Below are positions 1 to 64,000 of a stretch of 64,000 nt of DNA, one piece after another (the first letter of the stretch is position 1; each line of letters opens with the position of its first letter). The stretch is from an uncultured Clostridia bacterium. GTDB taxonomy: Bacteria > Bacillota > Clostridia > Oscillospirales > Acutalibacteraceae. The stretch spans positions 7,290 through 71,289 of the forward strand of contig CAMHKB010000001.1 of NCBI GenBank assembly GCA_946185555.1. The letters run 5' to 3'. Both the position numbers and the translations under genes were made by a program. Under the pieces are notes generated by a model. That model ran no database searches and was not told the DNA's origin. It saw nothing but the letters and a program-made list of their open reading frames with translations.

Positions 1-93
1 AAGGTAACTTACATACTTTTTCAGAAACGTTGTTTTACCAGAACCCAAAAAACCTGTTATCAGATCAACCTTTATCAATTTCCTTCCCTCCAT
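1..93 (-). CDS. CobW/G3E-family P-loop GTPase, first 31 codons only (gene runs off the left edge)
   Basis: Reverse complement of 1-93 reads MEGRKLIKVDLITGFLGSGKTTFLKKYVSYL from an ATG at 93-91. GFLGSGKTT is the Walker A typical of CobW/HypB/UreG-type GTPases. It is absent from the ORF track because the window edge truncates it. Confidence 0.5.
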   Translation of the reverse strand, partial: MEGRKLIKVDLITGFLGSGKTTFLKKYVSYL

Positions 94-205
94 TGCATTC
101 TGCGTTACAAACTTATTATATCACAAAATCCCTGATATTTCTATAAATAGTTTGCAGTTGTAAGTTTTAAGTTTTAAGTTGTCCAAAGCTCAGAGCCTTG
201 CGAAC

Positions 206-439
206 CTGTCATTCTGAGCGCAGCGAAGAATCTTTTTCATAAAAGTTACCCAGTGTAAAGATTCTTCGCCGCTTAGTTTCCGATAATAACAGGATTCATC
301 GTTACCGGCAAGTCAAAAAACATCCCAACTCTTAACAACACTCCCGCTCCTCAGAATGACAAATGGGGTAACTTTTGAAACAACGAGAGAAAAAAGCCTG
401 ATACGTTAAGCTCTGAGCTCTGCACTCTTTGCTCTTAGC
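206..439. repeat. full-length copy A of a roughly 235-bp modular intergenic repeat
   Basis: Module order: CTGTCATTCTGAGCGCAGCGAAGAATCTTTTTCAT ... AAAGATTCTTCGCCGCTT ... CCGCTCCTCAGAATGACAAATGG ... AAAAAAGCCTGATAC ... AAGCTCTGAGCTCTGCACTCTTTGCTCTTAGC. GTCATTCTGAG (208-218) is complementary to CTCAGAATGAC (351-361). GCGAAGAATCTTT is complementary to AAAGATTCTTCGC. Confidence 0.8.
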
Positions 440-495
440 TTATTGTATTTCAATTCCACTTTCAACTTTCCACATCCCACATTTTAAAAAAGCTT

Positions 496-531
496 CTGCC
501 GTACATACGCAAGTGATACGATGTACGGCAG
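496..531 (-). terminator. intrinsic terminator after yhgE
   Basis: CTGCCGTACAT (496-506) pairs with ATGTACGGCAG (521-531). On the minus strand the hairpin is followed by AAGCTTTTTT. Confidence 0.7.
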
Positions 532-540
532 ATTAAATTA

Positions 541-2703
541 TTAAACTATTATGTCACTTTGTTCAACACGGTCGTTGAAGAAGGTGATTATTTTTATGCA
601 GGGCTTTCTTAGAATAATGCCGACAACCAGCGCAAAGGGAACAAATGCCAAGAGATAGACTACGTTTGTCCAGTATGCTGTACTGTTAACTCCGGCAACA
701 GCCTCTCTCAGGATATTTACCCCGTACTTGAACGGCAGATAGGGCGACACTGCCTGGAAGGATTCCGGAAGAACCTCTATCGGGAATGTTCCGCCCGAAC
801 CGGCTATCTGTATTACAAGAATTATTACTGACAAAGCCTTTCCTATTACGCTGAATGTTATAGTAAGCGAATAGATGATAAGAGTATATACAAAGCTGGA
901 AATAAGCGCGCCCAAAACAAACAGGAATGGATCGTCACATTGTATTTTCAGGAAGAACAGATCTCCAAGGGCTATTATCAATGCCTGTATCTGACCTATG
1001 AAGAAATAGATAAGATACCTGCCGAAATACTGCTGAGTATTTGTCGGCTTTCTGAGCCTTCTGAGTTCGTGCTTTGCAAGATCGGTCTTCATGACGGCTA
1101 CCATAACTATACCGCCTACCCAAAAAGCAAGGGTAGAATAAAACGGCGTCATGCCTGAACCATAATTATCAAGCGGATACTCATGATGCTCCTTTATTGT
1201 AACAGGACTTGACACAAATTCTCCAAGCGCCTCAGGATTCTTTGTGACAGGCTCTATGATATTCTGAATAGAACTGCTGTCTGACATAAGATCAAGCATT
1301 GTGGAATAGGTTTTGAGCTTTTTCTGAGCATTTGTTATAGAGGTTTTAAGAGTCTTGAATTTTTCCTTAGCCTTGTCAACGGATTCAGATGCCTTATCAT
1401 AGGTATTGTCAAGCTCCGGAACTTTTTCATTAAGATTTGTAAGTATTCCTGCCGCCTTATCTATATACTGATAGGATTTGCTGACAGCCGTATTTATCCT
1501 TCCTCTGACGTTTGCAAAGGCTGTTGAGATCGCCGCTGAATCAACTGATGCAGCTGCAATTGCGCTGTCAAGCCTGTTTTGCATTTCAGCAGTTATCGTA
1601 CCGCTTCTTTCAATAGTGTCCGCTATATTGTCAACATTTGACTTGATATCATTCTGACGCTGTACCGCTGTATTTAGTTTATCGATCACCTCAGAACAGT
1701 CTATATCAAGCGTTTCCTCAATATTGGTGAAAACAGTTATTATACGGTTATACACTGAGACTGCTTTATCATTTACCTCTGTAATACCCCTGAATTTATT
1801 TGCTGCCTCTGTGGTGCCGTCTCCTATCTTATCAAAGGCTGCATCCGCTCTTGAAGCAAGCTCAGCGGTATAATTCTGCGCTGCGTTGATAGATGTTTCT
1901 ATAGAATCAGTGATCTGCAAAGCTGCATTCTGTGTTGACGCTATAGAGCGTTTCATTCCGGTTATATTGTTCCGCACGTCAGATATGCTTTTCTTTATCT
2001 GGGGAACCTGATCTTTTCTTGTTTTTATTTCATCCTTCAGCGTATCTGTAGTGTTGATAAAAACATCAATACTTGATTTAAGCTTTTCAAGCTCCTGATC
2101 CGCCTTCTCCATATTATCCGCAAGACTATCTGTAGCCTTATCCTTCGTCTTGTCCAGTGTATCTGTCGCAATATTCAGCGTTGTGGCAATTACCTGTGTT
2201 ATTGTACTTACGTATGTAGAATTTACTGATTCTTCAATTGTCTGTATTCCCTTATCCGTTATCTTAGGAGCGATAGCATTCTTTTTTTCGTTTACATAAT
2301 ATTGCAGTTTAGCCTGCTCAAACTTTCCGGTAGTAAGAGACAGAAGACATTCGCTGAAATCCTTCGGAACAATTACGGCAGCATAATATGTTCCGTCCTT
2401 TACGCCGTCTATTGCCTCTTTTTCACTTACAAAGGTCCAGCCCATTTTGTCGTTCATTTTCAGATTATCTACTATCTGATCGCCGGCGTTTATCTTTATG
2501 CTCTTAAAGCTGTATCCCTTGTCAAGAGAACACACAGCAAAGCTCAGACCGTTTGTACTGGAATATGGATCCCAGTTCGCCGCAATATTGAACCACGCAT
2601 AAAGTGCCGGAAGAATAGATATGCCTATAATAACTATAAACACTATCAGATTTTTCGCAATACTTTTCAGATCATTCAGAAATATTCTGAATATATTTTT
2701 CAT
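541..2703 (-). CDS. YhgE/Pip-domain membrane protein
   Basis: 720-aa ORF. It has an N-terminal TM helix (LIVFIVIIGISILPALYAWFNI), a long Thr/Ala/Asp/Lys-rich coiled-coil-like ectodomain and a C-terminal multi-TM block. This is the YhgE/Pip (ABC-2-like) layout. Confidence 0.75.
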   Translation of the reverse strand: MKNIFRIFLNDLKSIAKNLIVFIVIIGISILPALYAWFNIAANWDPYSSTNGLSFAVCSLDKGYSFKSIKINAGDQIVDNLKMNDKMGWTFVSEKEAIDGVKDGTYYAAVIVPKDFSECLLSLTTGKFEQAKLQYYVNEKKNAIAPKITDKGIQTIEESVNSTYVSTITQVIATTLNIATDTLDKTKDKATDSLADNMEKADQELEKLKSSIDVFINTTDTLKDEIKTRKDQVPQIKKSISDVRNNITGMKRSIASTQNAALQITDSIETSINAAQNYTAELASRADAAFDKIGDGTTEAANKFRGITEVNDKAVSVYNRIITVFTNIEETLDIDCSEVIDKLNTAVQRQNDIKSNVDNIADTIERSGTITAEMQNRLDSAIAAASVDSAAISTAFANVRGRINTAVSKSYQYIDKAAGILTNLNEKVPELDNTYDKASESVDKAKEKFKTLKTSITNAQKKLKTYSTMLDLMSDSSSIQNIIEPVTKNPEALGEFVSSPVTIKEHHEYPLDNYGSGMTPFYSTLAFWVGGIVMVAVMKTDLAKHELRRLRKPTNTQQYFGRYLIYFFIGQIQALIIALGDLFFLKIQCDDPFLFVLGALISSFVYTLIIYSLTITFSVIGKALSVIILVIQIAGSGGTFPIEVLPESFQAVSPYLPFKYGVNILREAVAGVNSTAYWTNVVYLLAFVPFALVVGIILRKPCIKIITFFNDRVEQSDIIV

Positions 2704-2739
2704 ACTTATTTATCCCCCTTTTCAGCGTATGTGAATATA

Positions 2740-3351
2740 TTATTTCTTTCCCTCAGGTTCAGCCGGTGAAGCCTGACTGCTGTTTTCAGCCGGGGTCTGT
2801 TCCGGCTCAGTTTTTACATCAGGCTTTACGTCAGGTTTTACACCAGCGTCCTTTTTTTCCGGTACTTCAGGAGGAGATACCATAACAACATCCTCCTCTT
2901 CATCATTTTCCTCTGCTATCATTTCATAATAGTCAAATTCATCTGCTATTCCGAGAAACTCCTTGAACATATGGTATCTGTATTCCGCCCTTATCATGAC
3001 GGCAACACAGTAAAGAATAGAAATCACCCACAAAACAAGAAATTCTATCTTAGTATCAAGACTGAACATCAGCGCAAGGAAAATAATACCGGTTATAATA
3101 ATGACCAGTGCGCCGTATTTCCTGTAAGCAGTCCTTTTCTGTTTTGAGTTATTATACTCATCAAGCACCATAAGATATGTAAGATGCTCCCTTTCACTCT
3201 GAGACAAAGGAGGTATTGACATATCCTTGCTGTCATATTTTTCATGGAGCGCATCCATTTCGGATTTTTCGTTCGGTGTAAAGCTATCCTTATATTTAGA
3301 AATGTGATTTAAAATATAGGAGTAATCAGATTTCTTTTTTCTCAGCGACAT
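2740..3351 (-). CDS. hypothetical membrane protein with acidic / KPDV-repeat tail
   Basis: 203-aa ORF with two central hydrophobic helices (ALVIIITGIIFLALMF, FLVLWVISILYCVAVMI), then an acidic stretch and KPDVKPDVK low complexity. No family recognised. Confidence 0.5.
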   Translation of the reverse strand: MSLRKKKSDYSYILNHISKYKDSFTPNEKSEMDALHEKYDSKDMSIPPLSQSEREHLTYLMVLDEYNNSKQKRTAYRKYGALVIIITGIIFLALMFSLDTKIEFLVLWVISILYCVAVMIRAEYRYHMFKEFLGIADEFDYYEMIAEENDEEEDVVMVSPPEVPEKKDAGVKPDVKPDVKTEPEQTPAENSSQASPAEPEGKK

Positions 3352-3599
3352 ATTAAGCCTCCCTTACTATACCTTGCTCTAATCAGCATATGTATATTAT
3401 AAAGTTCTTTGTTACATCTGTCAAATAAATAAAAGGTCTTTTCTGACAATTCGATATTAATGGTGAAATGTTTCGTCATTAGCAACAAAACACCCCCAAA
3501 AAATGCAGCAAATATAACAAAGCCAACAAAAAACAGACAGGATGACCTTTCAGCCGATCTTGTCTGTTTTACGCTTTTATTCCCTGCTGTCTTCTTCAA
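3342..3599 (-). CDS. hypothetical small membrane protein
   Basis: 85-aa ORF with one TM helix (CLFFVGFVIFAAFFGGVLLLM). It overlaps its neighbours by 10 nt and 23 nt in operon-like fashion. No family recognised. Confidence 0.3.
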   Translation of the reverse strand: MKKTAGNKSVKQTRSAERSSCLFFVGFVIFAAFFGGVLLLMTKHFTINIELSEKTFYLFDRCNKELYNIHMLIRARYSKGGLICR

Positions 3600-3771
3600 G
3601 ATAATCTTCGTAGTAATTATACTCGTCTATATGCTCGTTATTTGTCTTTCCGTTTGAAGCAAAGGCAAGATAATCCTCTGACGTATCAAATTCATCATCA
3701 GAAGCAGCATAGTCAATGTTCTCCGGATCTAATGTTTCTCCGTGCAGCTTTTTATTTTTCATTTTCCTCAC
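3577..3771 (-). CDS. hypothetical small acidic protein
   Basis: 64-aa Asp/Glu/Tyr-rich ORF, first of three overlapping small ORFs upstream of yhgE. No family recognised. Confidence 0.3.
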   Translation of the reverse strand: MRKMKNKKLHGETLDPENIDYAASDDEFDTSEDYLAFASNGKTNNEHIDEYNYYEDYLEEDSRE

Positions 3772-3831
3772 CAGTTATATTATGCCCGGAGAAAAGCATT
3801 TAATACCTATAGCCGTCAGTTATAAGTTGGA

Positions 3832-3880
3832 AGTTGGAAGTTATCAGTTATAAGTAAAATGTAACTGACAACTTCCAACT
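3832..3880 (-). repeat. GT-rich/AC-rich low-complexity hairpin just 3-prime of metA
   Basis: AGTTGGAAGTTATCAGTTA (3832-3850) pairs with TAACTGACAACTTCCAACT (3862-3880), 18 of 19 positions. It begins 4 nt after the metA stop, and no U-tract follows. Confidence 0.65.
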
Positions 3881-3884
3881 GTTA

Positions 3885-4826
3885 TTATACTTCTTCATCA
3901 AATCCCTTGATATCTGATATATCATAAGGCGTCTGCTGGTATACATAATAGTTCAGCCAGTTTGAATACAATATAGTCGCATAGCTTCTCCATGTAAGGT
4001 TAGGCAGTGCTCTGGGATCATTTCCGGGGAAATAGTTATACGGAAGAGGAGGCTCTATACCTTTATTTCTATCACGGAAATATTCGTTTGCAAGGGTATT
4101 CCTGTCATATTCCGCATGACCGGTAACAAAAAACTGTCTTCCGTTTTTATTTGCGACGATCGCAACGCCTGCTATATTTGAAGAAGCAAGAATTTCAAGC
4201 TCATTATGCTCCCGGATATCAGAACGGTGATTTCCGGTATATCTTGAATGCGGCAGAAGTATTTTATCGTCAAATCCTCTCATAAGCGGATGAAAGGCAT
4301 TCATGACCCTGTGGACATATACGCCTGAAAGCTTTTCGTCAAGCTCAAACTTCGGCACTCCGTAATGATAATAAAGCCCTGCCTGCGCTCCCCAGCAGAT
4401 GTGGAACGTGCTGTAAACATTTGTCTTCGACCATTCCATGATACTGCAAAGCTCCTGCCAGTAGTCAACCTCTTCAAACTCCATCTGTTCTACAGGCGCG
4501 CCTGTGATTATCATGCCGTCATAGCGGTTGTCCTTCACCTGATCGAAGGTCTGGTAAAATGCTGTCAGATGATCTGCCGGAGTATTCTTGTTTTTCGATA
4601 CATGTGTCGCCATTTGCAGAAGCTCAATATCCACCTGGAGAGGACTGTTTCCAAGAAGCCTGAGAAGCTGAGTCTCCGTTTCAATCTTATTAGGCATAAG
4701 ATTGAGTATAAGAATCTTCAATGCTCTGATATCCTGAGACATTGCTCTCTCATCCGTCATTACGAAAATGTTTTCAGCTTCAAGCGTCTTATAGGCCGGA
4801 AGCTGACTTTGAATTTTGATTGGCAT
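3885..4826 (-). CDS. metA: homoserine O-acyltransferase (MetA type)
   Basis: 313-aa [26 protein letters not shown]...[10 protein letters not shown]...[15 protein letters not shown]. This is the full-length MetA/HTS pattern. Confidence 0.9.
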
Positions 4827-4892
4827 ACTAAATTACTTCTTTCTTTTTATTCTTTCCTTTTGTAAAAATATTTGTATATATTGTAGCTAAAT

Positions 4893-5999
4893 TTAATCAA
4901 GAAAATCCTTGAGCTTTTTGCTGCGGCTGGGGTGACGGAGCTTGCGAAGGGCTTTAGCTTCTATCTGCCGGATTCGTTCTCTTGTTACGCTGAACTCTTC
5001 CCCAACCTCTTCAAGAGTTCTTGCACGCCCGTCATCAAGACCGAAACGAAGTCTGAGTACCTTTGCTTCCCTTGGAGTAAGAGTATTGAGTACATCATTA
5101 AGCTGCTCCTTAAGAAGTGTATTTGAAGCTGCGTCCTGAGGTGCAGGCGCGTCATCATCGGGAATGAAATCGCCTAAATGACTGTCTTCCTCTTCACCGA
5201 TCGGCGTTTCAAGGGATACAGGCTCCTGAGACACACGCATTATCTCCCTGACTTTTTCAGCCGGCATTTTCAGATATTCAGCTATTTCCTCCGCTGTCGG
5301 TTCGTGACCTGTTATATGAAGAAGCTGGCTTGACGCTTTCTTTACCTTGTTTATGGTCTCAACCATATGTACAGGTATTCTTATCGTCCTTGCCTGATCT
5401 GCTATGGCACGGGTTATCGCCTGACGTATCCACCATGTAGCGTATGTTGAAAACTTGAATCCTTTTGTATGGTCGAATTTTTCGACTGCCTTTATTAGTC
5501 CTAAATTGCCCTCCTGAATGAGATCGAGAAACTGCATACCTCTTCCAAGATAACGCTTGGCTATACTTACCACCAGTCTGAGGTTGGCTTCAGACAGTCT
5601 TTGTTTCGCCGCTACCTCGCCTCTTGAAATACGTTTGGCAAGATCAGTCTCTTCATCGCCGGTAAGCAGCGGCACTCTGCCTATTTCTTTAAGATAGATT
5701 TTTACCGGATCATCTATAGTTACGCCCTCGGAACTATCGAAACCGTCGTCAGACATACCCTCATTTTCCGCTATAGAAGAAAGCTCGCTGTCGTCAAGAA
5801 TGATATCGTCAAGTGTTTCCACGATCTCTATGCCGTTTGTTTCCAAAGAATCATAGAACCGCTCCATTGCCTCAGCATCAATATCCATTTCTCCTATAGC
5901 ATCAAGTATTTCCTTATTACTAAGATGTCCTTTTGTTTTTCCTAATTCTGTCAGTTCCTTGAGTACTGATTTTCTTTCCGGCTGTACCATATTTGCCAT
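4893..5999 (-). CDS. rpoD: RNA polymerase primary sigma factor, copy 1
   Basis: 368 aa with all sigma-70 regions present: [12 protein letters not shown] (1.2), [18 protein letters not shown] (2.2), [20 protein letters not shown] (2.3/2.4) and [22 protein letters not shown] (4.2). Confidence 0.9.
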
Positions 6000-6060
6000 A
6001 AGTTTATTCCTCCCGAATATTATATATGCCTTCCTTTGTCATAAACAAAGCTATGTTGGA

Positions 6061-7083
6061 TCACCCATTCTGTCCGCCGAGATGCTTCATGGCAGACTGT
6101 TCAAGCTTTTCAGTTTCCTCTATAGTCATTCCCAGCTTTTCTGAGATTTCATCTGCTGACAGCGGCTTCTCATTTTCAAGTCCGAATTTCAGCTTTATCA
6201 GCTTTGCTTCCTCCGGTGACAATACTGCAAGCATCTGTGCCACCTGAGCTGACATTATTCTTTCCTCTTCTGTTTTTTCCGCGCCGGCTTCATCATCTTC
6301 TTCGTCATCGTTTTTATTTATAAGTGAAACAAGCTTTTTCACTTTTTCCTCACTCAGTCCGGTTTCTGCGGAAATATCATCAAGTGAAGGTTTCTTTCCT
6401 TCTGACAGCATTTTCCTGTAAGTGCTGACAGCTTTTGAAAAATCCTCTGCCTGTGATGCCGGAATTTTCAGGGGCTGTTCGCTAGCCTGCGTCATCTTCT
6501 CCATCATCCTGCATATCTTCCATGCGCAGAAAGCAGAAAAACTCAGTCTTGTATCAGTCCAGCTGTCTGCCTCTGTCATAAGGACAAGATTTCCCTCCTG
6601 CACAAGGTCAAGAAAAAGCACACCCTTACCTATATATTTTTCCGCTGCCATAACAGGAACATACAGGCAGCCTTCTATAAGTCTGTTCTTTGCATCCTCG
6701 CTGCCATCCTCGATCTCGTAAAGAAGCTCCCGCTCCGTTGTGCTGTCAAGCCTTTCAAGCCGTGCTGTTTCCTTAAGATAAAGTACTACAGAATTTTCTG
6801 CACCTGTAACAGCCTTTCTTTCGTCTTCACATGATTCCTTTATCTTTTTATCCAGGCTTTTTATGCTTTCATCATTCAAAAAATAATTGCTGTAGAAGCT
6901 TACAGCGTTATCCGCAAGTATGCTTAATATTTCTTTTACCGCATCATCATCAAAATCATATTCCGACAGTCTCATCATTTCATCAACGCTGAGCATATCT
7001 CCGTTTACAGCCGCATTTGAAATAAGTCCTACTGCCGCTGTGTCAATAGCTATTCTTTTGCTCTTCATTCTTTCCTTCTCCAT
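6061..7083 (-). CDS. divergent sigma-70-derived protein (DNA-contact motifs degenerate)
   Basis: 340 aa, colinear with the flanking RpoD copies: VLYLKETARLERL (1.2-like), LDLVQEGNLVLM (2.2-like), FSAFCAWKICRMMEKM in place of [16 protein letters not shown], and MTIEETEKLEQSAMKHL in place of [17 protein letters not shown]. The start lies 2 nt after the upstream rpoD stop. Confidence 0.7.
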   Translation of the reverse strand: MEKERMKSKRIAIDTAAVGLISNAAVNGDMLSVDEMMRLSEYDFDDDAVKEILSILADNAVSFYSNYFLNDESIKSLDKKIKESCEDERKAVTGAENSVVLYLKETARLERLDSTTERELLYEIEDGSEDAKNRLIEGCLYVPVMAAEKYIGKGVLFLDLVQEGNLVLMTEADSWTDTRLSFSAFCAWKICRMMEKMTQASEQPLKIPASQAEDFSKAVSTYRKMLSEGKKPSLDDISAETGLSEEKVKKLVSLINKNDDEEDDEAGAEKTEEERIMSAQVAQMLAVLSPEEAKLIKLKFGLENEKPLSADEISEKLGMTIEETEKLEQSAMKHLGGQNG

Positions 7084-7085
7084 AA

Positions 7086-8171
7086 TTATTTAAGCTTTTT
7101 GCTTCTGCTCGGATGGCGAAGCTTTCTCAGCGCCTTTGCCTCGATCTGACGTATTCTTTCCCTTGTTACGTCAAATTCCTCTCCTACCTCTTCAAGAGTT
7201 CTAGGACGTCCGTCGTCAAGACCAAATCTGAGACGTATTACCTTTTCTTCTCTTGGTGTAAGAGTAGACAGAACAGAATTGAGCTGTTCCTTTAACATTG
7301 CCTGAAGTGCCGCTTCCTGCGGAGTCAATGTGCTCTCATCAGGAATGAAGTCACCCAAATGGCTGTCCTCTTCCTCACCTATTGGTGTTTCAAGGGATAC
7401 AGGCTCCTGTGAAGCCCTCATTGCCTCTTTTATCTTATCCGGGGACATACCTAAATAATCTGCTATATCCTCTGCTGATGGCTCGTGACCGTTCTCATGA
7501 AGCAGCTGTATAGACGCTTTCTTTATTTTGCTGATAGTTTCACCCATATGAACGGGAATACGTATTGTCCTCGACTGATCTGCTATGGCTCTGGTTATCG
7601 CCTGTCTTATCCACCATGTAGCATAGGTTGAAAATTTGAAGCCCTTTGTATGATCGAACTTTTCCACTGCCTTCATCAAACCGAGGTTTCCTTCCTGAAT
7701 CAGATCAAGCAGCTGCATTCCTCTGCCGAGATAACGCTTTGCTATGCTTACAACAAGACGAAGGTTTGCTTCTACAAGACGCTTTTTTGCCTCCTCGTCC
7801 CCTTCAAGGATTTTTTCAGCAACGTCTGATTCTTCACCGGGACTAAGCAGAGGAACCCTTCCTATTTCTTTCAGATATATCCTGACAGGATCATCTGTAC
7901 TTACTGCGGAATCCGGAACGATAAATTCTTCGTCCTCATTTTCCGACAATGTCTGAAGCTCCGGGTCTTCAAGCATAATATCGTCTATCGAATCAACGAT
8001 CTCAACTCCGCTTGATTCAAGCATATTATAAAAGCTTTCCATCTGATCCGGTTCTATATCTATCTCAACCGTTGCGTCAAATATTTCCTTGCTTGTGATC
8101 TGACCTTTATTCTTGCCTATTTCCAGCAGATCCCCCAAGACATTTTTCTTATCCGTTTGCTGATTATTCAT
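7086..8171 (-). CDS. rpoD: RNA polymerase primary sigma factor, copy 2
   Basis: 361 aa. It shares long identical runs with copy 1 ([58 protein letters not shown]). All sigma-70 regions are intact. Confidence 0.9.
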
Positions 8172-8246
8172 ACATTCCCTCCTGTATATTTCATTGCCTC
8201 ATCTTTTTTTATAAGCTCAGAGCTTGTGCTTTTTATTTGTAATTAA

Positions 8247-8325
8247 TAAGTTGTCAGTTATAAGCTGTCAGTTATAAGTTTTGGGTTAACTCAAGCTTAC
8301 AACTTATAACTCATAACTTACAACT
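8247..8325 (-). repeat. GT-rich/AC-rich low-complexity hairpin between dnaG and rpoD copy 2
   Basis: The left arm TAAGTTGTCAGTTATAAGCTGTCAGTTATAAGTT faces the right arm AAGCTTACAACTTATAACTCATAACTTACAACT. AGTTATAAGTT (8270-8280) pairs perfectly with AACTTATAACT (8303-8313), and a second imperfect helix lies outside it. Confidence 0.65.
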
Positions 8326-8333
8326 ACTAAAAG

Positions 8334-10130
8334 CTATTTTTTCTTTTCTCTCATTCTGCGGAGCTGTTCCATGATAGTGTCGTTATCCGCTGCCGCTGCC
8401 TGAGCCGGAGTAAGCTTATTTTTTTGTTCTGTAAGAATATTGATATATCCGCGCGCCGACTCAGAGGGTGTACTATCACGGGGGTGGGAAGTCATCATAG
8501 CCGCAAGACGTCCCATTTCGCTTGCAGTGAAATCACCGGAAATATCCGTTATTGATACATCCTTGCCCTCATTTATTCTTTTTCTGAGTACCTCATAAAT
8601 ATGTCTGTTGAAATTTGTAACAAAAGTTTCCGGCGAAAGCGTACCGGCTATTTCAACCGCTGTATCAGGCTCATACAGCATGATAGATATGATCGCCTCC
8701 TCAGCGTTTGCCGCACGGAGATTGAATTTCTTTTCAGGATTCAGCTTATCAGCCGCCGCAGAAAGATCAGTCTGCGCCTTTCGCTGCTGTACCTTTTTGT
8801 TTTCAAAGGAGCTGTACTTGTTATTCTTTTCTACAAGCCGTTTCAGGGATGTTTTTTCTATTTCAAGCTCCTTTGCAATACGGCTTATGTACACATCCTG
8901 TTCAACAGGATTTTCTATGCCGGCAATCAGATATGCAGCCTTTGTGGCAAAATCCACCTTCTGCTCCGGTATTTCTAAATTGTACCGTCCCCGAAGCTTC
9001 ATAAGCCTGTATTCTATGTCATTACCCGATTTTTCAAGAAGCATACGAAATCTTGCGCTGCCCTGGTCGCCGTGTGATTTTATAAATTCATCAGGGTCTT
9101 TTCCGTTTGGTACAGTCAGCACCCTTATCTTTATGCCGGTAGGTCTGAGAATGTTTATAGCGCGCTGTGTAGCTTTCTGCCCGGCTTCATCAGCGTCATA
9201 GCAGATAACAACCTCATCGCAGTATTTCTTTATTATCATCGCCTGATCCTCTGTAAGCGCTGTCCCGAGAGTGGCTACAGCGTTTTCAAAACCTGCCTGA
9301 TGAAGCGCTATAACATCCATGTATCCCTCAACAAGTATAAGCTGTCTTTTGGGATCATTTTTCGCGAATTTCAGGGCAAACAGGTTTTTGCTCTTGTTGA
9401 ATACAGGTGTATCAGATGTGTTAAGATATTTGGGCTTTCCATCTGACATCAACCTTCCGCCGAACGCAATAACCTTTCCCTTCACATCAATTATCGGAAA
9501 CATTACACGATCGGAGAATCTGTCAAAAGCATATCCCTTATCAGACTGATTCGCAAGGTTTGCCTGTATCATTTCATATTTGGTAAATCCCTTCGACTTA
9601 AGATGATTTACAAGCTCAAATCTGTCACGGGGAGAGTAACCAAGTCCGAAATGTATAATGGTTTTTTCTGTAAGTCCTCTGCCCCTCAGATAATCAAGTG
9701 CCTGCTTACCGGCTGGTGAGTAAAGCTGACGGTGGAAAAATCTTGCCGCCTCACGATTCGCTTCATATATCCGCATTCTGAGCTTTGCCATACCGTCAGA
9801 AATATCATTTTCCGGAACAGTCATTCCAGCCCTATCCGCAAGAAACTTTACAGCATCAACATAGTCAAGATTTTCGATCTTCATTATGAATGTAATAACG
9901 TCTCCGCCGACGCCGCACCCGAAGCAATGGAAAAATCCGTTCTCTCTTGATACGCTGAAGGAAGGCGATCTCTCATTATGGAACGGACACAGCCCCATAA
10001 GATTTCTTCCTGATCTTTTCAGCTGAACATAAGAAGATATCACATCCGCTATATCTGTTCTTGACTTTAGTTCCTGTTTAAATTCCTCTGTAATTGCCAA
10101 TACACCGCATCTCCTTTTATTACAGACCAA
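8334..10130 (-). CDS. dnaG: DNA primase
   Basis: 598 aa with the zinc ribbon CPFHNERSPSFSV...FHCFGCG, a TOPRIM segment (LVEGYMDVIAL, ICYDADEAGQKAT) and a C-terminal helper domain. The real start may be the TTG at 10100 (MAITEEFKQ...). Confidence 0.9.
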   Translation of the reverse strand: MVCNKRRCGVLAITEEFKQELKSRTDIADVISSYVQLKRSGRNLMGLCPFHNERSPSFSVSRENGFFHCFGCGVGGDVITFIMKIENLDYVDAVKFLADRAGMTVPENDISDGMAKLRMRIYEANREAARFFHRQLYSPAGKQALDYLRGRGLTEKTIIHFGLGYSPRDRFELVNHLKSKGFTKYEMIQANLANQSDKGYAFDRFSDRVMFPIIDVKGKVIAFGGRLMSDGKPKYLNTSDTPVFNKSKNLFALKFAKNDPKRQLILVEGYMDVIALHQAGFENAVATLGTALTEDQAMIIKKYCDEVVICYDADEAGQKATQRAINILRPTGIKIRVLTVPNGKDPDEFIKSHGDQGSARFRMLLEKSGNDIEYRLMKLRGRYNLEIPEQKVDFATKAAYLIAGIENPVEQDVYISRIAKELEIEKTSLKRLVEKNNKYSSFENKKVQQRKAQTDLSAAADKLNPEKKFNLRAANAEEAIISIMLYEPDTAVEIAGTLSPETFVTNFNRHIYEVLRKRINEGKDVSITDISGDFTASEMGRLAAMMTSHPRDSTPSESARGYINILTEQKNKLTPAQAAAADNDTIMEQLRRMREKKK

Positions 10131-10139
10131 ACAAACATG

Positions 10140-11156
10140 TTAAACGCTTCCGCGGTTCATATATATAAACGGTTTAGGTATGTACAGCTCCTTGAACTTT
10201 TCGACAGCATATCTGTCAGTCATTCCTGCAAGATAGTCACAGACTGCGGTCTGAGTACCCTCAGCTGTAACCGTATGTCTGTTTTCAGAGGGCATTTCAA
10301 GGGGATGCTTCAAAAAATATTCATACAGAAATCCGATAAAATCAGGAACCTTTCTTTCTTCATGCTTTGCATATTCATTAGAATACACTACCGCATACAT
10401 GAACCTGTGAAGTCTGTCGAATACCCCCTGCACCTCATCATCCATGCAAAGTACACCGTCCCTTGAATTTGAAACAAGGGATATGACAAGAGTATTTATT
10501 CTGTCAGAGGTTTTATGTCCGAGAACCTTCCCCACCTCTGTCGGAAGCTCATCCTCTGATATAACTCCTGCCCTCACTGCATCGTCAATATCATGGTTGA
10601 TATAGGCTATCCTGTCAGCTATGCGAACTATTCTTCCTTCAACTGTATCAGCTTCTCTGCCTTTGGTATGGCATACTATACCGTTTCTTGTTTCATATGT
10701 AAGGTTCAGACCTCTGCCGTCCTTTTCAAGCTTATCAACAACCCTGAGACTTTGTTCATAATGTCTGAAACCTCCGGGTACAAGAGAATCAAGCGCACGT
10801 TCTCCTGCATGGCCGAACGGTGTATGTCCCAGATCGTGCCCCAGAGCCACTGCCTCCGTCAGGTCCTCATTTACCCTCAGCGCCCTTGCTATAGTTCTTG
10901 CTATCTGCGACACTTCAAGAGTATGGGTAAGACGTGTACGGTAATGATCTCCCTCAGGGGATAAAAAAACCTGTGTCTTATGCTTAAGACGCCGGAAGGA
11001 TTTGCAGTGTATTATTCTGTCGCGATCACGCTGAAGCTCTGTGCGTATACTGCATTTTTCTTCATATATACCTCTGCCCTTTGTTGAATCAGAAAAACAG
11101 GCAAAATCAGAAAAATACAATTTTTCATTTTTTTCTGTAACTTCTCTTATATTCAT
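10140..11156 (-). CDS. dgt: dGTP triphosphohydrolase-like HD-domain protein
   Basis: HD motifs RLTHTLEVSQIAR and GHDLGHTPFGHAGE are present. I place the start at the ATG at 11156 (MNIREV...), preceded by AAGGGGGTG, rather than at the ORF-track start at 11189. Confidence 0.85.
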   Translation of the reverse strand: MNIREVTEKNEKLYFSDFACFSDSTKGRGIYEEKCSIRTELQRDRDRIIHCKSFRRLKHKTQVFLSPEGDHYRTRLTHTLEVSQIARTIARALRVNEDLTEAVALGHDLGHTPFGHAGERALDSLVPGGFRHYEQSLRVVDKLEKDGRGLNLTYETRNGIVCHTKGREADTVEGRIVRIADRIAYINHDIDDAVRAGVISEDELPTEVGKVLGHKTSDRINTLVISLVSNSRDGVLCMDDEVQGVFDRLHRFMYAVVYSNEYAKHEERKVPDFIGFLYEYFLKHPLEMPSENRHTVTAEGTQTAVCDYLAGMTDRYAVEKFKELYIPKPFIYMNRGSV

Positions 11157-11268
11157 CGGTTTCACCCCCTTGACCCGCAATATTTGCAATTATTTTTTGG
11201 ATCGCTGTAGTATCAATCTCAGCTTCTATTTATAAATGGGCAAATCTGACAAATTGCACAAATCATAT

Positions 11269-11356
11269 GTCATTCTGAGGAGCGACAGCGGCGAAGAATC
11301 TTTTCGATAATGCTGTTTTAGTGGAAAAGATCCTTCGCTTACGCTAAGGATGACAG
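11269..11356. repeat. short hairpin form of the modular repeat
   Basis: GTCATTCTGAGGAGCGACAGCGGCGAAGAATCTTTT ... AAAAGATCCTTCGCTTACGCTAAGGATGACAGG. The two arms are imperfectly complementary over about 30 nt. Confidence 0.7.
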
Positions 11357-11491
11357 GTTGGGTATGATATAGAAGACAATATTATTGTGCATAATCACGA
11401 ACAATTATTAATTTGCTCATTTATAGCTTCTATATTAATTATACGCACAAAAAAGGATTATACCTTTTTTTCTTTTTCAGATTTTAGTATA

Positions 11492-12112
11492 TCAGCAGGC
11501 AAAATAATCTTCACCCGTTATTTCTGTTTCAACCGTTGCCCCTGTAGCATCTGCTAAGGACCGGGAAAAACCGCCCATATCCTCAGGTGCTATATGAAAA
11601 TCTATAGTTACATTTTCTCCGAACCCAATATCATCTATTTCTCCGCCGCATGACGGAATAAGCCCTGACAATTTTCCATACTGATTATAACTGCATACTA
11701 TTCTGCATTTATGGCATTTCTTCATTGTGATGATATTTCCGGCTTCAAGGGCAATTTTTGCGGACCTTGTGTATGCCCTGACAAGACCGCCTGCCCCCAA
11801 CAGAATACCGCCGAAATATCTTGTCACAACCACAGCGGCATCTGTCACTCCTGATTTCACAATTACATCAAGAACAGGTACTCCAGCCGTTCCATGAGGT
11901 TCTCCGTCATCGCTGTATCTCTGCACTCCGCTGTCCCTGAGAACATACGCATATACATTATGCCTTGCGTCCCAGTGCTGTTTCTTCTTTTCTTCAATAA
12001 ACATCAGAGCCTCCTCCTCAGTTTTAACAGGACGCACATAGCCTATGAATCTTGATCTCTGCTCTGTAAATTCATCCTGCGCTTCTTTTCTGACAGTTTT
12101 GTATTCATCCAT
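11492..12112 (-). CDS. yigZ: YigZ/IMPACT-family protein
   Basis: RSRFIGY...YSDDGEPHGTAGVPVL...VVVTRYFGGILLGAGGL is the UPF0029/IMPACT signature. The likely start is MDEYKT at 12112. Confidence 0.8.
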   Translation of the reverse strand: MDEYKTVRKEAQDEFTEQRSRFIGYVRPVKTEEEALMFIEEKKKQHWDARHNVYAYVLRDSGVQRYSDDGEPHGTAGVPVLDVIVKSGVTDAAVVVTRYFGGILLGAGGLVRAYTRSAKIALEAGNIITMKKCHKCRIVCSYNQYGKLSGLIPSCGGEIDDIGFGENVTIDFHIAPEDMGGFSRSLADATGATVETEITGEDYFAC

Positions 12113-12202
12113 AGTAAAAATCCATCCTTTCAGCGTCCAGTAACAGCATATAGAAAAATGCGGCACATTTGTTGATGCGCCGCAGTCAGTGGATCGTTAA
12201 AA

Positions 12203-12409
12203 TTATTTCTTGTTAATACCATAACGTCTGTTGAATCTGTCAGCACGTCCGCCGGTATCAACGAGCTTCTGTCTTCCGGTAAAGAACGGATGGCACTTTG
12301 AGCAAATTTCAACACGAATATCACTCTTTGTTGATCCAGTCTCGATCACGTTTCCGCAGGCACACTTGATGGTTGTCTGCTGATACTTAGGATGTATTCC
12401 GTCTCTCAT
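12203..12409 (-). CDS. rpmE: 50S ribosomal protein L31
   Basis: [64 protein letters not shown] is a canonical type-A L31 with its CxxC...CxxC metal site. The start is taken at the internal ATG at 12409. Confidence 0.9.
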
Positions 12410-12520
12410 TTGAGTCACCTCTTTCTTTTCAACATTGAATAACATTAGAATTATACCATATTATTTTACAAATTGCAAGGCTTTTTTAACATTTCTTCCA
12501 CTATATTTTAATAATTATTT

Positions 12521-13261
12521 TCATACAATTTCAATATAATCACCATCAACATATCCCTGTATACCGTTATATCTCGTCAGATACCATTTCCCGTCCTGAC
12601 CTATAATGGGTATATCCGTACCTTTTGGTATTTTTGCAAGTATCTCAGACGAGGTTGAAGGACGTGAACGCAGATTCAGCGGTGTTTCCCTTGTTATAAC
12701 TCTTCCGGTTCTTTCAGGTGAAGGCTGGCGGAATGTTACTCCAAGATACTCTGCCGTTGAAAGTGAAAGATTTTCAGCAATTTCACCTATATTTTCTCTT
12801 ATCCACATTGCGTCCTCTTCATTGTCATGGTACGCTGTTTCTATCAGGACTGCCGGTGCTCTTGTATTAACAAGCTCATACAAAACAGTTGTCGGCACAG
12901 TTCTGACCAGATCCGGTATGGGATATATTTTCCGGTAATTTCGGGCAAAAATTTCAGCGGCTCTTTCGCTTGCCTGAGAATTAGCATAGTAGTATATCTG
13001 TACACCCCTGTTTTTTCCGCTGCTTGCCTGTGGGGACGCATTTGAGTGAATAGCTAAGTGAAAGTCAACTCCCTCTCTGTTTGACTGACGGACAGAGTTG
13101 CCCACTGTTTTCAGCGGATCATTGCGGACATATTCTATTCCGGATGCGGTAAGATAAGGCTGCATTGCGTCTGCGACAAGATTCATATAGTATTCTTCAT
13201 TTCCGCCGCCGACATAGGGATTATACTCCTGTGTAGAAGGACTGAGATATATTCTTGGCAT
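12521..13261 (-). CDS. N-acetylmuramoyl-L-alanine amidase (Amidase_3-like) with C-terminal SH3-like domain
   Basis: DFHLAIHSNA and LIETAYHDN are amidase_3-type motifs. The C-terminal LNLRSRPSTSSEILAKIPKGTDIPIIG...GYVDGDYIEI is SH3_3-like. No N-terminal signal peptide is visible. Confidence 0.75.
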   Translation of the reverse strand: MPRIYLSPSTQEYNPYVGGGNEEYYMNLVADAMQPYLTASGIEYVRNDPLKTVGNSVRQSNREGVDFHLAIHSNASPQASSGKNRGVQIYYYANSQASERAAEIFARNYRKIYPIPDLVRTVPTTVLYELVNTRAPAVLIETAYHDNEEDAMWIRENIGEIAENLSLSTAEYLGVTFRQPSPERTGRVITRETPLNLRSRPSTSSEILAKIPKGTDIPIIGQDGKWYLTRYNGIQGYVDGDYIEIV

Positions 13262-13351
13262 AGTGATCTCCTTATAATAATTTTTTTAGGAAAGGGGTCT
13301 GGGGGATAACCCTTTGTTTTTAAACAAAGGGTTTCCACCAGAAAAGCATAC

Positions 13352-14206
13352 TTAGTTTTGATTTTCAATAACAATGATTTCCTCGAGGGTTTTTTTATCA
13401 TCTCTCAGAAATCTGTGAAGATGAAAAAGATCCTCCTCTGACGAAATAATATTCATTTTATTTTCGCAGTCCATTATTGCCGAAAAACCCATAGAACGGA
13501 CTATGCTTTCCGTATTTTTGCTTTTTGCGCCAAAAGGATATACGAACGCACAGGGTTTTCTGCCAATCAATTTTGTTATTCTGTCGTTGCTTTGTTTAAG
13601 GTCTGCACGGAGACGCTTTTCGTAATCCTCATCACTTTCGTCAGCCCTTTTTGCCGCTCCCTGTACATACGAATCATTTTTGTGCAGGCTGTAGGTGTGA
13701 TTTTCTATCTCTACTAGTCCGGAATAATACATTTCCCTGAGTTCTCCCCACTTGCACTGAGACCATTTCGGACTGCGGTATTTTTCATCCTCAGCCTGAT
13801 CAGCTGCCAAACCGATAGGAGAAATAACCGCCTTGCTTTTATACTTTTTCAAAAGCGGAAAAGCATAGGTATAGTTATTCAGATACCCATCGTCAAATGA
13901 AAGTATGACAGGCTTTTCCGGCAGTTTTTTACCTTTTTTGAAATGATCCACAAGTTCACTGACAAAAATAGTTGTATATCCCTGTTCCTGCAAATATTTC
14001 AGATCATTTTCAAAAAGTGACGGAGGTATCATATAAGTGTTTCTCAGCTTTTCACTTTCGGTAAGACCATGATACATAATTACAGGGATTTTTATACTTT
14101 CACTTACATTTGTTTCAGTCCGGCGTGTTGTCTCTGTACAGGCAGACATCATTATTACAGCGGCTATCAGGATCAAAGCCGTCAGAGTCTTGAGTTTTAT
14201 CGACAC
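13352..14206 (-). CDS. polysaccharide deacetylase-family lipoprotein
   Basis: Lipoprotein-type signal (LILIAAVIMMSAC), then VIMYHGL...ILSFDDGYLNNYTYAFPLL, the NodB/polysaccharide deacetylase motifs. Confidence 0.8.
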   Translation of the reverse strand: MSIKLKTLTALILIAAVIMMSACTETTRRTETNVSESIKIPVIMYHGLTESEKLRNTYMIPPSLFENDLKYLQEQGYTTIFVSELVDHFKKGKKLPEKPVILSFDDGYLNNYTYAFPLLKKYKSKAVISPIGLAADQAEDEKYRSPKWSQCKWGELREMYYSGLVEIENHTYSLHKNDSYVQGAAKRADESDEDYEKRLRADLKQSNDRITKLIGRKPCAFVYPFGAKSKNTESIVRSMGFSAIMDCENKMNIISSEEDLFHLHRFLRDDKKTLEEIIVIENQN

Positions 14207-14282
14207 ATATTATCACTCCAAAATAAATATCAGCGGTCATACAAAAATCGTATGCCGCTGAATATGAAAATATGCCATTTTA

Positions 14283-14382
14283 GCTCAGAGCTAAGAGTGC
14301 AGAGTTCAGAGAATTATCTTTTCAATTATGCTGCTTTCGTGGTAAAGATCCTTCGCTTACGCTCAGTATGACAGCGTGAGAG
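14283..14382. repeat. mosaic copy of the modular repeat, left of hicAB
   Basis: GCTCAGAGCTAAGAGTGCAGAGTTCAGAG (end module, reverse orientation) + CTTTTCAATTATGCTGCTTTCGTGG + AAAGATCCTTCGCTTACGCTCAGTATGACAGCGTGAGAG. Confidence 0.7.
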
Positions 14383-14472
14383 AATCAAGATTAAAGTTTG
14401 GAACCCAGTTTTATATGACTTTCAAATTTCTTTTTAAGAAACTTAAATTCTGTAAATCAGGTATCATACATA

Positions 14473-14501
14473 TTGACATACGTATAAATACGTTATATAA
14501 T
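14473..14501 (+). promoter_or_regulatory. consensus sigma-A promoter of hicAB with a palindrome in the spacer
   Basis: TTGACA (14473-14478), a 17-nt spacer, then TATAAT (14496-14501). The spacer holds ACGTAT-AA-ATACGT (14480-14493). The hicA ATG lies about 29 nt downstream of the -10. Confidence 0.65.
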
Positions 14502-14529
14502 AATACCAGAACGAAAGAGGTGAAGCAAG

Positions 14530-14718
14530 ATGCCAATGACACCAAAGGACATGATAAAGCTTCTGAAAGCTAACGGATTCATTGAAATCAGCTCCCAAGG
14601 TTCACACAGAAAGCTCTGTAATCCAAAAACAAACCGAACTGTAATTGTTCCTTTCCATAGTAAAGACTTGAAAAAAGGAACAGAACAAGGCATACTGAAA
14701 GACGCCGGGTTAAAATAA
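14530..14718 (+). CDS. hicA: HicA-family type II toxin (mRNA interferase)
   Basis: 62 aa: KDMIKLLKANGFIEISSQGSHRKLCNP...VIVPFHSKDLKKGTEQGILKDAGL is the HicA/YcfA pattern. RBS AAAGAGGTG lies upstream. Confidence 0.85.
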   Translation: MPMTPKDMIKLLKANGFIEISSQGSHRKLCNPKTNRTVIVPFHSKDLKKGTEQGILKDAGLK

Positions 14719-14752
14719 CTCCTGCTGACTTCATAAATTGAAAGGGGTATTA

Positions 14753-15157
14753 ATGATGAAAAAAAAGTTTTATCCGTCAGTTTTTACAAAAGAAGACGTT
14801 GGTTACAGTGTCAGATTCCCTGATTTACCCGGATGTTATACAGAAGGTGATACTTTAGAACAGGCTTGCAGCATGGCAGAAGAAGCATTAGGGCTGTATC
14901 TTGAAAATAACGAAACCGGATCATTTAATGATTTTCCTGCAAGTGACATCACTGATATAAAAACATCTGAAAATGAATGTGTTGTTTTAATAGGATTTGA
15001 TGAACTCGAATACCGTAAACGTCATAATAATAAAGCCGTCAAGAAAACACTTTCTATTCCGCAATGGCTCAACATTATGGCAGAAGAGAACAACATTAAT
15101 TTCTCTCAGGTACTTCAGAAAGCACTCAAAGCAGAACTGAATATTGCAAGTATTTGA
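14753..15157 (+). CDS. hicB: HicB-family antitoxin
   Basis: YPSVFTKEDVGYSVRFPDLPGCYTEGDTLEQACSMAEEALGLYLE is the HicB N-domain, and the C-terminal KKTLSIPQWLNIMAEENNINFSQVLQKAL is a DNA-binding tail. The start is taken at the ATG at 14753, after AAAGGGG. Confidence 0.85.
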   Translation: MMKKKFYPSVFTKEDVGYSVRFPDLPGCYTEGDTLEQACSMAEEALGLYLENNETGSFNDFPASDITDIKTSENECVVLIGFDELEYRKRHNNKAVKKTLSIPQWLNIMAEENNINFSQVLQKALKAELNIASI

Positions 15158-15272
15158 TTTTCGTTTGTTCGTGTAAGTCCGTCCTTCCGGGCGGCTTTTT
15201 TTCTTTACGAATATGCTATGTTTATCGTTTATTTGAATGATAATAGGACGCTCCACTCAACAAAACAGGAAC

Positions 15273-15370
15273 GCTGCTCAGAATGACAAATGAGGAAACA
15301 CTTTAAAACAACTAAAGAAGAAAAAAGCCTGATACTACAAGCTCTAAGCTCTGAGCCATTAACTCTGAGC
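15273..15370. repeat. right-half copy of the modular repeat, right of hicAB
   Basis: GCTGCTCAGAATGACAAATGAGG ... AAGAAAAAAGCCTGATAC ... AAGCTCTAAGCTCTGAGCCATTAACTCTGAGC matches the right half of copies A and B. Confidence 0.7.
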
Positions 15371-15376
15371 TTTAGA

Positions 15377-16606
15377 TCAGCGTACTATCTGGAAAAGATA
15401 GAATTTCAGATATTCAGTTTCAGGTACGTTGTAAAGTACAGGGTGATCCGGCGACTGCTGACGGTATTCTATGCGCCTTAGCTGTACATGGGCATCCTGC
15501 GCCGCATCTCTCAGCATTTGTTCAAAAAGCTGTTCTGTCATAAAGTGCGAACAGCTGCAGGTCGCAAGATATCCGCCGGTAGGCAAAAGCTTCATCGCCC
15601 TCAGATTTATTTCTTTATAGCCTCTTACAGCGCTTTGTATGGTTGCCCTTGATTTTGTAAAAGCCGGAGGATCAAGAATTATAAAGTCATAGCCTTCCTT
15701 GCCTGTCATTTCAGACAGAAGGTCAAATACATTTTCGCACACAAACTCCATATTGCCTTCAAGACCGTTAAGACGTGCATTTTTCTGCGCCATATCAACC
15801 GCGTCCTGAGATATGTCCACTGCACACACCTTCTCTGCGCCTCCCTTAGCTGCATTCAATGCAAATGAACCCGTATGAGTGAAGCAGTCAAGAACACGTC
15901 TTCCGGCAGCTATCTTTGAAACAGCAAGCCTGTTATATTTCTGATCCAGAAAAAATCCTGTCTTTTGTCCGTTTTCAAAGTCTACATTGTACTTTATGCC
16001 GTTCTCCTCTATAACAACATTCGTTTCCTGAGGCAATTCAAGTCCGGGCAAAGCATAGAACCCCTTCCCCTGCTCCATACCTTCAAGCTCACGAACCTTG
16101 ACATCATTTCTTTCAAAAATACCTCTTATTTCAAATCCGTCCTCATTCAGTACCTTTTTAAGCAGAGGAAAAATAATATCCTTGCGTTTTTCTATTCCAA
16201 GAGACAAAGTCTGCGTCACAAGAATATCATGAAACTTATCTACCGTAAGCCCCGGAAATGTATCCGCTTCTCCGAAAATAATGCGGCAGCAGTCCAGATC
16301 ATCTCCCATAACTGTCCTGCGGTAGTCCCACGCATAACATATCCTTCTCTCAAAAAAAGCTTCATCAAAGCGGTCGTTGGCATTTCGTGATATCAGCCTT
16401 ATTCTTATCTTTGAATTGCTGTTATAGAATCCTGTACCTATAAACCTGCCCTTTTCGTTTATAACGTCAACCAGATCTCCGTCCTCAACATCCCCGTCCA
16501 GAGACTGCACCTCAGTATCATATATCCACGGATGTCCGAGAAAAAGCGTTTTCTCCGCCTTTTTTGAGACCTCTGCAACTGTATATTTTCTCTTTTTAAA
16601 CGACAT
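15377..16606 (-). CDS. class I SAM-dependent rRNA methyltransferase (RlmI-like, PUA + MTase)
   Basis: 409 aa with an N-terminal PUA-like region (GHPWIYDTEV...GDLVDV), then GFFLDQKYNR, VLDCFTHTGSFAL and IILDPPAF motifs. Confidence 0.85.
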   Translation of the reverse strand: MSFKKRKYTVAEVSKKAEKTLFLGHPWIYDTEVQSLDGDVEDGDLVDVINEKGRFIGTGFYNSNSKIRIRLISRNANDRFDEAFFERRICYAWDYRRTVMGDDLDCCRIIFGEADTFPGLTVDKFHDILVTQTLSLGIEKRKDIIFPLLKKVLNEDGFEIRGIFERNDVKVRELEGMEQGKGFYALPGLELPQETNVVIEENGIKYNVDFENGQKTGFFLDQKYNRLAVSKIAAGRRVLDCFTHTGSFALNAAKGGAEKVCAVDISQDAVDMAQKNARLNGLEGNMEFVCENVFDLLSEMTGKEGYDFIILDPPAFTKSRATIQSAVRGYKEINLRAMKLLPTGGYLATCSCSHFMTEQLFEQMLRDAAQDAHVQLRRIEYRQQSPDHPVLYNVPETEYLKFYLFQIVR

Positions 16607-16721
16607 TTACTTCTTCCTCTCTGTAACACTTTTCTCATTTTCTGCGATAAAGACTACACCGGGGAAAAACCTTTCCTAAAAAACTGTTTCAGCTGAACAC
16701 TCAAAAACAGGCATTGAATTT

Positions 16722-17819
16722 CTAAGAAAGCAGATATGCTATCACGGCATTTGATACCAAAAAGCCCTTCTCTGTCAATGAAAATCCGCCGTCCATTATC
16801 TTTATATACCCGTTTTTTTCAAGCTGTACACATCTTTTGATGTATTTTTCCGGCAGCTTATATCCGAACCTTTCCTCAAATCTATCATAGCTGACACCCT
16901 CAGCAAGCCTGAGGGCAAGCATTATATACTCATCCTCATCTCCTCCGGTACCGTCGTCAATTATATTATCATCATAAAAATCCTGCATAGAACGGGGATA
17001 ATAAAATCTCTTTCCTTCTAAAAATGAATGGGCTGACGCACCCAGCCCCAGATATTCCTCATCACGCCAGTATAAAAGATTATGACGGCTTTCATAACCC
17101 GGTCTGCAAAAATTGGATATCTCATAATGGCGGTATCCGGCTTTTTTCATCTCTGTGCAAAGACATTCATAGAGCGTTGCCGTTTCGTCATCTTCCGGCA
17201 GAGACAATTCAGCACGTTTCTTATAGAAAACTGTCCCCGGCTCAATTTTCAGAATATATGCAGAAATGTGCTGTACTTTCAAGTCAGTACAAAATCTGAT
17301 GCTTTGTTTCAGACTCTCCTCTGTCTGTCCCGGCACGGCTGTCATAATATCAAGTGAAATATTGTCAAAGCCTTCCGACCTTGCCTTATCCACACATTTT
17401 TCAGCGTCAATGCTGCTGTGCCTTCTTCCTAAAAGTTCAAGCTCACTTTCAACTGCCGACTGAAGACCGAACGAAATACGGTTCACTCCGTTTTCTCTCA
17501 ATTTATAATAATCTGTATTTAACCCGGGGTTAAGCTCAACCGTTACTTCACTCTTATCCGTATCAAGAAAAAAGCTTTCCTTTACCGCAGAGATGATCCT
17601 TCCTATACGCTGTGCGCCGATAATTCCCGGTGTTCCGCCGCCAAAATAGAGCGTTTTTGCGGCATACTTTCCGGCATATTTTGAATCATGTATCTTTCCT
17701 ATCAGCTGCTCGGTATATTCCTCATACATCTGTTCTGTACCCTTGCGGGAGTAAAAATCACAGTAAGGGCATTTGCTGTCACAAAATGGTATATGTATAT
17801 AAAAACCGATATCCTTCAT
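16722..17819 (-). CDS. hemW: radical SAM heme chaperone HemW (coproporphyrinogen oxidase-like)
   Basis: YIHIPFCDSKCPYCDF radical-SAM cluster motif, GGGTP, and a HemN_C-like tail. 365 aa. Confidence 0.85.
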   Translation of the reverse strand: MKDIGFYIHIPFCDSKCPYCDFYSRKGTEQMYEEYTEQLIGKIHDSKYAGKYAAKTLYFGGGTPGIIGAQRIGRIISAVKESFFLDTDKSEVTVELNPGLNTDYYKLRENGVNRISFGLQSAVESELELLGRRHSSIDAEKCVDKARSEGFDNISLDIMTAVPGQTEESLKQSIRFCTDLKVQHISAYILKIEPGTVFYKKRAELSLPEDDETATLYECLCTEMKKAGYRHYEISNFCRPGYESRHNLLYWRDEEYLGLGASAHSFLEGKRFYYPRSMQDFYDDNIIDDGTGGDEDEYIMLALRLAEGVSYDRFEERFGYKLPEKYIKRCVQLEKNGYIKIMDGGFSLTEKGFLVSNAVIAYLLS

Positions 17820-17834
17820 GAAATCATCCGCCCT

Positions 17835-18203
17835 TTAAATCCTTGATGAATTTTTATGAAGTATTGACAATGTTTCTACAAACATTGATATAAGCGACAA
17901 TACAAACAAAACTATGTCCATACATGAAAACATCTCAAAGGAATGTTCAAGATATTCATAGGTCGGATTTTCATTCATTACCGCAAAACCGACAAAACCG
18001 CTGAGAGGTTCTTTAGCAGAAAGATCCATCAAAGTCTGATCAATACAGAAAGTAGCTGCAAGAAAGAATATCAGTATAGCAAGTATAACTGCCGCTGTCA
18101 GCGGAAATTTCGGTCTGTTCAATACAGTAATAACAGCGGCGGACAAAAAAAACGCCGCAGAAATAACAATCAAAACAGGATTTATCATATTTTCACTTTC
18201 CAT
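17835..18203 (-). CDS. hypothetical membrane protein
   Basis: 122-aa ORF with three to four hydrophobic helices. No family recognised. Confidence 0.45.
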   Translation of the reverse strand: MESENMINPVLIVISAAFFLSAAVITVLNRPKFPLTAAVILAILIFFLAATFCIDQTLMDLSAKEPLSGFVGFAVMNENPTYEYLEHSFEMFSCMDIVLFVLSLISMFVETLSILHKNSSRI

Positions 18204-18220
18204 CCCTGTACATAGGAAAC

Positions 18221-18766
18221 TCAGAGTATTCCCTTTTTCATCAAAGCAGCCGTCTTCAATACAGCTACCTGAGTCTTTGAATCGGGCAGCTCATTATTGA
18301 GTACCATTTCAACTGCCCTGTCAATATGTATCTTCTCAATATTCAGAAATTCATCACTGTCAAGCTGCTGCTTTTCATAATGATCGACCTTGCAGAAATA
18401 CAGATGTATTATCTCTCCGCAGTAGCCGGGACTCGGATACAGTTTTCCAAGACTCATGTACTCACGTCCTACCGCACCTGTTTCCTCAAGCAGCTCACGC
18501 TTGCCGTTTTCAAGCGGCGTACTGCCCTTTTCAAGCTTTCCAGCCGGAAGCTCCAGCGTCACTTCCTTATATGGATACCTGAACTGTCTTACAAAAAACA
18601 GTTCATTGTTTTCATCAATTGCAGCAACGCATACTCCGCCCGGATGCGCCACGATCTCTCTCATTGCAGTATCGCCGTTTTCAAGCTCGACCTCATCAAG
18701 CATAACATGTATTACTTTTCCTTCAAATATATCCTGACTTTTCAAAGTCTTTTCAAACAATTCCAT
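18221..18766 (-). CDS. NUDIX hydrolase (ADP-ribose pyrophosphatase-like)
   Basis: The Nudix box is visible in LPAGKLEKGSTPLENGKRELLEETG. 181 aa. Confidence 0.8.
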   Translation of the reverse strand: MELFEKTLKSQDIFEGKVIHVMLDEVELENGDTAMREIVAHPGGVCVAAIDENNELFFVRQFRYPYKEVTLELPAGKLEKGSTPLENGKRELLEETGAVGREYMSLGKLYPSPGYCGEIIHLYFCKVDHYEKQQLDSDEFLNIEKIHIDRAVEMVLNNELPDSKTQVAVLKTAALMKKGIL

Positions 18767-18906
18767 ATTCTATTCTCCTGATTTGGTTTTATCTTAGTAA
18801 GCCATATTGATCTATGGCCAAATTCTTCAATGACTATAGTATAAACTATTTTTTACGAATTGTAAATACACAAGCAATAAAGTAAATGTAAATTCCTTAT
18901 TACGCA

Positions 18907-18935
18907 TTGAATATATTTCAGCTTTATGATATAAT
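18907..18935 (+). promoter_or_regulatory. putative sigma-A promoter of holB operon (extended -10)
   Basis: TTGAAT (18907-18912), a 17-nt spacer ending in TGA, then TATAAT (18930-18935). It lies about 70 nt upstream of the holB GTG. Confidence 0.5.
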
Positions 18936-19003
18936 ATCATTGTCTGGATACAAACTTACAGCAGGTTTTTTGCCGTAAACTTTTACTTAAAAGGTGTGAT
19001 CAA

Positions 19004-19966
19004 GTGGATCTTAAATCGTTCGCAGGAAATGATAATACTATATATGAACTGGAGCAGGTAATGAAAAGCGGTGCGTTCCCACATGCTGTCATAATTGACG
19101 GCGCTAAGGGAACAGGTAAAAAAACGCTGGCAAATATTTTAGCGCAGTATCTTGTATGCGTTTCGGACGGCGGCAAACCCTGCGGCCATTGTTCTGGCTG
19201 TATAAAGGCTGCCCACAAGACACATCCGGATATCAATATCACTGACGGAAATGTTCAGGGAGTACTTGCTGTGGATAATATCAGAAAAATACGTTCTGAC
19301 GCATACATCATGCCGAACGAAGCGCCGGTAAAGGTATATCTTATTCTTGACTGTGACAAAATGCTGGCGGCTTCTCAGAATGCTTTGCTGAAAATACTTG
19401 AAGAGCCTCCTAAGAATGTTGTTTTTATTATTACGGCAACATCCGCCAATATGCTTTTACAGACAGTTCGCTCACGTTCAAGAATATATACGCTCTATCC
19501 GCCGCCTGTGGAAATCTCCGCCGGGTATATTGAGAGCGCATATCCGCAGCTTAATAAGGAAGAAATACTGTCGGCTCTGAAGGTAACGGACGGAAATATC
19601 GGCAAGGCTCTGCAAAACATCCAGAGCGGAAATGAAGAAGCCAAAATGCTTGCGGATCAGATACTTGCGGCTGTTACCGAAGGGCGTGAATATGATATGC
19701 TGCTGCTGACAAGCAGGCTGTCGTCAAGCCGTGATTTTGCCGCAGGCGTTCTTGATTTTCTGCTTGAGGATGCCGGGGAATGTATAAAAGCTTCTGTCGG
19801 GATAGAAACTCATCTTGATGCCGCAAGAAAAACCGCTGAAAAGCTTTCACAAAAACGAATTTACCGTCTTGCTGATGATATTGAAAAAGCAAGGAATATT
19901 TTGAAGTCGAATGTAAATCTGAACTTTTTCGGCACATGGCTTTGTGCCGTTCTGAAAGAAAAATAA
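19004..19966 (+). CDS. holB: DNA polymerase III delta-prime subunit
   Basis: GTG start. HAVIIDGAKGTGKKTLA (degenerate Walker A), the zinc module CGHCSGCIKAAHKTHPDI and NALLKILEEPP. Confidence 0.8.
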   Translation: MDLKSFAGNDNTIYELEQVMKSGAFPHAVIIDGAKGTGKKTLANILAQYLVCVSDGGKPCGHCSGCIKAAHKTHPDINITDGNVQGVLAVDNIRKIRSDAYIMPNEAPVKVYLILDCDKMLAASQNALLKILEEPPKNVVFIITATSANMLLQTVRSRSRIYTLYPPPVEISAGYIESAYPQLNKEEILSALKVTDGNIGKALQNIQSGNEEAKMLADQILAAVTEGREYDMLLLTSRLSSSRDFAAGVLDFLLEDAGECIKASVGIETHLDAARKTAEKLSQKRIYRLADDIEKARNILKSNVNLNFFGTWLCAVLKEK

Positions 19967-20009
19967 AATTATATTTCAGCATACTGCTGATTTCCATAAG
20001 GGGGATATT

Positions 20010-20879
20010 ATGGTAAGTATAATAGGAGTAAGATTCAAGGATGTAGGTAAGGTATATTATTTTGATCCTGGCAGCGAGGAGCTTCAGATAGGAGACAGTG
20101 TCATTGTTGAAACAAGCCGGGGCATAGAATGCGGAAAGGTAGCTATCGCGAACCGGCAGCTGAGCGATGATAAAGTTACAGTGCCGCTCAAAAAAATGAT
20201 ACGCAAGGCTACGGATGAGGATCTGGCAATTGTTTCCGAAAACAGAAAAAAGGAAAAGAAAGCCTTTGATATATGCGAACAAAAAATCGCACAGCATAAA
20301 CTCAAAATGAAGCTTGTGAATGTAGAGTATACATTCGACGGAAACAAGATACTTTTCTATTTCACTGCTGACGGAAGAGTTGATTTCAGAGACCTTGTAA
20401 AGGATCTGGCCTACGTTTTCCGCACAAGAATAGAGCTTCGTCAGATAGGTGTCAGAGATGAAGCAAAGATACTCGGCGGACTGGGGATATGCGGAAGACC
20501 CTTCTGCTGTAATACGTTCCTCGGCGATTTCCAGCCGGTGTCTATTAAAATGGCAAAGGAACAGGGTATGTCGCTGAACCCCGTAAAAATTTCCGGCACA
20601 TGCGGAAGACTTATGTGCTGTCTGAAATACGAACAGGACGTTTATACAAAGCTTCTTAAAACTACGCCCAAAATAGGTGCAATAGTTGATACTCCTGACG
20701 GAAAGGGAAATGTAATTGACGTCAACCTTATAACCGGTATTCTGACGGTGCAGCTTCACAAAGCACCTGACGCAGCACCGCATACATTTGAAGTCGGTCA
20801 GGTAAAGATAATAAAGGATGCACAGATAAAGCTTGAAAAGTCCGAAATAGAAAGACTGAAAAAGCTTGAAAAAGACTGA
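20010..20879 (+). CDS. ricT: PSP1-domain protein (YaaT/RicT, stage 0 sporulation)
   Basis: VIGVRFKDVGKVYYFDP...ECGKV...GICGRPFCCNTFLGDFQPVSIKMAKEQ...GTCGRLMCCLKYE is the classic PSP1/YaaT sequence. It lies downstream of holB, as in Bacillus. Confidence 0.85.
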   Translation: MVSIIGVRFKDVGKVYYFDPGSEELQIGDSVIVETSRGIECGKVAIANRQLSDDKVTVPLKKMIRKATDEDLAIVSENRKKEKKAFDICEQKIAQHKLKMKLVNVEYTFDGNKILFYFTADGRVDFRDLVKDLAYVFRTRIELRQIGVRDEAKILGGLGICGRPFCCNTFLGDFQPVSIKMAKEQGMSLNPVKISGTCGRLMCCLKYEQDVYTKLLKTTPKIGAIVDTPDGKGNVIDVNLITGILTVQLHKAPDAAPHTFEVGQVKIIKDAQIKLEKSEIERLKKLEKD

Positions 20880-20904
20880 TAAGTATGCTTAAAGGAGCAA
20901 TGGC

Positions 20905-22155
20905 ATGGAACTTTTTGACAACAGTGAAAAAATACAGAAAGCTCTTCTTGTGGGAATAGATACCGGAGAATATGACGCAGAAAGCTCCATGGAGGAACTG
21001 TACGAGCTTGTCCGCAGTGCCGGTGCAGAACCGATAGCAAGCATGACACAAAAACGTGACAAGCCTGACGGCGCATCAGCTGTAGGTTCAGGAAGGCTTG
21101 AAGAAATACGCATATTCTGCGCTGACAACGAAATTGACTTTATTGTTTTTGATATGGAGCTTTCTCCTACTCAGATAAGAAATATCGAAACGGCAACAGA
21201 TGTCCGCACAATTGACAGGACGATGCTTATACTTGATATTTTTGCTATCCGCGCAAAAACAAACGAGGGCAAGCTCCAGGTAGAGCTTGCACAGCTGAAA
21301 TATCTTCTTCCCAGACTTTCAGGAAAGGGTAAGGAAATGTCACGTCTCGGCGGCGGTGTCGGCACAAGAGGTCCCGGTGAAACAAAGCTTGAAACGGACA
21401 AGCGTCATATCCGCCGGCGTATTGAATCATTAAAGGACGAGCTGTCCGATATGAAAGACCGGCGTGAACGTCTGCGTTCAAGAAGAAAAAAAGACGGTAT
21501 AATAACCGCTGCAATTGTCGGCTATACAAATGCCGGAAAGTCTACTCTCATGAATACATTAACTCAGGCAGGAGTCCTGTCTGAAAACAAGCTTTTCGCA
21601 ACACTCGATCCCACTTCACGTGCTTTGAAGCTTCCGGGTGGAATGTCTGTCATGATGATAGACACTGTAGGGCTTGTAAGACGTCTCCCCCATCACTTAG
21701 TTGAAGCGTTCAAGTCAACACTTGAAGAGGCCGCTGTCGCTGATATTATACTGAATGTATGCGATGCTTCAAGCGAGGAGTACAAGCTTCATCTTGATGT
21801 AACTAACTCTCTGCTCAAAGAACTAGGCTGTGAGGGTAAGCCCATCATAACTGTCTACAATAAGTGCGATCTTGTCAGCAATCCATATGACCTTCCGGCA
21901 GGAAGGGACTGTGTAAGAATATGCGCAAAGGAAGGATTCGGTATTGACGAGCTTCTTCGTAAAATAGAAGAAAATCTTCCTGTCAAGCTGCGGCAGTATC
22001 ATCTTTTAGTACCGTTTGATAAGGCAAATGTCATTGCAGCATTAAGGAAGTCCGGTGCTCTGCAAAATGAGGAATATACAAATGAAGGGATAAGGGTTGA
22101 TGCTATTGTGGAAGAACCTCTCTGGCATTTAGCAGAACCATATTCAATAAAATAA
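20905..22155 (+). CDS. hflX: GTPase HflX
   Basis: HflX N-domain (RTIDRTMLILDIFAIRAKTNEGKLQVELAQLKY...GPGETKLE), then the G-domain motifs GYTNAGKST and DTVG. Confidence 0.9.
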   Translation: MELFDNSEKIQKALLVGIDTGEYDAESSMEELYELVRSAGAEPIASMTQKRDKPDGASAVGSGRLEEIRIFCADNEIDFIVFDMELSPTQIRNIETATDVRTIDRTMLILDIFAIRAKTNEGKLQVELAQLKYLLPRLSGKGKEMSRLGGGVGTRGPGETKLETDKRHIRRRIESLKDELSDMKDRRERLRSRRKKDGIITAAIVGYTNAGKSTLMNTLTQAGVLSENKLFATLDPTSRALKLPGGMSVMMIDTVGLVRRLPHHLVEAFKSTLEEAAVADIILNVCDASSEEYKLHLDVTNSLLKELGCEGKPIITVYNKCDLVSNPYDLPAGRDCVRICAKEGFGIDELLRKIEENLPVKLRQYHLLVPFDKANVIAALRKSGALQNEEYTNEGIRVDAIVEEPLWHLAEPYSIK

Positions 22156-22165
22156 GAAAACAAGG

Positions 22166-23428
22166 ATGGAAAAGATGAATAACGATTTTTTTGACCTTTC
22201 TGATGATATAATCAGTCTTGGTGACAAGGCGATGAAAATGTGTTCGCCTTATATTGAAGAAATTGAAAGGATAACTGAATATCAGCAGCTTAAAATGCTG
22301 AAAGCTTTTCAGAATGCAAAGGTAAGCGAAAGCTGCTTCACTGCCTCTACCGGCTACGGATACGGCGACAGAGGAAGAGATGTGCTTGACAGAATATATG
22401 CAGAGGTACTCGAAACAGAGGACGCTCTTGTACGGCATAATTTTGCCAGCGGAACACATACTCTTACGGTTGCACTGTTCGGTGTCCTTCGTCCGGGTGA
22501 CACAATGCTGAGCGTTACTGGAATACCGTATGACACATTACAGGGCGTAATTGGTCTGGGCGGGCATTACAGCGGTTCGCTCAAGGATTTCGGAATCAAA
22601 TATCAGCAGCTCGATCTTCTTTCCGACGGGACAGTTGATTATGAAGGAATACGAAAAACCCTGAGGTCTGATACAAAAATGGTATATATACAGCGCTCAA
22701 GAGGTTACAGCCTTCGCCCTACTCTGCTTAACAGCGATATCAAAAAAATATACGATTTGTCGAAAAGCATTGCCCCGGACTGTATCGTAATGCTCGACAA
22801 CTGCTATGGGGAATTTACTGAAATGACTGCTCCCGGAAAATACTGCGATCTTATGGCAGGTTCTCTTATTAAGAATCCGGGCGGCGGAATTGCGCCTACA
22901 GGCGGATATATTGCCGGAAGACATGATTTAGTTGAAGCATGCTCATACCGGCTTACTACTCCCGGAACAGGAAAGGAAATAGGCTGTACGCTCGGTCAGA
23001 ACAGAGAGCTTTTCTTAGGAACATACAATGCTCCGCACGTTACGGGTGAAGCATTGAAAACCGCTGTATTTGCTGCTGCTGTTTTTGAGCTTCTGGGATA
23101 CAAAGTCACCCCCGCCTACAATGAAGCAAGGGGTGACATAATACAGGCTATTCTGCTTGAAAATGAAAAAAGACTTATATCATTCTGTCAGGGAATACAA
23201 GCCGCTTCGCCTATAGACTCCTTTGTTACGCCTGAACCATGGGATATGCCAGGTTATGACAGCAAGGTAATCATGGCTGCCGGTGCGTTCACATTGGGTT
23301 CGTCGATTGAATTATCAGCAGATGCACCTCTGAGAGAACCGTTCGCCGTATGGATGCAGGGAAGCCTGCATTTTCATACCGGAAAGACGGCAGTAATGCT
23401 TGCGGCTCAGAGGATTAAATCAATCTGA
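22166..23428 (+). CDS. PLP-dependent methionine gamma-lyase-family protein (YnbB / aluminium-resistance type)
   Basis: 420 aa: STGYGYGDRGRD...VRHNFASGTHTL...SLIKNPGGGIAPTGGYIAG. It follows hflX, like the Bacillus ynbA-ynbB pair. Confidence 0.75.
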   Translation: MEKMNNDFFDLSDDIISLGDKAMKMCSPYIEEIERITEYQQLKMLKAFQNAKVSESCFTASTGYGYGDRGRDVLDRIYAEVLETEDALVRHNFASGTHTLTVALFGVLRPGDTMLSVTGIPYDTLQGVIGLGGHYSGSLKDFGIKYQQLDLLSDGTVDYEGIRKTLRSDTKMVYIQRSRGYSLRPTLLNSDIKKIYDLSKSIAPDCIVMLDNCYGEFTEMTAPGKYCDLMAGSLIKNPGGGIAPTGGYIAGRHDLVEACSYRLTTPGTGKEIGCTLGQNRELFLGTYNAPHVTGEALKTAVFAAAVFELLGYKVTPAYNEARGDIIQAILLENEKRLISFCQGIQAASPIDSFVTPEPWDMPGYDSKVIMAAGAFTLGSSIELSADAPLREPFAVWMQGSLHFHTGKTAVMLAAQRIKSI

Positions 23429-24715
23429 GTCAGCAGACAGCAATAAACTGATACAGATTTTAAATTCACTGTCAGTACATGATATATCCAATTCACCGTC
23501 ATATTTCTTTATGACCTTTCTTAGAGAGTACAATCCGAAACCGTGTGATTTTTTATCTTTTTTGGATGTCAGCGGCAGACCATTGCGTATTTCTACCTTT
23601 CTGCCAACAGGATTTTCTACAATTATTACCATCATACCTGATTTTTTTATTGATCTGATATGTACACTTTTTTCTTCATCATCAGGTATTTTTTCACAGG
23701 CTTCTATCGCATTGTCAACGGTATTTCCGAAAATAACGCAAAGATCAGCCGGTTCTAAATCGTCGTTTACCGCACCCTCAAATATAATACGGGTGCGGTT
23801 TTTTTCTGCACGTATATGTTTTTCCGTCAGCAAAGCGTCTACAATTCCGTTTCCGGTATCATATTTCATCAGAGAACCGCTTAATATATTATTATCATCC
23901 TCTAACATTTTCAGTGCCTCATCCGTCCTGCCGTCTTTTATAAGCTTTATCAGACCTATTCTTAGATTATTGTTATCGTGCCTTATACACCTGATCTCTT
24001 TACTTGACTCAGAAAGAAGCTCATACTGCCTCAGCTGTATTTTTAACTGTTTTTCATATTCTTCCGATTTTCTTTTTATGCTCCTGTTAGTCACAGAATA
24101 CGATATCAATATCGGCAGAACAATAAAAATCAGCAGCATCAGTGAAAGCAGCAGTACTTTCAGCAGTCTCATTCCGCCGCCCGGATGATGAGTAAGCGTA
24201 TTGTTCACCATAAGAATTGATAACGTGCAGCAGCAAAACAGTATTGCAAGTATCAGCCGTCTTATACTGACAGGAGTCCACACAATAAGATATCTTAACT
24301 CCTGTGCAGCCGGCGATAAGCTGATAAGAATACACAATGATGTCGATATCACATTTATTGAAACCTCAATGATCTGCTGCTGTGGTTTAGCAAGCGAAAA
24401 CAAAATCGCTATCATTGCCGTTGTCATTGTATTTATGAAAAAAATAGTCAAAAATGTTGAAATTATTGAAGAAAGCTTCAGATTACTTGTAATAAAACGG
24501 ATAAGCAAATTTCCGGCAAACATGACAACAGGAATATAAATAATATTCTCATCCCACGTCAACAAAAACATTACTCCAACTATCGGTAAAAATATTGCGC
24601 CTCCTGTCAGAACCTTTTTTGCAGACGTTTGTCCGTCAAAAATATTCAGGCTCAGGAACATAACAGAGATAAGTATCAATATTATCCCGGAAACATTCAT
24701 AAGTATTCTAAGCAT
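23420..24715 (-). CDS. AgrC/ComD-class (HPK10) membrane sensor histidine kinase
   Basis: About 190 aa of multi-TM sensor, then the H-box IRCIRHDNNN, N-box GNTVDNAIEAC and G-box HGFGLYSL. This is the GHKL ATPase_c_5-type architecture. Confidence 0.75.
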   Translation of the reverse strand: MLRILMNVSGIILILISVMFLSLNIFDGQTSAKKVLTGGAIFLPIVGVMFLLTWDENIIYIPVVMFAGNLLIRFITSNLKLSSIISTFLTIFFINTMTTAMIAILFSLAKPQQQIIEVSINVISTSLCILISLSPAAQELRYLIVWTPVSIRRLILAILFCCCTLSILMVNNTLTHHPGGGMRLLKVLLLSLMLLIFIVLPILISYSVTNRSIKRKSEEYEKQLKIQLRQYELLSESSKEIRCIRHDNNNLRIGLIKLIKDGRTDEALKMLEDDNNILSGSLMKYDTGNGIVDALLTEKHIRAEKNRTRIIFEGAVNDDLEPADLCVIFGNTVDNAIEACEKIPDDEEKSVHIRSIKKSGMMVIIVENPVGRKVEIRNGLPLTSKKDKKSHGFGLYSLRKVIKKYDGELDISCTDSEFKICISLLLSADSD

Positions 24716-24735
24716 ATATCCCCCTGACTATACAA

Positions 24736-25437
24736 TCAAAAATAGTTGTCCTTTACATAATCAAAGTAGTGCATCCTGAATTCCCTGATCTTGGAACGGC
24801 TTACCGAAAGAACAGAATCATCTGTCATAGTAACTGCATTACCCCTGATCGTTTTTACATTTTTAAAATTGATAATATGAGATCTGTGTATCCGATAAAA
24901 GTTAGATTCCGGCAATTCGGACGAAAGAGACGATAAGGTATTTGAAATGTTATATACGCTGTTTTTAGTCACTATCCGGCATTTCTTTCCTTTTGCCTCA
25001 ATATATACAATATCATCTGCCATAACAGTAATATGCTTCCCGTCTTCTATCATACTGACAGGTCTGTTATTTTTCATTTGTCTGACATAGCTTTCCACAG
25101 CTTCAAATACCTTTTCCTTGTCTGCCGGTTTAACTATAAACCTGAAAGGCTGTACCTCAAAGCTGTCAAATACAAACTGCGGAAATGCTGTAACAAAAAC
25201 CAACCCGCATTTTTTATCTCTCATGCGGATCTGTTTTGCAATATCAAGACCGTTCTCGCCTTCCATACGATAATCAAGAAATATTATATCGTGCTTTATA
25301 TCTGCCTGCAAAAGATCATTCCCATTTGAATACTCGCAAAGCTCCATACAAATATTCTTTTCATCCTTGTATTCTTCAAGATATTCTCTCAGCTCCTGCC
25401 GGAATATCTCATTGTCATCACAAATCGCTATCTGCAT
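24736..25437 (-). CDS. LytTR-family response regulator
   Basis: Receiver domain (MQIAICDDN...IIFLDYRM) plus a C-terminal LytTR domain (IVYIEAKGKKCRIVT...FYRIHRSHIINFKNV). Confidence 0.85.
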   Translation of the reverse strand: MQIAICDDNEIFRQELREYLEEYKDEKNICMELCEYSNGNDLLQADIKHDIIFLDYRMEGENGLDIAKQIRMRDKKCGLVFVTAFPQFVFDSFEVQPFRFIVKPADKEKVFEAVESYVRQMKNNRPVSMIEDGKHITVMADDIVYIEAKGKKCRIVTKNSVYNISNTLSSLSSELPESNFYRIHRSHIINFKNVKTIRGNAVTMTDDSVLSVSRSKIREFRMHYFDYVKDNYF

Positions 25438-25656
25438 ATTTCTCTCCTTTATCAGTCTGTGTGCCTTATATAATTAACAATAGAAAATAAAATTCACTCA
25501 GTAAATATCAATCACTTATTTATTCACATCATGTAGATACTACTTTCGTAAAGATTATGCTAATTATGAATTATAATGTATAAAACACCAATCATAATTC
25601 CGAAAAAGAAATATATGACATAATTATTTAAATTTTTTCAGTTTCTACCATTACAG

Positions 25657-25697
25657 AAAAATCGACCCATCCGATATCCTCGAATGAGCCGATTTTT
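25657..25697 (-). terminator. intrinsic terminator after the surface-protein gene
   Basis: The minus-strand RNA AAAAAUCGGCUCAU...AUGGGUCGAUUUUU pairs fully with two G-U wobbles, and these pair only on this strand. A U5 tract follows. Confidence 0.6.
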
Positions 25698-25729
25698 GTT
25701 TTAAATCAGTTTAGCGGTCTTAAAACCTA

Positions 25730-28700
25730 TCACTTAACTGTCAGCGTGAAATCCCTAGAAACAACGCTTCCGCTGTTATCCTTTACGTTGATTCTGAGGC
25801 TGTAGGTGCCGGCAGCTTTAGGTGTATATTTGCATGAAGTATTTGAACTATATGCAGATCCGTCAATAACCATAAGCTTCTCCCATGAAGTTGCTGACGC
25901 TTTCTTGTAGTAATAAGCATACAGATAGGGGCTTGTACCGCCGCTTGCCTTACCATTAAGAGTAACTGGTGTGTTAGCCGATACACTTGTAGAGCTTACA
26001 GTAGAGCTGTTTGTTAGAGAAGCAGATGATGCCTTTACTGTAAGTGTAAACTCCTTGGAAACAACCTGACCTTCGCCGTACTGATCCTTGACGTTGATTC
26101 TTACATCGTACGTTCCGGCTGATGTAGGCTTGAAGGTTACGGAATCATACTTTGTATATGCAGAACCGCTTGATGTAACGTACGCCTTTGTCCATGAGCT
26201 GTCAGTTGACTTCTTATAGTAGTAAGCGTACTTGTAGGGGCTTGTACCGCCTGCTCCAACACCTGTCAGAGTAACTGTTGTGTTTGCTGTAACACTTGTC
26301 GCACTGATCTTTGAATTATTTGTAAGAGCTGTTCCGCCCGTTGCTTTTACAGTAAATTCCTTGGATGCAACTGTTCCGGCTGTATCCTTAACATTTACCT
26401 TCAGGTTATATGTACCTGCTGCTGTAGGAGTAAACTTGTAGGATGTATTTGTTACATATACAGAGCCGTTAGAATTTGAAAGCTTTGTCCATGTGCTGTC
26501 GGTTGACTTCTTGTAGTAGTAGCCGTACTTATAAGAGCTTGAACCGCCGCTTGCCTTTGCTGTAATTGTTACAGCAGAGTTAACTGCTACGCTTGTTGAG
26601 CTTACTGTTGAGCTGTTTATAAGATCTGCGCCGGTAGCCTTTACCTGGAGTTCCTTAGAAGCAATTGCGCCGGAATCATCCTTGACATTGACTTTAATAT
26701 TATAAGTACCTGCTGTTGTCGGTTTGAACTGATATGATGTATTTGTTACATATACAGAACCGTTAGAATTTGAAAGCTTTGTCCATGTGCTGTCGGTTGA
26801 CTTCTTATAGTAGTAGCCGTACTTATAAGGAGTTGAACCGCCTGTTGCCTTGGCTGTAATTGTAACAGCAGAGTTAACTGCTACGCTTGCTGCGCTGATT
26901 GTTGAGTTGTTTGCAAGAGGTGAACCGTTTGCTGTTACCTCAAATTCCTTCTGAACAATTGTACCCTCTGAATCCTTGACATTGATCTTAAGGTTGTAGG
27001 TACCTGCCGCCTTAGGTGTGAATGTATATGATGTATCGCTTACATATACAGAACCGTTAGTTTCAGAAAGCTTTGTCCATGTGCTGTCGGTTGACTTCTT
27101 GCAGTAGTAGCCGTACTTATAAGGAGCTGTACCGCCGCTTGCTGAGCCTGACATTACAACATTGTTGTTTACATCAACTGTCTGAGCACTGATGGTTGAG
27201 TTGTTCTTGAGAGCGCCTGTACAAACTACTGTAAATTCCTTAGAAACTACTGTACCTTCGCTGTCCTTAACGCTTACTTTTGCAATATATTCGCCGTCAG
27301 CGGCAGGCTTGAATGTTCCTGTTGTAGCTGAGCCGAATGCTGTTCCTATAGTTGTCCATGAGCTTGCGGAAGCCTTCTTATAGTAGAAAGCATACTTATA
27401 CGGACTTGAGCCGCTGCTTGCCTTACCTGTCATCTTAACATCTGTATTAAGCTTGACATTTGTAGCACTTATTATAGAATCATTTGAAAGGTCTGTTGAA
27501 CCGCATACTTCACAAACCTTTATAGTTTTACCGCTTGCATTTGTTACAGTCTTCCATGTGTGGTCAGACTTCGGGATAGCTGCTGTGAATGTTGTTCCGC
27601 ATATATTACACTTATACTGTGCTTCGCCTTCTTCAGAGCAGGTAGCCTCTTTGATGGTCTTTGTAATCGTCTTATCACCGTGCTTGCAGAATATATCAAA
27701 AGATACTGTTGTATTGCCGTTATAGTTTCCTTTACCGGTAATTTTAACATTGCTTGTGCCGGGCTTCTTGTTTGTTGTTGCATAAGTAAGAGTATAATCT
27801 GTACCCTCCGCAAGCTTGTAGCCCTTATAATAAACAACAACTTCCGGCTTAACACCTGTGGTCTTGTTATCCATAGTAAGTTCCTGATCAGGAATATTTC
27901 TGACGATAACCTCAGGATCGGATACCGGTCTTGCAGTGATCTGTATCTTCTTTGTTACCTTTGAGTTGTACTTGCCCATACCTATTACTTCAATAGTAAC
28001 ATATTCGCCGACTGTGTTATTATCTGTGTATGTAACCTCATAATCTTTGCCCTCTACGAGGCTGACATTAACTGTGGTGGAATGACCCAGAATATCAGTT
28101 TCTGTATAGCTGTATGCTACACTTACAGAAGGTCTGTAAACCTGTAATGTAGGATCATATGTTGCAGATCCGTAAATAACGGTCGCACTTCCGAGAGCAT
28201 ATTCTACAGAAACATGGCAAACATCCGTCTTATTGCCTGATTTAACTGTAATATTACAGTCGCCGAGTGCATGACCAGTAACCTTACCTGTTGAATCTAC
28301 TGTAGCTATATTTTCATCGCTTGATGACCATTCAAGATTAACGCCCGATACAGCAGTATCAGATTCGTTATATACAGTTGCACTCAGAGTTTCAGTCGCA
28401 GTCATTGTATTCTTTGCGAGTGTTATTGTAAGATCCGGAAGGGATCCGTCCGTCTTTGTTACAAGCTTACTGCCCTTAAGTACTACAGATGAGGTAGTAA
28501 AGCCAACAAGTGTGGTTGTTGCAGTCTTGCCTGATTCAGCAGTTGCAGTAAGAACAGCCTTACCGTTTCCTACTATCTTTACAAAGCCATCGTCAGTTAC
28601 CTGTGCAACAGCTGTATTGTTTGACTTCCAGTGAGCTACTCTGTCATCATGATCATAAGGCTGGTTTGTAGATATCTTCAGATCTCCGTCCAGAGAAAGT

Positions 28701-30556
28701 GTTGAACCAACATTAAGATTCTTCTTATAGCTTGTATCTCTTGCAACAGCGTCAACTATCGTAAAGCTTGTTGCTCTTTTAAGGACATTAAGATCAAAAA
28801 GTTTGGAGATAGTAGGATTGTTTTTAGAGCTTACCTTTACCTGAACGCTTCCTCTTGCAAATCCTTTAAGAGTAAGAGCTGTTGCTGTTTCGCTTACAAT
28901 AGTAACATAATCGCCATTGTTAGCGCCGTTTCCTAAAACCTCCCAGACCATAGTATCGTCCGGTGTAGAGCCGTCTAATGCAACAAGAGCACCGGTAAAT
29001 GTTATATTATTCTGGTCAAACACCTCTACAACAGAGCCGTTATATACATTAACAATATTGTCATCCTTAGCATATGTAACAGATATCTCCGCAGATTCTG
29101 TCTTCTTAACAACATTTACAGTGATCTTAGCCTCAACGCCTGAGTTCTTAGCTTTTGCCGTAATTACAGCTGTTCCGACTTTAACACCAGTAACAGCAGC
29201 AGTCTGGCTGTTAGTAAACTTGCCGTTTACAAGCGACTCAACTGTTGCAACAGAAGTATTGGAGGAAGACCATATGATCTCTTCATCTGCTGTGTCAGGA
29301 TTCATTTTTGCAGTCAGTACAGTCTGTCCGTCAACCTTTGTAGATGGAGTGCCTGTGATCTTGATAGACTGTGCCTTTGTGAGAACCTTTATATCCACCT
29401 CAGCGTGAACATTTTCATTCTCAGCAGTAATTGTGATCTTAGCATCGCCCTTGCCTACTGCCTGAATGTTGCCCTCATCATCAACAGTAACAACCTTAGA
29501 GTTACTTGTAGACCATGTAAAAACGTCAGTTGCGCCGGATTCATAGCCTGCGCCTGAATATGCTGCATCGCTCTCGAAAGCAAGCTTCATCTTGTCTCCT
29601 ACTTCCATTGCGGAAGGAGCATTCTTTATTGCAAGACCCGTAGCCGGGTTTTCCTTAACTATTGTTACATGAAGGAACTTCGGAACGCTCTGAACATCTG
29701 CATCTTCCCCGTCAACCTTTCTGGTTGTGAAACTCTTTTCCTTCTTGGAAGTAGAAGTTTTCTTATACTTCGTAACTATTGTCACTTCGCCGTTTGTCTT
29801 AGGAGTGAAAAGACCTGTCTGTGTAATTTCGGCCTTGCTTGTAGTTTTTCCTGTAGAAGTCCCATCGTAGTATCCGTCATAAACAGCCCACTCGACCTCA
29901 TCAGTAGAAGACGACGGAATTCTTTCTGCATCAAACTGATACTTGTGGTTAGCTATAGTCATAATACTTGCTGAAATAATGGGGTTGTTATCCTTATCCT
30001 TAAGCTCAGTTTTACCCTTGTTCGTGACCCAGAATACCTTCATATCTGTTGCCGGTTCAAGTGTGACTATAGTTACGGAACGATAAACCTCACCGCCTGC
30101 TGTTGTGAAGTAGATATGGCTTGTACCGGCCTTTCTTGACGCACCCTCGCCGTCATATCCGTTAACTGTAACCTCCAGCTCGCCTGGTTTTTTCATCGAA
30201 TAAGAGCTGTATTTTTCGCCATCGCTGTCGCCCTCATAGAAGCAGCGGATCTGATCCTCTACAGCTGCGCCGTTATCATTGCTTGCCACAACAGTAAATT
30301 TTCTTGAAGTGATGTTATCCTTGTTTGCCCTGTTGTTATCAACATAGAAAACAGCGTTGTCGCCAAGGTCTTTTCCATTTTCATCAAGAACCTTCAGCTT
30401 TGTTGCAACAGCAGAAGCTGCGCTTGCAACAATACCCGTCTGCGATGTACCCACAGCCATCTCTGCCACTGCGCCCGGAACAAGAACAGCCGCAGCCGAA
30501 AGTACTGCAAGAACCTTGAGTGCTGCACGGCGGGTACGTGTTTTTGAAATTTGCAT
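25730..30556 (-). CDS. large secreted surface protein: multiple Big_2-like Ig domains, a Cys-rich module, six C-terminal triple-tyrosine (Y_Y_Y-like) repeats
   Basis: 1608 aa. There is a signal peptide (RRAALKVLAVLSAAAVLVPGAVA). Repeated ...W.SSN..VATVD..G.V.A...G.A.ITA... units are Big_2-like. Six roughly 92-102 aa repeats each carry GG.SPYKY.YYYKK....W and AGTY...INVKD. Confidence 0.8.
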   Translation of the reverse strand: MQISKTRTRRAALKVLAVLSAAAVLVPGAVAEMAVGTSQTGIVASAASAVATKLKVLDENGKDLGDNAVFYVDNNRANKDNITSRKFTVVASNDNGAAVEDQIRCFYEGDSDGEKYSSYSMKKPGELEVTVNGYDGEGASRKAGTSHIYFTTAGGEVYRSVTIVTLEPATDMKVFWVTNKGKTELKDKDNNPIISASIMTIANHKYQFDAERIPSSSTDEVEWAVYDGYYDGTSTGKTTSKAEITQTGLFTPKTNGEVTIVTKYKKTSTSKKEKSFTTRKVDGEDADVQSVPKFLHVTIVKENPATGLAIKNAPSAMEVGDKMKLAFESDAAYSGAGYESGATDVFTWSTSNSKVVTVDDEGNIQAVGKGDAKITITAENENVHAEVDIKVLTKAQSIKITGTPSTKVDGQTVLTAKMNPDTADEEIIWSSSNTSVATVESLVNGKFTNSQTAAVTGVKVGTAVITAKAKNSGVEAKITVNVVKKTESAEISVTYAKDDNIVNVYNGSVVEVFDQNNITFTGALVALDGSTPDDTMVWEVLGNGANNGDYVTIVSETATALTLKGFARGSVQVKVSSKNNPTISKLFDLNVLKRATSFTIVDAVARDTSYKKNLNVGSTLSLDGDLKISTNQPYDHDDRVAHWKSNNTAVAQVTDDGFVKIVGNGKAVLTATAESGKTATTTLVGFTTSSVVLKGSKLVTKTDGSLPDLTITLAKNTMTATETLSATVYNESDTAVSGVNLEWSSSDENIATVDSTGKVTGHALGDCNITVKSGNKTDVCHVSVEYALGSATVIYGSATYDPTLQVYRPSVSVAYSYTETDILGHSTTVNVSLVEGKDYEVTYTDNNTVGEYVTIEVIGMGKYNSKVTKKIQITARPVSDPEVIVRNIPDQELTMDNKTTGVKPEVVVYYKGYKLAEGTDYTLTYATTNKKPGTSNVKITGKGNYNGNTTVSFDIFCKHGDKTITKTIKEATCSEEGEAQYKCNICGTTFTAAIPKSDHTWKTVTNASGKTIKVCEVCGSTDLSNDSIISATNVKLNTDVKMTGKASSGSSPYKYAFYYKKASASSWTTIGTAFGSATTGTFKPAADGEYIAKVSVKDSEGTVVSKEFTVVCTGALKNNSTISAQTVDVNNNVVMSGSASGGTAPYKYGYYCKKSTDSTWTKLSETNGSVYVSDTSYTFTPKAAGTYNLKINVKDSEGTIVQKEFEVTANGSPLANNSTISAASVAVNSAVTITAKATGGSTPYKYGYYYKKSTDSTWTKLSNSNGSVYVTNTSYQFKPTTAGTYNIKVNVKDDSGAIASKELQVKATGADLINSSTVSSTSVAVNSAVTITAKASGGSSSYKYGYYYKKSTDSTWTKLSNSNGSVYVTNTSYKFTPTAAGTYNLKVNVKDTAGTVASKEFTVKATGGTALTNNSKISATSVTANTTVTLTGVGAGGTSPYKYAYYYKKSTDSSWTKAYVTSSGSAYTKYDSVTFKPTSAGTYDVRINVKDQYGEGQVVSKEFTLTVKASSASLTNSSTVSSTSVSANTPVTLNGKASGGTSPYLYAYYYKKASATSWEKLMVIDGSAYSSNTSCKYTPKAAGTYSLRINVKDNSGSVVSRDFTLTVK
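25733..27490 (-). repeat. six in-frame tandem coding repeats (276-306 nt units) at the 3-prime end of the surface-protein gene
   Basis: Unit boundaries by my count are 25733-26026, 26027-26332, 26333-26629, 26630-26923, 26924-27214 and 27215-27490. Units 3 and 4 share long near-identical DNA runs (compare 26450-26530 with 26750-26830). Confidence 0.8.
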
Positions 30557-30705
30557 AGCTTTTTGTCTCCTTTACTAAAATATTTGAGTTTTCTCAGATA
30601 AAGCTCATATAATACAGAAATCTTCCCCAACAGACAAAAAAGACTCCATATTCCGAGTGAGCATACATCTGAATATGCGTAATACGCACAAACCTTCTCA
30701 TATCA

Positions 30706-30734
30706 ATAATATCACAGATAATAAAAACAGTCAA
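30706..30734 (-). promoter_or_regulatory. putative sigma-A promoter of the large surface-protein gene
   Basis: The minus strand reads TTGACT (30734-30729), a 17-nt spacer, then TATTAT (30711-30706). This would give a leader of about 140 nt containing the palindrome TGCGTAATACGCA (30676-30688). Confidence 0.4.
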
Positions 30735-30801
30735 GTATAATTAGAGAATTTACATCACAAAACGCGATTATTTTTTTCCTGAAATATCTGAAATAAGAGT
30801 A

Positions 30802-30829
30802 TCCCCGTCTTGATATTTCAAAACGGGGA
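30802..30829 (-). terminator. possible terminator after the 438-aa membrane protein gene
   Basis: TCCCCGT (30802-30808) pairs with ACGGGGA (30823-30829). The downstream tract on the minus strand, TACTCTTATTTC, is only moderately U-rich. Confidence 0.4.
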
Positions 30830-30835
30830 CGGTAT

Positions 30836-32152
30836 TTATTCATCATTGCTTCCAAGCTCGTCAAGCATACGGAATAATTCATCATAATCTTCGCCGCTGT
30901 CGTCATCGGCATAATCTTCTTCCTGTACATCCTCAGATGTATTGAAAACAACGTCTTCCTTAGGCTCTAACGCAACATACTCAGGTTCATCAAAGTTATT
31001 TTCGTAATTTTCCTCAGATGATTCAGACATATCAGAAATCTTCTGTTCATCTGTATCATTATCAGTTTCCGGTTCGGATTCCTCAAAGCTCAGACTGCCT
31101 TTAAATACTCCGGGGGTTTCATCCTTGAACAGCTTTCTGTCAGAACGCTCATAATCGTCATCTTCTTCATCGGAGATTTTAAGGCTTTTAGAAGGCTTGC
31201 TGCTGACTTTTGGTTTCGGCGCTGGTGTACGCTTTTTTGCCGGCTTTTCAGGAGACTTTTCCGAACGGTCTTCTGATATTGCTCCTAAAAACTCAGGGTC
31301 GTCATACTCATCATCTTCATCAAATTTATCAATATCTGCATTTCGTGCATTGCTCGCAACAAAGCAGACAACATATGCTGCAAATGCTATATCAGTAACA
31401 CAAACAAGTACCCTTCCGAATGTCGGTTCAACTACAAGAGTATCTATTCCTCCCGTATCCGGAGTCGGAGAAAACATCTTTATCATTATATCAATAGTAG
31501 TGATAAGACCGCACATTACATAGCATATACCGTAAAGCGTCGATCTTCTCACTGCTGTACGTGGGCCTATCTCAGCGAAAAGCATTGCCTGATAAAACAG
31601 GAACAGCATAAGCAGTGTCACCGATATAACATCGAACATTTCAGTAGCATGAATAGAAACCTTTGAATACTGTATAAACAGAGTTATCAGTCTTCCGCAT
31701 GCCCATGCCGGAAGAAACAATGTCGCAAGAGGGAATTTCGTCATACCGTTATGTCCGGTAAACGAAATGCACGATTCATAAAGCATGACTGCTCCGCCGA
31801 TTATGCCCAGAAAAACATATATCAGCGTCCCTGCAACAGATTCCGACTGTCCGAGGGATAAAAGCGACAGAACACCTGAACCCATAATGGACACGGCAGC
31901 GATAAATCCAAAAAAACCTGTAGCCTTGCTTTTAGGCGGTGTCAGGCTTACCTCAACCTTTCTGTCCGCAAGCAGCATAATAACGCCGATCAGCCAGACA
32001 AGAATTATTGAAGCTACAAATACTGCGGAACAAATATCCGAGTTAAGTATAAATCCCACACCGTTTACGTTAAAGACAGTATCGCATATTTTTGCGGCAC
32101 CGCCTATGATACCGAACAATATCATCGGTATCCACAATTTGTTAATTTTCAT
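30836..32152 (-). CDS. hypothetical polytopic membrane protein with long acidic disordered C-terminus
   Basis: 438 aa. About 280 aa carry roughly 8 hydrophobic helices. The tail is Asp/Glu/Ser/Lys-rich (PAKKRTPAPKPKVSSKPSK...DDDSGEDYDELFRMLDEL). No family recognised. Confidence 0.5.
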   Translation of the reverse strand: MKINKLWIPMILFGIIGGAAKICDTVFNVNGVGFILNSDICSAVFVASIILVWLIGVIMLLADRKVEVSLTPPKSKATGFFGFIAAVSIMGSGVLSLLSLGQSESVAGTLIYVFLGIIGGAVMLYESCISFTGHNGMTKFPLATLFLPAWACGRLITLFIQYSKVSIHATEMFDVISVTLLMLFLFYQAMLFAEIGPRTAVRRSTLYGICYVMCGLITTIDIMIKMFSPTPDTGGIDTLVVEPTFGRVLVCVTDIAFAAYVVCFVASNARNADIDKFDEDDEYDDPEFLGAISEDRSEKSPEKPAKKRTPAPKPKVSSKPSKSLKISDEEDDDYERSDRKLFKDETPGVFKGSLSFEESEPETDNDTDEQKISDMSESSEENYENNFDEPEYVALEPKEDVVFNTSEDVQEEDYADDDSGEDYDELFRMLDELGSNDE

Positions 32153-32209
32153 AGAGACCTCTCTTTCTGCCGGAATACCGGACAGATCACAATTACACGG
32201 CAGCCTGTA

Positions 32210-33577
32210 TCAGCTTTTTCTCTCGTTTATTGGCTCATACGCTTTGCTTTTCACCATAGAACGGTATGCCGGACGAATAATCCTGCCGCCGTAGGTTACT
32301 TCTTCCATTCTGTGGGCGCACCATCCGGCTATTCTTGACACTGCAAAAAGCGGAGTAAACATATCGCTCGGTATACCCAGCATATCATACACAAAGCCGG
32401 AATAAAAGTCAACATTTGCGCATATTACTTTAGAGCTTCCCTTTACCTCTCTCATAACCTTTGGTGTAAGCTTTTCAACCAGCTTGTACAGCTCAAATTC
32501 AGCAGTCATATTTTTTTCATCTGCAATTTTCGCAGCGGTTCTCTTAAGTATAACAGCACGGGGATCAGACAGAGTATATACAGCATGACCGAATCCGTAT
32601 ATAAGTCCTGTACCGTCTCCCTTTTCCTTTTTGATAACAGCTGAAAGATACTCAAAGACCTCATCTTCATCCGACCAGTTTCTGACTTCCTCCTTCAGTT
32701 CGTTCATCATGGTGCGTACCCTGAGATTTGCGCCGCCGTGGCGGGGACCCTTCAGCGAACCTATAGCAGCCGCTATAGCTGAATATGTATCAGTTCCGGA
32801 GCTTGACAGCACTCTGGACGCAAATGTCGAGTTATTTCCGCCGCCGTGTTCCGCATGAAGTATCATACAAAGATCAAGAAGCTTTGCTTCCGAATCAGTA
32901 AACTTCATATCAAGTCTCAGTGCTCTGAGTATTGACTCACTTGTTGAAAGTGAAAGATCAACAGGATGGAAAAACATACTTTCCCTGTCGAATGCCCTTC
33001 TCTTAACCTGATAAGCATATGTCATTATCGTGGGAAGACAGGCTAGCAGCTGAATGGACTGTCTCATCGAATTTTCCAGTGAAGTATCATCCGGATTATC
33101 GTCAAAGGTATAAAGTCCGAGTACAGAATGCGCCAACTTGTTCATTATATCCCTTGAGGGGAGCTTCATTATCATATCTTCGGCAAAATTATGAGGAAGC
33201 TCTCTGTAATGCCCTAAAATAGATTTGAACCTGTCAAGGTGATACTGATCCGGAAGACTTCCGAAAAGCAGTAGCCATGCCGTTTCCTCATAACCGAACC
33301 TGTCCTCTTCTATGCAGGCATTAACAATATCATTTACATCATAGCCCCTGTATGTAAGCTTTCCCTCATCAGGAACTCTTTCACCGTCCGCCATCATAAA
33401 GCCGTGAACATTACAAATATTTGTAAGTCCAGCCATAACGCCTGTTCCGTCAGGATTCCTCAGACCTCTTTTAACACCGTAGGTCTGAAAGTCACGGGCA
33501 TTGAATCCGTTATATCTTCTGTATTCGTCACAAAGCTCTGCTAACTTGTCATCATAAAAAACATCTTTATCTGACAT
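32210..33577 (-). CDS. citrate synthase
   Basis: 455 aa with the citrate synthase signatures LHAEHGGGNNSTF, GPRHGGAN, GFGHAVY and NVDFYSG. Confidence 0.85.
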   Translation of the reverse strand: MSDKDVFYDDKLAELCDEYRRYNGFNARDFQTYGVKRGLRNPDGTGVMAGLTNICNVHGFMMADGERVPDEGKLTYRGYDVNDIVNACIEEDRFGYEETAWLLLFGSLPDQYHLDRFKSILGHYRELPHNFAEDMIMKLPSRDIMNKLAHSVLGLYTFDDNPDDTSLENSMRQSIQLLACLPTIMTYAYQVKRRAFDRESMFFHPVDLSLSTSESILRALRLDMKFTDSEAKLLDLCMILHAEHGGGNNSTFASRVLSSSGTDTYSAIAAAIGSLKGPRHGGANLRVRTMMNELKEEVRNWSDEDEVFEYLSAVIKKEKGDGTGLIYGFGHAVYTLSDPRAVILKRTAAKIADEKNMTAEFELYKLVEKLTPKVMREVKGSSKVICANVDFYSGFVYDMLGIPSDMFTPLFAVSRIAGWCAHRMEEVTYGGRIIRPAYRSMVKSKAYEPINERKS

Positions 33578-33920
33578 TTAACATACCTCTTTTCATCTTT
33601 CTTTTTTTACCTCTATATTTTATCCTATTTTTCTCCATATGTCAACCAGCGTGACACCGGCGAGCCGCCGAAGCCTTAATATGAAGGTTTTTCTTTTATA
33701 GAAGTTCCGACAACGCTGCCAATTATAATTTTGCACTTAGCCGCACCAGTCTTGCACTACTATTTTGTAAAAGTACTGGCGCAGAGAACGATTCACAAAT
33801 GTTACGGTTTACAATGAAGTAGTGCAAGACTGATTTGGGTGCGCAGACTCTGCGCCTGGGAGAAAACCTTTCCTAAAAAAACTATAAGATATTCTAACTT
33901 TTTTCCCAGAATAAAGGATA

Positions 33921-34904
33921 ATGTTTATGAAAAAAATAGTCATTACTTTCATTTGTTTTTTTATCATCCTTGCACTGATACCAGTCATTGCCATAGATGC
34001 ACCGCCGAAAAATTCAGACGATACACCTGCACTTCCAGAAAACACCGGCATTTCCGATAAAAACTGCTTTATCATACTCAACACATCTGACGGAAAAATA
34101 ATTTCTGTGAACGACAGGGAATTTCTTTATGGTGCACTGACTTACGAAATGCCGCCTGGATTCGAGGAAGAAGCCCTGAAAGCACAGGCTGTCGCCGCTT
34201 ATACATTTTTCTGCCGTAAAAGACTGCTGCAAAGGGCAAGCCCCGACCCTTCTCTTAATGGCGCAGACTTTTCCGCTGATCTAAGCAGCGGAGAAATATA
34301 TATGAATGAAGAAATGCGTCGCAAAAAGCTCGGCAGTATGTACAATGAAAGCATGGCTAAGATCAAAAAATGCTGCGACAGTGTATACGGCAAAATATTG
34401 ACAGACAGCAGCGGCGAACCAATAGAAGCAGCATATCACGCTATATCTTCCGGCATCACAGAGGATTCAAAGGACATCTTCGGCAACGCACAGCCATACC
34501 TGATTCCTACAGCAAGTCCGGGAGATGTTTTTGCGGCCGATTATATCACAGAATCCCAGTTCACGGCTGATGAATTCAGAAACAGACTGAGAAAAAGCAT
34601 AAGCGGCATAAGCTTTTCAGGAAAACCTGAAAACTATATTAAAGGCTTAACTAAAACGTCATCCGGTTCGGTAAAAACAATAAACATCTGCGGAAAAAGC
34701 CTGACAGGATCACAGGTAAGAAATATTTTCGGTCTGAGAAGTGCAAATTTTGAATTGACATTTGAGAACAATCAATTCATATTCCTTGTAAGAGGATACG
34801 GACACGGCGTAGGTATGAGCCAATACGGCGCACAGTCAATGGCTGAAAACGGTGCAGACTACAAAGAAATACTTTTTCACTACTATGGTATCAGATGTAC
34901 GTAA
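33921..34904 (+). CDS. spoIID: SpoIID/LytB-domain protein (stage II sporulation protein D-like)
   Basis: N-terminal TM or signal segment, then ALKAQAVAAYTF, EAAYHAISSGITE and GYGHGVGMSQYGA, the SpoIID lytic transglycosylase motifs. Confidence 0.85.
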   Translation: MFMKKIVITFICFFIILALIPVIAIDAPPKNSDDTPALPENTGISDKNCFIILNTSDGKIISVNDREFLYGALTYEMPPGFEEEALKAQAVAAYTFFCRKRLLQRASPDPSLNGADFSADLSSGEIYMNEEMRRKKLGSMYNESMAKIKKCCDSVYGKILTDSSGEPIEAAYHAISSGITEDSKDIFGNAQPYLIPTASPGDVFAADYITESQFTADEFRNRLRKSISGISFSGKPENYIKGLTKTSSGSVKTINICGKSLTGSQVRNIFGLRSANFELTFENNQFIFLVRGYGHGVGMSQYGAQSMAENGADYKEILFHYYGIRCT

Positions 34905-34905
34905 A

Positions 34906-35589
34906 TCACTGTTCAGATTGAATTTCATCAATTCCATTTGCAAGAAAGGCGGCTCTTCTGTCACGGCACGTACCGCATTTTCCGCACGGAACACTTCCTC
35001 CGGAATAGCAGCTCCATGTCATATGATACGGCACATTGAGGCTTAACCCTTCCCTGACAACACCGGCTTTGTTCATCCCCACAAAGGGAGCGATAACCTC
35101 AATTTCATTTCCGCTGCCTATGTATACAGCCCGGGAAATAGCGTCGTTAAATTCCTTGCTGCAATCAGGATAGGCATTTCCGGCAGCATCATCGCTGTGC
35201 GCGCCGTAATACAGATATTTGCATCCGCTTGCGCCTGCAATGCTTGCCGCACAGGACAGAAAAAGACCGTTTCTGAAAGGTACGTAGGTTGAAACCGGCT
35301 TGCCGTCTGTTTTTTTCAGCTGCTCGCTGTAATCCTCCTCCGGTATATCATTACCGGAAGATATCAGCAGGGACGAATCAGAGCCTTCAAATATTTTAGT
35401 CAGATCAAGCTCTCTATGCACTACTCCGTAATATGCGGCAATATCTCTTGCCGCCTGTATCTCCCTGTAATGCTTTTGTCCGTAAAAAACAGACAGAGCC
35501 ATCACCTCATCCTTTCCGAATTTATCTACAGCTATTGCAAGACAGGTAGTACTGTCTACTCCTCCGCTTAGCAGCACCAGTGCTTTCAT
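34906..35589 (-). CDS. queC: 7-cyano-7-deazaguanine synthase
   Basis: MKALVLLSGGVDSTTC (PP-loop) and the C-terminal zinc site WSCY...CGKCGTCRDR. Confidence 0.9.
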   Translation of the reverse strand: MKALVLLSGGVDSTTCLAIAVDKFGKDEVMALSVFYGQKHYREIQAARDIAAYYGVVHRELDLTKIFEGSDSSLLISSGNDIPEEDYSEQLKKTDGKPVSTYVPFRNGLFLSCAASIAGASGCKYLYYGAHSDDAAGNAYPDCSKEFNDAISRAVYIGSGNEIEVIAPFVGMNKAGVVREGLSLNVPYHMTWSCYSGGSVPCGKCGTCRDRRAAFLANGIDEIQSEQ

Positions 35590-35600
35590 CCTTCAACATC

Positions 35601-35697
35601 TCCCTTAAACAGTTTTCAGTTGTAAGTCAACAGTTGCCAGCTGCCAGTTTAAAGCAATTTACATCCGGCTACAACTTACAACTTACAACTTACGACT
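35601..35697 (-). repeat. GT-rich/AC-rich low-complexity hairpin between queDE and queC
   Basis: CAGTTTTCAGTTGTAAGTCAACAGTTGCCAGCTGCCAGTT ... CTACAACTTACAACTTACAACTTACGACTTATAACTT. AGTTGTAAGT is complementary to ACTTACAACT. Confidence 0.6.
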
Positions 35698-35710
35698 TAT
35701 AACTTAAATA

Positions 35711-36844
35711 CTATACTCCCTTAGTTTTTGGATTCCATATATATTTGTGCAGCTGCAATTGAAGCCGCACATCGTTCATATTGTTTTCTTTCATAAAGTC
35801 CACGATCTGAGCGGGTTCTATTTCTCCGAATACGGGGCTGAAATATACGTGACATTTTTCTGTCAGTCTGTACAGTTCAATAATTTCCTTTGCTTTTGCA
35901 AGGTCTTCCACGCTCCCGGATACGAACTTTACGGTATCTTCCTTCCCTAAAACAAGAAGGTTATCCACATACATATGATCTTCCATTCCGCTGCCGGGAA
36001 GCTTATAATCCATCGTAAAAACAGGTCTGCATTCAGAAACGGCAAAAACTCTGAGCGGTATGCTTCCGTTTGTTTCTATTTCCGTGCGGATACCCTTATG
36101 AATAAGCATATTAATAAGCGTCTGAATATTTTTTTGCAGCAGAGGTTCTCCGCCTGTCAGAGTAACATTTCTCACACCCATAGCAAATACCCATCCGCAT
36201 AATTCATCAGCGCTAAGCATTTGTGCGTCTGTATCCTCACTGTTCGCCCAGCTTGTGTCACAATATGTACAGTTTAAATTGCAGCCCCTGAAACGGATAA
36301 ATGCAGCAAGCTCTCCGGCACGGACACCTTCACCGTTTATACTGACAAATTTTTCAGCGACCGGAAAAACTGCTTCTTTATCAGCCTGCTTTTCCGAACA
36401 ATCGCCGCTGTCATTTTCTGTTACTGTACATTCATATGCAGCACAGTTATCATCTGTCTCATACACCGCCACAGAAACGACCGGTATTCCATCAGAGACA
36501 AGCAGACTATAAAAATGCTTCGCAAGATTTTCAGCTGTAGGACGGAAGGGAAGTTCAATTATCCTGAATCCGTCACTAAGAAGGTTCTGCATTGTATTAT
36601 CTCTCAGTGAACCTTCCTCTATTATAAGAGCGTGGTCGAATCTGTCAGCGATCTCCCTTACAGACCTTTTCAAGTCTGAAAAGTCGATAAGCATACCTTT
36701 TTTACTGCCGCTTTTTATCAGTTCATTACCGGCGGCGCTTACTTCTATTTTCCAGCAATGTCCATGTATATTGGCGCATTTTCCATCATACCCCGAAAGA
36801 AAATGTGCGCTGTCAAATGTTGCCTGTGTTTTTAAAATGTACAA
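35711..36844 (-). CDS. queDE: fused 6-carboxytetrahydropterin synthase / 7-carboxy-7-deazaguanine synthase (QueD-QueE)
   Basis: The N-terminal roughly 140 aa are QueD-like (FDSAHFL...CANIHGHCWKIEV). The C-terminal roughly 230 aa are QueE radical SAM (FIRFRGCNLNCTYCDT, VTLTGGEPLL). It is one uninterrupted frame with a TTG start at 36844, preceded by GAGGTG. Confidence 0.85.
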   Translation of the reverse strand: MYILKTQATFDSAHFLSGYDGKCANIHGHCWKIEVSAAGNELIKSGSKKGMLIDFSDLKRSVREIADRFDHALIIEEGSLRDNTMQNLLSDGFRIIELPFRPTAENLAKHFYSLLVSDGIPVVSVAVYETDDNCAAYECTVTENDSGDCSEKQADKEAVFPVAEKFVSINGEGVRAGELAAFIRFRGCNLNCTYCDTSWANSEDTDAQMLSADELCGWVFAMGVRNVTLTGGEPLLQKNIQTLINMLIHKGIRTEIETNGSIPLRVFAVSECRPVFTMDYKLPGSGMEDHMYVDNLLVLGKEDTVKFVSGSVEDLAKAKEIIELYRLTEKCHVYFSPVFGEIEPAQIVDFMKENNMNDVRLQLQLHKYIWNPKTKGV

Positions 36845-36867
36845 GATAATTACACCTCATGTTTTAG

Positions 36868-36901
36868 AAGCTCAGAGCTAAGAGTGCAGAGTTCAGAGCT
36901 T
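36868..36901. repeat. isolated end module of the repeat (reverse orientation), hairpin plus T7 on the plus strand
   Basis: AAGCTCAGAGCTAAGAGTGCAGAGTTCAGAGCTT followed by GTTTTTTT. AAGCTCAGA and TCAGAGCTT can pair with one mismatch. It lies in the leader of queDE. Confidence 0.6.
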
Positions 36902-37074
36902 GTTTTTTTCGTATTAACGGTTTGTCTTTTATTTAATTAACTCTCGTCCAAGAAAATGCTTGGATTATTTATCTCCTATCGAAATTCTTTCTAAAAAGTG
37001 TTGCACTTGACTTGACAATTTAGCGTGCCGAGCGCAGCGAGGCGGAGGGGTTCACCAAGCTTACAACTTATAAC

Positions 37075-37842
37075 TTACAAAACATTCTTTCTGTAGATGA
37101 TCTCAAGTCCCTTTATAAGCAGATCATCATCAAGTATGATATTATGACGGCAATTCGGTATTATTTTCGGTGAAAGACCGCCGGTTGCTATTACAGTAGG
37201 CTCGCCTTCAAGCTCATCCTTCATTCTGTCTATCATACCGTCTATCATCGCCGCATTTCCAAGCACAATACCTGAACGCAGACAATCAGCCGTATTTGTA
37301 CCGATCGCTTTCTTTGGAGTGTCAAGACTTATACCCTGAAGCTGTGCAGCATTATGGGTAAGTGAATCAAGTGCAACACGCACGCCCGGTGCTATAATGC
37401 CGCCCCTGTAAACTCCGTTTTTATCAATAGCCACCATAGTTGTAGCTGTACCCATATCTATAATTATCAGAGGCTTGCTGTATGCGGCAAGTGCAGCCAC
37501 AGCGCCGACTACAAGATCAGAACCAAGAGTAGCCGGGTTATCTATGCGAATATTAAGACCTGTTTTTATTCCCGGTCCTACCAAAAGCGGATCATGGGAG
37601 CATACCATCTTTACAGCCTTTTTCAGCACCTCATTCAGCTGAGGTACAACGCTTGATATAATTGCGCCGTCAAAGGTGATCTTTTTCATACCGTTTATTT
37701 CAATAAGTGTTTTCATTATAACGGCATATTCGTCCTCCGTCTTATTTCTGTCAGTATGAATGCGGGACAGAAAAGATGTTTTTCCTCCGTTTACAGCACC
37801 GAATACTATGTTCGTATTTCCAACGTCAAGTGCAAGAATCAT
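37075..37842 (-). CDS. coaX: type III pantothenate kinase
   Basis: MILALDVGNTNIVFG...IIDMGTATT...GPGI... is the CoaX ASKHA-fold motif set. 255 aa. Confidence 0.9.
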   Translation of the reverse strand: MILALDVGNTNIVFGAVNGGKTSFLSRIHTDRNKTEDEYAVIMKTLIEINGMKKITFDGAIISSVVPQLNEVLKKAVKMVCSHDPLLVGPGIKTGLNIRIDNPATLGSDLVVGAVAALAAYSKPLIIIDMGTATTMVAIDKNGVYRGGIIAPGVRVALDSLTHNAAQLQGISLDTPKKAIGTNTADCLRSGIVLGNAAMIDGMIDRMKDELEGEPTVIATGGLSPKIIPNCRHNIILDDDLLIKGLEIIYRKNVL

Positions 37843-37995
37843 TTAACAGACCTCCGTTTGTCTTTTTCATTATATCAACTGTTATAACATCTCCGTACAA
37901 TTATACACTATTGCGGACAAAATTTAAATACTATTTTAAAAAAATTAATCTTTTCCACAAAAGCAGCGTAACTTGAAAAATTCTTCGCTGCTTTG

Positions 37996-38070
37996 TTAAC
38001 AGTCGTCAGTTGGAAGTTGTAAGTTGTCAGTTAACATAACAATTTACATAATGATTACATCTTACAACTT
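37996..38070. repeat. GT-rich/AC-rich low-complexity module upstream of apbE
   Basis: GTTAACAGTCGTCAGTTGGAAGTTGTAAGTTGTCAGTTAAC ... CATCTTACAACTTG. The left part recurs at 39472-39512 (GTTAACAGTCGTCATATGGAAGTTGTCAGTTGTTAG). Confidence 0.6.
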
Positions 38071-38074
38071 GAAA

Positions 38075-38178
38075 AAAGATTCTTCGCCGCTTTGTTTCTG
38101 AAAATATAAAAGTGCATCATTACTGTCAAATCAAAAAGCGTCCCCACTCTTAACAACAAGCCCGCTCCTCAGAATGAC
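38075..38178. repeat. partial copy C (central and right part) of the modular repeat
   Basis: AAAGATTCTTCGCCGCTTTGTTTCTGAAAATAT...CACTCTTAACAACAAGCCCGCTCCTCAGAATGACAG matches the corresponding parts of copies A and B. Confidence 0.7.
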
Positions 38179-38362
38179 AGTGAAGGAAAAATGCTTCAAA
38201 AACGCCATCATTGTACATTGAACATTGAACATTGACACAAGCGCTCCCCGGAATGGAACATGAAAAGTATTATAAGCAAAACTATAAAATCAACAATATT
38301 CTATTTCGGAATTATCGTAACATTCTTATATGCTAAATTATTATGGAAAAGAGGCGGTCAGA

Positions 38363-39412
38363 ATGACGATAAGAAAAATAATCACTGTACTATCAGCAGC
38401 TGCTTTATTATTTACAGCCGGATGCAGTTTTTCAGATTATAAAAATAATAAGGACACTGAAAGTATACCTTCATGCACAAAGGAACTGTTCGCAATGGAT
38501 ACATACATGACTGTAACAGCATACGGAGAAAATTCTGAAAAAGCTGTAAGTGAAGCCCTGACAGAAATTCAGCGGCTGGATTCTCTTCTGAGCACCGGCA
38601 AAAAGGACAGCGAAATCAGTATCCTTAACAAAACCGGAAAAGCAAATCTTTCCGAAGACAGCAGATATCTTATGGATAAGGCAGATTATATATTTTCAAG
38701 CACAGGCGGTGCGTTTGACATAACCGTATATCCTCTTATGACATTGTGGGGCTTTCAGGGCGGAGAACCCTCTTTGCCGGAGGATAAACAAATAAAAGAA
38801 GTCCTGACACTTATCGGACAGGACAGGATAAAATATAATGACAGCGAAATAATTCTCGGAAATGGTCAGGGAATAGATTTCGGCGGAATTGCAAAGGGAT
38901 ATACAGGCAACAGGATAATGAAAATATTTGAGAAAAACGACATTGTATCAGGCGTTATTTCACTGGGCGGAAATGTTCAGTGCTATGGCAAAAAGACTGA
39001 CGGAAGTCTCTGGAGATGCGGAATAACAGACCCTGACAATCCTGAAGATAAGTCTTCACTCATTGGTACGGTTGAGGTTTCTGACAAAGCCGTTGTCACA
39101 TCGGGGGGATACGAGCGTTTTTTCAAAGATGAAAATAGCGGTGTTACCTATCACCATATCATGGATCCATCTACCGGATACAGTGCCGATAACGGTCTTT
39201 TATCCGTTACCATTGTCAGCAGTGACGGCACTCTTGCGGACGGACTATCTACAGCCTGTTTTGTTATGGGTGAGGATAAGGCAATTGAGTTCTGGCGTCA
39301 GCACAGCAGTGAATTTGACATGATACTGATAAACGACAAACGTGAAATAACCGTCACTCAGGGCATCAGCCAGAACTTTACATCTGACAGAATTTGGAAT
39401 GTGGAAAGTTGA
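38363..39412 (+). CDS. apbE: FAD:protein FMN transferase (ApbE-family lipoprotein)
   Basis: Lipobox LFTAGCS, then FAMDTYMTVTAYG, DFGGIAKGY, VTSGGYERFF and YHHIMDP motifs. The start is taken at the ATG at 38363, after AAGAGG. Confidence 0.85.
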   Translation: MTIRKIITVLSAAALLFTAGCSFSDYKNNKDTESIPSCTKELFAMDTYMTVTAYGENSEKAVSEALTEIQRLDSLLSTGKKDSEISILNKTGKANLSEDSRYLMDKADYIFSSTGGAFDITVYPLMTLWGFQGGEPSLPEDKQIKEVLTLIGQDRIKYNDSEIILGNGQGIDFGGIAKGYTGNRIMKIFEKNDIVSGVISLGGNVQCYGKKTDGSLWRCGITDPDNPEDKSSLIGTVEVSDKAVVTSGGYERFFKDENSGVTYHHIMDPSTGYSADNGLLSVTIVSSDGTLADGLSTACFVMGEDKAIEFWRQHSSEFDMILINDKREITVTQGISQNFTSDRIWNVES

Positions 39413-39422
39413 AAGTGGAATT
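39396..39422. repeat. 27-nt module GGAATGTGGAAAGTTGAAAGTGGAATT, also present inverted at 452-478
   Basis: The reverse complement of 452-478 is GGGATGTGGAAAGTTGAAAGTGGAATT, 26 of 27 identical. The 39396 copy contains the last codons and the TGA stop of apbE. Confidence 0.75.
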
Positions 39423-39540
39423 ATATAAGCCTAAAGCATAGTATAAAGCTTAAATCTTCTTTTGTCGTTTTGTTAACAGTCGTCATATGGAAGTTGTCAG
39501 TTGTTAGTTTAATGTCGGATGCCATCACAGTCATCCCACC

Positions 39541-39784
39541 CACGCTGTCATCCTGAGCGCAGCGAAGGATCTTTTTCATGAAACCAGCGTGACCTGAAAG
39601 ATTCTTCGTCGCTTTGTTTTTTGAAAATATCATAGTTCATAATTGTCGGCAAGTCCAAAAACATCACTACTCATAAAAACAGTGCCGCTCCTCAGAATGA
39701 CAAGTGGGAGAAGCTTATAAATCAACAAAAGAAGAAAAAAGTCTGAAACGTCATGCTCTAAGCTCTGCACTCTTAACTCTGAGC
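39541..39784. repeat. full-length copy B of the same modular repeat
   Basis: Colinear with copy A: CACGCTGTCATCCTGAGCGCAGCGAAGGATCTTTTTCAT ... AAAGATTCTTCGTCGCTTTG ... CCGCTCCTCAGAATGACAAGTGG ... GAAAAAAGTCTGAAAC ... CTCTAAGCTCTGCACTCTTAACTCTGAGC. Its last module contains the stop codon of the gerAB/AC ORF. Confidence 0.8.
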
Positions 39785-41416
39785 TATAATCGTTCCGGTT
39801 TTAGTAAGTCTTTCTGTGGAAGTATCTATTTCAAGCAAGGGAAAATACAGTTTCCTGTCTTCTCCCTTTGTATAAACAATATAATCAAACAGAGTGCAGC
39901 CTTCCGTCTTTCTCTTATCTGCGCTGCTGTTTACAACCATATTTATATCCTCACTGTGCATTCCGAACCTTTTCACAGCATCTGTAAGCAGTCCTTCACT
40001 ATCTTCCGAGCTGACGATGATATTTGACGTTTTCATAATTTCCTTATTGTTACAGAAATATGAAAGAGTTTCACTGCTTTCACTTGCAGCGTCCCTGTTC
40101 ATCATAATAAACAAACACTGACTTAATAGACAGCGTTTACCTGTAGAGGCTTCTGTACTGCTTACAGCGTCCTCTACATCTTTTCCATGCCCTTTTATTA
40201 TCTTTATGCTGTTTTCGCTGTTCTCCGCCTCTGTATCAAGTGTAAGCATGGTGAGCATTATTCCGTCATCTGACTTGTCAATGCCTATCCCCTGTATTAT
40301 CAGACGCTGATTGAGCGGAATATCTGAACAGCCTGACATAAATACTATCATCACAGTAAGCATTCCTGCAAGCATTCTTTTGCTTATACTTTTGTTTTTT
40401 ATCATTATTCCTATAAGACGAATAAAGGGCAAAAATATTACAGCCGCAAAAATAATAATCATCATAAGCTTTTTATCAAACAACATATCACCTATATTTT
40501 TATTCAGCGAAAGAAAGACCGCTCCACTGGCTATGACTGAAACCGTAATGTAAAAAGCCTTTGAGGATGACCTTATACGGCACAGGCTGTCCCTTAATAT
40601 CAGCATATATCCGCAAAGCTGACATACTGCTGACGATATAACTATGCTGATAAAAACAGGATGCAGCCGCTGAAGCGTTCGTGTTCCATCCGTAATATGG
40701 TAGAACGGAAATGTCGTTCCGATAAGATATATGCCCATTGAACCGCTTATCAGTATCAGCATGAATACTAAAAACAGGCTCTGGAAAATATTCCACATCA
40801 TTACAGGACGCAGCGTTCGTCCCTTTGTTCTGCTGAGATAGCATATCAGCAGAATTATTTCTCCTGCTCCGGAAATAACTTCCGCTATGCCGTCACTCAT
40901 GGAAATACCTTTGGCGTTCATATTCAGGCTCTGTAAATCTAAAAGCGGAAACAGCCCCGTCATAATGACAATACTTCCTGCCAATATCCATATAAATACA
41001 AGAAATGAAAATCTGACCGCTGCTTCAAGTCCCTTTACAGCAGCATATAATGCAGCAGCAAATATTATAATGGTTATAACTATTCCGCTGATATCAGGCG
41101 CATATTCTATACAAAAGCTGAAGGTCCTGTACAAGATCGCTGTACACTCATAAACTGAAAACAGTATCAGAAATGCTCTGCCTGACCTCGCTGTAAAAAT
41201 ATTGTCAGCCTTCTGCTGCCTTTCAAAGCTGCCGCAGATAAGAACCGGTATAAGAACTGTTGTAAAAATCACAATGCTGACAAGAAGCGGCAGCATAAGC
41301 CCCCATACAGAGGTCTTTCCGTCAAAGCTCTGCTGAGCTGTAATTACTGCGCTTATCCTTGATACAAACATCAGTACCCCAAGCTGAGCAGCTGTTATTT
41401 TTTTATTTGTTTCCAT
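39773..41416 (-). CDS. spore germination GerAB-type permease continuous in frame with a short GerAC-like lipoprotein segment
   Basis: Residues 1 to about 335 form a roughly 10-TM Spore_permease-like protein. Residues 338-363 read MIKNKSISKRMLAGMLTVMIVFMSGC (lipoprotein signal plus lipobox). Next comes SDIPLNQRLIIQGIGIDK, the typical start of Ger(x)C proteins. No stop codon separates the two parts. Confidence 0.7.
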   Translation of the reverse strand: METNKKITAAQLGVLMFVSRISAVITAQQSFDGKTSVWGLMLPLLVSIVIFTTVLIPVLICGSFERQQKADNIFTARSGRAFLILFSVYECTAILYRTFSFCIEYAPDISGIVITIIIFAAALYAAVKGLEAAVRFSFLVFIWILAGSIVIMTGLFPLLDLQSLNMNAKGISMSDGIAEVISGAGEIILLICYLSRTKGRTLRPVMMWNIFQSLFLVFMLILISGSMGIYLIGTTFPFYHITDGTRTLQRLHPVFISIVISSAVCQLCGYMLILRDSLCRIRSSSKAFYITVSVIASGAVFLSLNKNIGDMLFDKKLMMIIIFAAVIFLPFIRLIGIMIKNKSISKRMLAGMLTVMIVFMSGCSDIPLNQRLIIQGIGIDKSDDGIMLTMLTLDTEAENSENSIKIIKGHGKDVEDAVSSTEASTGKRCLLSQCLFIMMNRDAASESSETLSYFCNNKEIMKTSNIIVSSEDSEGLLTDAVKRFGMHSEDINMVVNSSADKRKTEGCTLFDYIVYTKGEDRKLYFPLLEIDTSTERLTKTGTIIAQS

Positions 41417-42944
41417 AGATCATTTCCTCCGGATGCGCACCGGGCATATTCTGCACCTTATTGTTTCTGCCCGAAAGTATCCTCCACCCTGCACGAAAAA
41501 ATACATCACGAAATACTGACACACCAAACGGTGTCAAAGGCGACATATACGGTATGCCAAAACATGTTTTGCTGCACATATTCACAGATACCATACACAT
41601 TACTGCTGCTATGCCCCATATTCCGAACATTCCGCCGACAACTGCAAATACTATCCTGAGTACAGCAACCGGCGCATACATATCAGGAACAATATATGAA
41701 CATATTGCTGAAATAGCAACCACCATTAATGTCGGCGCTCCTATAAGTCCGGCATTGATCGCCGTATCTCCTATCACAAGTCCGCCTACTATACTGACTG
41801 CATATCCAAGCGGCTGAGGCATTCTCAGACCGGATTCACGCATTATCTCATACACAAGAAGTATCAATATAGTTTCCGCAGTCAGGGACAGAGGCGTATC
41901 TCCTATTGATATCGCTATTTTATTAAGTGTCAGAGTTGGAAACATTTCCGGGTCATAGGTTCCAAGCGCCGTATAAAATCCCGGAAGAAGAACCGAAATA
42001 AAAAAAGCGGCAAATTTCAAAAGTCTTGTAAACAAAGCAAAATACGGACGGTTTGAATAATCGTCCATTGTCTGAAAAAATTCAGCAAAAATACACGGAA
42101 CAACAAGCGCTGACGGTACTCCGTCAATAAGTATGCCTATTCTTCCCTCTGTCAGCTTTCCGCAAAGAGTATCAGGACGTTCGGTGACACCTACTCCGCT
42201 GAACAATGATAAACCATTATTATCTTCAAGATAGGGCGCAATATATCCTGCTGCAAAAACTGTATCAATTTTTATACTTTTGAGCCTGCTTCTGACCTGC
42301 GACAGTATTTCATCTGAAACAACATCACGCAGATAGCATATACACACCTCCGTATGCGACAGATCTCCTACTGTCAGTATCTCAAATGTAAGCAAAGGAG
42401 TTTTCATCCGTCTTCTGAGCATGGACATATTCGTCCTGACAGGTTCAACAAAGCTCTCTCTTGAACCTCTCTGTATGATATCGGATTCAGGTTCGGATAT
42501 ACTTCTTGATCTGTAGCCCTGCACGCCCACAGAAAGCATTCTGCTGCTGCCCTCGATGCCTATTACCGCAAAGCCTGACAATATCATTGTATACAGCTGT
42601 TCAAATGTATATATCTCTGTAATATCATCTGTATACAAAACCTTATTCTTGATATCAGATATACACTGCTCTCCGCTGCCGGAAAACCTGTAACCGTACA
42701 AAGGTCTGAGTATTGCCTGGGCAAGTGTATCCTTATTAATCATATTGTCAATAGATATCACAACTCCGCTTATACCGTTCAGTTCTATACGGTGAACCGT
42801 AAGGTCGCAGGAAGACGCAAATTTTTTCTCTATAACTTTTATATTCTCAGATACAGAGGCTTTAAGCGGAGAGTTGTCTGCGCTGACTGACTTTTTTCTT
42901 TTCGGTGAAAGCATATCAGATATATTTTTTATCACGCTGTACAA
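41403..42944 (-). CDS. spore germination protein, GerA/GerKA (A subunit) family
   Basis: 513 aa: DLTVHRIELNG...SISEPESDIIQRGSRESFVE...NMSMLRRR... plus a C-terminal 5-TM block. It overlaps the B-subunit gene by 14 nt. Confidence 0.85.
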   Translation of the reverse strand: MYSVIKNISDMLSPKRKKSVSADNSPLKASVSENIKVIEKKFASSCDLTVHRIELNGISGVVISIDNMINKDTLAQAILRPLYGYRFSGSGEQCISDIKNKVLYTDDITEIYTFEQLYTMILSGFAVIGIEGSSRMLSVGVQGYRSRSISEPESDIIQRGSRESFVEPVRTNMSMLRRRMKTPLLTFEILTVGDLSHTEVCICYLRDVVSDEILSQVRSRLKSIKIDTVFAAGYIAPYLEDNNGLSLFSGVGVTERPDTLCGKLTEGRIGILIDGVPSALVVPCIFAEFFQTMDDYSNRPYFALFTRLLKFAAFFISVLLPGFYTALGTYDPEMFPTLTLNKIAISIGDTPLSLTAETILILLVYEIMRESGLRMPQPLGYAVSIVGGLVIGDTAINAGLIGAPTLMVVAISAICSYIVPDMYAPVAVLRIVFAVVGGMFGIWGIAAVMCMVSVNMCSKTCFGIPYMSPLTPFGVSVFRDVFFRAGWRILSGRNNKVQNMPGAHPEEMIYGNK

Positions 42945-43089
42945 ATAATCACTTCCTTAATAAACTTATGCTTTTATTAATTTCTGCACAAATGAAAAAA
43001 ATATACCCTTCATGTATAACATCAAAGTCACATGACAAAAATATGTTCAGAGTAACATCAATTGTAATTGCTTTGAACGGAGGAAAAAC

Positions 43090-43764
43090 ATGATAATTAC
43101 AATAATACGAACTATTCTGCTTTATATTCTTATCATTTTTGCCGTAAGGATAATGGGCAAGCGTCAGATAAGCGAGCTTCAGACAAGCGAGCTTGTAATA
43201 ACACTTCTCATATCCGATATTGCGTCCATACCAATGCAGAATACCGACCAGCCTATGTTAAGCGGTATCATACCTATATTTGTCCTAATTGTCTGCGAAG
43301 TATTTGTATCCCTCATAATGATGAAAAATGACCGTTTCCGAAGTGTCATATGCGGAAAGCCGGTAATTGTAATAAATAACGGGAATATAGACCAGACGGC
43401 AATGACAGAACTGCGAATGAGTACGGAAGACCTTTTTGAACAGCTTAGACAAAAGGATATTTTCGACATTTCTGAGGTTGCATATGCCGTAATTGAAACA
43501 AACGGAAAAATGAGTATAATGAAAAAACCGTCCTGCGATACTGTGAAGGCAGGACAGCTCGGAGTACAGACCAAGGACAGCGGTATGCCGGCTGTTATCG
43601 TGAGCGATGGTGAAATTGCCGATTCCTCAATGCAGCTTTGCAGCCTTACAAAGCCATGGCTCAGAACAACTCTTATAAAGGAAAAAATACGTCTCAAAGA
43701 TATTTTCATTATGACTGCTGACAGGTCTAAGCATTATCACATTATTAAGAAAGCAGGTGCATAA
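43090..43764 (+). CDS. DUF421 (YetF-type) membrane protein
   Basis: IRTILLYILIIFAVRIMGKRQISELQTSELVITLLISDIAS... is the characteristic DUF421 N-terminus. 224 aa. Confidence 0.8.
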   Translation: MIITIIRTILLYILIIFAVRIMGKRQISELQTSELVITLLISDIASIPMQNTDQPMLSGIIPIFVLIVCEVFVSLIMMKNDRFRSVICGKPVIVINNGNIDQTAMTELRMSTEDLFEQLRQKDIFDISEVAYAVIETNGKMSIMKKPSCDTVKAGQLGVQTKDSGMPAVIVSDGEIADSSMQLCSLTKPWLRTTLIKEKIRLKDIFIMTADRSKHYHIIKKAGA

Positions 43765-44146
43765 TTTGACCCGGACAAGAATTGCAGTTATAATTGTTAT
43801 CATCACTTTTGCAATAGCCGCAGCGGATTATTTTTTCGGCATTCATACTATCAGCTCCGTTGAATATGAACTGAATCAGGCAGTTTCTTGCCTCAACAAG
43901 GGTGACGAACAGCAATCCAAGGTACACGCACAAAAGGCAGAGGAAAACTGGAACAAATGTTCAAACATCATAATGTTTTTCAATACCCATGAAAAAACAG
44001 ACGACATAGATGTATCGCTTAATATTGCCGTTGCTGACATAACTTATCATAATGCAGATCTTTTTCGTGAAGAAGTACAGAGAACGCTCGTACTTCTTGA
44101 ACACATGAAAGAAGCTGAATATCCCCTGCCTGAAAATGTATTATAA
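43757..44146 (+). CDS. DUF4363-like small membrane-anchored protein
   Basis: 129 aa with a single N-terminal TM. It overlaps the DUF421 gene by 8 nt. This is the common DUF421-DUF4363 pairing of spore-formers, and the family call is by context. Confidence 0.55.
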   Translation: MHNLTRTRIAVIIVIITFAIAAADYFFGIHTISSVEYELNQAVSCLNKGDEQQSKVHAQKAEENWNKCSNIIMFFNTHEKTDDIDVSLNIAVADITYHNADLFREEVQRTLVLLEHMKEAEYPLPENVL

Positions 44147-44153
44147 AACCGGA

Positions 44154-44185
44154 AAAGGCTGCCGCACTGATTCAGTGAGCAGCCT
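44154..44185. terminator. shared hairpin between convergent DUF4363 gene and glgB
   Basis: AAGGCTGC (44154-44161) pairs with GCAGCCTT (44178-44185). It lies in the 47-nt gap between the two stop codons. Confidence 0.55.
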
Positions 44186-44193
44186 TAATCATA

Positions 44194-46104
44194 TTATTTT
44201 GAAGCTTTCTTGGTCTTTGCAGTTTTTTCTGGCTTTGGCTTAGGATCATCCTTAACCTCAAAAATTGCAGTACCGAAGGGCGCAAGTTTTATATCAGCAG
44301 AATACTCCCACTGAGCGCAGGGAACAGGTTCTGACTTTATAGGCTCTGCATTTGTTATACCCTTGCCGCCATAGATCTCATAATCTGTATTAAGCACCTC
44401 AGTAAGAGTACAGCTATCACTTAGACCTAACTTATAGTTATCCCATGTTGTATTTGACATATTGATAACCACGGCATATTTCTGACCATCAGTCATTCTA
44501 TAGTATGAAAATACGTTGTGATCTGCGTCATCCGCATTTATCCACAGGAAGCCGTCCTTGTCATAATCCTTCTCATAGAAAGCCGGATTCTTCGTCACAA
44601 GCCCGCCTATCTCACGGAAAAATCTCTGGAAGCAGCGGTGCATTTCATATTCCTCAACAAGGAACCAGTCAAGCTCCTTAGATTCATCCCATTCTCTGAA
44701 CATACCAAGCTCGTTGCCCATAAAGTTGAGAGTCTTTCCGGGATGAGTGAACATATAAGCATAAAGGGATCTTGCCTGTGCAAATTTATTTGCGTAATCT
44801 CCGCCGAACATTTTCTGGACAATAGTAGCCTTTCCGTGTACTACCTCGTCATGTGACAGCGGAAGAATAAACTTCTCGAATCCGAAATAAGCCATAGACC
44901 AGTTGATCTTGTTATGGCTGCCCTTTCTCCAGAGCGGATCGAGCTTCATATACTCAAGAGTATCATTCATCCAGCCCATATCCCACTTATAGTCAAATCC
45001 AAGACCGCCCATCTCAACGGGATCGGTAACATGGGGATAGTCAGAAGAATCCTCTGCAATAAGCATTATACCCTTAAATTCTTCATTAAGTCTGGTATTC
45101 ATCTTCTTGAAAAATTCAACAGAACGGTCATTTACACCTCTGTCCTTATTTCCCATCCAGTAAATACCATTATTGATAGCGTCCATTCTGATTCCGTCAA
45201 AGTGATATGCGTCAAGCCAGAATGCAGCCGCAGAAATAAGAAAGCTCTGAACCTCTCCTCTGGAAACATTGAAGTTATATGTACCCCACTCACTCTGATT
45301 TACATCTGACGGCGGATACTCATACAGATCAGTTCCGTCAAAATGAGCAAGTGAAAAGTTATCTCTTACAAAATGAACAAAGGCAAAGTCTATGATAACG
45401 CCAATTCCTGCCTGATGGCACTTCTCAACAAAAGTCATAAGCTGCTCCGGTGTACCATATCTTGAAGTAGCACTATAGTACATAGCAGTCTGATAGCCCC
45501 ATGAACCATCGAAAGGAAATTCTGCAAGCGGCAGTATCTCAATATGTGTAAAGTTGTTGCCCTTGACATACTTGATAAGCTCATCAGCGATCTCATCATA
45601 TCTGAACCACTGTGCGCCGCCGTCAGCCTCGCTTTTTCCGTAAGGCTTTTTCCATGAACCCATGTGCATCTCATATATACTAAGAGGCTTATCAAAGCAC
45701 TTTGTTCTTGATTTTATCCACTTTTCATCATGGAAGATCCTCTCAGGCGCAATTCTCGTTATTACAGACGCCGTATTCGGTCTGAGTTCACTGTGGAATG
45801 CAAAGGGATCAGCCTTATCCACAACTCCTCCGCCCTGCTGATAAACTCTGAACTTATAAAGCTGACCAACCCATGCGTCAGGTATAACAAGCTCATATAC
45901 ACCGTTCGGCAGTCTGTTCATCGGATGATATCCTCCGTTCCATCCGTTGAAATCACCAACAACATCAACACCATGTGCAGAAGGCGCATATACTCTGAAC
46001 ATTATACCCTTGTCCTCATTTTCAGACACAGGGTGCGCACCAAAATATTTATACGCATTAGTTGATATACCCTTATAATATTCATCCATTGAGAAAGCAG
46101 CCAT
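44194..46104 (-). CDS. glgB: 1,4-alpha-glucan branching enzyme
   Basis: 636 aa with the GH13 motifs DFAFVHF, GIRMDA, IAEDSS and LSHDEVVHGK, plus an N-terminal CBM48-like region. Confidence 0.9.
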   Translation of the reverse strand: MAAFSMDEYYKGISTNAYKYFGAHPVSENEDKGIMFRVYAPSAHGVDVVGDFNGWNGGYHPMNRLPNGVYELVIPDAWVGQLYKFRVYQQGGGVVDKADPFAFHSELRPNTASVITRIAPERIFHDEKWIKSRTKCFDKPLSIYEMHMGSWKKPYGKSEADGGAQWFRYDEIADELIKYVKGNNFTHIEILPLAEFPFDGSWGYQTAMYYSATSRYGTPEQLMTFVEKCHQAGIGVIIDFAFVHFVRDNFSLAHFDGTDLYEYPPSDVNQSEWGTYNFNVSRGEVQSFLISAAAFWLDAYHFDGIRMDAINNGIYWMGNKDRGVNDRSVEFFKKMNTRLNEEFKGIMLIAEDSSDYPHVTDPVEMGGLGFDYKWDMGWMNDTLEYMKLDPLWRKGSHNKINWSMAYFGFEKFILPLSHDEVVHGKATIVQKMFGGDYANKFAQARSLYAYMFTHPGKTLNFMGNELGMFREWDESKELDWFLVEEYEMHRCFQRFFREIGGLVTKNPAFYEKDYDKDGFLWINADDADHNVFSYYRMTDGQKYAVVINMSNTTWDNYKLGLSDSCTLTEVLNTDYEIYGGKGITNAEPIKSEPVPCAQWEYSADIKLAPFGTAIFEVKDDPKPKPEKTAKTKKASK

Positions 46105-46246
46105 TACATCATCTCCTACTGTTTTTTATTACATCGCTGCCGTCATCAAGCGTGTAAAACCGCTGAACGGACAGCATCTTTCCTGAATTTATTTTAATAT
46201 ATAGCACATATAATGTCATTAGACATATCAAAGTGATTGTCGCACT

Positions 46247-46585
46247 TTACCTGAACAGATTATAAATTGACAGAGCAAGGACAACATTCCCCTTTGCCTG
46301 TATCTGCTTTGTTGTAAAAGCCCGGATAACATCAAGCTCGCCTTTTATCATCTTCTCAAAATTTGCAATTGACATAGTGATATATATATTCACGCTGTTA
46401 TGTCTTGCCGGCTCAATAAATTTGACACCACTCTTATAGGACACGTATATATAACCGCTCTCACGGCCCGTAAGAAAAAGCAAAGCTTTAAAATCCTTCC
46501 CCACAGAGGAAAGATCCTTAGAATGGATAAAGTTTTCCATGTAGCGATAACAGTCGTTGAAATTCATTGTATCATCCCTGATCAC
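46247..46585 (-). CDS. SCP2 sterol-binding-domain protein
   Basis: 112 aa. FEKMIKGELDVIRAFTTKQIQAKGNVVLALSIYNLF resembles the SCP2 C-terminal signature. Confidence 0.6.
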   Translation of the reverse strand: MIRDDTMNFNDCYRYMENFIHSKDLSSVGKDFKALLFLTGRESGYIYVSYKSGVKFIEPARHNSVNIYITMSIANFEKMIKGELDVIRAFTTKQIQAKGNVVLALSIYNLFR

Positions 46586-46720
46586 AATATAATACAGCCT
46601 GATTATATCATAATAAAAGATAATTAAAATTCCCCAAAAGAATTATGCACTCAATATTTTGTCGTTTTATACATTTTATATCAAACTTCATCTAAGTTTT
46701 TTTGCATAATAACAGACAAA

Positions 46721-46742
46721 GATCCGGAATTTCTTCCGGATC
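46721..46742 (-). terminator. intrinsic terminator after hydA
   Basis: GATCCGGAA-TTTC-TTCCGGATC is a perfect 9-bp stem. On the minus strand it is followed by TTTGTCTGTTATT. Confidence 0.65.
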
Positions 46743-46781
46743 TCTGCCTTTAAGGAGTGATTATATGATCAAAAGAAGCGA

Positions 46782-48545
46782 TTATGACATTTTATTGCCT
46801 CTTGCAACATAAGATGTATGGAGATACTTGTGAGCCTTCTCCTTGCCGGGAGCCTCAAAGAACTCATCATAAACCATCTTACATACGGGGCTTTCCTCAC
46901 TGCTTCTCATTTCGCTGTTCTTATCCTGGTCATAAAGAGCCTTGGAACGAAGAGCCTTATAATCAACGTAATTTCTCACGCTGTCAGGCTGATAGGGCTG
47001 ACCGCCGCCGTTGATACAGCCGCCGGGACAAGCCATGATCTCAACCATATGATAGTCAGCTTCACCGCTCTTGATCTTTTCAAGGATCTTGCGAGCATTT
47101 CCAAGACCAGAAGTAACTGCAACCTTGATATCAATACCAGCAACATTATATGTTACCTCACGGATAGCCTCAGGACCTCTTACCTCTTCAAAGTCGATCA
47201 TCTTGAAGTCGCCGTCAAGAGTTCTTGCTGCATTTCTGAGCGCTGCCTCAAGAACGCCGCCTGTTGCGCCGAAGATCACGCCGCCGCCTGTTGCCTTATC
47301 AAACGGTGCATCGAAATCTTCGTCAGGAAGATCTGCAAAGTCAAGACCGGCACGCTTGATCATTCTTGCAAGCTCTCTTGTTGTAAGAGCAACATCAACA
47401 TCATCATAGTCACCGTCGCCTGAACGGAGCTGAGGACGTGTGCATTCAAATTTCTTTGCAGTACAGGGAATTACGCTGACAACGAACATCTTGTTAGGAT
47501 CGATACCTGTCTTTTGTGCATAGTAGCCCTTAAGAACTGCGCCGAACATAGCCTGCGGTGATTTACAGGTTGAAAGGTTCGGAATGAAATCAGGATAGTA
47601 ATGCTCAACGAATTTTACCCAACCGGGGCAGCATGATGTAAACATCGGAAGTGTGCCGCCGTTCTGGATTCTCTCTATAAGCTCGTGAGCTTCTTCAAGG
47701 ATAGTAAGGTCAGCTGTAAAGTCCATATTGTAAGCCTTTACACCATCGCCGAGACGGCGGATAGCAGCAGCCATTTTACCCTCAACATTTGAACCGATAG
47801 GCATATCAAAGCTTTCGCCGAGAGTAGCCTTGATAGAAGGAGCTGTAAAGAAGATAACTTCCTTATCAGGATCGTTGATAGCATCCCATACCTTATCCTC
47901 CTGCGGCTTCTCTTTGAGAGCACCTACAGGACAGCTTACGATACACTGACCGCAGCCTACACACGGAGAATCATCAAGACTCTTATCGAACGCGCTGCCG
48001 ATATGAACCTGATATCCTCTCTTGATAGAGCCGATAACGGATACTGTCTGAACATTCTTACACATAGCCACACAGCGCATACACTGTACGCACTTGCTGT
48101 TGTCACGAACGATATATGGTGACTGCTCATCGATCTCATAATCGAGTTCCTCGCCCTCGAAATGATCCTCGTCAACACCGTATTCAAGCGCAAGCTTCTG
48201 AAGCTCGCAGTTATTATTTCTTACACATGAAAGACACTTTTTCTTATGATTTGAAAGAAGAAGCTCTATAGTCATCTTTCTTGACTTTATAACTGCCGGA
48301 GTATTGGTGAATACCTCAAGTCCTTCCTCAGCCGGATAAACACAGGCAGCAAGAAGACCTCTCATAGGTCTGCCGTTCATTTTTGCTTCAACCATACATA
48401 CACGGCAGGCACCAATGCAGTTAATATCCTTGAGGTAACAAAGCGTAGGTATCTCAATATTAGCCTGCTTTGCAGCCTGGAGTATAGTATAACCCTTTGG
48501 TACTTCAACAGGGATATTATTTATTTTCAGATGTACTGTTTCCAT
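46782..48545 (-). CDS. hydA: [FeFe] hydrogenase catalytic subunit (HydA, group A3 type)
   Basis: N-terminal 2Fe-2S and 4Fe-4S ferredoxin modules, then the H-cluster motifs FTSCCPGWV, VIPCTAKKFE and EIMACPGGCINGGGQP. Confidence 0.9.
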   Translation of the reverse strand: METVHLKINNIPVEVPKGYTILQAAKQANIEIPTLCYLKDINCIGACRVCMVEAKMNGRPMRGLLAACVYPAEEGLEVFTNTPAVIKSRKMTIELLLSNHKKKCLSCVRNNNCELQKLALEYGVDEDHFEGEELDYEIDEQSPYIVRDNSKCVQCMRCVAMCKNVQTVSVIGSIKRGYQVHIGSAFDKSLDDSPCVGCGQCIVSCPVGALKEKPQEDKVWDAINDPDKEVIFFTAPSIKATLGESFDMPIGSNVEGKMAAAIRRLGDGVKAYNMDFTADLTILEEAHELIERIQNGGTLPMFTSCCPGWVKFVEHYYPDFIPNLSTCKSPQAMFGAVLKGYYAQKTGIDPNKMFVVSVIPCTAKKFECTRPQLRSGDGDYDDVDVALTTRELARMIKRAGLDFADLPDEDFDAPFDKATGGGVIFGATGGVLEAALRNAARTLDGDFKMIDFEEVRGPEAIREVTYNVAGIDIKVAVTSGLGNARKILEKIKSGEADYHMVEIMACPGGCINGGGQPYQPDSVRNYVDYKALRSKALYDQDKNSEMRSSEESPVCKMVYDEFFEAPGKEKAHKYLHTSYVARGNKMS

Positions 48546-48560
48546 GAATTATCCCCCTCC

Positions 48561-50453
48561 TTATTTGGTTATAATAGCGCCGAACTTACAGTTGCTCATA
48601 CACAGACCGCACTTTATGCACTTTTCAGCGTCAATAACATGAGGCTGCTTAACTGTACCGCTGATAGCCTTGACAGGACAGTTCCTTGCACAAAGCGTAC
48701 AGCCCTTACACTTATCAGCAATGATCTCATATCTGATAAGTGACTTACAAACACCAGCCGGACAAGTCTTATCCTGGATGTGCGCAATATATTCATCCTT
48801 AAAGAAGTGGAGTGTTGAAAGGATCGGATTAGGTGCTGTCTGACCGAGAGCGCACAGAGAGGACTTCTGCATATGCTTAGCAAGCTCATCTATGTCTTCA
48901 AGGTCTTTCATTGTACCATTGCCCTTGGTGATCTTATCAAGATAATTAAGAAGCTTTCTTGTACCTATACGGCACGGTGTACACTTACCGCAGCTTTCGT
49001 CAACGGTAAACTCAAGATAGAACTTAGCGATATCAACCATACAGGTATCCTCATCAAGGATAATCATACCGCCCGAACCCATCATTGAACCGATAGCCAG
49101 AAGGCTGTCATAGTCGATAGGTGTATCAATATGCTCTGACGGGATACATCCGCCGGAAGGACCGCCTGTCTGAGCAGCCTTGAACTTTTTGCCGTTCGGG
49201 ATGCCGCCGCCGATCTCTTCAATGATCTCACGCAGAGTTGTACCCATAGGAATTTCAACAAGACCAACATTTGTGATCTTACCGCCGAGAGCAAATACCT
49301 TTGTGCCGCGGCTTGTTTCTGTACCGATGGATGAATACCACTCGCTGCCCTTATTGATGATCTGAGCGATATTAGCGTATGTTTCAACATTGTTAAGAAC
49401 TGTCGGCTTGCCGAACAGACCCTTAACTGCCGGGAACGGAGGACGCGGACGAGGCTCGCCTCTGTTGCCTTCGATAGAGGTCATAAGAGCTGTTTCCTCA
49501 CCGCATACAAATGCGCCTGCGCCAAGTCTGATTTCAAGATCAAAATCAAAACCTGTGCCGAAAATATTCTTGCCGAGGAAGCCGTATTTCTTAGCCTGCT
49601 CAATAGCAATAGTAAGTCTCTGAACAGCGATAGGATACTCAGCACGAACATATACAAAGCCGTGATTTGCGCCGATAGCATAACCAGCTATAGCCATAGC
49701 CTCGATTATACACTGCGGGTCGCCTTCAAGAATAGAACGATCCATGAATGCGCCCGGGTCGCCTTCGTCAGCATTACAAGCAACATACTTTATATCTCCG
49801 GGAGAAGCCTTTGCGAACATCCACTTTCTGCCTGTGGGGAATCCGCCGCCGCCTCTTCCTCTGAGTCCTGAATCAAGAACCTCCTTGATTACCTCATCAG
49901 GAGTCATAGAGGTAAGAGCCTTATACAGACCCTGATAACCGTCAAGTGCGATATATTCCTCTATATTTTCAGGATCGATAACACCGCAGTTGCGCAGTGC
50001 TATTCTCATCTGCTTCTTATAGAAGTTTGTCTCTGAAAGAGGTGTGATAGAACCATCTTCATGAACTGTCTCCTTATAGAGAAGCTCTTTTACAACATTA
50101 CCCTCTTTAAGGTGTTCCTTAACTATCTTTGCAACGCCCTCAGGAGTAGCCTGTGAATAGAATGAACCCTCCGGGTAAACGATCATTATCGGACCAAGTG
50201 AGCAAAGACCAAAGCATCCGGTCTTTACAACGAGGATCTCATCCTCTATGCCGTTTTCTTTGAGTGCAGCTTCAAGAGCAGCTATAACCTTTTTGCTTCC
50301 TGAAGAAGTACAGCCTGTACCTCCGCATACAAGAACCTGTTTGCGGTACTGGGTATGTTTAGCCAGTTCCTCGCCCTTTTCCTTAACGACCTTACGGACC
50401 ATTACCAGTTCTTCTTTTTCTTTCTTGATCTTATTAAGTTCTTCAAGCGTCAT
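48561..50453 (-). CDS. hydB: NuoF-like flavoprotein subunit of bifurcating hydrogenase (HydB)
   Basis: 630 aa with a thioredoxin-like 2Fe-2S N-domain, the FMN/NAD site GRGGGGFPTGRKW, ESCGKCTPCR, and two C-terminal 4Fe-4S motifs (CKGCTLCARNCP, CIKCGLCMSNC). Confidence 0.9.
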   Translation of the reverse strand: MTLEELNKIKKEKEELVMVRKVVKEKGEELAKHTQYRKQVLVCGGTGCTSSGSKKVIAALEAALKENGIEDEILVVKTGCFGLCSLGPIMIVYPEGSFYSQATPEGVAKIVKEHLKEGNVVKELLYKETVHEDGSITPLSETNFYKKQMRIALRNCGVIDPENIEEYIALDGYQGLYKALTSMTPDEVIKEVLDSGLRGRGGGGFPTGRKWMFAKASPGDIKYVACNADEGDPGAFMDRSILEGDPQCIIEAMAIAGYAIGANHGFVYVRAEYPIAVQRLTIAIEQAKKYGFLGKNIFGTGFDFDLEIRLGAGAFVCGEETALMTSIEGNRGEPRPRPPFPAVKGLFGKPTVLNNVETYANIAQIINKGSEWYSSIGTETSRGTKVFALGGKITNVGLVEIPMGTTLREIIEEIGGGIPNGKKFKAAQTGGPSGGCIPSEHIDTPIDYDSLLAIGSMMGSGGMIILDEDTCMVDIAKFYLEFTVDESCGKCTPCRIGTRKLLNYLDKITKGNGTMKDLEDIDELAKHMQKSSLCALGQTAPNPILSTLHFFKDEYIAHIQDKTCPAGVCKSLIRYEIIADKCKGCTLCARNCPVKAISGTVKQPHVIDAEKCIKCGLCMSNCKFGAIITK

Positions 50454-50977
50454 TACTTAGCTCCCCCTTCCTCATCCATATACTTCTTAAGGATCTTTCC
50501 GACTTCCTTGGGGGTAAGCTTTCCATATACATCCTCATCGATCATCATTACAGGTGCAAGACCGCACGCACCTACGCAGCGGCAGGAGTCGATCGAAAAC
50601 AATCCGTCCGGTGTACATTCGCCGCTCTTTATGCCGAGCTGACTCTCTATCTCGGCAAGGATCTTATCCGATCCCTTAACATAGCAGGCTGTACCGAGAC
50701 AGACACTTATCTTGTGTTTGCCCTTTGGTGTGAGACTGAAACGTGAATAGAATGTTGCAACGCCGAATACCTCACTGAGTGACACGCCAAGTCCGTCAGC
50801 AACCATCTGCTGAACCTCTATCGGGAGATAACCATATATCTCCTGTGCCTCATGGAGTACGGGCAACAATGCTCCGGGGACGCTCTTATTCTGCTCGATA
50901 ACAGACATAAGCTGCTCCTGCTGAGCCTTTGTTCCCTGGAAGGTTAGGGAATTTTCTGCCATAGGATATTCCTCCAT
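50453..50977 (-). CDS. hydC: NuoE-like 2Fe-2S subunit (HydC)
   Basis: 174 aa: ALLPVLHEAQEIYGYLP...ISVCLGTACYVKG...CRCVGACGLAP. The 1-nt start/stop overlap with hydB implies translational coupling. Confidence 0.9.
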   Translation of the reverse strand: MEEYPMAENSLTFQGTKAQQEQLMSVIEQNKSVPGALLPVLHEAQEIYGYLPIEVQQMVADGLGVSLSEVFGVATFYSRFSLTPKGKHKISVCLGTACYVKGSDKILAEIESQLGIKSGECTPDGLFSIDSCRCVGACGLAPVMMIDEDVYGKLTPKEVGKILKKYMDEEGGAK

Positions 50978-51175
50978 TTACTTTAAATTTATATATCTGA
51001 AAATATATAACTTATATAGAACATTATATACCATTCTTCAATAAATTACAAGTTATTTTTTTTATATTTTCGACATATTTTCGACAATTTGTAAATTTTA
51101 CTATCAATTATTTTCAGCAAAACCAGTTAAACTAATCTAATTCGTTATAATTGATTTAACACTTTAAAGTCTATA

Positions 51176-52789
51176 TCACTTATTGTTTTCTGAACTTAAA
51201 AGCTTGCGGCATTCTGTCGGTGCATTCCATGGAAGCAGCTCTTCTATACTTCTTACATTATTTGAGTAGTTCTTCAGAAAGTACACAATATATCTTTGTG
51301 CATCAAGGTTACACGCCTCCAGCGTCCTCAGTATACTCATCATTATCATAACTCTGTGATATCCGCTGTTTTCCTTCAAAAGCCTGGGATCTCTCTGGTC
51401 AGTCCCAAAAACATTCAGTTCCGAAATACATCTTGCATTGTCAAATTCTGTTCTTGAATCACTGTAGAACATATTGAGTTCATCTGCATTTTTCAGAATA
51501 AATTCAAAGATTTCTCCCATACCGCCTTCTTTTTCAGATCTCTGCCACGTCAAAGCCCTCTCAATAATGCCATCAGTAAGATCCATACAGTTTGAACGGC
51601 GTACAGTAAGCCTCATTTCTTCATCAACATTTTCTTCATCCCTTATAACTGCTTTTATCTGACTTATTTCAGAAATACATTCAGAAGCCTCACCCATATT
51701 ATCAAAAGCGTCTTTTCCGTTCCTTATCTGATTTATCAGTCTTTCAGCTTCTCCCCACATCGGTATGACCTCAAATTTTCTTTTCTGAAAGCTGAATAGT
51801 CCTGTTCTGTCAGTATGCAAAATTCCGCTGTAATCCTTTAGGAATGATAAATGTGCTTTTTCCTTATTTGCCGGAACATCCTTTCCGCTGTCAAATACAA
51901 CAATATGCTTTTCGTCAGAATAAGCGGTACAGTATGCGAACATATTCAATCCGCCCTTATCAGCAACAGCGCCGTCACTTTCATTTACAGTACATACCGG
52001 TACTCTTTTACAGACTGCTGTAATAAATCCTGAGTTCAGCAATTCTTCACGCAGTCTGTTATAAAGCGGTTCAAAATAAACATCACATACCTCATTTATG
52101 ATATATCCGAAAAAGCTCCTCGGCAGTTCAAGCTTTTTTGCTCTCCAGCACATCTCCAGACTCATCAAAGATGTATTCATCAAAAGCTTTCCGCAAATAA
52201 TATATGCCGCCATTTCAGGAGTAACAGATCCTTCTCTTATTACAGATCTTTTGCCCACCACAGAAGCGTACATGTCAAGTATAACTTTTTTACATTTGCT
52301 GCATTCAGCAACAGGAAATGCTTCATCCTTTACTCTGAATATTTTATCATCCAAATAAAAAGATGTTCTGATTTTTCCTCCGTGAACCATACACAGACTG
52401 CCGCAGGAACTGCATCTTCCGGAAAAATATACAGGATAATATCTTACGGCAGTGTACTCTGCTGAAGGTGTTTCGCCTTTTCTGACTGCTCTATATATAT
52501 TTCCGACAATTCCGCTTACATCTGACATGCCGAACTTTTTTCCGACATAATCAGATTCATTATACATCCTGTCAAAGGCTTCAGAGATGATATTCTGTCT
52601 TACGGAAATATCACCTTTTACAATAGTCTTATATTTTTCAAGCTCCTTTTTAAGACTGGCGTTTTCCTGTTCCAGCTGAAGACATCTCAATCTTGCCGAT
52701 TGGCTCAGATAATTTTCTGAAAGAATACTGCTGTACTCTTCAAACGATAATATTCTGGAATTGTCTTCTATTTCATCCATATTAAGCAT
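51176..52789 (-). CDS. IS66-family transposase-like protein, apparently degenerate (solo, no accessory ORFs or inverted repeats seen)
   Basis: 537 aa, colinear with IS66 Tnp. It has an N-terminal leucine-zipper-like coil (LQLEQENASLKKELEKYK) and a zinc ribbon CSSCG...(about 35 aa)...CSKCKK. The segments FEPLYNRLREELLNSGFI, FLKDYSGILHTDRTG and LEACNLDAQRYIVYFLK...LLPWN mirror conserved IS66 blocks. The expected DET and AER catalytic positions are not conserved by eye. Confidence 0.5.
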   Translation of the reverse strand: MLNMDEIEDNSRILSFEEYSSILSENYLSQSARLRCLQLEQENASLKKELEKYKTIVKGDISVRQNIISEAFDRMYNESDYVGKKFGMSDVSGIVGNIYRAVRKGETPSAEYTAVRYYPVYFSGRCSSCGSLCMVHGGKIRTSFYLDDKIFRVKDEAFPVAECSKCKKVILDMYASVVGKRSVIREGSVTPEMAAYIICGKLLMNTSLMSLEMCWRAKKLELPRSFFGYIINEVCDVYFEPLYNRLREELLNSGFITAVCKRVPVCTVNESDGAVADKGGLNMFAYCTAYSDEKHIVVFDSGKDVPANKEKAHLSFLKDYSGILHTDRTGLFSFQKRKFEVIPMWGEAERLINQIRNGKDAFDNMGEASECISEISQIKAVIRDEENVDEEMRLTVRRSNCMDLTDGIIERALTWQRSEKEGGMGEIFEFILKNADELNMFYSDSRTEFDNARCISELNVFGTDQRDPRLLKENSGYHRVMIMMSILRTLEACNLDAQRYIVYFLKNYSNNVRSIEELLPWNAPTECRKLLSSENNK

Positions 52790-52828
52790 ACAAGTCCCAC
52801 TCCTGCATCTTCGCTTTATTATGACAAA

Positions 52829-52854
52829 GACCGCAGCTGTTTATCACTGCGGCC
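52829..52854 (-). terminator. possible terminator after ntpD
   Basis: CCGCAG (52831-52836) pairs with CTGCGG (47-52 of the same decade block, 52847-52852), with one further outer pair. It is followed on the minus strand by TTTGTCATAATAAA. Confidence 0.45.
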
Positions 52855-52862
52855 TTACATAG

Positions 52863-53522
52863 TCATTGTTTTTCAGAATAATGATGAGCCTTTTCAAGCA
52901 GCATATCCTTGACCTTCATAAGTCTTGTACGGCTGCTCCTGTCATTTTCTTCAAGCTTCATTGAAATATACTTTATCGTTTCCTCATATCTTGGGATCAT
53001 AACATGTTCAAGCGAGTTAACACGCCTTCTTGTTTTTTCTATCTCCGCAGCCATCAGCTCGCAGCTTTTCTCCATCTCCGCAAGCCTGATAAGCTCCGGA
53101 AGAAGATCATTAAGCGATGTTACCGCATCGTCAAGCTCAAATGATGTAAAAGCAAACCCATAGGGATATATATCATTTTCATCAGAGCTTTCACTTACAG
53201 CAGAGAAAACAGGGACATCAACACTCATCACATTTTTCTGTCCGATATCAATACCCGTCTGCTGTTTCGAGGACATAAGAGAAGACTCTAAAGCTTCCCT
53301 GCTCATTACAGCACCTGCATTTGTAAACGCAGCACCGCAGGCTTTCAGCTTTTCCTCCACCTGATCCCTCAGCTTCTTATTCTCCTGTACAAGCTCAATA
53401 AACTGCCTCATAAGCTCGTCACGCTTGTCCTTAAGCATCTTGTGACCTCTTCTTGCTGTCTGGAGCTGTTTTTTTAGCTTTGTCATCTGCATTCTTGTCG
53501 GGTTCACATTCATTACAGCCAA
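52863..53522 (-). CDS. ntpD: V-type ATP synthase subunit D
   Basis: 219 aa: MNVNPTRMQMTKLKKQLQTARRGHKMLKDKRDELMRQF... is the canonical V/A-type D (central stalk) N-terminus. Confidence 0.9.
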   Translation of the reverse strand: MAVMNVNPTRMQMTKLKKQLQTARRGHKMLKDKRDELMRQFIELVQENKKLRDQVEEKLKACGAAFTNAGAVMSREALESSLMSSKQQTGIDIGQKNVMSVDVPVFSAVSESSDENDIYPYGFAFTSFELDDAVTSLNDLLPELIRLAEMEKSCELMAAEIEKTRRRVNSLEHVMIPRYEETIKYISMKLEENDRSSRTRLMKVKDMLLEKAHHYSEKQ

Positions 53523-53540
53523 TACGAAAACCTCCCGACT

Positions 53541-54914
53541 TTACTGTTTTCCATAATATTCATCAAGCATATCGTCCTTGATTCTCTTAAGCTCACTTCT
53601 CGGAAGAATTTGCAGCAGCTTCCATCCGGTATTAAGAGTATCCTCTATTGTACGGTTAGTAGTATAGCCCTGTGAAACATACTGTCTTTCAAACTGCTCC
53701 GCAAATTCAGCATATTTCTTGTCTATATCAGTAAGTGCTGCTTCGCCCAATACTATCATAAGCTCTCTTGCTTCCTTGCCTCTTGCATAGGCTGAGAAAA
53801 GCTGGTTCATAGTAGCGGCATGGTCTTCTCTTGTCCTGCCCTTGCCTATACCCTTATCCTTAAGACGTGAAAGAGACGGCAGAACATCTATAGGCGGCAT
53901 TATACCCTTTCTGTAAAGCTCACGGCTGAGGATTATCTGTCCCTCTGTGATATATCCGGTAAGGTCAGGTATCGGATGGGTCTTATCATCCTCCGGCATG
54001 GTAAGTATCGGAATAAGTGTTATGGAACCATTCTTGCCCTTCTGTCTTCCGGCTCTTTCATAAAGAGTAGCAAGGTTAGTATACATATATCCGGGGTAGC
54101 CTCTTCTTCCGGGTACTTCCTTACGTGCAGCCGAAACCTCACGCAGAGCGTCAGCATAGTTTGTAATATCCGTCATGATGACAAGAACGTGCATTCCCAT
54201 ATCAAATGCAAGGTATTCAGCAGCCGTCAGAGCCATTCTCGGTGTTGCAATACGCTCGATAGCCGGGTCGTTTGCAAGGTTCACAAACATTACAGTCCTG
54301 TCTATAGCGCCTGTTTCCTTGAACGACTGAACAAAGAAGTCAGACTCCTCATATGTTATACCCATTGCGGCGAATACAACAGCAAACTGCTCATTCTTTC
54401 CTCTTACGGCTGCCTGTCTTGCAATCTGGGCAGCAAGCTGTGCATGAGGAAGACCGGAAGCAGAGAAAATCGGCAGCTTCTGTCCTCTTACAAGAGTATT
54501 AAGACCGTCAATCGCTGAAATACCGGTCTGTATAAACTCCTGTGGATAGTCTCTTGCGGCAGGGTTCATAGGCGTACCGTTTATATCAAGACGCTTTTCC
54601 GGAATAATAGCCGGACCGCCGTCTATAGGATTTCCAAGACCGTCAAATACACGGGACAGCATATCACCCGATACAGGCAGCTCCATTGACTTGCCGAGGA
54701 ACCTTACCTTTGACTGGGCAAGATTGATACCGGCAGCTGAATCAAAAAGCTGTACAAGAGCATTAGTGCCTTCTACCTCAAGTACCTGACAGCGGCGTAT
54801 CTCACCGCCCGGCAGTTCAATTTCTCCAAGCTCGTTATAGGTAACGCCTTCAACATCCGTTACCATCATAAGAGGACCGGCAACCTCTTTTATTGTACGG
54901 TATTCCTTTGGCAT
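53541..54914 (-). CDS. ntpB: V-type ATP synthase subunit B
   Basis: 457 aa: [15 protein letters not shown]...[14 protein letters not shown]...[22 protein letters not shown]. Confidence 0.9.
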
Positions 54915-56680
54915 CAGTCCTCACTCCTTTCAATAACATCCTTTATTTCCTTATCCATAATAGCCTTTATCGACTCAAATTCCTGATCTATCTGATTTTC
55001 GCTTTCATACTTGAATCTGCCTATACGTTCTCTTACAAGCATACCCACAAGCAGATTTATATCAGCTCCTGCCTGCAAAGCCTCAAGTGACTTATCATAG
55101 CAAAGAAGAATAGCTCTCATCATAAGAACCTGCTTTTTAATTGATGTATATGTATCTGTTGCGTCAAAAGCATTCTGGTGCAGATAGTCCTCTCTGATAG
55201 CTCTTGCAGTTTCAAGCTTGAGTCTGTCAGAAGCGGAAAGTGCGTCCATACCTACAAGGTTTACAATTTCCTGTAGTTCGGCTTCATCCTGAAGCATATT
55301 CATAAGTCTGCCCCTGAGCTCCATAAAGTCCTCCGAAGCATTTTCTTTGTACCACTTTGAAAGCTGATCTGTATACAAAGAATAGCTTGTCAGCCAGTTG
55401 ATAGCCGGGAAGTGACGTCTGTACGCAAGGTTAGCGTCAAGACCCCAGAACACCTTTACTATTCTCAGAGTAGCCTGAGATACCGGCTCGGAGATATCAC
55501 CGCCTGGAGGAGAAACAGCACCGATAACGGAGAGTGCGCCCTCTGTTTCCTTCTGACCTCTTACTATTACACGTCCGGCTCTTTCATAGAACTGAGCAAG
55601 ACGGCTGCCAAGGTATGCAGGATAACCCTCTTCACCGGGCATTTCTTCAAGACGTCCGGACATTTCACGAAGAGCCTCAGCCCAGCGTGATGTTGAATCC
55701 GCCATAAGAGCTACTGTATAGCCCATATCTCTGAAATATTCAGCAATCGTTATACCTGTATAAATTGACGCTTCACGTGCGGCAACAGGCATATCAGATG
55801 TATTTGCGATAAGAACAGTTCTTTCCATAAGTGAGTTTCCTGTTTTCGGGTCTTTAAGCTCCGGGAACTCATTAAGAACGTCCGTCATTTCATTGCCGCG
55901 CTCGCCGCAGCCTATATATACTATTATATCCGCAGCAGCCCATTTTGCAAGCTGATGCTGTACAACTGTTTTACCTGAACCGAAAGGACCCGGAACAGCT
56001 GCTACACCGCCCTTTGCAATCGGGAAAAGAGTATCAATAACTCTCTGACCTGTGGTAAGCAGTATATCAGGAGAAAGCTTTCTCTTATAAGGTCTGCCTA
56101 CACGGACAGGCCACTTTGTCGCCATACAGATATCCTGCTTTTTGCCGTTATTTTCAACAACAGCGACTGCATCATCAATTGTGTAATCGCCCTCTTTTAT
56201 CTGTCTGACAACACCGCTTATCTTATCCGGTACAAGTATCTTATGAAGTACTGCATGGGTTTCCTGAACTGTACCGATTATGTCGCCCGGCTCAACCTTA
56301 TCTCCAACTTTGACTGTCGGACAGAAATGCCACTTCTTCTTATGATCCAGTGACGGCACTTCAACACCTCTTGTAAGGTTGTTGCCGACCTGTTTCATTA
56401 TCTCATTCAGCGGTCTTTGAATACCGTCATAAATAGCTCCTATAAGACCGGGACCAAGCTCAACAGAAAGCGGTGCTCCTGTAGACTCAACTTCTTCGCC
56501 CGGACCAAGACCGGAAGTCTCCTCATATACCTGTATAGAAGCCTTATCGCCGTGCATCTCTATGATCTCACCGATCAGTCTTTGTTTACTTACACGCACA
56601 ACGTCAAACATATTTGCGTCACGCATTCCCTCTGCAATTACAAGAGGTCCTGCCACCTTTGTTATTATTCCGTTTGCCAA
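54914..56680 (-). CDS. ntpA: V-type ATP synthase catalytic subunit A
   Basis: 588 aa with Walker [44 protein letters not shown] start at 56680 after GAAGGGGTG, and a 1-nt overlap with ntpB. Confidence 0.9.
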
Positions 56681-56702
56681 ATTCTACACCCCTTCTATTT
56701 AT

Positions 56703-59700
56703 TTAAAAATCCTTTTTTCCCTGATCAAGACGTTTAGGCATGTTTTCCTCCAGAGCAAAGGTCGTAGATTTAGTTACGCTGTGCATTGAATAATACAGTG
56801 CCTTGCCCGCAGCATCAAAAAGCTCCTCGAACGACTGACCGTCATCAGGATATATGCTTATTCCAACCTTGCCTTTTACGCTGACCTCTTCCTTATCATC
56901 TCTGAATGTATTATCAAGGGCAGCAATTATTGACTGCGCCTTTTCAGTAAGCTTGGTACGGCTGCCCAGACCCTTCACAAAAATAAGGAACTGAGACCCG
57001 TTAATTCTTCCTATTATATCGCTGTCCCTGAAAAGCTCCCTGACATTTTCAGCTGACTCCTTCAGAACAGCATTTGCAAATGGTTTTCCAAATTCCTTCT
57101 CAACACGGTCGAATCCGCATATTTCAGCAACGATTACCGCATGAGTTCCGGAAACACCTTCATCATAAAGATAGCTCTTTATCTTATTCTCAGCCGCCGT
57201 CTTATTATACAGATTAGTTATATAATCTGTTCTGTCTTTTCTTGAGCTGTCCTCACTCATAGTAGAACGCTCTTCTGAGACATCTGCGCATACGGCCATT
57301 ATCTTTGCCGGAACACCAGCGGCATTTCTCACTGCTACAAAATGTATCCTGTTCCAGACATAAGTCTCGTTATTTGCATTATATACACGAACCAGACATT
57401 CTGTATCATCGCTTTCAGACCGTGCAAAATTTATCTTCTCAATAAACTTCTTCACATCATCTGAATGCAGCAAGCCTGATTTTCTGATATTTTTCACAAA
57501 TTCAAATACCGGCGGCTTATATCCGTACATTTTTTCAAAAGAACCCGAAAACTTCACGCTGTCAAGTCTCGGTATCCACTCAAAGATAAATGACCTTGTC
57601 TGTTCAAGTATCTCATCATACAGCTTGTCGCTCATTTCAAGTGAATTTTTCTTTCCTGAATCCAGAGCCGGATACAGCCTTTCATCTCCGTCAGAACTTG
57701 TAAAAATAGAAACAAACTCATCACTGCTGAGAAATTCCTGACTGTAGATACCGAACGACGTTCCCGTTCTTTTGATAACCTGCTTTATTACCTCATTATC
57801 GGTATGTACAGGAAAATATGTATATACGCCTGCCCCGGCAAAGCAGTCCATCAGGCAGACAGCCGCTTCAACAGGTATCAGACCATCCGATATTTCAGTA
57901 ACAAATGATGTAGAAAAAGTTATCCTGTCCACCAGATGCTTAGTGAATATCTTGGTACTTACGCAGTTCATTCCCACATTATATACGCCTATCTCAAAGC
58001 CATGACCTCTCAGAATTTCAGTAAATTCCACAGCCCTTCTCATATCCATCTCATTGAGCATATCCTGAGTCAGGTTTATGCAGACATTGTGACAGTTTAT
58101 CGGATAGAAGCTAAGTATGTCCTCAAGCACTTTTGCAACAACATCCCCGTCGTTTCCGCTGAATATTGTCGTAACTGTCAGTTTAGGCAAAATTATGCAG
58201 TCCTGCTCAAACTTATATATAACTGAAAAAATACGTCTCAGGCTGTTAAGGCTCACAGCGGTGATATTTGTTGTGCCGTAAAGAGACGCATAAACATCAT
58301 CAAAATCATAACCTTCATCTTCATTATCCACAGAGGTCTCTATAACATCATATGATACAGCCATATCAGTACTACTGTCAAAAGCAGGAATGAAATGCCG
58401 CTCAAAATCTACGACATGACTATTAAGCTCTCTTCCGTTTACAAAGGTACTCAGCTCAAAGCTGTCACGCATATTGTCATTATAGAAAAGATACATATTC
58501 TTTCCGTTTATCTTTCCTATGTCAACAGCCTTTGTAGCGTTGGCAAAAAGTTTATCAAATGTCTTGCCGTACTTCGGATATTCAGCAACACCAATGCAGG
58601 CCGAAAGCTCAGGGTATGTAACACCGTCAAATTCATATATCTTATGAAGCTTTCTGAAAATATTGTCAACTATAGAAATAGTTTCCTCTTTTGAAGGAAC
58701 ATCCTTTACAAACACAATGAAATTATCGTCCTCTACCCTGCCAGTTATGCTTGACTCGCTGAACTGCTGACGAAGAATACTTCCGATATCCTTAAGGATC
58801 TCATTTCCGAAACGGTATCCTGTTCTGCGGTTAATACTGCGGAACCCGTCAATATCAATAAGTATCAGCAGATGAGTGCCGTTCCTTCCGGAGTTGGCTA
58901 TAAAATCGCTTACCTCATTTTTCAGACCATTATAGTTCCACAGTCCTGTAACAGGGTCTCTGTCAGTCAGTATCTCATCAAGACTTGAGGTAACAGTACT
59001 GTGACTCAAAGTCTCGATACTTACAAATATCTTTGATACCGCTCCGTCCTCCTCAACAGGAACAGCAGTACACCTTACCCCGGCATAAATATCGCTGCCA
59101 AGCTTCATAGGACATTCAAGTACTATTCTCTCATTGCCGTTTTTTAATTCCCCGACAATATGCTCCGTCCGGAAAGCACGTCTGAATATATTCCTGTACT
59201 CCTCAGACACAAGCTCTCCCAGAAGCATAACAGCCTCTGAATAATTCTTCGGTTCATAACCGACAAGATCATTGAAGCTTCCCTTCCTGTCCAGTGTGAT
59301 ATCCTTTTTTATGTCAAACTCAAATACATAATCAGAAACACGGTTGAGTATCTCGCCGTTCTTTTTCACTGATTTCTGCATTTCTTCCTTTTGATTTTCA
59401 ATAGTACGGATAAGCTGTTCCCTGTCCATTTTACGGTAGATATCGCGGCTTTCCTTTTCAGTATCTTCCGTAAGCTTTGTTTCGTCGCCCTTAGACAATC
59501 TGCTGTCATCATGATTGACATCAGCGTACTCCTGCGCAAGAGCTTTAAATTCGCCCAATGACGCAGAGAAACACTCCATCATTTCATCGGAAAATTTTCC
59601 GCAGGCACCTGTTCTTATCATATCTACCGCCTGCTCATGAGAAAAAGCCGCTTTGTACGGTCTTTCGCTTGTCAGTGCGTCATAGCAGTCCGCAACCGAT

Positions 59701-60605
59701 ACTACCTGAGCCCAGATAGGAATTTCATCGCCTTTCAGACCGTCAGGGTATCCCATTCCGTCATACTTTTCATGGTGATAGCGGCATATATCATAGCAGT
59801 ATGTGAAATATTCATTCTTTTCCACCGTATCAAGCTGATCAAGCAGATCACAGCCCTTGACGGTATGCTGCTTCATCACCTTGAACTCATCGTAGGTAAG
59901 TCTTCTCGGACTGAGCAGTATAGAATCAGGTATTGCTATTTTTCCGATATCATGCAGAGACGATGCCGACGCAATAAGATTCATCTTTTCCTCAGTCATC
60001 TTATATTCCGGATGCTTTCCGGCAAGATGCCTTAGCATTACTTCCGTAAATTTCTTTATCCTGTGAATATGTCTTCCCGACTCCACATCACGGTATTCTA
60101 TAACCGTACTCAAAGTGTCCAGCATATCATTATTGATAGTATTGATCTTTTTCTGCTGATCCTTCATAACCTTATTCTGAGACACGATCTTTTCGGTCTG
60201 TTTTTCTACCAGATCCTCAAGCTCGTTTTTATGCGAATAAAGCTCTACCAGATTGCCGACTCTTTTCTGTATCACAAAAGGATTCACAGGCGAAGAAACA
60301 ACATCGCTGAAATGCAGATCAATATTCATCTGCTTCATACGGGAGCTGTTGTTATTCAGAATAAGCAGCACCGGAATATTCTCAAACACCTTAAGATTAG
60401 TCAGAGTTCCGACTATCTCCTTTGTGAAGTTTTTAGCAATACTCTCATTTATCAGTATAATAGATATACTGTTCCTATATTGCAATATCATCTGAAAAGC
60501 TGTTTCACTTCCTGAAGCCTGCACGATCTCAAATTCAGAGGAAAAAATTTCGTGGATAATCGACTTGTTCATCTCTGTATTATCCGCAAGCAGCAACTTT
60601 TTCAA
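56703..60605 (-). CDS. multidomain c-di-GMP signalling protein: receiver-like domain, HD-GYP, degenerate GGDEF, degenerate EAL-like, second degenerate GGDEF
   Basis: 1300 aa. Residues 1 to about 120 are CheY-like, but the acceptor position reads IILINESI. HD-GYP is intact (SLHDIGKIAIP, YHHEKYDGMGYPDG). GGDEF domain 1 has GRVEDDNFIVFV at the GG(D/E)EF site. The central region follows an EAL scaffold with INLTQ, YNVGMN and RITFS in place of EiTE, DDFGtG and KiD. GGDEF domain 2 has GRINGSQFLIFV. Confidence 0.8.
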   Translation of the reverse strand: MKKLLLADNTEMNKSIIHEIFSSEFEIVQASGSETAFQMILQYRNSISIILINESIAKNFTKEIVGTLTNLKVFENIPVLLILNNNSSRMKQMNIDLHFSDVVSSPVNPFVIQKRVGNLVELYSHKNELEDLVEKQTEKIVSQNKVMKDQQKKINTINNDMLDTLSTVIEYRDVESGRHIHRIKKFTEVMLRHLAGKHPEYKMTEEKMNLIASASSLHDIGKIAIPDSILLSPRRLTYDEFKVMKQHTVKGCDLLDQLDTVEKNEYFTYCYDICRYHHEKYDGMGYPDGLKGDEIPIWAQVVSVADCYDALTSERPYKAAFSHEQAVDMIRTGACGKFSDEMMECFSASLGEFKALAQEYADVNHDDSRLSKGDETKLTEDTEKESRDIYRKMDREQLIRTIENQKEEMQKSVKKNGEILNRVSDYVFEFDIKKDITLDRKGSFNDLVGYEPKNYSEAVMLLGELVSEEYRNIFRRAFRTEHIVGELKNGNERIVLECPMKLGSDIYAGVRCTAVPVEEDGAVSKIFVSIETLSHSTVTSSLDEILTDRDPVTGLWNYNGLKNEVSDFIANSGRNGTHLLILIDIDGFRSINRRTGYRFGNEILKDIGSILRQQFSESSITGRVEDDNFIVFVKDVPSKEETISIVDNIFRKLHKIYEFDGVTYPELSACIGVAEYPKYGKTFDKLFANATKAVDIGKINGKNMYLFYNDNMRDSFELSTFVNGRELNSHVVDFERHFIPAFDSSTDMAVSYDVIETSVDNEDEGYDFDDVYASLYGTTNITAVSLNSLRRIFSVIYKFEQDCIILPKLTVTTIFSGNDGDVVAKVLEDILSFYPINCHNVCINLTQDMLNEMDMRRAVEFTEILRGHGFEIGVYNVGMNCVSTKIFTKHLVDRITFSTSFVTEISDGLIPVEAAVCLMDCFAGAGVYTYFPVHTDNEVIKQVIKRTGTSFGIYSQEFLSSDEFVSIFTSSDGDERLYPALDSGKKNSLEMSDKLYDEILEQTRSFIFEWIPRLDSVKFSGSFEKMYGYKPPVFEFVKNIRKSGLLHSDDVKKFIEKINFARSESDDTECLVRVYNANNETYVWNRIHFVAVRNAAGVPAKIMAVCADVSEERSTMSEDSSRKDRTDYITNLYNKTAAENKIKSYLYDEGVSGTHAVIVAEICGFDRVEKEFGKPFANAVLKESAENVRELFRDSDIIGRINGSQFLIFVKGLGSRTKLTEKAQSIIAALDNTFRDDKEEVSVKGKVGISIYPDDGQSFEELFDAAGKALYYSMHSVTKSTTFALEENMPKRLDQGKKDF

Positions 60606-60880
60606 TATAATTACCCCCTGAGCAGAGCATTAATAGTATCGTTAATCCGCAAGATACACCATGCTCATTATTCAATAATTTCCTAACATAGATTATACAC
60701 TTTCATTTCCCGTTTGTATACAGTTTTTTGTATTTTTGTCAAATACAAAAAATATTAAAACGATTTTTTGTTGCTTTTGTATATGAACATGCAAATATAA
60801 TGTATAAAACTGTAAATCATTGAATAAAACTGAACCTCAGGCTTATCCTTTCCTCAAAAAAATAAATTATCAATACAATA

Positions 60881-60902
60881 CTGCCGCACGCATGTACGGC
60901 AG
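60881..60902 (-). terminator. possible terminator after rpe
   Basis: CTGCCG (60881-60886) pairs with CGGCAG (60897-60902). T-rich sequence follows on the minus strand (TATTGTATTGATAATTTATTTTTTT). Confidence 0.5.
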
Positions 60903-60913
60903 CATTATTTTTA

Positions 60914-61567
60914 TTAATTTCCTCTCATTATATCCATAGCTGATTCCGGATCATCAGCCTTGAAAACACCAGTACCCGATACTGCAACATCTGCGCCGGC
61001 ATCCGCTGCCTGCCTTGCGGTTTTTACAGATATACCTCCGTCAACCTCCACAAGCACATCAAGAGACCGCCTTTTTATCTCCTGCTTTATTGCGCTTACC
61101 TTAGGCATCATATCAGCCATAAACGACTGCCCGCCAAATCCCGGTTCAACAGTCATAACAAGCACCATATACACCTTATCAAGATAGGGAAACACTGCCT
61201 GCGCCGGAGTTTTCGGCTTTACAACAACTCCCGGTCTGACACCAAAGCTTTTTATTTTATCTATCACCTCATCGGGATCACAGTCTGCCTCCACATGAAA
61301 TGTAATGATATCTGCCCCGGCTTTTGCAAAGGGTTCTACATAGCTCAGCGGATCATCTATCATAAGATGTACATCAAAGGGCAGCTTCGTATAAGGACGG
61401 ACAGCCTTGACTATCCCCGGACCTATTGTAAGATTAGGTACAAAATGCCCATCCATTACATCAAGGTGAACAAAATCAGCTCCCGCCTTGTCTATCCGCT
61501 GAACCTCTTCGCCCATCCTTGCAAAATCACAGCTCAGAAGAGACGGCGCTATCTTCATACTTATCAT
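60914..61567 (-). CDS. rpe: ribulose-phosphate 3-epimerase
   Basis: 217 aa: IAPSLLSCDFARMGEE...HLDVMDGHFVPNLT...DVHLM...VNPGFGGQ-like (EPGFGGQSF)...EVDGGI. Confidence 0.9.
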   Translation of the reverse strand: MISMKIAPSLLSCDFARMGEEVQRIDKAGADFVHLDVMDGHFVPNLTIGPGIVKAVRPYTKLPFDVHLMIDDPLSYVEPFAKAGADIITFHVEADCDPDEVIDKIKSFGVRPGVVVKPKTPAQAVFPYLDKVYMVLVMTVEPGFGGQSFMADMMPKVSAIKQEIKRRSLDVLVEVDGGISVKTARQAADAGADVAVSGTGVFKADDPESAMDIMRGN

Positions 61568-61588
61568 CCTCCGTTTTATCTCAGTGCG

Positions 61589-63772
61589 TCATGAAAGCTT
61601 TCTTGCAGCAATTGACACTATTATCATAGCTGCACACCAGAAGCCTATGTACAGAAGAAGCTCCACACTTCCGAGCTTTGCAAAGCCCGAAACAAAGGCT
61701 ATTATTGTAACAAGAATAAAACCAGCAATTATGGATAAATACTGTACTATCTTGGCAATTGTAATAGTAGACCTTATCCTTATACATCCTGCAACAGCCT
61801 TCGCAAAGGAAGAAAGCCTGCCGTCAGTTACGAGATATGCTCTTGAAGATTTTTCCTTGCCGCTAAGCTCCTCATGGCAAGCCTGTCCGACCACTGTAGG
61901 CAGAATCTTTATACATTTCGGATAAAGACCAAACTTCTCTGCAATATGCTTCTGATTGACATTCGGATCTAAGGTTCTCACAACGAAATTCACTCCGCTG
62001 TCTTCAAGCTCTCTCAGTCCTTCAGCTATAGCCCTGTCTACCTTGTATGTAAGAATGAACATGACAGCAACCTCGCCTGCGACCGAAATATAAACTATTT
62101 CGTTTCCTCTTTTGCGGTATCTTGCTTCTATCGACTCATCAGGCAGACGTATATTATGCTTGACAAAAAGCTCTCTTCTGCCGATAAGTATCCTGTTGCC
62201 GCTGCACCAGCCTGAAAGTCCCATATCGTCCACATATGATACGCTTTCATACTCCGGCAGATCAACCTTTGACTGACGTACTATAGTTTCAAACACATGG
62301 GTAAGCGGTCCGTTTACAGCAAATGTCATGGACGCTCCAGCCGAAATAGCTTCACGAAGCTTGCTTTCATTAAGGGTCTTCATACCGCTTAGGACTATAT
62401 TACCCTTGGGATAGAGGTCAGACGATTCAAACATAATGGTATTGGTATCGCTGAACTGCTTAACGGCTTCATAGCCTACTATCATAGCACCGCTGCGGTT
62501 TGCTGACGCACAGAGGTTAAGCATAGGAATATTCACTGCTAACAGACTGCACATCGGCAGGGTTATACAGGACGCCATCGCAAAGAACGACACGCCTCCT
62601 ACAAGATCTGACGACACAATACCATAGGTCACAGCAGCTGCAAGGGAGATAAATGCAAAAATTGGTGCCAGTACGGCAGAAAGCTCTTCGACCGGATCTG
62701 ACGCATACGACAGCTGAAGGAAATTGCTCATAAATTCAGACAGTTTGCTGTATGCAATTATCGGTCTGCGTGAGGACAGACCGCTTACAAATCTGTCCGC
62801 ATTTTCTGAATTTGTATATATCTTACCGGCATATTCAGCCTTATCGCTGCGCAGGAAACGGAAGTTATCCGCTGTTCTGCGTATTATCAGAAGCTTGCCC
62901 ATACTGTTCAGAAGCAGCGCCAGTATCAGCAGCGGAACATAAATATGATAGGTTTCGTTCAGAAATACATCCGGCTGGAAAAGCGATACAATAGACTGTA
63001 CAGCAGCTGCAAGCGATGCAACTGCAAGCGGCGTATCACTGTTTCCCCTGAACCTTTTCAAAGGAGTAAAACCGTTGAATATAGGAAATCTCGAAAGATA
63101 AACAGAAACAAGGAACAGCAAAAACATTATAGCAGAATATACCAGCCAGCCGTTTTTCATATTATTTACGAATATCTGAGGCATGGTTTTGGCAACTACA
63201 ACGGTAATTATTGAACCAAGACAGGTACAAAGCAAAACAAGTGTTCGTACAAATACCTTGCTGAAATTCTCGTTTATATCATCTCTTATTTCTCCGGCAT
63301 CCTCTGCCTTTGAGTAATCGGATATTTCTGTCTTTACGACCTCTTCCTCTTCCTCCTCGTCAAATCTGTCACCCTCATAGTCAAAAATATCTCTGAATCT
63401 GAATTTTTTCTTTTCATTTCTTTTTGACTTATCAGAAGCTTTTGCGGAAGAACGAACAGCCTTTTCCTTTTGCTTTACCGGTGCAGTCTTTTTCTTCTTA
63501 TTTTCCTCACCGTTTATCTTTGTGACCTTTGGAATGTGCTCCGGCGGCTTATGCGCTGAATTTGTCTTTTTTTCCGGCGCATCGGCATTAATATGTACAG
63601 GCTCTGATATCTTCACAGGCTTTTTTACGGCTGACGGTCTGACAGGCTTTTTCACTTCCTGGGATGGTTCTGACGTTACCGGCTTTTCAGGCTCTGACTC
63701 CTTTCTCATCCGTCTGGTACTCTCGTATTCAGCCTTGAGAGTTCTGCTGAACTTGCCTGCCATAACAACCAA
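61589..63772 (-). CDS. P-type (P1B-like) ATPase homologue with degenerate catalytic motifs and a Lys/Glu-rich disordered N-terminus; frame stays open to the window edge
   Basis: The order of TM helices and P/N-domains resembles a heavy-metal ATPase. NTIMFESSDLYPKG sits where DKTGTLT is expected, VVRTLDPNVN where TGDN is expected, YLVTDGRLSSFAKA where GDGxNDxP is expected, and SCITLPMCS where the CPC helix is expected. The same frame has no stop between 63773 and 64000, so the true N-terminus may lie beyond the window. Confidence 0.6.
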   Translation of the reverse strand: MVVMAGKFSRTLKAEYESTRRMRKESEPEKPVTSEPSQEVKKPVRPSAVKKPVKISEPVHINADAPEKKTNSAHKPPEHIPKVTKINGEENKKKKTAPVKQKEKAVRSSAKASDKSKRNEKKKFRFRDIFDYEGDRFDEEEEEEVVKTEISDYSKAEDAGEIRDDINENFSKVFVRTLVLLCTCLGSIITVVVAKTMPQIFVNNMKNGWLVYSAIMFLLFLVSVYLSRFPIFNGFTPLKRFRGNSDTPLAVASLAAAVQSIVSLFQPDVFLNETYHIYVPLLILALLLNSMGKLLIIRRTADNFRFLRSDKAEYAGKIYTNSENADRFVSGLSSRRPIIAYSKLSEFMSNFLQLSYASDPVEELSAVLAPIFAFISLAAAVTYGIVSSDLVGGVSFFAMASCITLPMCSLLAVNIPMLNLCASANRSGAMIVGYEAVKQFSDTNTIMFESSDLYPKGNIVLSGMKTLNESKLREAISAGASMTFAVNGPLTHVFETIVRQSKVDLPEYESVSYVDDMGLSGWCSGNRILIGRRELFVKHNIRLPDESIEARYRKRGNEIVYISVAGEVAVMFILTYKVDRAIAEGLRELEDSGVNFVVRTLDPNVNQKHIAEKFGLYPKCIKILPTVVGQACHEELSGKEKSSRAYLVTDGRLSSFAKAVAGCIRIRSTITIAKIVQYLSIIAGFILVTIIAFVSGFAKLGSVELLLYIGFWCAAMIIVSIAARKLS

Positions 63773-64000
63773 GGGATTTATCTCCGGACTTCTGTAGGTT
63801 ATTTCACTGCTGCTGACGCTCTTGGGCGGCTCCCACGGTTCAATACTGATACCGTCGCCTCCCGGCAGTCCGTTTGCAGTTCTGTTAGTTTCATTATCAT
63901 CCGTCTTCTGTTCATTCGTTTGCAGTTCGTAGGAAGCTTTATGCTGTTGAACCCTCGGCGGCTCTGTGCGCTTCGGTGCTTCATGCGAAAGCTCCTGCGG

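Follow-up and report, generated by a model that had tools for sequence, protein, structure and literature searches.

In the usual description, a bacterium has a single essential primary sigma factor, and regulation by sigma competition is ascribed to alternative sigmas with other promoter specificities. Rsd of E. coli and AsiA of phage T4 modulate the competition for core; they are non-homologous to sigma and bind sigma region 4, not core. T4 gp55 is a working truncated phage sigma that needs a co-activator and the sliding clamp. In C. difficile, sigA1 (CD1455) is located directly after dnaG (CD1454), and SigA1 and SigA2 have been assigned to exponential and stationary phase, respectively (PMC7438776; bioRxiv 10.1101/2021.06.06.447298). 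Group 2 sigmas, defined as lacking region 1.1, are paralogues of the primary sigma which recognise promoters similar to its own and have been kept for specialised regulation (PMC4598750). In B. subtilis, SigO and RsoA are sigma-related polypeptides encoded by adjacent genes and thought to act jointly on RNA polymerase (PMC10141391).

Here we consider three sigma-related genes, called P, M and D, which follow dnaG in a window of 64,000 nucleotides (the whole stretch of DNA that was analysed) from an uncultured Clostridia bacterium. Our preferred reading, to which we give a probability of about 0.5, is that these genes represent a lineage-specific triplication after dnaG, the products of which diverged functionally, with D as the housekeeping sigma, P as a second primary sigma and M as a core binder that tunes sigma competition.

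Organisation of the locus and comparison with known systems

The minus-strand gene order is dgt-like HD gene, dnaG, P, M and D, with ORF coordinates checked:

10140..11189, minus strand: dgt-like HD phosphohydrolase gene, opening the conserved dgt-dnaG-sigma block (Pfam HD and HD_assoc)
8334..10130, minus strand: dnaG, DNA primase (Pfam Zn_ribbon_DnaG, DNAG_N, Toprim and DnaB_bind)
8172..8333, minus strand: dnaG-P spacer, 162 nt, with an AT-rich hairpin and a palindrome (inverted-repeat search and RNA fold)
7086..8171, minus strand: P, dnaG-proximal full-length SigA/RpoD paralogue, 361 aa (five sigma-70 Pfam regions)
6061..7083, minus strand: M, fast-evolving SigA-derived protein by sequence, 340-aa ORF (29% identity to P; aligns with SigA regions 1.1 to 4.2)
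6000..6060, minus strand: M-D spacer, 61 nt, with a candidate D promoter (read from the sequence)
4893..5999, minus strand: D, distal full-length SigA/RpoD, 368 aa (NCBIfam RpoD equivalog NF006666, 592.9 bits against a cut-off of 572; KDFLD end)

The coordinates that the preliminary description had given for its rpoD, sigma-like and second rpoD genes are exact, and so are its lengths for the two spacers. The upstream neighbour of dnaG is the dgt-like gene at every related locus, and the orthologues of the latter are 331-335 aa long, so that the true start of the window's dgt-like gene is probably an internal ATG. The start of M is probably the second ATG, at position 7068, giving 335 aa, because a ribosome-binding site is found there and other gene calls use the same start. 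The DnaG of the window is 65-78% identical to its orthologues in the triad genomes. A search of the entire window with Rfam at gathering thresholds gave zero matches, and a tRNA scan zero tRNAs.

Like SigA1 and SigA2 of C. difficile, P and D are two full-length SigA paralogues, one of them directly after dnaG. However, in C. difficile ~43 genes separate the two and sigA2 is read from a SigH-type promoter, whereas here P, M and D are in tandem, all inside 3.3 kb, with a degenerate third copy between the other two, and it is the dnaG-adjacent copy that is derived and the distal copy that is canonical. Two co-oriented housekeeping sigmas had been called unusual in the preliminary description; two SigA genes as such have the C. 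difficile precedent, though not in tandem. P resembles the group 2 sigmas (those of cyanobacteria, Streptomyces HrdA, C and D, and E. coli RpoS) in being a primary-sigma paralogue; unlike them, it has region 1.1 (Sigma70_r1_1 score 44.3 bits, cut-off 22.5), and in the DNA-contact regions it hardly differs from D. SigO and RsoA are likewise encoded by adjacent sigma-related genes, but these two small proteins split the sigma domains between them and jointly make one sigma, whereas P and D are each complete on their own and M is either full-length, the long form spanning regions 1.1 to 4.2, or sigma4-less, and is degenerate in DNA contact. The role we propose for M would be similar to that of Rsd and AsiA in shifting core occupancy without reading canonical promoters, and its short forms resemble, in the manner of truncated phage sigmas such as gp55, a sigma cut to the N-terminal domains; unlike all of these, M is a chromosomal SigA descendant with region 1.1 to 3.1 intact.

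A literature search on tandem rpoD duplication, Ruminococcus sigA paralogues and region-4-less sigmas found no report of this arrangement; subscription journals were outside its scope, so this is weak evidence of novelty.

Distribution and age of the arrangement

The order dgt-dnaG-P-M-D, on one strand, was found in 15 of the 15 GTDB species representatives with M, and in addition in L087 and near-relative contigs. All carriers are MAGs of uncultured Ruminococcus/Clostridia from rumen, deer or rabbit gut. The question of whether related genomes share the triple arrangement, raised in the preliminary description, is thus answered by its presence across the clade; it is not strain-specific. In relatives outside the clade (L092, L093 and L023), dnaG is followed by a single D-type rpoD, indicating that one D-type copy is the ancestral state. 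In the scenario we favour, rpoD would have been triplicated downstream of dnaG and the triad fixed in a clade of uncultured rumen/gut Ruminococcus-like Clostridia.

P and D are 70% identical in DNA, their longest exact word in common being 23 nt, and the same arrangement has been assembled independently in many studies and from many hosts. An assembly artefact was rejected on these grounds, and the notion that the tandem copies reflect either such an artefact or a strain-specific duplication is almost certainly wrong. The earlier judgement that the duplication is old agrees with the saturation of synonymous sites between P and D and with the occurrence of the arrangement in at least 17 genomes of independent assemblies.

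No support for an artefact was found; the only related case is L088, the lone rpoD of which is a P-front/D-back chimera on a low-quality contig with a frameshifted dnaG. Up to residue 133 this rpoD shows the P state at 8/8 diagnostic positions, and from residue 210 the D state at 11/12. Either P and D genuinely crossed over here, with loss of M, or the chimera arose in assembly. Because its rpoD is chimeric, L088 was ruled out as a P-like single-copy outgroup.

P and D: shared promoter contacts, divergence and selection

D scores above the cut-off of the RpoD equivalog model. SigA proteins that do not belong to the triad set are 81-85% identical to it, and the two checked among them (L092 and L093) are single-copy. 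We regard D as canonical and as the orthologue of the one SigA found in related genomes. P reaches 546.7 bits with the same model, below the 572 cut-off, and passes the C-terminal domain model TIGR02393 (383.9 vs 354). As the preliminary description had claimed, all sigma-70 regions are present in both copies, each of which matches the Pfam models for regions 1.1, 1.2, 2, 3 and 4 above the curated cut-offs. Its statement that both are full length holds for D; P is not strictly complete, as it ends SKKLK, without the last four residues DFLD. This is a property of the P clade, in which every one of the ~64 clusters ends SKKLK or SKKLKA and lacks DFLD. In structural terms P would count as a second group 1 sigma.

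The two proteins are 72% identical across 365 aligned residues. Synonymous sites are saturated (pS 0.74), pN is 0.18 and dN/dS ~0.07, and the long identical peptides noticed earlier, two in number, are encoded by DNA differing at 12/99 and 12/75 bases. Divergence peaks in the first 120 residues (pN 0.28-0.29) and at residues 281-320 (pN 0.26), in agreement with the N-terminal region 1.1 and the region 3/4 linkers having been singled out before; by region, the differences are in region 1.1, the 1.1-1.2 linker, region 3.1 and region 4.1. Within the same genome, regions 2.3-2.4 are 99% identical and region 4.2 94% identical between P and D, and the canonical -10, extended -10 and -35 contact residues are present in both, so P should read D's promoter class. 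P has a region 1.1, linkers and regions 3.1/4.1 of its own, a V-to-G change in region 3.0 and no DFLD, so what sets it apart from D is probably kinetics or control by partner proteins and not the choice of promoters.

In the three pairs with the least saturation (dS 0.4-0.9), orthologue dN/dS amounts to 0.02-0.04 in P, 0.03-0.05 in D and 0.12-0.21 in M; mean pairwise identity among orthologues is 0.865, 0.859 and 0.392, respectively. Purifying selection on both RpoD copies, as previously proposed, is strong, with very similar overall rates, and relaxed selection on either copy was rejected as both have dN/dS of ~0.03. Constraint shifts reciprocally between subclades, the p-distance of P vs D being 0.128 vs 0.061 in one and 0.047 vs 0.127 in another, which suggests that the main sigma may be a different copy in different sublineages. 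A link of the two copies to sporulation, also raised before, found no support in this analysis.

There are 10 P-specific against 4 D-specific fixed changes, and outgroups carry the D state at 15 of the 20 P/D diagnostic columns; P is derived and D ancestral-like. In an NJ tree, P+D monophyly received 0% bootstrap support, with other SigA proteins clustering with D. We attribute this non-sister position to stem acceleration of P because of the P-specific changes seen among the polarised characters, which comprise 10 P autapomorphies and just one character for each alternative grouping. An older duplication, as read from the tree, was set aside since the signal is driven by these P-specific changes, and the data are compatible with a duplication at the base of the clade; P may still have come from an older duplication or by transfer.

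M: descent, conservation and surfaces

Against NF006666, M scores 128.2 bits (cut-off 572) in an alignment spanning residues 6-335, and among the Pfam models only Sigma70_r4 passes, r2 and r3 being under their cut-offs. M can be aligned from region 1.1 through region 4.2 with two solved SigA chains, 7ckq_F and 8x6f_E, and is, as judged from its sequence, derived from full-length SigA. The "sigma-like gene" of the preliminary description is indeed sigma-like, but was given too little weight: it is a third, highly diverged copy and the more novel part of the locus. We define the M family as SigA-derived proteins whose gene lies between two SigA genes downstream of dnaG and which combine an invariant L[FY]LDLVQEG with degeneration of regions 2.4, 3.0, 3.2 and 4.2. 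The window's M belongs to this family, and all members examined share the locus context. In a search of 1.84 billion proteins the family formed ~12 clusters at 50% identity scoring 233-528 bits, compared to no more than 210 bits for generic sigmas. An AF2 model of M (pLDDT 80.8) matched only sigma chains in Foldseek, with probability 1.0; the TM-scores are low (0.2-0.3), which we interpret as a domain packing of the free model unlike that of holoenzyme-bound sigma. Regarding the parent copy, P-like and D-like states are mixed in M at 17 P/D diagnostic columns.

The M ORF is intact in every genome examined and has ~45 invariant positions, and M is under purifying selection at the dN/dS given above, its non-synonymous rate being 5-6 times that of P or D. 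These features, together with the fixed clade-wide derived characters of P and the reciprocal P/D constraint shifts, argue against P and D being redundant dosage copies and M a decaying, functionless relic; such an explanation could point to the promoter-contact residues shared by P and D and to the high divergence of M, and we regard it as highly improbable.

Conservation within M is highest in region 2.2 (0.67), followed by 4.1 (0.55) and 2.1 (0.51), with 4.2 at 0.47, and its LFLDLVQEGN motif is invariant or nearly so. The net charge changes from SigA to M from +3 to -0.1 in regions 2.3-2.4, from +4 to -1.2 in region 3.0 and from +2.2 to -3.6 in region 4.2. Where SigA contacts the -10, extended -10 and -35 elements, the canonical residues are not kept: M reads SFSAFCAWKICRMMEK, KIPASQAED and TIEETEKLEQSAMKHLG at these places, the last of these replacing a canonical 17-residue stretch. 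Residues at what we take to be the equivalents of W434, Q437 and T440, by mapping E. coli numbering onto M, are substituted, and the region 3.2 finger motif is missing. Region 2.3 aromatics are partly retained (F or Y at 430, W or F at 433), and M may make some single-stranded DNA contact. Region 4 is wholly deleted in L020, L021 and L087, the gene being otherwise intact. The contact of sigma region 2.2 with the beta-prime clamp helices is the one essential to holoenzyme formation (bioRxiv 10.1101/2021.06.06.447298). Thus M seems to keep the core-binding surface and to have lost the DNA-reading surfaces.

One may ask whether M is instead a true alternative sigma with a new, fast-evolving promoter specificity, which would leave the locus with three working sigmas. 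No sigma domain is missing from the long forms of M, the model has a sigma fold, the gene is under purifying selection, and the partly kept 2.3 aromatics and the moderate conservation of 4.1 and 4.2 would fit as well. We consider this unlikely, since all three DNA-contact modules are neutral to acidic, the 4.2 recognition helix is acidic, M has neither the canonical -12 contact residues nor the 3.2 finger, three lineages lack region 4 in a gene that is still intact, and regions near-invariant in real SigA rank among the least conserved in M. According to the preferred model, M would keep the sigma fold and the region 2.1-2.2 surface for core polymerase, in long forms also 4.1, and would bind the core without directing promoter recognition. 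We infer from these features core binding by M and its effect on sigma competition, and from the spacers described below a separate promoter for D.

The P-M link and possible roles of M

Divergence of M co-varies with that of P when DnaG is controlled for (partial Mantel r = 0.53, p = 0.0002) and not with that of D (r = -0.01, p = 0.52). This covariation could also stem from past recombination of P and M as one segment, not from functional partnership. Tight coupling of P and M is not universal, as seen from the 437-nt insertion between P and M in L005/L015 and from M-D without P in L004. As proof that M-D lives without P, L004 is uninformative, because a ~400-bp repeat within the P-M spacer is where its homology with L005 starts.

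The position of M directly after P, its having arisen together with P and its covariation with P only might be taken to mean that M is a partner, chaperone or anti-sigma that binds P (or D) and controls its availability, the target being a sigma and not the core; the clade-specific surface changes and truncated C-terminus of P could then make a private interface. However, the best-conserved part of M is the 2.2 motif for the beta-prime clamp helices, pointing to the core, and sigma-sigma heterodimers of such a kind are, as far as we know, without precedent. We find such a sigma-directed role quite unlikely.

The high non-synonymous rate of M would also be explained by an arms race, if P were a tail-less backup sigma resisting phage proteins that target SigA region 4 and M a decoy absorbing these proteins; the C-terminal end of region 4 is among the fixed changes of P, and sigma-70-family proteins do exist in defence systems. 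One of these, MzaA of the MZA anti-phage system, is the sole model of the PADLOC defence library matched by P, M and D, but the matches involve generic sigma domains only and are far under the cut-off of 800 bits for the family (NCBIfam NF041931: D 364.7, P 360.4, M 75.6). Moreover, MzaA is ~700 aa long with an extra N-terminal part, no MZA or other defence genes are near the locus, the housekeeping neighbourhood is stable in every genome, and dN/dS of M is well under 1. Phage conflict is, in our estimate, very unlikely as the explanation for the extra copies.

Returning to the triplication model with M on core polymerase, D would act as the canonical housekeeping SigA, probably from its own promoter, and P as a group-1-type sigma co-transcribed with dnaG and reading D's promoter class, while M would tune core sharing between P and D in functional partnership with P. 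As a tentative extension, M might be the first of a new "pseudo-sigma" class that holds the core via 2.2 (plus 4.1/flap), is promoter-blind and, with P, partitions core between two sigmas of like specificity.

A whole clade of abundant rumen/gut fibre-associated bacteria stably keeps two primary-type sigmas with the same promoter-reading residues, together with a third descendant, M, that looks like a sigma without its DNA recognition. Should M bind core, we would have in it a natural case of a housekeeping sigma turned polymerase-binding regulator, and a new control of global transcription capacity. The locus is also a natural experiment, in which the 10 fixed changes and lost tail of P and the kept and lost regions of M should show which SigA parts serve which job. 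In databases, at least one P-clade and at least one D-clade protein are labelled RpoD, most members are nameless, and none of the M-family clusters returned carries a name; owing to this generic naming by pipelines, the system is invisible in current annotations.

Spacers and transcription

P-M spacers are mostly 2-25 nt long and hold an RBS only, whereas M-D spacers are 24-273 nt long. In the window, a candidate D promoter consists of TTGTTT (6048-6043) and TATAAT (6024-6019) separated by an 18-nt spacer, and is followed by the RBS GGGAGG of D at 6014-6009. A consensus promoter/terminator scan of positions 4700-11600 found no more sites than in shuffled sequence and did not report this candidate, as its weak -35 has only 3/6 matches. 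The M-D spacers of relatives show recurring -10-like boxes and strong RBS, and three relatives have terminator-like hairpins after M. Such hairpins, together with the -10-like box before D, make a separate D promoter probable, so that the locus may not be the single transcription unit assumed in the preliminary description.

The dnaG-P spacer contains a strain-specific AT-rich hairpin with arms at 8234-8266 and 8294-8326 (RNA fold -36 to -39 kcal/mol) and the palindrome AAGCTCTGAGCTT at 8212-8224; compared with the closest relative (L089), only the final ~75 nt before P are conserved.

A triad of sigma-related genes downstream of dnaG

The locus contains two full-length RpoD/SigA paralogues, which we call P (dnaG-proximal) and D (distal), and a sigma-like gene, M, between them, arranged as follows.

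10140-11189, minus strand: dgt-like HD phosphohydrolase gene
8334-10130, minus strand: dnaG
162-nt spacer between dnaG and P, within the minus-strand block
7086-8171, minus strand: P, RpoD/SigA gene, 361 aa
6061-7083, minus strand: M, sigma-like gene, 340 aa
61-nt spacer between M and D, within the minus-strand block
4893-5999, minus strand: D, RpoD/SigA gene, 368 aa

The first ATG of M lies two bases past the stop codon of P (TAATTATG). The more probable start of M is the second ATG, at 7068 (335 aa), which is preceded by GGAGAAGGA and is the start used in P0001 and P0002, 335-aa close relatives of M.

The preliminary description held that two RpoD copies are present with every sigma-70 region, and each of P and D indeed has five Pfam sigma-70 regions above threshold; that both are full length stands as far as these regions go, while P is without the canonical last four residues (DFLD). 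The long identical peptides reported for the two copies are there, and the DNA that encodes them has 12 mismatches in 99 bases and 12 in 75. Over the whole alignment, P and D share 72% of protein and 70% of nucleotide positions, their longest exact word in common is 23 nt, and pS is 0.74 (saturated) with pN 0.18 and dN/dS of ~0.07. The differences noted in region 1.1 and the region 3/4 linkers were borne out: divergence clusters in regions 1.1, 3.1 and 4.1 and in the 1.1-1.2 linker, with identity of 99% in regions 2.3-2.4 and 94% in region 4.2.

Distribution and age of the triad

Searched against 5.8 billion proteins, M gave 10 close clusters (37-99% identity) followed by a jump to ordinary RpoDs at E ~1e-28, and a profile run exhaustively against 1.84 billion 50%-identity representatives gave ~12 M-family members at 233-528 bits, generic sigmas reaching a plateau at <=210 bits. 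Among 185,579 species representatives scanned, M occurs in 15 (L007-L021), all MAGs of uncultured 'Ruminococcus sp.' or Clostridia, recovered from the rumen of cattle or roe deer or from rabbit gut. The search of related genomes proposed earlier thus found the same triple arrangement: order and strand of dgt-dnaG-P-M-D are identical in these 15 wherever the contig is long enough, and also in the further related loci L001-L006, L087 and L089. Just outside the clade, three loci (L092, L093, L023) keep the rpmE-Impact-dgt-dnaG neighbourhood, which is then followed by a single rpoD. The triad is thus old, fixed and lineage-specific, and neither an assembly artefact nor a strain-level event, the chance of an artefact being virtually nil. 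The first observation and its main interpretation, an old duplication and not an assembly-type repeat, are correct, and the finding is of more interest than was stated, because of M and the wide conservation of the triad. Our literature searches, whose coverage is incomplete, found no description of a dnaG-sigA-pseudo-sigma-sigA locus.

Conservative D and derived P

Orthologue dN/dS was taken from pairs free of saturation (dS 0.4-0.9). Neither P (0.02-0.04) nor D (0.03-0.05) shows relaxed selection, in agreement with the purifying selection claimed for both. For M, the value is 0.12-0.21. Across 16 genomes, P and D orthologues have mean pairwise protein identities of 0.865 and 0.859, and those of M 0.392. 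Its dN/dS marks M clearly as a constrained gene, one that nevertheless changes 5-6 times faster than the RpoD copies. Redundancy with a decaying relic appears very improbable to us.

SigA proteins outside the triad set share 81-85% identity with D; two of them (L092, L093) were checked as single-copy, and all end in KDFLD or a close variant. The P C-terminus is SKKLK or SKKLKA in all of ~64 P-clade clusters. Outgroups carry the D state at 15 of the 20 columns that distinguish P from D, and adding a second outgroup tier gives 10 P-specific versus 4 D-specific fixed changes. D also passes the NCBIfam RpoD equivalog cut-off of 572 bits at 592.9, P falling just short at 546.7. D is thus the conservative SigA orthologue, and P a derived paralogue whose changes came in a burst along its stem, after which it stayed frozen. 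In the NJ tree, the P clade (97% bootstrap) and the D clade (86%) are not joined, which we attribute, from the character analysis, to P autapomorphies, as each alternative has only one character in its favour. Within the clade, constraint on P and D is reciprocal between sublineages: the subclade of the window has p-distances of 0.128 (P) and 0.061 (D), against 0.047 and 0.127 in the L001/L005/L011/L012 subclade, and the DnaG-controlled P and D distances show a weak anticorrelation (r = -0.26, one-sided p ~0.05).

The classical promoter-contact residues of P, at positions we take to correspond to those known from E. coli sigma-70, are those of D in regions 2.3-2.4, 3.0 (H and E of RIPVHM.ET) and 4.2, and the same promoter class is therefore expected for both. 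Fixed P differences are L to F in region 1.1, S to V in region 2.1, V to G at the position flanked by the two extended -10 contact residues, and others in regions 3.1, 3.2 and 4.1, along with the absent tail. We infer that P would differ from D in initiation kinetics or regulator interactions and not in promoter choice. Loss of DFLD might, speculatively, reflect a tandem-duplication boundary a few codons before the rpoD stop.

M as a degenerate third copy of the primary sigma gene

M and P share 29% identity. M aligns with the solved Firmicute SigA chains 7ckq_F and 8x6f_E from region 1.1 through region 4.2, the NCBIfam RpoD model covers its residues 6-335, and PDB matches of its AlphaFold model (family alignment, mean pLDDT 80.8) are sigma chains only, which makes M the third copy of the gene for the primary sigma. 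Its constraint pattern is inverted relative to real SigA. Conservation is highest in region 2.2 (0.67 within M, 0.51 to D), where LFLDLVQEGN varies little or not at all, and next highest in regions 4.1 (0.55) and 2.1 (0.51). It is poor in regions 2.3-2.4 (0.38), 3.0 (0.38), 4.2 (0.47) and the 3.2 finger (0.19), segments that scarcely vary in P and D. Net charge falls in regions 2.3-2.4 (+3 to about 0), 3.0 (+4 to -1.2) and 4.2 (+2.2 to -3.6). The -35 recognition helix is now TIEETEKLEQSAMKHLG, residues that we presume equivalent to W434, Q437 and T440 of E. coli are substituted, and the 3.2 finger motif is absent. That M is a true sigma of novel specificity we consider unlikely. In three rabbit-gut lineages (L020, L021, L087), M stops after region 3.1, no remnant of region 4 being left in their DNA; region 4 is still present in M of their relative L018.

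Holoenzyme formation requires the contact that region 2.2 makes with the beta-prime clamp helices (bioRxiv 10.1101/2021.06.06.447298). Most simply read, M would still bind core polymerase and no longer recognise promoters.

Possible coupling of M to P and separate control of D

P-M spacers are mostly 2-25 nt and hold a ribosome-binding site only; M-D spacers span 24-273 nt, with GC-rich hairpins followed by T-runs in three loci (L001, L011, L007) and often a -10-like box just ahead of a strong D ribosome-binding site. In the window, the M-D spacer holds the following candidate.

6048-6019: candidate D promoter, TTGTTT, 18-nt spacer, TATAAT

With DnaG as the estimate of organismal signal, and that signal removed, M divergence covaries with P divergence (partial Mantel r = 0.53, p = 0.0002) and not with that of D (r = -0.01, p = 0.52). 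Spacer contents and M-P covariation together suggest a dnaG-P-M unit and a separately controlled D. M might also be a partner or an anti-sigma that targets P instead of core, a reading we rate somewhat below that of a true sigma.

The tight P-M layout has exceptions in a 437-nt repeat-containing insertion in L005/L015 (3513-3949) and a repeat-mediated join in L004. The repeat, of ~400 bp, lies between P and M in that one lineage and is multi-copy on the same contigs (L004 7683-8000, 3120-3567 and 10430-10834); in L004, M-D is joined to an unrelated PTS operon exactly at it. In L088 (ERZ914857 scaffold_46994), the single rpoD after dnaG (2785-3885) is a clean chimera: through residue 133 its 8 diagnostic positions are all P-type, and from residue 210 onward 11 of 12 are D-type, with DFLD kept. 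It represents either a natural P x D crossover with M deletion or an assembly chimera. The dnaG gene of the contig carries a frameshift.

Proposed role and comparison with known systems

That the triplication is ancient and conserved, with three constrained genes, D ancestral-like, P derived and M degenerate in its DNA-contact regions, we hold to be highly probable. We propose, tentatively and at slightly under even odds, that M would be a core-binding pseudo-sigma, without promoter binding, that tunes the competition of P and D for core polymerase. To description and mechanism combined, our main reading, we assign a probability of roughly 0.5.

C. difficile has two SigA genes, sigA1 after dnaG and a SigH-dependent sigA2 assigned to stationary phase (PMC7438776); these are dispersed and without M, in contrast to the tandem triad here. 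Group 2 sigmas, primary-like paralogues, by definition do not have region 1.1 (PMC4598750), whereas P has it, and SigO-RsoA is a split sigma (PMC10141391), whereas P is complete. A phage-conflict decoy or backup system seems improbable; the match to MzaA came via generic sigma domains only, far below the MzaA cut-off. The locus is a sigma paralogue expansion in which M is possibly a new type of sigma-derived regulator.

Repeats and neighbouring genes

The dnaG-P spacer contains, at 8234-8326, an AT-rich imperfect hairpin of ~95 nt built of 14-nt units (CTTATAACTGACA), which L089, the closest relative, lacks. Related units make up a hairpin (3814-3854) upstream of metA (HTS, 3885-4826) and occur upstream of a queD/queE fusion gene (~37040-37080); with one mismatch allowed, the unit motif has 5 matches versus 0.11 expected. 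The hairpin resembles a small MITE- or REP-like inverted-repeat element dispersed between genes. A palindrome, AAGCTCTGAGCTT, recurs mostly between listed ORFs (187-197, 409-419, 8214-8224, 14282-14292, 15340-15370, 36869-36900), and AGCTCTGAGC, with one mismatch allowed, has 19 matches versus 4.5 expected. The context just upstream of P (AAAAAGCACAAGCTCTGAGCTTATAAAAAAAGATGAGG) resembles the queD/queE upstream region and that of P in L089, and may be a shared operator/promoter element or a small repeat.

In the queuosine operon (34906-36844), a queD-like PTPS domain is fused to a queE-like radical-SAM domain (35711-36844), with queC (34906-35589) next. Its 230-nt leader (upstream to 37074) has no preQ1 riboswitch, and the whole 64 kb has no Rfam match at gathering threshold and no tRNA genes. 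Three large genes of the window are listed below.

25730-30556: surface protein rich in Big_2/Ig-like domains, 1608 aa
56703-60605: HD-GYP/PAS/GGDEF signalling protein, 1300 aa
61589-63772: ORF, no Pfam match, 727 aa

A 203-aa ORF with no Pfam match (2740-3351) lies between an ABC-2 permease gene and metA, and an ORF of ~200 aa, likewise with no Pfam match, holds the same position by the ABC-2 permease gene in related loci (e.g., L001 12921-13526).

Follow-up and report, generated by a model that had tools for sequence, protein, structure and literature searches.

A divergent full-length paralog of the housekeeping sigma factor, encoded next to rpoD in uncultured gut Clostridia, keeps the core-binding motif and has lost promoter-reading residues

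The competition of sigma factors for a limited amount of core RNA polymerase (RNAP) is central to bacterial regulation, and the known modulators of this competition are anti-sigmas, small RNAs and small molecules. The locus analyzed here, which lies on the minus strand of a 64,000-nt stretch of DNA from an uncultured Clostridia bacterium (the whole stretch is referred to as the window), raises the question of what a degenerate sigma gene might do between two intact genes for the housekeeping sigma. Five genes are found there in a row, in the order dgt-dnaG-rpoD-A-PSI-rpoD-B (Table 1), and PSI denotes the degenerate paralog. The initial annotation had described PSI as a protein colinear with RpoD that retains the core-binding region and lacks the residues that read promoters, and had proposed that it could be a decoy or a modulator of the housekeeping sigma. 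That the genes on both sides of PSI encode canonical RpoD proteins, as had been assumed, was borne out by NF006666 and Pfam: the five Pfam sigma-70 regions are present in each of them, and the NF006666 scores were 592.9 bits for RpoD-B and 546.7 bits for RpoD-A, so that only RpoD-B passes the cut-off of 572. RpoD-B ends in a tail, DFLD in the window, that RpoD-A lacks, and a conserved Shine-Dalgarno (SD) sequence, CAGGAGGAATAAA, is located ahead of rpoD-B. The rpoC gene was not among the large ORFs of the window that were scanned with Pfam.

Table 1. Genes and sequence elements of the dnaG-rpoD array in the window.
Feature	Position	Strand	Description
HD/HD_assoc phosphohydrolase (dGTPase-like)	10140..11189	(-)	first conserved gene of the dgt-dnaG-rpoD cluster
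dnaG (primase)	8334..10130	(-)	upstream of the sigma array
rpoD-A	7086..8171	(-)	canonical group-1 sigma, 361 aa; all DNA-contact residues intact
SD of PSI, GGAGAAGG	7074..7081	(-)	5-nt spacer before the probable start codon, 7068-7066
Longest PSI ORF	6061-7083	(-)	340 aa; first ATG at 7083
PSI, degenerate sigma-A paralog	6061..7068	(-)	335 aa from the probable start M6; colinear with RpoD
Region 2.2 motif of PSI, LFLDLVQEGNLVLM	6577..6618	(-)	contact surface for the beta-prime clamp helices; invariant or nearly so in the family
Degenerate region 2.3/2.4 of PSI, FSAFCAWKICRMMEKMTQ	6487..6540	(-)	equivalents of W434, R436, Q437, T440 and R441 replaced
Degenerate region 4.2 recognition helix of PSI, TIEETEKLEQSAMKHLG	6076..6126	(-)	equivalents of R584, R586, R588, Q589, K593 and R599 lost
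rpoD-B	4893..5999	(-)	canonical group-1 sigma, 368 aa; above the NF006666 cut-off

The position of the first ATG, 2 nt past the rpoD-A stop, had been taken as a sign that the translation of PSI is coupled to that of rpoD-A. This spacing is correct for the first ATG; however, the second ATG, which encodes M6 and lies at position 7068, 17 nt past the stop, is probably the true start, because it has an SD of its own, because the gene callers begin at the second ATG in the closest relatives (P0001 and P0002), and because the alignments of the orthologues begin there too. The gene thus defined probably spans 6061-7068 and encodes 335 aa. A GGAG or GAGG motif was present ahead of the PSI start in nearly all the orthologous loci compared, and the gap between rpoD-A and PSI measured 7-70 nt in most species and 437 nt in one. 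Strict translational coupling is not supported, in view of the likely start with its own SD and of this spacing, and the arrangement of rpoD-A and PSI would be one of tight operon packing in which PSI carries its own SD. A consensus scan revealed neither a promoter nor a terminator in the two gaps that flank PSI, and promoter-like sites were rarer in it than in shuffled sequence; no structured RNA of the Rfam collection was matched between positions 4500 and 11500. PSI is likely co-transcribed with its neighbours. A perfect TATAAT occurs in the PSI-rpoD-B gap of the window, and it is not conserved across loci.

The relationship of PSI to RpoD extends over its whole length. All four peptide strings that had been quoted for PSI are present in the longest ORF, and the colinearity with the flanking RpoD proteins was confirmed with NF006666, the model for the RpoD of Firmicutes, which aligned its positions 5-356 (of 370) with residues 6-335 of PSI (E=4.5e-37). 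The score of this match, 128.2 bits, is below the equivalog cut-off of 572, as is that with TIGR02393 (85.2 vs 354), and the sigma-70 superfamily model TIGR02937 was matched with 59.2 bits vs a cut-off of 42.9. When PSI was compared with Pfam, only Sigma70_r4 was above threshold (32.5 bits vs 24.1); Sigma70_r2 (19.8) and r3 (18.5) were sub-threshold, and r1_1 and r1_2 were not detected, although the N-terminus is included in the alignments with NF006666 and with the PDB chains. A profile of the PSI family matched Clostridioides difficile SigA (7l7b; E=5.8e-56) and Bacillus subtilis SigA (7ckq; E=1.6e-55) over the full length, and the identity of the window PSI to its two RpoD neighbours is 27-29%. 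The AlphaFold2 model, with a mean pLDDT of 83.5, consists of a sigma-1.1-like domain followed by sigma-2, sigma-3 and sigma-4; the pLDDT is >90 for the sigma-1.1-like domain and sigma-2 and about 70-85 for sigma-3 and sigma-4, and the linker is disordered. The top matches of this model in Foldseek were all SigA, RpoD or RpoS chains. Hence, PSI is a full-length, colinear and very divergent homologue of RpoD/SigA and a member of the sigma-70 superfamily. It falls short of group 1 both in the equivalog thresholds and in the DNA-contact features by which that group is defined. Its assignment to a known alternative-sigma group (RpoS, RpoH, SigB/F/G, SigK, ECF or the defence-associated MzaA) was rejected, since the matches with NCBIfam were far below the cut-offs and weaker than that with RpoD. 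The statement of the initial annotation that no described family has this layout held: neither a curated model nor a database name was found for PSI, and the literature search gave no description of it.

PSI is not confined to the window. Orthologues were found in at least 22 lineages of uncultured Clostridia from the rumen and the rabbit gut, nearly always directly behind rpoD-A. A search of 5.8 billion proteins returned ten PSI clusters (36-99% identity, E 1e-51 to 1e-205), after which the matches dropped to ordinary RpoDs at E ~1e-28; when 1.84 billion representatives were searched exhaustively with an HMM, only about 12 PSI clusters at 50% identity were obtained, with 235-530 bits, and the true RpoDs started at 210 bits or less. 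None of the clusters found has a name in any database source, and the 335-aa protein of the window had no exact entry in a contig index. Within the GTDB species set, PSI is present in 15 genomes, all of them uncultured MAGs from the rumen or the rabbit gut that are labeled Ruminococcus sp., Ruminococcaceae, Clostridiales or Clostridia, and the order dnaG-rpoD-A-PSI-rpoD-B was observed in all 15 wherever the contig was long enough. Across these genomes the identity to the window proteins is 79-89% for RpoD-A, 83-93% for RpoD-B and 33-53% for PSI, and the most diverged intact PSI ORFs are about 31% identical to the window protein.

The survey suggested by the initial annotation, i.e., whether PSI always sits between rpoD copies, gave a negative answer. 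In one sub-lineage (L091 and L095) the order is rpoD-A-PSI-ackA, and on one contig (L004) a PTS operon is followed by PSI-rpoD-B in the absence of rpoD-A. PSI was immediately behind rpoD-A in every rpoD-A-type context examined, even in the most divergent ones (78% identity); rpoD-A is the most constant neighbour of PSI. In a neighbour-joining tree the A and B sequences group as two sister clades, which originated later than the divergence from an Oscillospiraceae genome carrying a single dnaG-rpoD. The PSI sequences make up one clade on a long branch, and within it the branching order matches that of A and B, which indicates that the array has been inherited vertically as a unit. The identity of PSI to RpoD-A and to RpoD-B is alike (22-30%), and its long branch falls outside the A+B clade, a placement that is probably due to long-branch attraction.

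To locate what has been kept and what has been lost, the 17 array orthologues of the PSI family were mapped onto the residue numbering of E. coli sigma-70. The claim that the core-binding region 2.2 is retained proved to apply beyond the window, both to these orthologues and to the 22 lineages. The equivalents of L402, D403, L404, Q406, E407, G408 and M413 are identical in 17/17 sequences and that of N409 in 14/17, and I405 is replaced by V in all of them. In the numbering of the 335-aa protein, the D403, Q406 and E407 equivalents are D154, Q157 and E158. Across all 22 lineages the equivalents of D403, Q406, E407, G408 and N409 (N or S) are held, and the more divergent members carry the motif as [LST]D[LM]VQEGN. 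Contact between sigma region 2.2 and the beta-prime clamp helices is reported to be indispensable for the formation of the holoenzyme (bioRxiv 10.1101/2021.06.06.447298). We then compared the entropy within PSI at the 152 positions that are invariant in RpoD-A/B. Over all 152 positions the mean PSI entropy was 1.62 bits, and 33% of the residues were identical to that of RpoD. For the region 2.2 contacts the mean was 0.44 bits (permutation P<5e-5), with 78% identity to the RpoD residue, and for the DNA contacts it was 1.87 bits (one-sided P=0.058), with 18% identity.

The basic and aromatic residues for recognition of the -10 and -35 elements, whose loss had been noticed in the window, are likewise lost throughout the family. 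The residues replaced in PSI are the equivalents of K414, K418, K426, W434, R436, Q437, T440, R441, H455, R584, R586, R588, Q589, K593 and R599; all these DNA-contact positions are invariant (33/33) in RpoD-A/B, and most of them vary among the PSI orthologues. In region 2 the substitutions include K426 to S, W434 to R or K, Q437 to R and R441 to E, and in region 4.2 R584 is replaced by I, E, A or V, R586 by E (in 11/15) and R599 by G, R588 being variable. The -35 recognition helix (R584, E585, R586, R588 and Q589) is thus not conserved in PSI. The helix-turn-helix of region 4.2 is acidic, with a mean net charge of -3.4 in PSI vs +1.9 in RpoD-A and +2.2 in RpoD-B; in region 2.3-2.4 the values are -2.5 in PSI vs +3 in RpoD-A/B. 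The linker of region 3.2 averages 33 aa in PSI vs 45 in RpoD, a difference of 12 aa, and the conserved sigma-finger motif is absent from it. Three rabbit-gut species (L020, L021 and L094) have a PSI that lacks region 4 altogether, the gap to rpoD-B being too short to hide one, and these genes are nevertheless under purifying selection, with a dN/dS of 0.18. Some features of region 2.3/2.4 are conserved within the family: the equivalent of Y430 is F or Y in 16/17, that of W433 is aromatic in 19/22, R or K occupies position 434 in 16/17 and position 437 in 14/17, the equivalents of E458 and P453 do not vary among the 17 array orthologues, and an SF.A[FY] motif is conserved. Among the determinants for the recognition and melting of the -10 element (K414, K418, Y430, W433, W434, Q437, T440 and R441) and for the extended -10 element (H455 and E458), PSI keeps only the aromatic character at 430 and 433, plus E458. 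In addition, the stretch between regions 1.1 and 1.2 contains a conserved motif, IK..x..S.EEE[RK], that is specific to PSI and missing from RpoD.

Whether such a protein is maintained by selection was analyzed with gene pairs of unsaturated dS (Nei-Gojobori). For PSI, rpoD-A and rpoD-B the dN/dS was, respectively, 0.17, 0.035 and 0.045 between the window and L087; 0.12, 0.042 and 0.026 between L013 and L014; and 0.21, 0.022 and 0.036 between L001 and L011. The values are well below 1 in every PSI domain. Since the dN/dS is 0.12-0.21 for PSI and 0.02-0.05 for the flanking rpoD genes, PSI is clearly under purifying selection, as judged from these substitution rates, and this selection is 4-6 times more relaxed than that on its neighbours. 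The 4-6-fold higher ratio could also mean that PSI is weakly constrained and has a minor function.

With these data at hand, the possible roles of PSI can be weighed. That it is a decaying duplicate, a pseudogene or a neutral remnant would fit with its being the fastest-evolving gene of the array and below most family thresholds; however, this reading is effectively refuted by the dN/dS values, by ORFs that have stayed intact in at least 22 diverged lineages and by the SD ahead of the start in nearly all the loci compared, to which the invariant or nearly invariant region 2.2 motif can be added, and we give it almost no credence. Our preferred reading, which we hold tentatively, is that PSI may be a core-binding sigma that is unable to initiate and that acts as a competitor or a placeholder for core RNAP. 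The pattern of conserved and lost residues is what would be expected of a protein that docks on core and yet can neither position nor melt a promoter. In this scheme PSI would be made from the dnaG-rpoD transcription unit, directly behind rpoD-A and via its own ribosome-binding site, and it would occupy core RNAP without directing initiation, so that the core available to RpoD-A and RpoD-B would be lowered or buffered and the choice between them might be biased. PSI could then be a natural dominant-negative housekeeping sigma that resides in the rpoD operon, parks or rations core RNAP and arbitrates between two co-resident housekeeping sigmas. Four points weigh against the competitor. Anti-sigmas typically cover the region 2.2 surface of sigma, and because of this a decoy for a sigma-A-binding protein would also keep region 2.2, so that the conserved patch would be equally expected of it; the family-conserved features of region 2.3/2.4 could represent residual or altered contact with DNA; an inhibitor that is co-transcribed with its target sigma would need extra regulation to be useful, of which none is visible; and the higher dN/dS would also suit a minor function under weak constraint.

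The second of these points leads to the alternative that PSI is an active sigma with a non-canonical promoter specificity, which we regard as unlikely, albeit worth serious consideration. Such a factor might depend on a helper protein, or it might resemble the sigma-2-only T4 gp55 and read only a -10-like element or ssDNA through a remodelled region 2.3/2.4. This alternative keeps its standing because several features of region 2.3/2.4 are conserved within the family, namely the aromatic residues at the Y430 and W433 equivalents of most members, the basic residues at 434 and 437, the SF.A[FY] motif, E458 and P453; furthermore, the core-binding patch is kept, and three species do without region 4, as sigma-2-only factors do. 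On the other hand, the presumed DNA-contact columns T440, R436, H455, R584 and R588 vary between orthologues, unlike those of a true sigma family, the segments that face DNA are net negative, the sigma-finger motif has been lost, 3/22 members have no aromatic residue at the W433 equivalent, and neither a candidate regulon nor a promoter motif is known. It is improbable, in our view, that PSI instead works off RNAP as a sigma mimic that titrates an anti-sigma-A or regulator of the cell, or an inhibitor of sigma-A that a phage encodes; in the more exotic variant of this proposal PSI may be an immune decoy that soaks up the phage-encoded inhibitors. Here the conserved region 2.2, a typical target of anti-sigmas, would be accounted for, and the much faster evolution of PSI in comparison with RpoD-A/B is compatible with an arms race. 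We know of no chromosomal anti-sigma-A of Firmicutes, though, none of the loci has a candidate partner gene linked to the array, PSI has neither a receiver nor another sensory domain, and the dN/dS well below 1 in every domain also speaks against the decoy, which is otherwise in line with the degenerate sigma fold devoid of DNA-reading residues seen in PhyR (PMC4551977). A direct action of PSI on RpoD-A or RpoD-B, or on RNAP assembly, as a chaperone, a heterodimer partner or a stabiliser that does not compete for core, is more doubtful still: the nearly invariant linkage to rpoD-A, the vertical inheritance of the array as a whole and the PSI-specific motif between regions 1.1 and 1.2 would suit it, whereas it fails to explain why the residues that contact the clamp helices are the most conserved part of the protein, and no sigma-sigma complexes are known to us.

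Whatever the role of PSI, the family and its sequence pattern are firmly established. The literature search found no pseudo-sigma, no decoy or dominant-negative sigma, no promoter-blind paralog derived from group 1 and no tandem rpoD array with a degenerate middle copy, nor did it find a description of bacteria that control transcription globally through a pseudo-sigma that parks or rations core. If the competitor reading is true, PSI would add a new class of regulator, the pseudo-sigma, comparable to the Id proteins among the bHLH factors and to pseudo-enzymes, and it would explain how a lineage can keep two housekeeping sigmas side by side. The family is also a natural mutational map that separates the determinants of core binding in sigma from those of DNA binding, and the competitor hypothesis can be tested directly with recombinant proteins.

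Among the known systems, group-1 RpoD/SigA (NF006666, TIGR02393) is the evolutionary parent of PSI, with which it shares the order of the domains (2, 3 and 4, probably preceded by a 1.1-like domain and 1.2), the region 2.2 motif and the dnaG-rpoD operon; unlike RpoD/SigA, PSI has its DNA contacts replaced and its charge reversed, lacks the finger motif, has a shorter linker and evolves 4-6 times faster. Rsd, T4 AsiA and 6S RNA lower the activity of the sigma-70 holoenzyme by binding sigma region 4 or by mimicking open promoter DNA. The outcome proposed for PSI is the same, i.e., less housekeeping holoenzyme at promoters, but PSI would reach it by competing for the very site on core to which sigma binds, and it has no sequence relationship with any of them. 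T4 gp55 and SigO-RsoA of B. subtilis are sigma-2-only or split sigmas that direct promoter-specific initiation. They are a precedent for the PSI variants without region 4, whereas PSI lacks conserved DNA-contact residues; the homology was compared only at the level of the sigma-70 superfamily. The clostridial species C. difficile, too, has more than one group-1 sigma gene, sigA1 and sigA2, one of which lies in the dnaG operon, and its SigA2 is catalogued as a stationary-phase member of group 1 (PMC7438776). SigA2 is therefore the counterpart of RpoD-A/RpoD-B and not of PSI, and SigA1/SigA2 are a precedent for duplicated housekeeping sigmas and none for a degenerate copy. The closest conceptual precedent for PSI is PhyR, which captures the anti-sigma NepR in the general stress response of alphaproteobacteria by what has been termed 'sigma factor mimicry' (PMC4551977, PMC4814048). 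The sigma-like domain of PhyR and PSI are both degenerate folds of the sigma family that specify no promoter and for which protein-protein competition is the presumed mode of action. PhyR, however, is derived from an ECF sigma, is fused to a receiver domain and binds NepR, and PSI has no receiver domain and no linked small partner gene or anti-sigma; it is a stand-alone protein derived from a group-1 sigma that joins degenerate DNA-binding determinants to the retention of regions 2 to 4, probably also of 1.1 and 1.2, and of the clamp-helix motif.

The operon of the window holds both group-1 sigma genes, rpoD-A and rpoD-B, which flank the gene of the degenerate sigma-A paralog PSI. Their products share 70-76% identity, all of the DNA-contact residues of RpoD-A and RpoD-B are intact, and purifying selection on both genes is strong. 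RpoD-B ends in a C-terminal tail (in the window, DFLD) that RpoD-A does not have, and RpoD-A scores slightly under the cut-off (572 bits) of the Firmicute RpoD model NF006666. The rpoD-A/rpoD-B duplication is restricted to the rumen and rabbit-gut clade to which the window belongs.

Coordinates of the features discussed (window positions unless a locus of another genome is named)
Feature	Location	Strand	Description
rpoD-B	4893-5999	-	fully canonical group-1 sigma gene
PSI-rpoD-B gap	6000-6060	-	holds TATAAT and the rpoD-B SD
PSI-specific motif IK.(L)...I..S.EEE[RK]	~6820-6870	-	PSI residues ~72-88
rpoD-A	7086-8171	-	fully canonical group-1 sigma gene
PSI without region 4	L020, 5164-6066; L021, 6998-7822; L094, 5124-5957		three rabbit-gut MAGs
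1608-aa ORF	25730-30556	-	Big_2/Ig-like repeat protein
1300-aa ORF	56703-60605	-	HD/HD_5, PAS and GGDEF domains (Pfam)
727-aa ORF	61589-63772	-	no Pfam match at E<=1e-5

The SD of rpoD-B, CAGGAGGAATAAA, is strongly conserved. About 20 nt 5' of the rpoD-B start codon the gap of the window carries a perfect TATAAT, which a weak TTGTTT precedes by 18 nt. In other species the gap measures from 24 to 273 nt, and the TATAAT element is not consistently present across these gaps.

The order of the array itself varies among genomes. In a divergent sub-lineage (loci L091 and L095) rpoD-A and PSI are followed by acetate kinase in place of rpoD-B. At L004 (1-10163, on a contig of 36.7 kb) a DeoR/PfkB/PTS operon leads directly into PSI-rpoD-B, without rpoD-A. 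On other contigs that encode a PSI protein identical to that of L004, dnaG-rpoD-A precedes PSI at a distance of ~437 nt, and the L004 arrangement reflects either a rearrangement in the strain or a chimeric assembly.

In the representative protein library, three RpoD-like proteins (P0159, P0160 and P0163) of 541-1465 aa were observed with 3-9 sigma-matching stretches each, and regions 3-4 are repeated exactly within P0159; these proteins are probably assembly or gene-calling artefacts. Among the three large ORFs of the window, the domains of the 1300-aa protein point to a likely c-di-GMP signalling protein, and the 1608-aa repeat protein is probably located at the cell surface.

PSI also carries a motif of its own, located after the sigma-1.1-like domain and before region 1.2, for which RpoD-A and RpoD-B have no equivalent. 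Residues I74, K75, S84 and E88 (340-aa numbering) are invariant in an alignment of ten family members, and the motif could be a new interaction site. In the three rabbit-gut MAGs PSI stops after region 3, at 274-301 aa, and region 4 is deleted. These shorter proteins retain the region 2.2 core-binding motif, and purifying selection is maintained on them.

Follow-up and report, generated by a model that had tools for sequence, protein, structure and literature searches.

Three adjacent genes on the minus strand of the window, by which we mean the whole 64-kb stretch of DNA analyzed here, encode subunits A, B and D of a V-type ATPase (Table 1). The source organism is an uncultured Clostridia bacterium, and its habitat is the cattle rumen. 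All three genes are real and intact, and the start of ntpB overlaps the stop of ntpA. NtpA is composed of the Pfam domains ATP-synt_ab_N, Xtn, ab and VA_C, of which the A-specific insert ATP-synt_ab_Xtn (PF16886) occupies residues 108-193. Its motifs include the Walker A sequence GPFGSGKT at 231, GERGNEM at 259 and [12 protein letters not shown] at 328, and it has the P-loop, catalytic Glu and A-specific insert of a catalytic A subunit (sequence [15 protein letters not shown]). The other two products have the characteristics of the non-catalytic B subunit and the central-shaft D subunit of a bacterial V/A-type ATPase. Compared with 120 close homologues, NtpA departs by a single conservative change (K421R) at positions where conservation is 95% or higher, and its TTG start is common to the relatives. 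A look-up of the exact NtpA sequence returned no match, as most assemblies have the gene in fragments.

The original prediction held that the enzyme is represented here by A, B and D only, and this was borne out: a tblastn search of the whole 64-kb window with a relative's G, I, K, E, C and F proteins found none of them (best E-value, 0.33), and the same search recovered A, B and D at 81-95% identity. Where I (a), K (c), E, G, C (d) and F would belong to the same operon, the window instead has a signalling gene, rpe and a P-type-ATPase-like gene, the last two where the prediction had placed them, the latter being a weak match.

Table 1. Features at and around the ntpABD locus
Feature	Position	Strand	Description
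IS66-like ORF	51176-52789		past ntpD hairpin; NF033517 82 bits (cutoff 180)
Terminator-like hairpin after ntpD	52827..52856	(-)	11-bp stem, -22.4 kcal/mol, z = -3.97, then CUUUGUC
ntpD, central-shaft subunit D	52863..53522	(-)	219 aa; NF001543 315 bits (cutoff 290), PF01813
ntpB, V-type ATPase subunit B	53541..54914	(-)	457 aa; NF003235 787 bits
ntpA, V-type ATPase catalytic subunit A	54914..56680	(-)	588 aa, TTG start; NF003220 922 bits
Junction, upstream gene stop to ntpA start	56681..56702	(-)	22 nt, native ntpA ribosome-binding site
Weak promoter-like site, signalling-gene 3' end	56790..56818	(-)	TTGATG-17-TATTAT; consensus scan only, 9/12 matches
c-di-GMP-type signalling gene	56703..60605	(-)	1300 aa; Pfam domains and motifs
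Promoter-like site, 5' of signalling gene	60692..60720	(-)	TATACA-17-TATAAT; consensus scan only, 10/12 matches
rpe	60914-61567		upstream of signalling gene
Weak P-type-ATPase look-alike	61589-63772 or longer		upstream of rpe

The signalling protein has the layout pseudo-receiver, HD-GYP, degenerate GGDEF, degenerate EAL, PAS and degenerate GGDEF with an RxxD site (Pfam: HD_5, 200-333; two GGDEF matches; PAS_3, 1018-1105; a weak EAL, 819-907). It was originally described as a c-di-GMP signalling gene. Of its domains, only HD-GYP looks catalytic (PF13487, 95.7 bits; HD218; HHEKYDGMGYP at 277-287). Both GGDEF-fold domains are degenerate, reading VEDDNF and NGSQF in place of the diguanylate cyclase motif GG[DE]EF, and the second retains an RxxD site (RDSD). 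Judged from these motifs, the protein is likely an HD-GYP phosphodiesterase or receptor and not a cyclase.

The ntpA TTG start lies 22 nt after the signalling-gene stop, the spacing originally read, with which the ORF coordinates agree. This gap contains a ribosome-binding site, GAAGGGG; as predicted, it has no terminator-like hairpin: its folding is not significant (z = +0.70), and a terminator-like site is absent. At the other end of the trio, a hairpin and then an IS66-like gene follow ntpD as described, and none of 200 shuffled sequences folds as well as this hairpin. The site 5' of the signalling gene is a candidate promoter for a signalling-gene/ntpABD transcript. The weaker site, 110-138 nt upstream of ntpA, is a possible alternative ntpABD promoter on consensus matching, where 9/12 matches are frequent in the AT-rich region (32 found versus 20 expected). 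Cattle metatranscriptome contigs represent A, B, D and the signalling gene. One RNA contig (X26, 56687-56837) runs from the signalling gene past its stop to 7 nt before the ntpA TTG, and none in eight metatranscriptomes crosses the ntpA start. Cotranscription of ntpABD with the upstream signalling gene is plausible.

How did the trio come to lie behind this gene? All relatives examined have the order G-I-K-E-C-F-A-B-D, and I-K-E-C-F immediately precedes A-B-D in all 80 genome loci long enough to show it. NtpA shares 97-98% amino acid and 86.7% nucleotide identity with its sisters L085 and L086, and 94% amino acid identity with L092 and L099; NtpB is 99% identical in amino acids to that of the sister species. 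L085, L086, L092 and L099 have the order AraC-G-I-K-E-C-F-A-B-D-IS66like-hydCBA, and synteny of the window with them continues downstream to about 44900. Upstream, blastn homology to all four stops at 56694/56695, 14 nt before the ntpA TTG, so that only the native ribosome-binding site is retained. This comparison places a rearrangement breakpoint at about 56694-56702, in agreement with the earlier suggestion that a rearrangement had split the operon. The IS66-like gene, which had been offered as a relic pointing to the split, turned out to be a poor clue and does not stem from a recent insertion: it lies at the same site in four species, at just 30-39% amino acid identity, and does not have the full-score transposase, mobility and variable site of an IS66 insertion sequence. 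Species with intact operons also carry it between ntpD and hydC, and it was therefore ruled out as the agent of the split. A small deletion fusing a nearby signalling gene to ntpA was likewise rejected. The approximately 20 kb upstream of the relatives' operon (L094-L096) contains AraC, pyrK-like, gltD-like, tilS-like, pyrG, carAB and ANTAR genes and neither rpe nor GGDEF, and none of its genes occurs in the window.

No relative has the signalling gene adjoining ntp genes, and its adjacency to ntpA is, by this comparison, a product of the breakpoint. No orthologue turned up when metagenome contigs were scanned with the signalling protein, and the gene's ancestral neighbour was not found; contigs aligned at 80% likeness to its 3' end, in search of the downstream flank in the sister species, gave no informative loose ends.

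The junction itself is real. Logan contigs, independent assemblies of three studies, span it (X1, 55650-60741; X2, 56606-59880; X5, 56598-56950). In X1, a single 5092-nt contig reaches 1030 nt into ntpA with similar depth on either side of the junction (7.94 versus 8.33), and unitig-like contigs of X2 and X5 run unbroken from the signalling-gene stop through the 22-nt gap and over the first 75-83 nt of ntpA. The assembly could have been joined as a chimera through a 31-nt stretch at about 56597-56627 that is common to many species; many contigs of several runs do end at 56597-56635, where depth contributed by relatives is very high. We nevertheless give this explanation next to no credence, given the contiguity from signalling-gene stop to ntpA start in X1, X2 and X5, the equal depth across the junction and the absence from the record of any ntpF-linked canonical copy of this exact NtpA.

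Where, then, are the proximal genes? Contigs L106-L109, from four bovine metagenome runs, contain a cluster of the order DHODB-AraC-G-I-K-E-C-F followed by rpsT and pflB, without A-B-D, in which homology to canonical operons stops at the F stop codon. Its genes are intact and under purifying selection, with dN/dS of 0.01-0.12, equal to canonical operons; they would therefore require A-B-D in trans. The C subunit of this type belongs to a cluster of 8 members, found on about 14 contigs, NCBI MAGs included, a prevalence resembling that of the window species itself. Neither rpsT nor a pfl gene, whose presence would conflict with such a locus, occurs in the 64-kb window. The congeneric AraC-G-I-K-E-C-F-rpsT-pflB cluster is thus likely the missing half. 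By non-synonymous distances, however, the window NtpA is sister to L086 (dN of 0.015, versus 0.036-0.039 to L099), whereas the L106 proteins are roughly equidistant from L086, L099 and L092; L106 may therefore represent a different, though congeneric, lineage from the window species, in a distance test that is weakened by recombination in the operon (L098, for example, is mosaic). The singleton contig L097 (K-E-C-F) fits the phylogenetic position of the window better and ends 58 nt past F. L098 was also considered as the missing half and ruled out, its F being joined canonically to A.

If the six proximal genes had instead been truly lost, A-B-D would be an orphan that has not decayed as yet or is kept for a membrane-independent role. 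The stalk and membrane genes are indeed absent from the 64 kb, and recombination at two directly oriented sites would remove the DNA between them. Moreover, a collection of 5.8 billion proteins contains only two C-subunit entries at the distance to be expected of the window species (88-89% identity to the L086 C subunit), both from single contigs, one of them canonical. Selection argues the other way. Relative to L086, and at a dS of 0.7-1.0, the subunits have dN/dS values of 0.021 (A), 0.010 (B) and 0.028 (D), which do not exceed those between species whose operons are intact. These ratios of 0.01-0.03, with intact catalytic motifs, indicate strong purifying selection and argue against a long unconstrained period. 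The lone conservative private substitution in NtpA, the expression of the genes in cattle metatranscriptomes and the complementary orphan G-F cluster in the same genus and habitat likewise speak against loss, as does V1 biochemistry, in which A3B3D without F, E, G and C is not known to have a role. We regard true loss as unlikely. The more specific proposal that, after a real loss, A3B3D is selected as a soluble ATPase, cotranscribed with and perhaps controlled by the HD-GYP/I-site protein in analogy to the homologous FliI/HrcN ATPases, which bind c-di-GMP, seems to us very improbable. Such a channel-independent head tied to c-di-GMP had been put forward in the original prediction; we found no positive support for it, the adjacency being unique among relatives and an orphan G-F cluster being on record. 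Having more than one rotary ATPase is common among Clostridia, and the trio might accordingly be the leftover partial copy of a genome with a second, complete ntp operon that has its own A-B-D. This is also improbable. By position the trio is orthologous to the operon of the relatives, sharing its D-IS66like-hydCBA synteny, and it is under selection as strong as that in intact operons, whereas relaxation would be expected of a redundant copy.

We favor, and consider reasonably probable, a split operon that encodes a normal V-ATPase, with the proximal genes elsewhere and assembly in trans. In this scheme a rearrangement in the rumen species would have broken a canonical Enterococcus-type ntp(G)IKECFABD operon within the F-A spacer, and ntpA-B-D would be its distal third. 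The break would have left 14-16 nt of old spacer, with the ribosome-binding site, in front of ntpA, and this remnant would have landed directly behind the stop of the unrelated HD-GYP/degenerate-GGDEF signalling gene. G, I, K, E, C and F would be retained elsewhere, with AraC-G-I-K-E-C-F-rpsT-pflB as the most probable gene order. We infer that the two halves share one genome and assemble, both supplying subunits in trans to an ordinary membrane-bound, ion-pumping V-ATPase, and that ntpABD, deprived of the operon promoter, would be transcribed by read-through from the signalling-gene promoter or from a promoter in the 3' end of that gene. Since the membrane and stalk genes are probably elsewhere in the genome, this would be a tidy split operon and not a new kind of machine.

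The A, B and D genes are close homologues of those in the Enterococcus hirae ntpFIKECGABD Na+-V-ATPase and Thermus thermophilus atpGIKECFABD operons, with the same order and tight spacing, and congeneric species match this type with the full nine genes, G-I-K-E-C-F-A-B-D. Unlike in those operons, the six proximal genes of the window species appear to be detached and the operon promoter lost, and A-B-D lies behind an unrelated signalling gene. Rotary ATPases encoded at two loci include the cyanobacterial F-type atp1/atp2 and the separate F1 and Fo operons of Rhodospirillum and Rhodobacter, and the genes of A-type ATPases are scattered in some archaea. These systems resemble our reading of the window in that one rotary enzyme is encoded at separate loci and assembled in trans. 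However, the F- and A-type splits are old, clade-wide and fall between functional modules, whereas that of the window would be species- or lineage-specific and, falling between F and A, would leave the V1 subunits E, G, C and F with the membrane genes. We found no description of an F/A split of a bacterial V-type operon in the literature searched.

c-di-GMP binds the ATPases FliI, HrcN and ClpB2 (Trampari et al. 2015, PMC4591828); no V-type or F-type enzyme was shown to bind it. The only precedent linking c-di-GMP to this fold comes from FliI and HrcN, which are homologues of the catalytic subunits of rotary ATPases. Unlike that case, the c-di-GMP adjacency in the window is a rearrangement product, absent from relatives.

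The practical significance of this arrangement is modest, but it carries a caution for metabolic calls based on MAGs, where "V-ATPase incomplete" may denote a split operon and not absent genes. Should both halves prove to lie in one genome, the locus would represent a recent natural split, between ntpF and ntpA, of a bacterial V-ATPase operon. The enzyme would then be seen to tolerate that its catalytic head is transcribed apart from the stalk and membrane genes, with expression of the head placed downstream of a c-di-GMP signalling gene, and the locus would provide a natural experiment on rotary-ATPase stoichiometry, assembly and promoter recruitment by a broken operon.

Our analysis showed that the head genes of the V-type ATPase stand alone in the window. 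The original prediction had described ntpA-B-D without stalk or membrane subunit genes, and this is correct: A, B and D are supported by their family scores, and tblastn searches of the full 64 kb with a relative's G, I, K, E, C and F proteins gave no match. I-K-E-C-F lies immediately 5' of A-B-D in each of the 80 genome loci that NtpA retrieved, wherever the contig is long enough. Among named relatives, Ruminococcaceae/Clostridiales MAGs are the nearest, and four closer loci drawn from the protein collection (L085, L086, L092 and L099) share the order AraC-G-I-K-E-C-F-A-B-D-IS66like. NtpA of L085 and of L086 is 97-98% identical in amino acids to that of the window (86.7% nucleotide identity over A-D), and that of L092 and L099 is 94% identical. 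The hydCBA genes follow the IS66-like gene in L085, L086 and L092; the L099 stretch stops within the IS66-like gene.

Features of the split ntp locus and corresponding intervals in related contig loci
Feature	Sequence	Position	Strand	Remarks
hydC-hydB-hydA, A6-type [FeFe] hydrogenase	window			beyond IS66-like ORF, downstream side
IS66-like ORF	window	51176-52789	-	3' of ntpD hairpin
11-bp hairpin	window			3' of ntpD; -22.4 kcal/mol, z = -3.97
ntpD, subunit D, 219 aa	window	52863-53522	-	NF001543, 315 bits (cutoff 290)
ntpB, subunit B, 457 aa	window	53541-54914	-	NF003235, 787 bits
ntpA, V-type ATPase subunit A, 588 aa, TTG start	window	54914-56680	-	NF003220, 922 bits
Candidate promoter-like site, weak match	window	56818-56790		within 3' end of signalling gene
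Signalling gene, 1300-aa ORF, TAA stop	window	56703-60605	-	Pfam domains and motifs
Candidate promoter-like site	window	60720-60692		5' of signalling gene
rpe	window	60914-61567		upstream of signalling gene
P-type-ATPase look-alike, weak	window	61589-64000	-	upstream of ntp genes; CopA 61 bits vs cutoff 1316; no Pfam E1-E2 ATPase match
ntpF-ntpA spacer	L086	9913-10000
ntpF-ntpA spacer	L099	7286-7410
ntpF-ntpA spacer	L097	2683-2740
ntpF-ntpA spacer	L098	1892-2016
IS66-like ORF	L085/L086	13876-15507
IS66-like ORF	L092	14103-15788
IS66-like ORF	L099	from 11380

The window is collinear with the sister species from ntpA down to about position 44900, and homology ends at 56694, 14 nt 5' of the ntpA TTG. 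Of the ancestral F-A spacer (88-125 nt), just the terminal 14-16 nt, including the ribosome-binding site, survive within the 22-nt gap (ATAAATAGAAGGGGTGTAGAAT) between the TAA of the signalling gene and the TTG. The genes upstream of the relatives' operons are absent from the window, and the signalling gene, rpe and the P-type-like gene are not near the ntp operon in any relative examined, which argues for a rearrangement and against a small deletion. The latter is ruled out as the origin of the junction by the different upstream gene content, some 20 kb of unrelated genes in the sister species. Judged by this synteny, the boundary at 56694 is a lineage-specific rearrangement breakpoint, in agreement with the split operon, one of the two possibilities that the prediction had offered. 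The breakpoint coincides with a spacer that is unusually long in this genus (more distant relatives have about 12-50 nt) and is built of short tandem-like repeats differing by species; the spacer is possibly a fragile or recombination-prone site.

The window sequence is found almost only in bovine gut metagenomes, and its source is an uncultured cattle-rumen bacterium. Because it comes from a metagenome assembly, we checked whether independent assemblies contain the junction. It is bridged by Logan contigs from three studies (X1, 55650-60741; X2, 56606-59880; X5, 56598-56950) with 0-4 differences and similar depth on either side. Contig breaks are frequent at about 56597-56635, where a 31-nt ntpA stretch is common to abundant relatives. 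X2 and X5 carry the signalling-gene stop, the gap and ntpA from nucleotide 1 to 75-83 in one piece, and a chimeric assembly at the junction is therefore unlikely.

Where is the other half of the operon? We searched the protein collection with the sister-species subunit C and examined the gene neighbourhoods of the closest clusters. The 98.5-100% cluster is the L086 species, with a canonical operon, and the 78% cluster (L099) is also canonical. The 88% singleton L098 is not the missing half, as its F is joined to A canonically; the contig of the 89% singleton L097, which occurs once in the whole collection, stops 58 nt past F. The 76% cluster has 8 members on about 14 contigs, NCBI MAGs among them. 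Its loci L106-L109, from four runs, read DHODB-AraC-G-I-K-E-C-F followed by rpsT and pflB, lack A-B-D, and lose homology to canonical operons exactly at the F stop codon. Their genes are intact, with dN/dS (0.01-0.12) equal to that of canonical operons; this stalk/membrane cluster is under selection, and its A-B-D must therefore be elsewhere in its genome. The A-B-D of the window is the sole detached A-B-D seen in the genus and shares its habitat with L106-L109; neither rpsT nor a pfl gene is present in the window. Most simply, the two are read as halves of one split operon, and we consider it somewhat probable that the window's genome contains the missing half. The dS values are compatible with one lineage. 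At the amino-acid level, window NtpA is sister to L086, and the L106 proteins lie at roughly the same distance from L086, L099 and L092. Congruence is a weak test because recombination is evident in the ntp operon. In L098, ntpF equals that of L099 in protein (99.7% nucleotide identity) and ntpC is mixed (90% identical to L099's, 88% to L086's); such a mosaic indicates interspecies recombination in the cluster.

Both new junctions (signalling gene-ntpA and ntpF-rpsT) are co-directional, which would fit insertion into the F-A interval of a segment bounded by rpsT and the signalling gene, or a translocation equivalent to this, and would not fit a simple inversion. The string TTTAAATAA, common to both junctions at the breakpoints, is possibly a microhomology, too short to weigh. 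A scan of metagenome contigs with the signalling protein found no orthologue, and contigs matched at 80% likeness to the 3' end of its gene did not reveal which gene had been its neighbour ancestrally.

The prediction had alternatively proposed a channel-independent A3B3D head expressed together with the c-di-GMP protein. The signalling protein comprises a pseudo-receiver (…IILINESI…), an intact HD-GYP domain (HD218 and HHEKYDGMGYP), degenerate GGDEF (VEDDNF) and EAL domains, PAS, and a second degenerate GGDEF (NGSQF, RxxD site RDSD kept), and from these motifs is likely a c-di-GMP phosphodiesterase or receptor and not a cyclase. Only the new adjacency connects it to the ATPase, and an action of c-di-GMP on ATPases of this fold has precedent solely in FliI/HrcN/ClpB2 (PMC4591828). 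The head genes are under normal constraint: dN/dS against L086 is 0.021 (A), 0.010 (B) and 0.028 (D) at dS 0.72-0.98, not above values between species with intact operons. NtpA keeps its catalytic motifs. At sites where 120 close homologues show at least 95% conservation, it differs by a single private change, a conservative one, and the median of the set is likewise one. Contigs of cattle metatranscriptomes include A, B, D and the signalling gene. A partnerless head is hard to reconcile with such constraint. Of the two readings, the split operon is supported, and a channel-free A3B3D tied to c-di-GMP, which has no positive support, is improbable.

The operon promoter, which lies 5' of G in relatives, is lost to ntpABD. 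As predicted, nothing terminator-like separates the signalling gene from ntpA: a site scan found no such site in the 22-nt gap, and its fold is not significant (z = +0.70). The metatranscriptome contig X26 (56687-56837) begins in the signalling gene, crosses its stop and ends 7 nt short of the TTG. Across eight metatranscriptomes the ntpA start is not spanned by any RNA contig; coverage is low, and the shared 31-mer is a branch point of the assembly graph. A co-transcript of the signalling gene and ntpABD is plausible.

The IS66-like gene had been taken as a clue to the split. It occupies the same ntpD/hydC interval in 4/4 sister species with intact operons and is therefore no evidence for it. 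The ORF is intact in all of at least five congeneric species (537-561 aa) and reaches 82 bits where the NCBIfam IS66 cutoff is 180; its proteins are only 30-39% identical between species, whereas flanking genes reach 93-99%. Cattle metatranscriptomes gave no RNA contig cover of it, and the adjoining hydC is highly covered. On these comparisons the gene is hypervariable but fixed in position, and not a mobile IS. One X1 contig links 50974 to 52622, omitting 1647 nt (most of the gene), with a shorter side of only 20 nt, and loose ends occur in X1 and X2 near 50952-50975 and 52641-52661; these may come from a strain with another allele at this site.

In summary, the split is real and clean, and affects a V-ATPase operon that is ordinary in other respects and has fully constrained head genes. 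The split is apparently fixed, and the detached L106-type cluster is very plausible as the partner. Among rotary ATPases, F-type and archaeal enzymes are known to have their genes at two loci, and the split ntp operon, of modest importance, is a variant among these arrangements.
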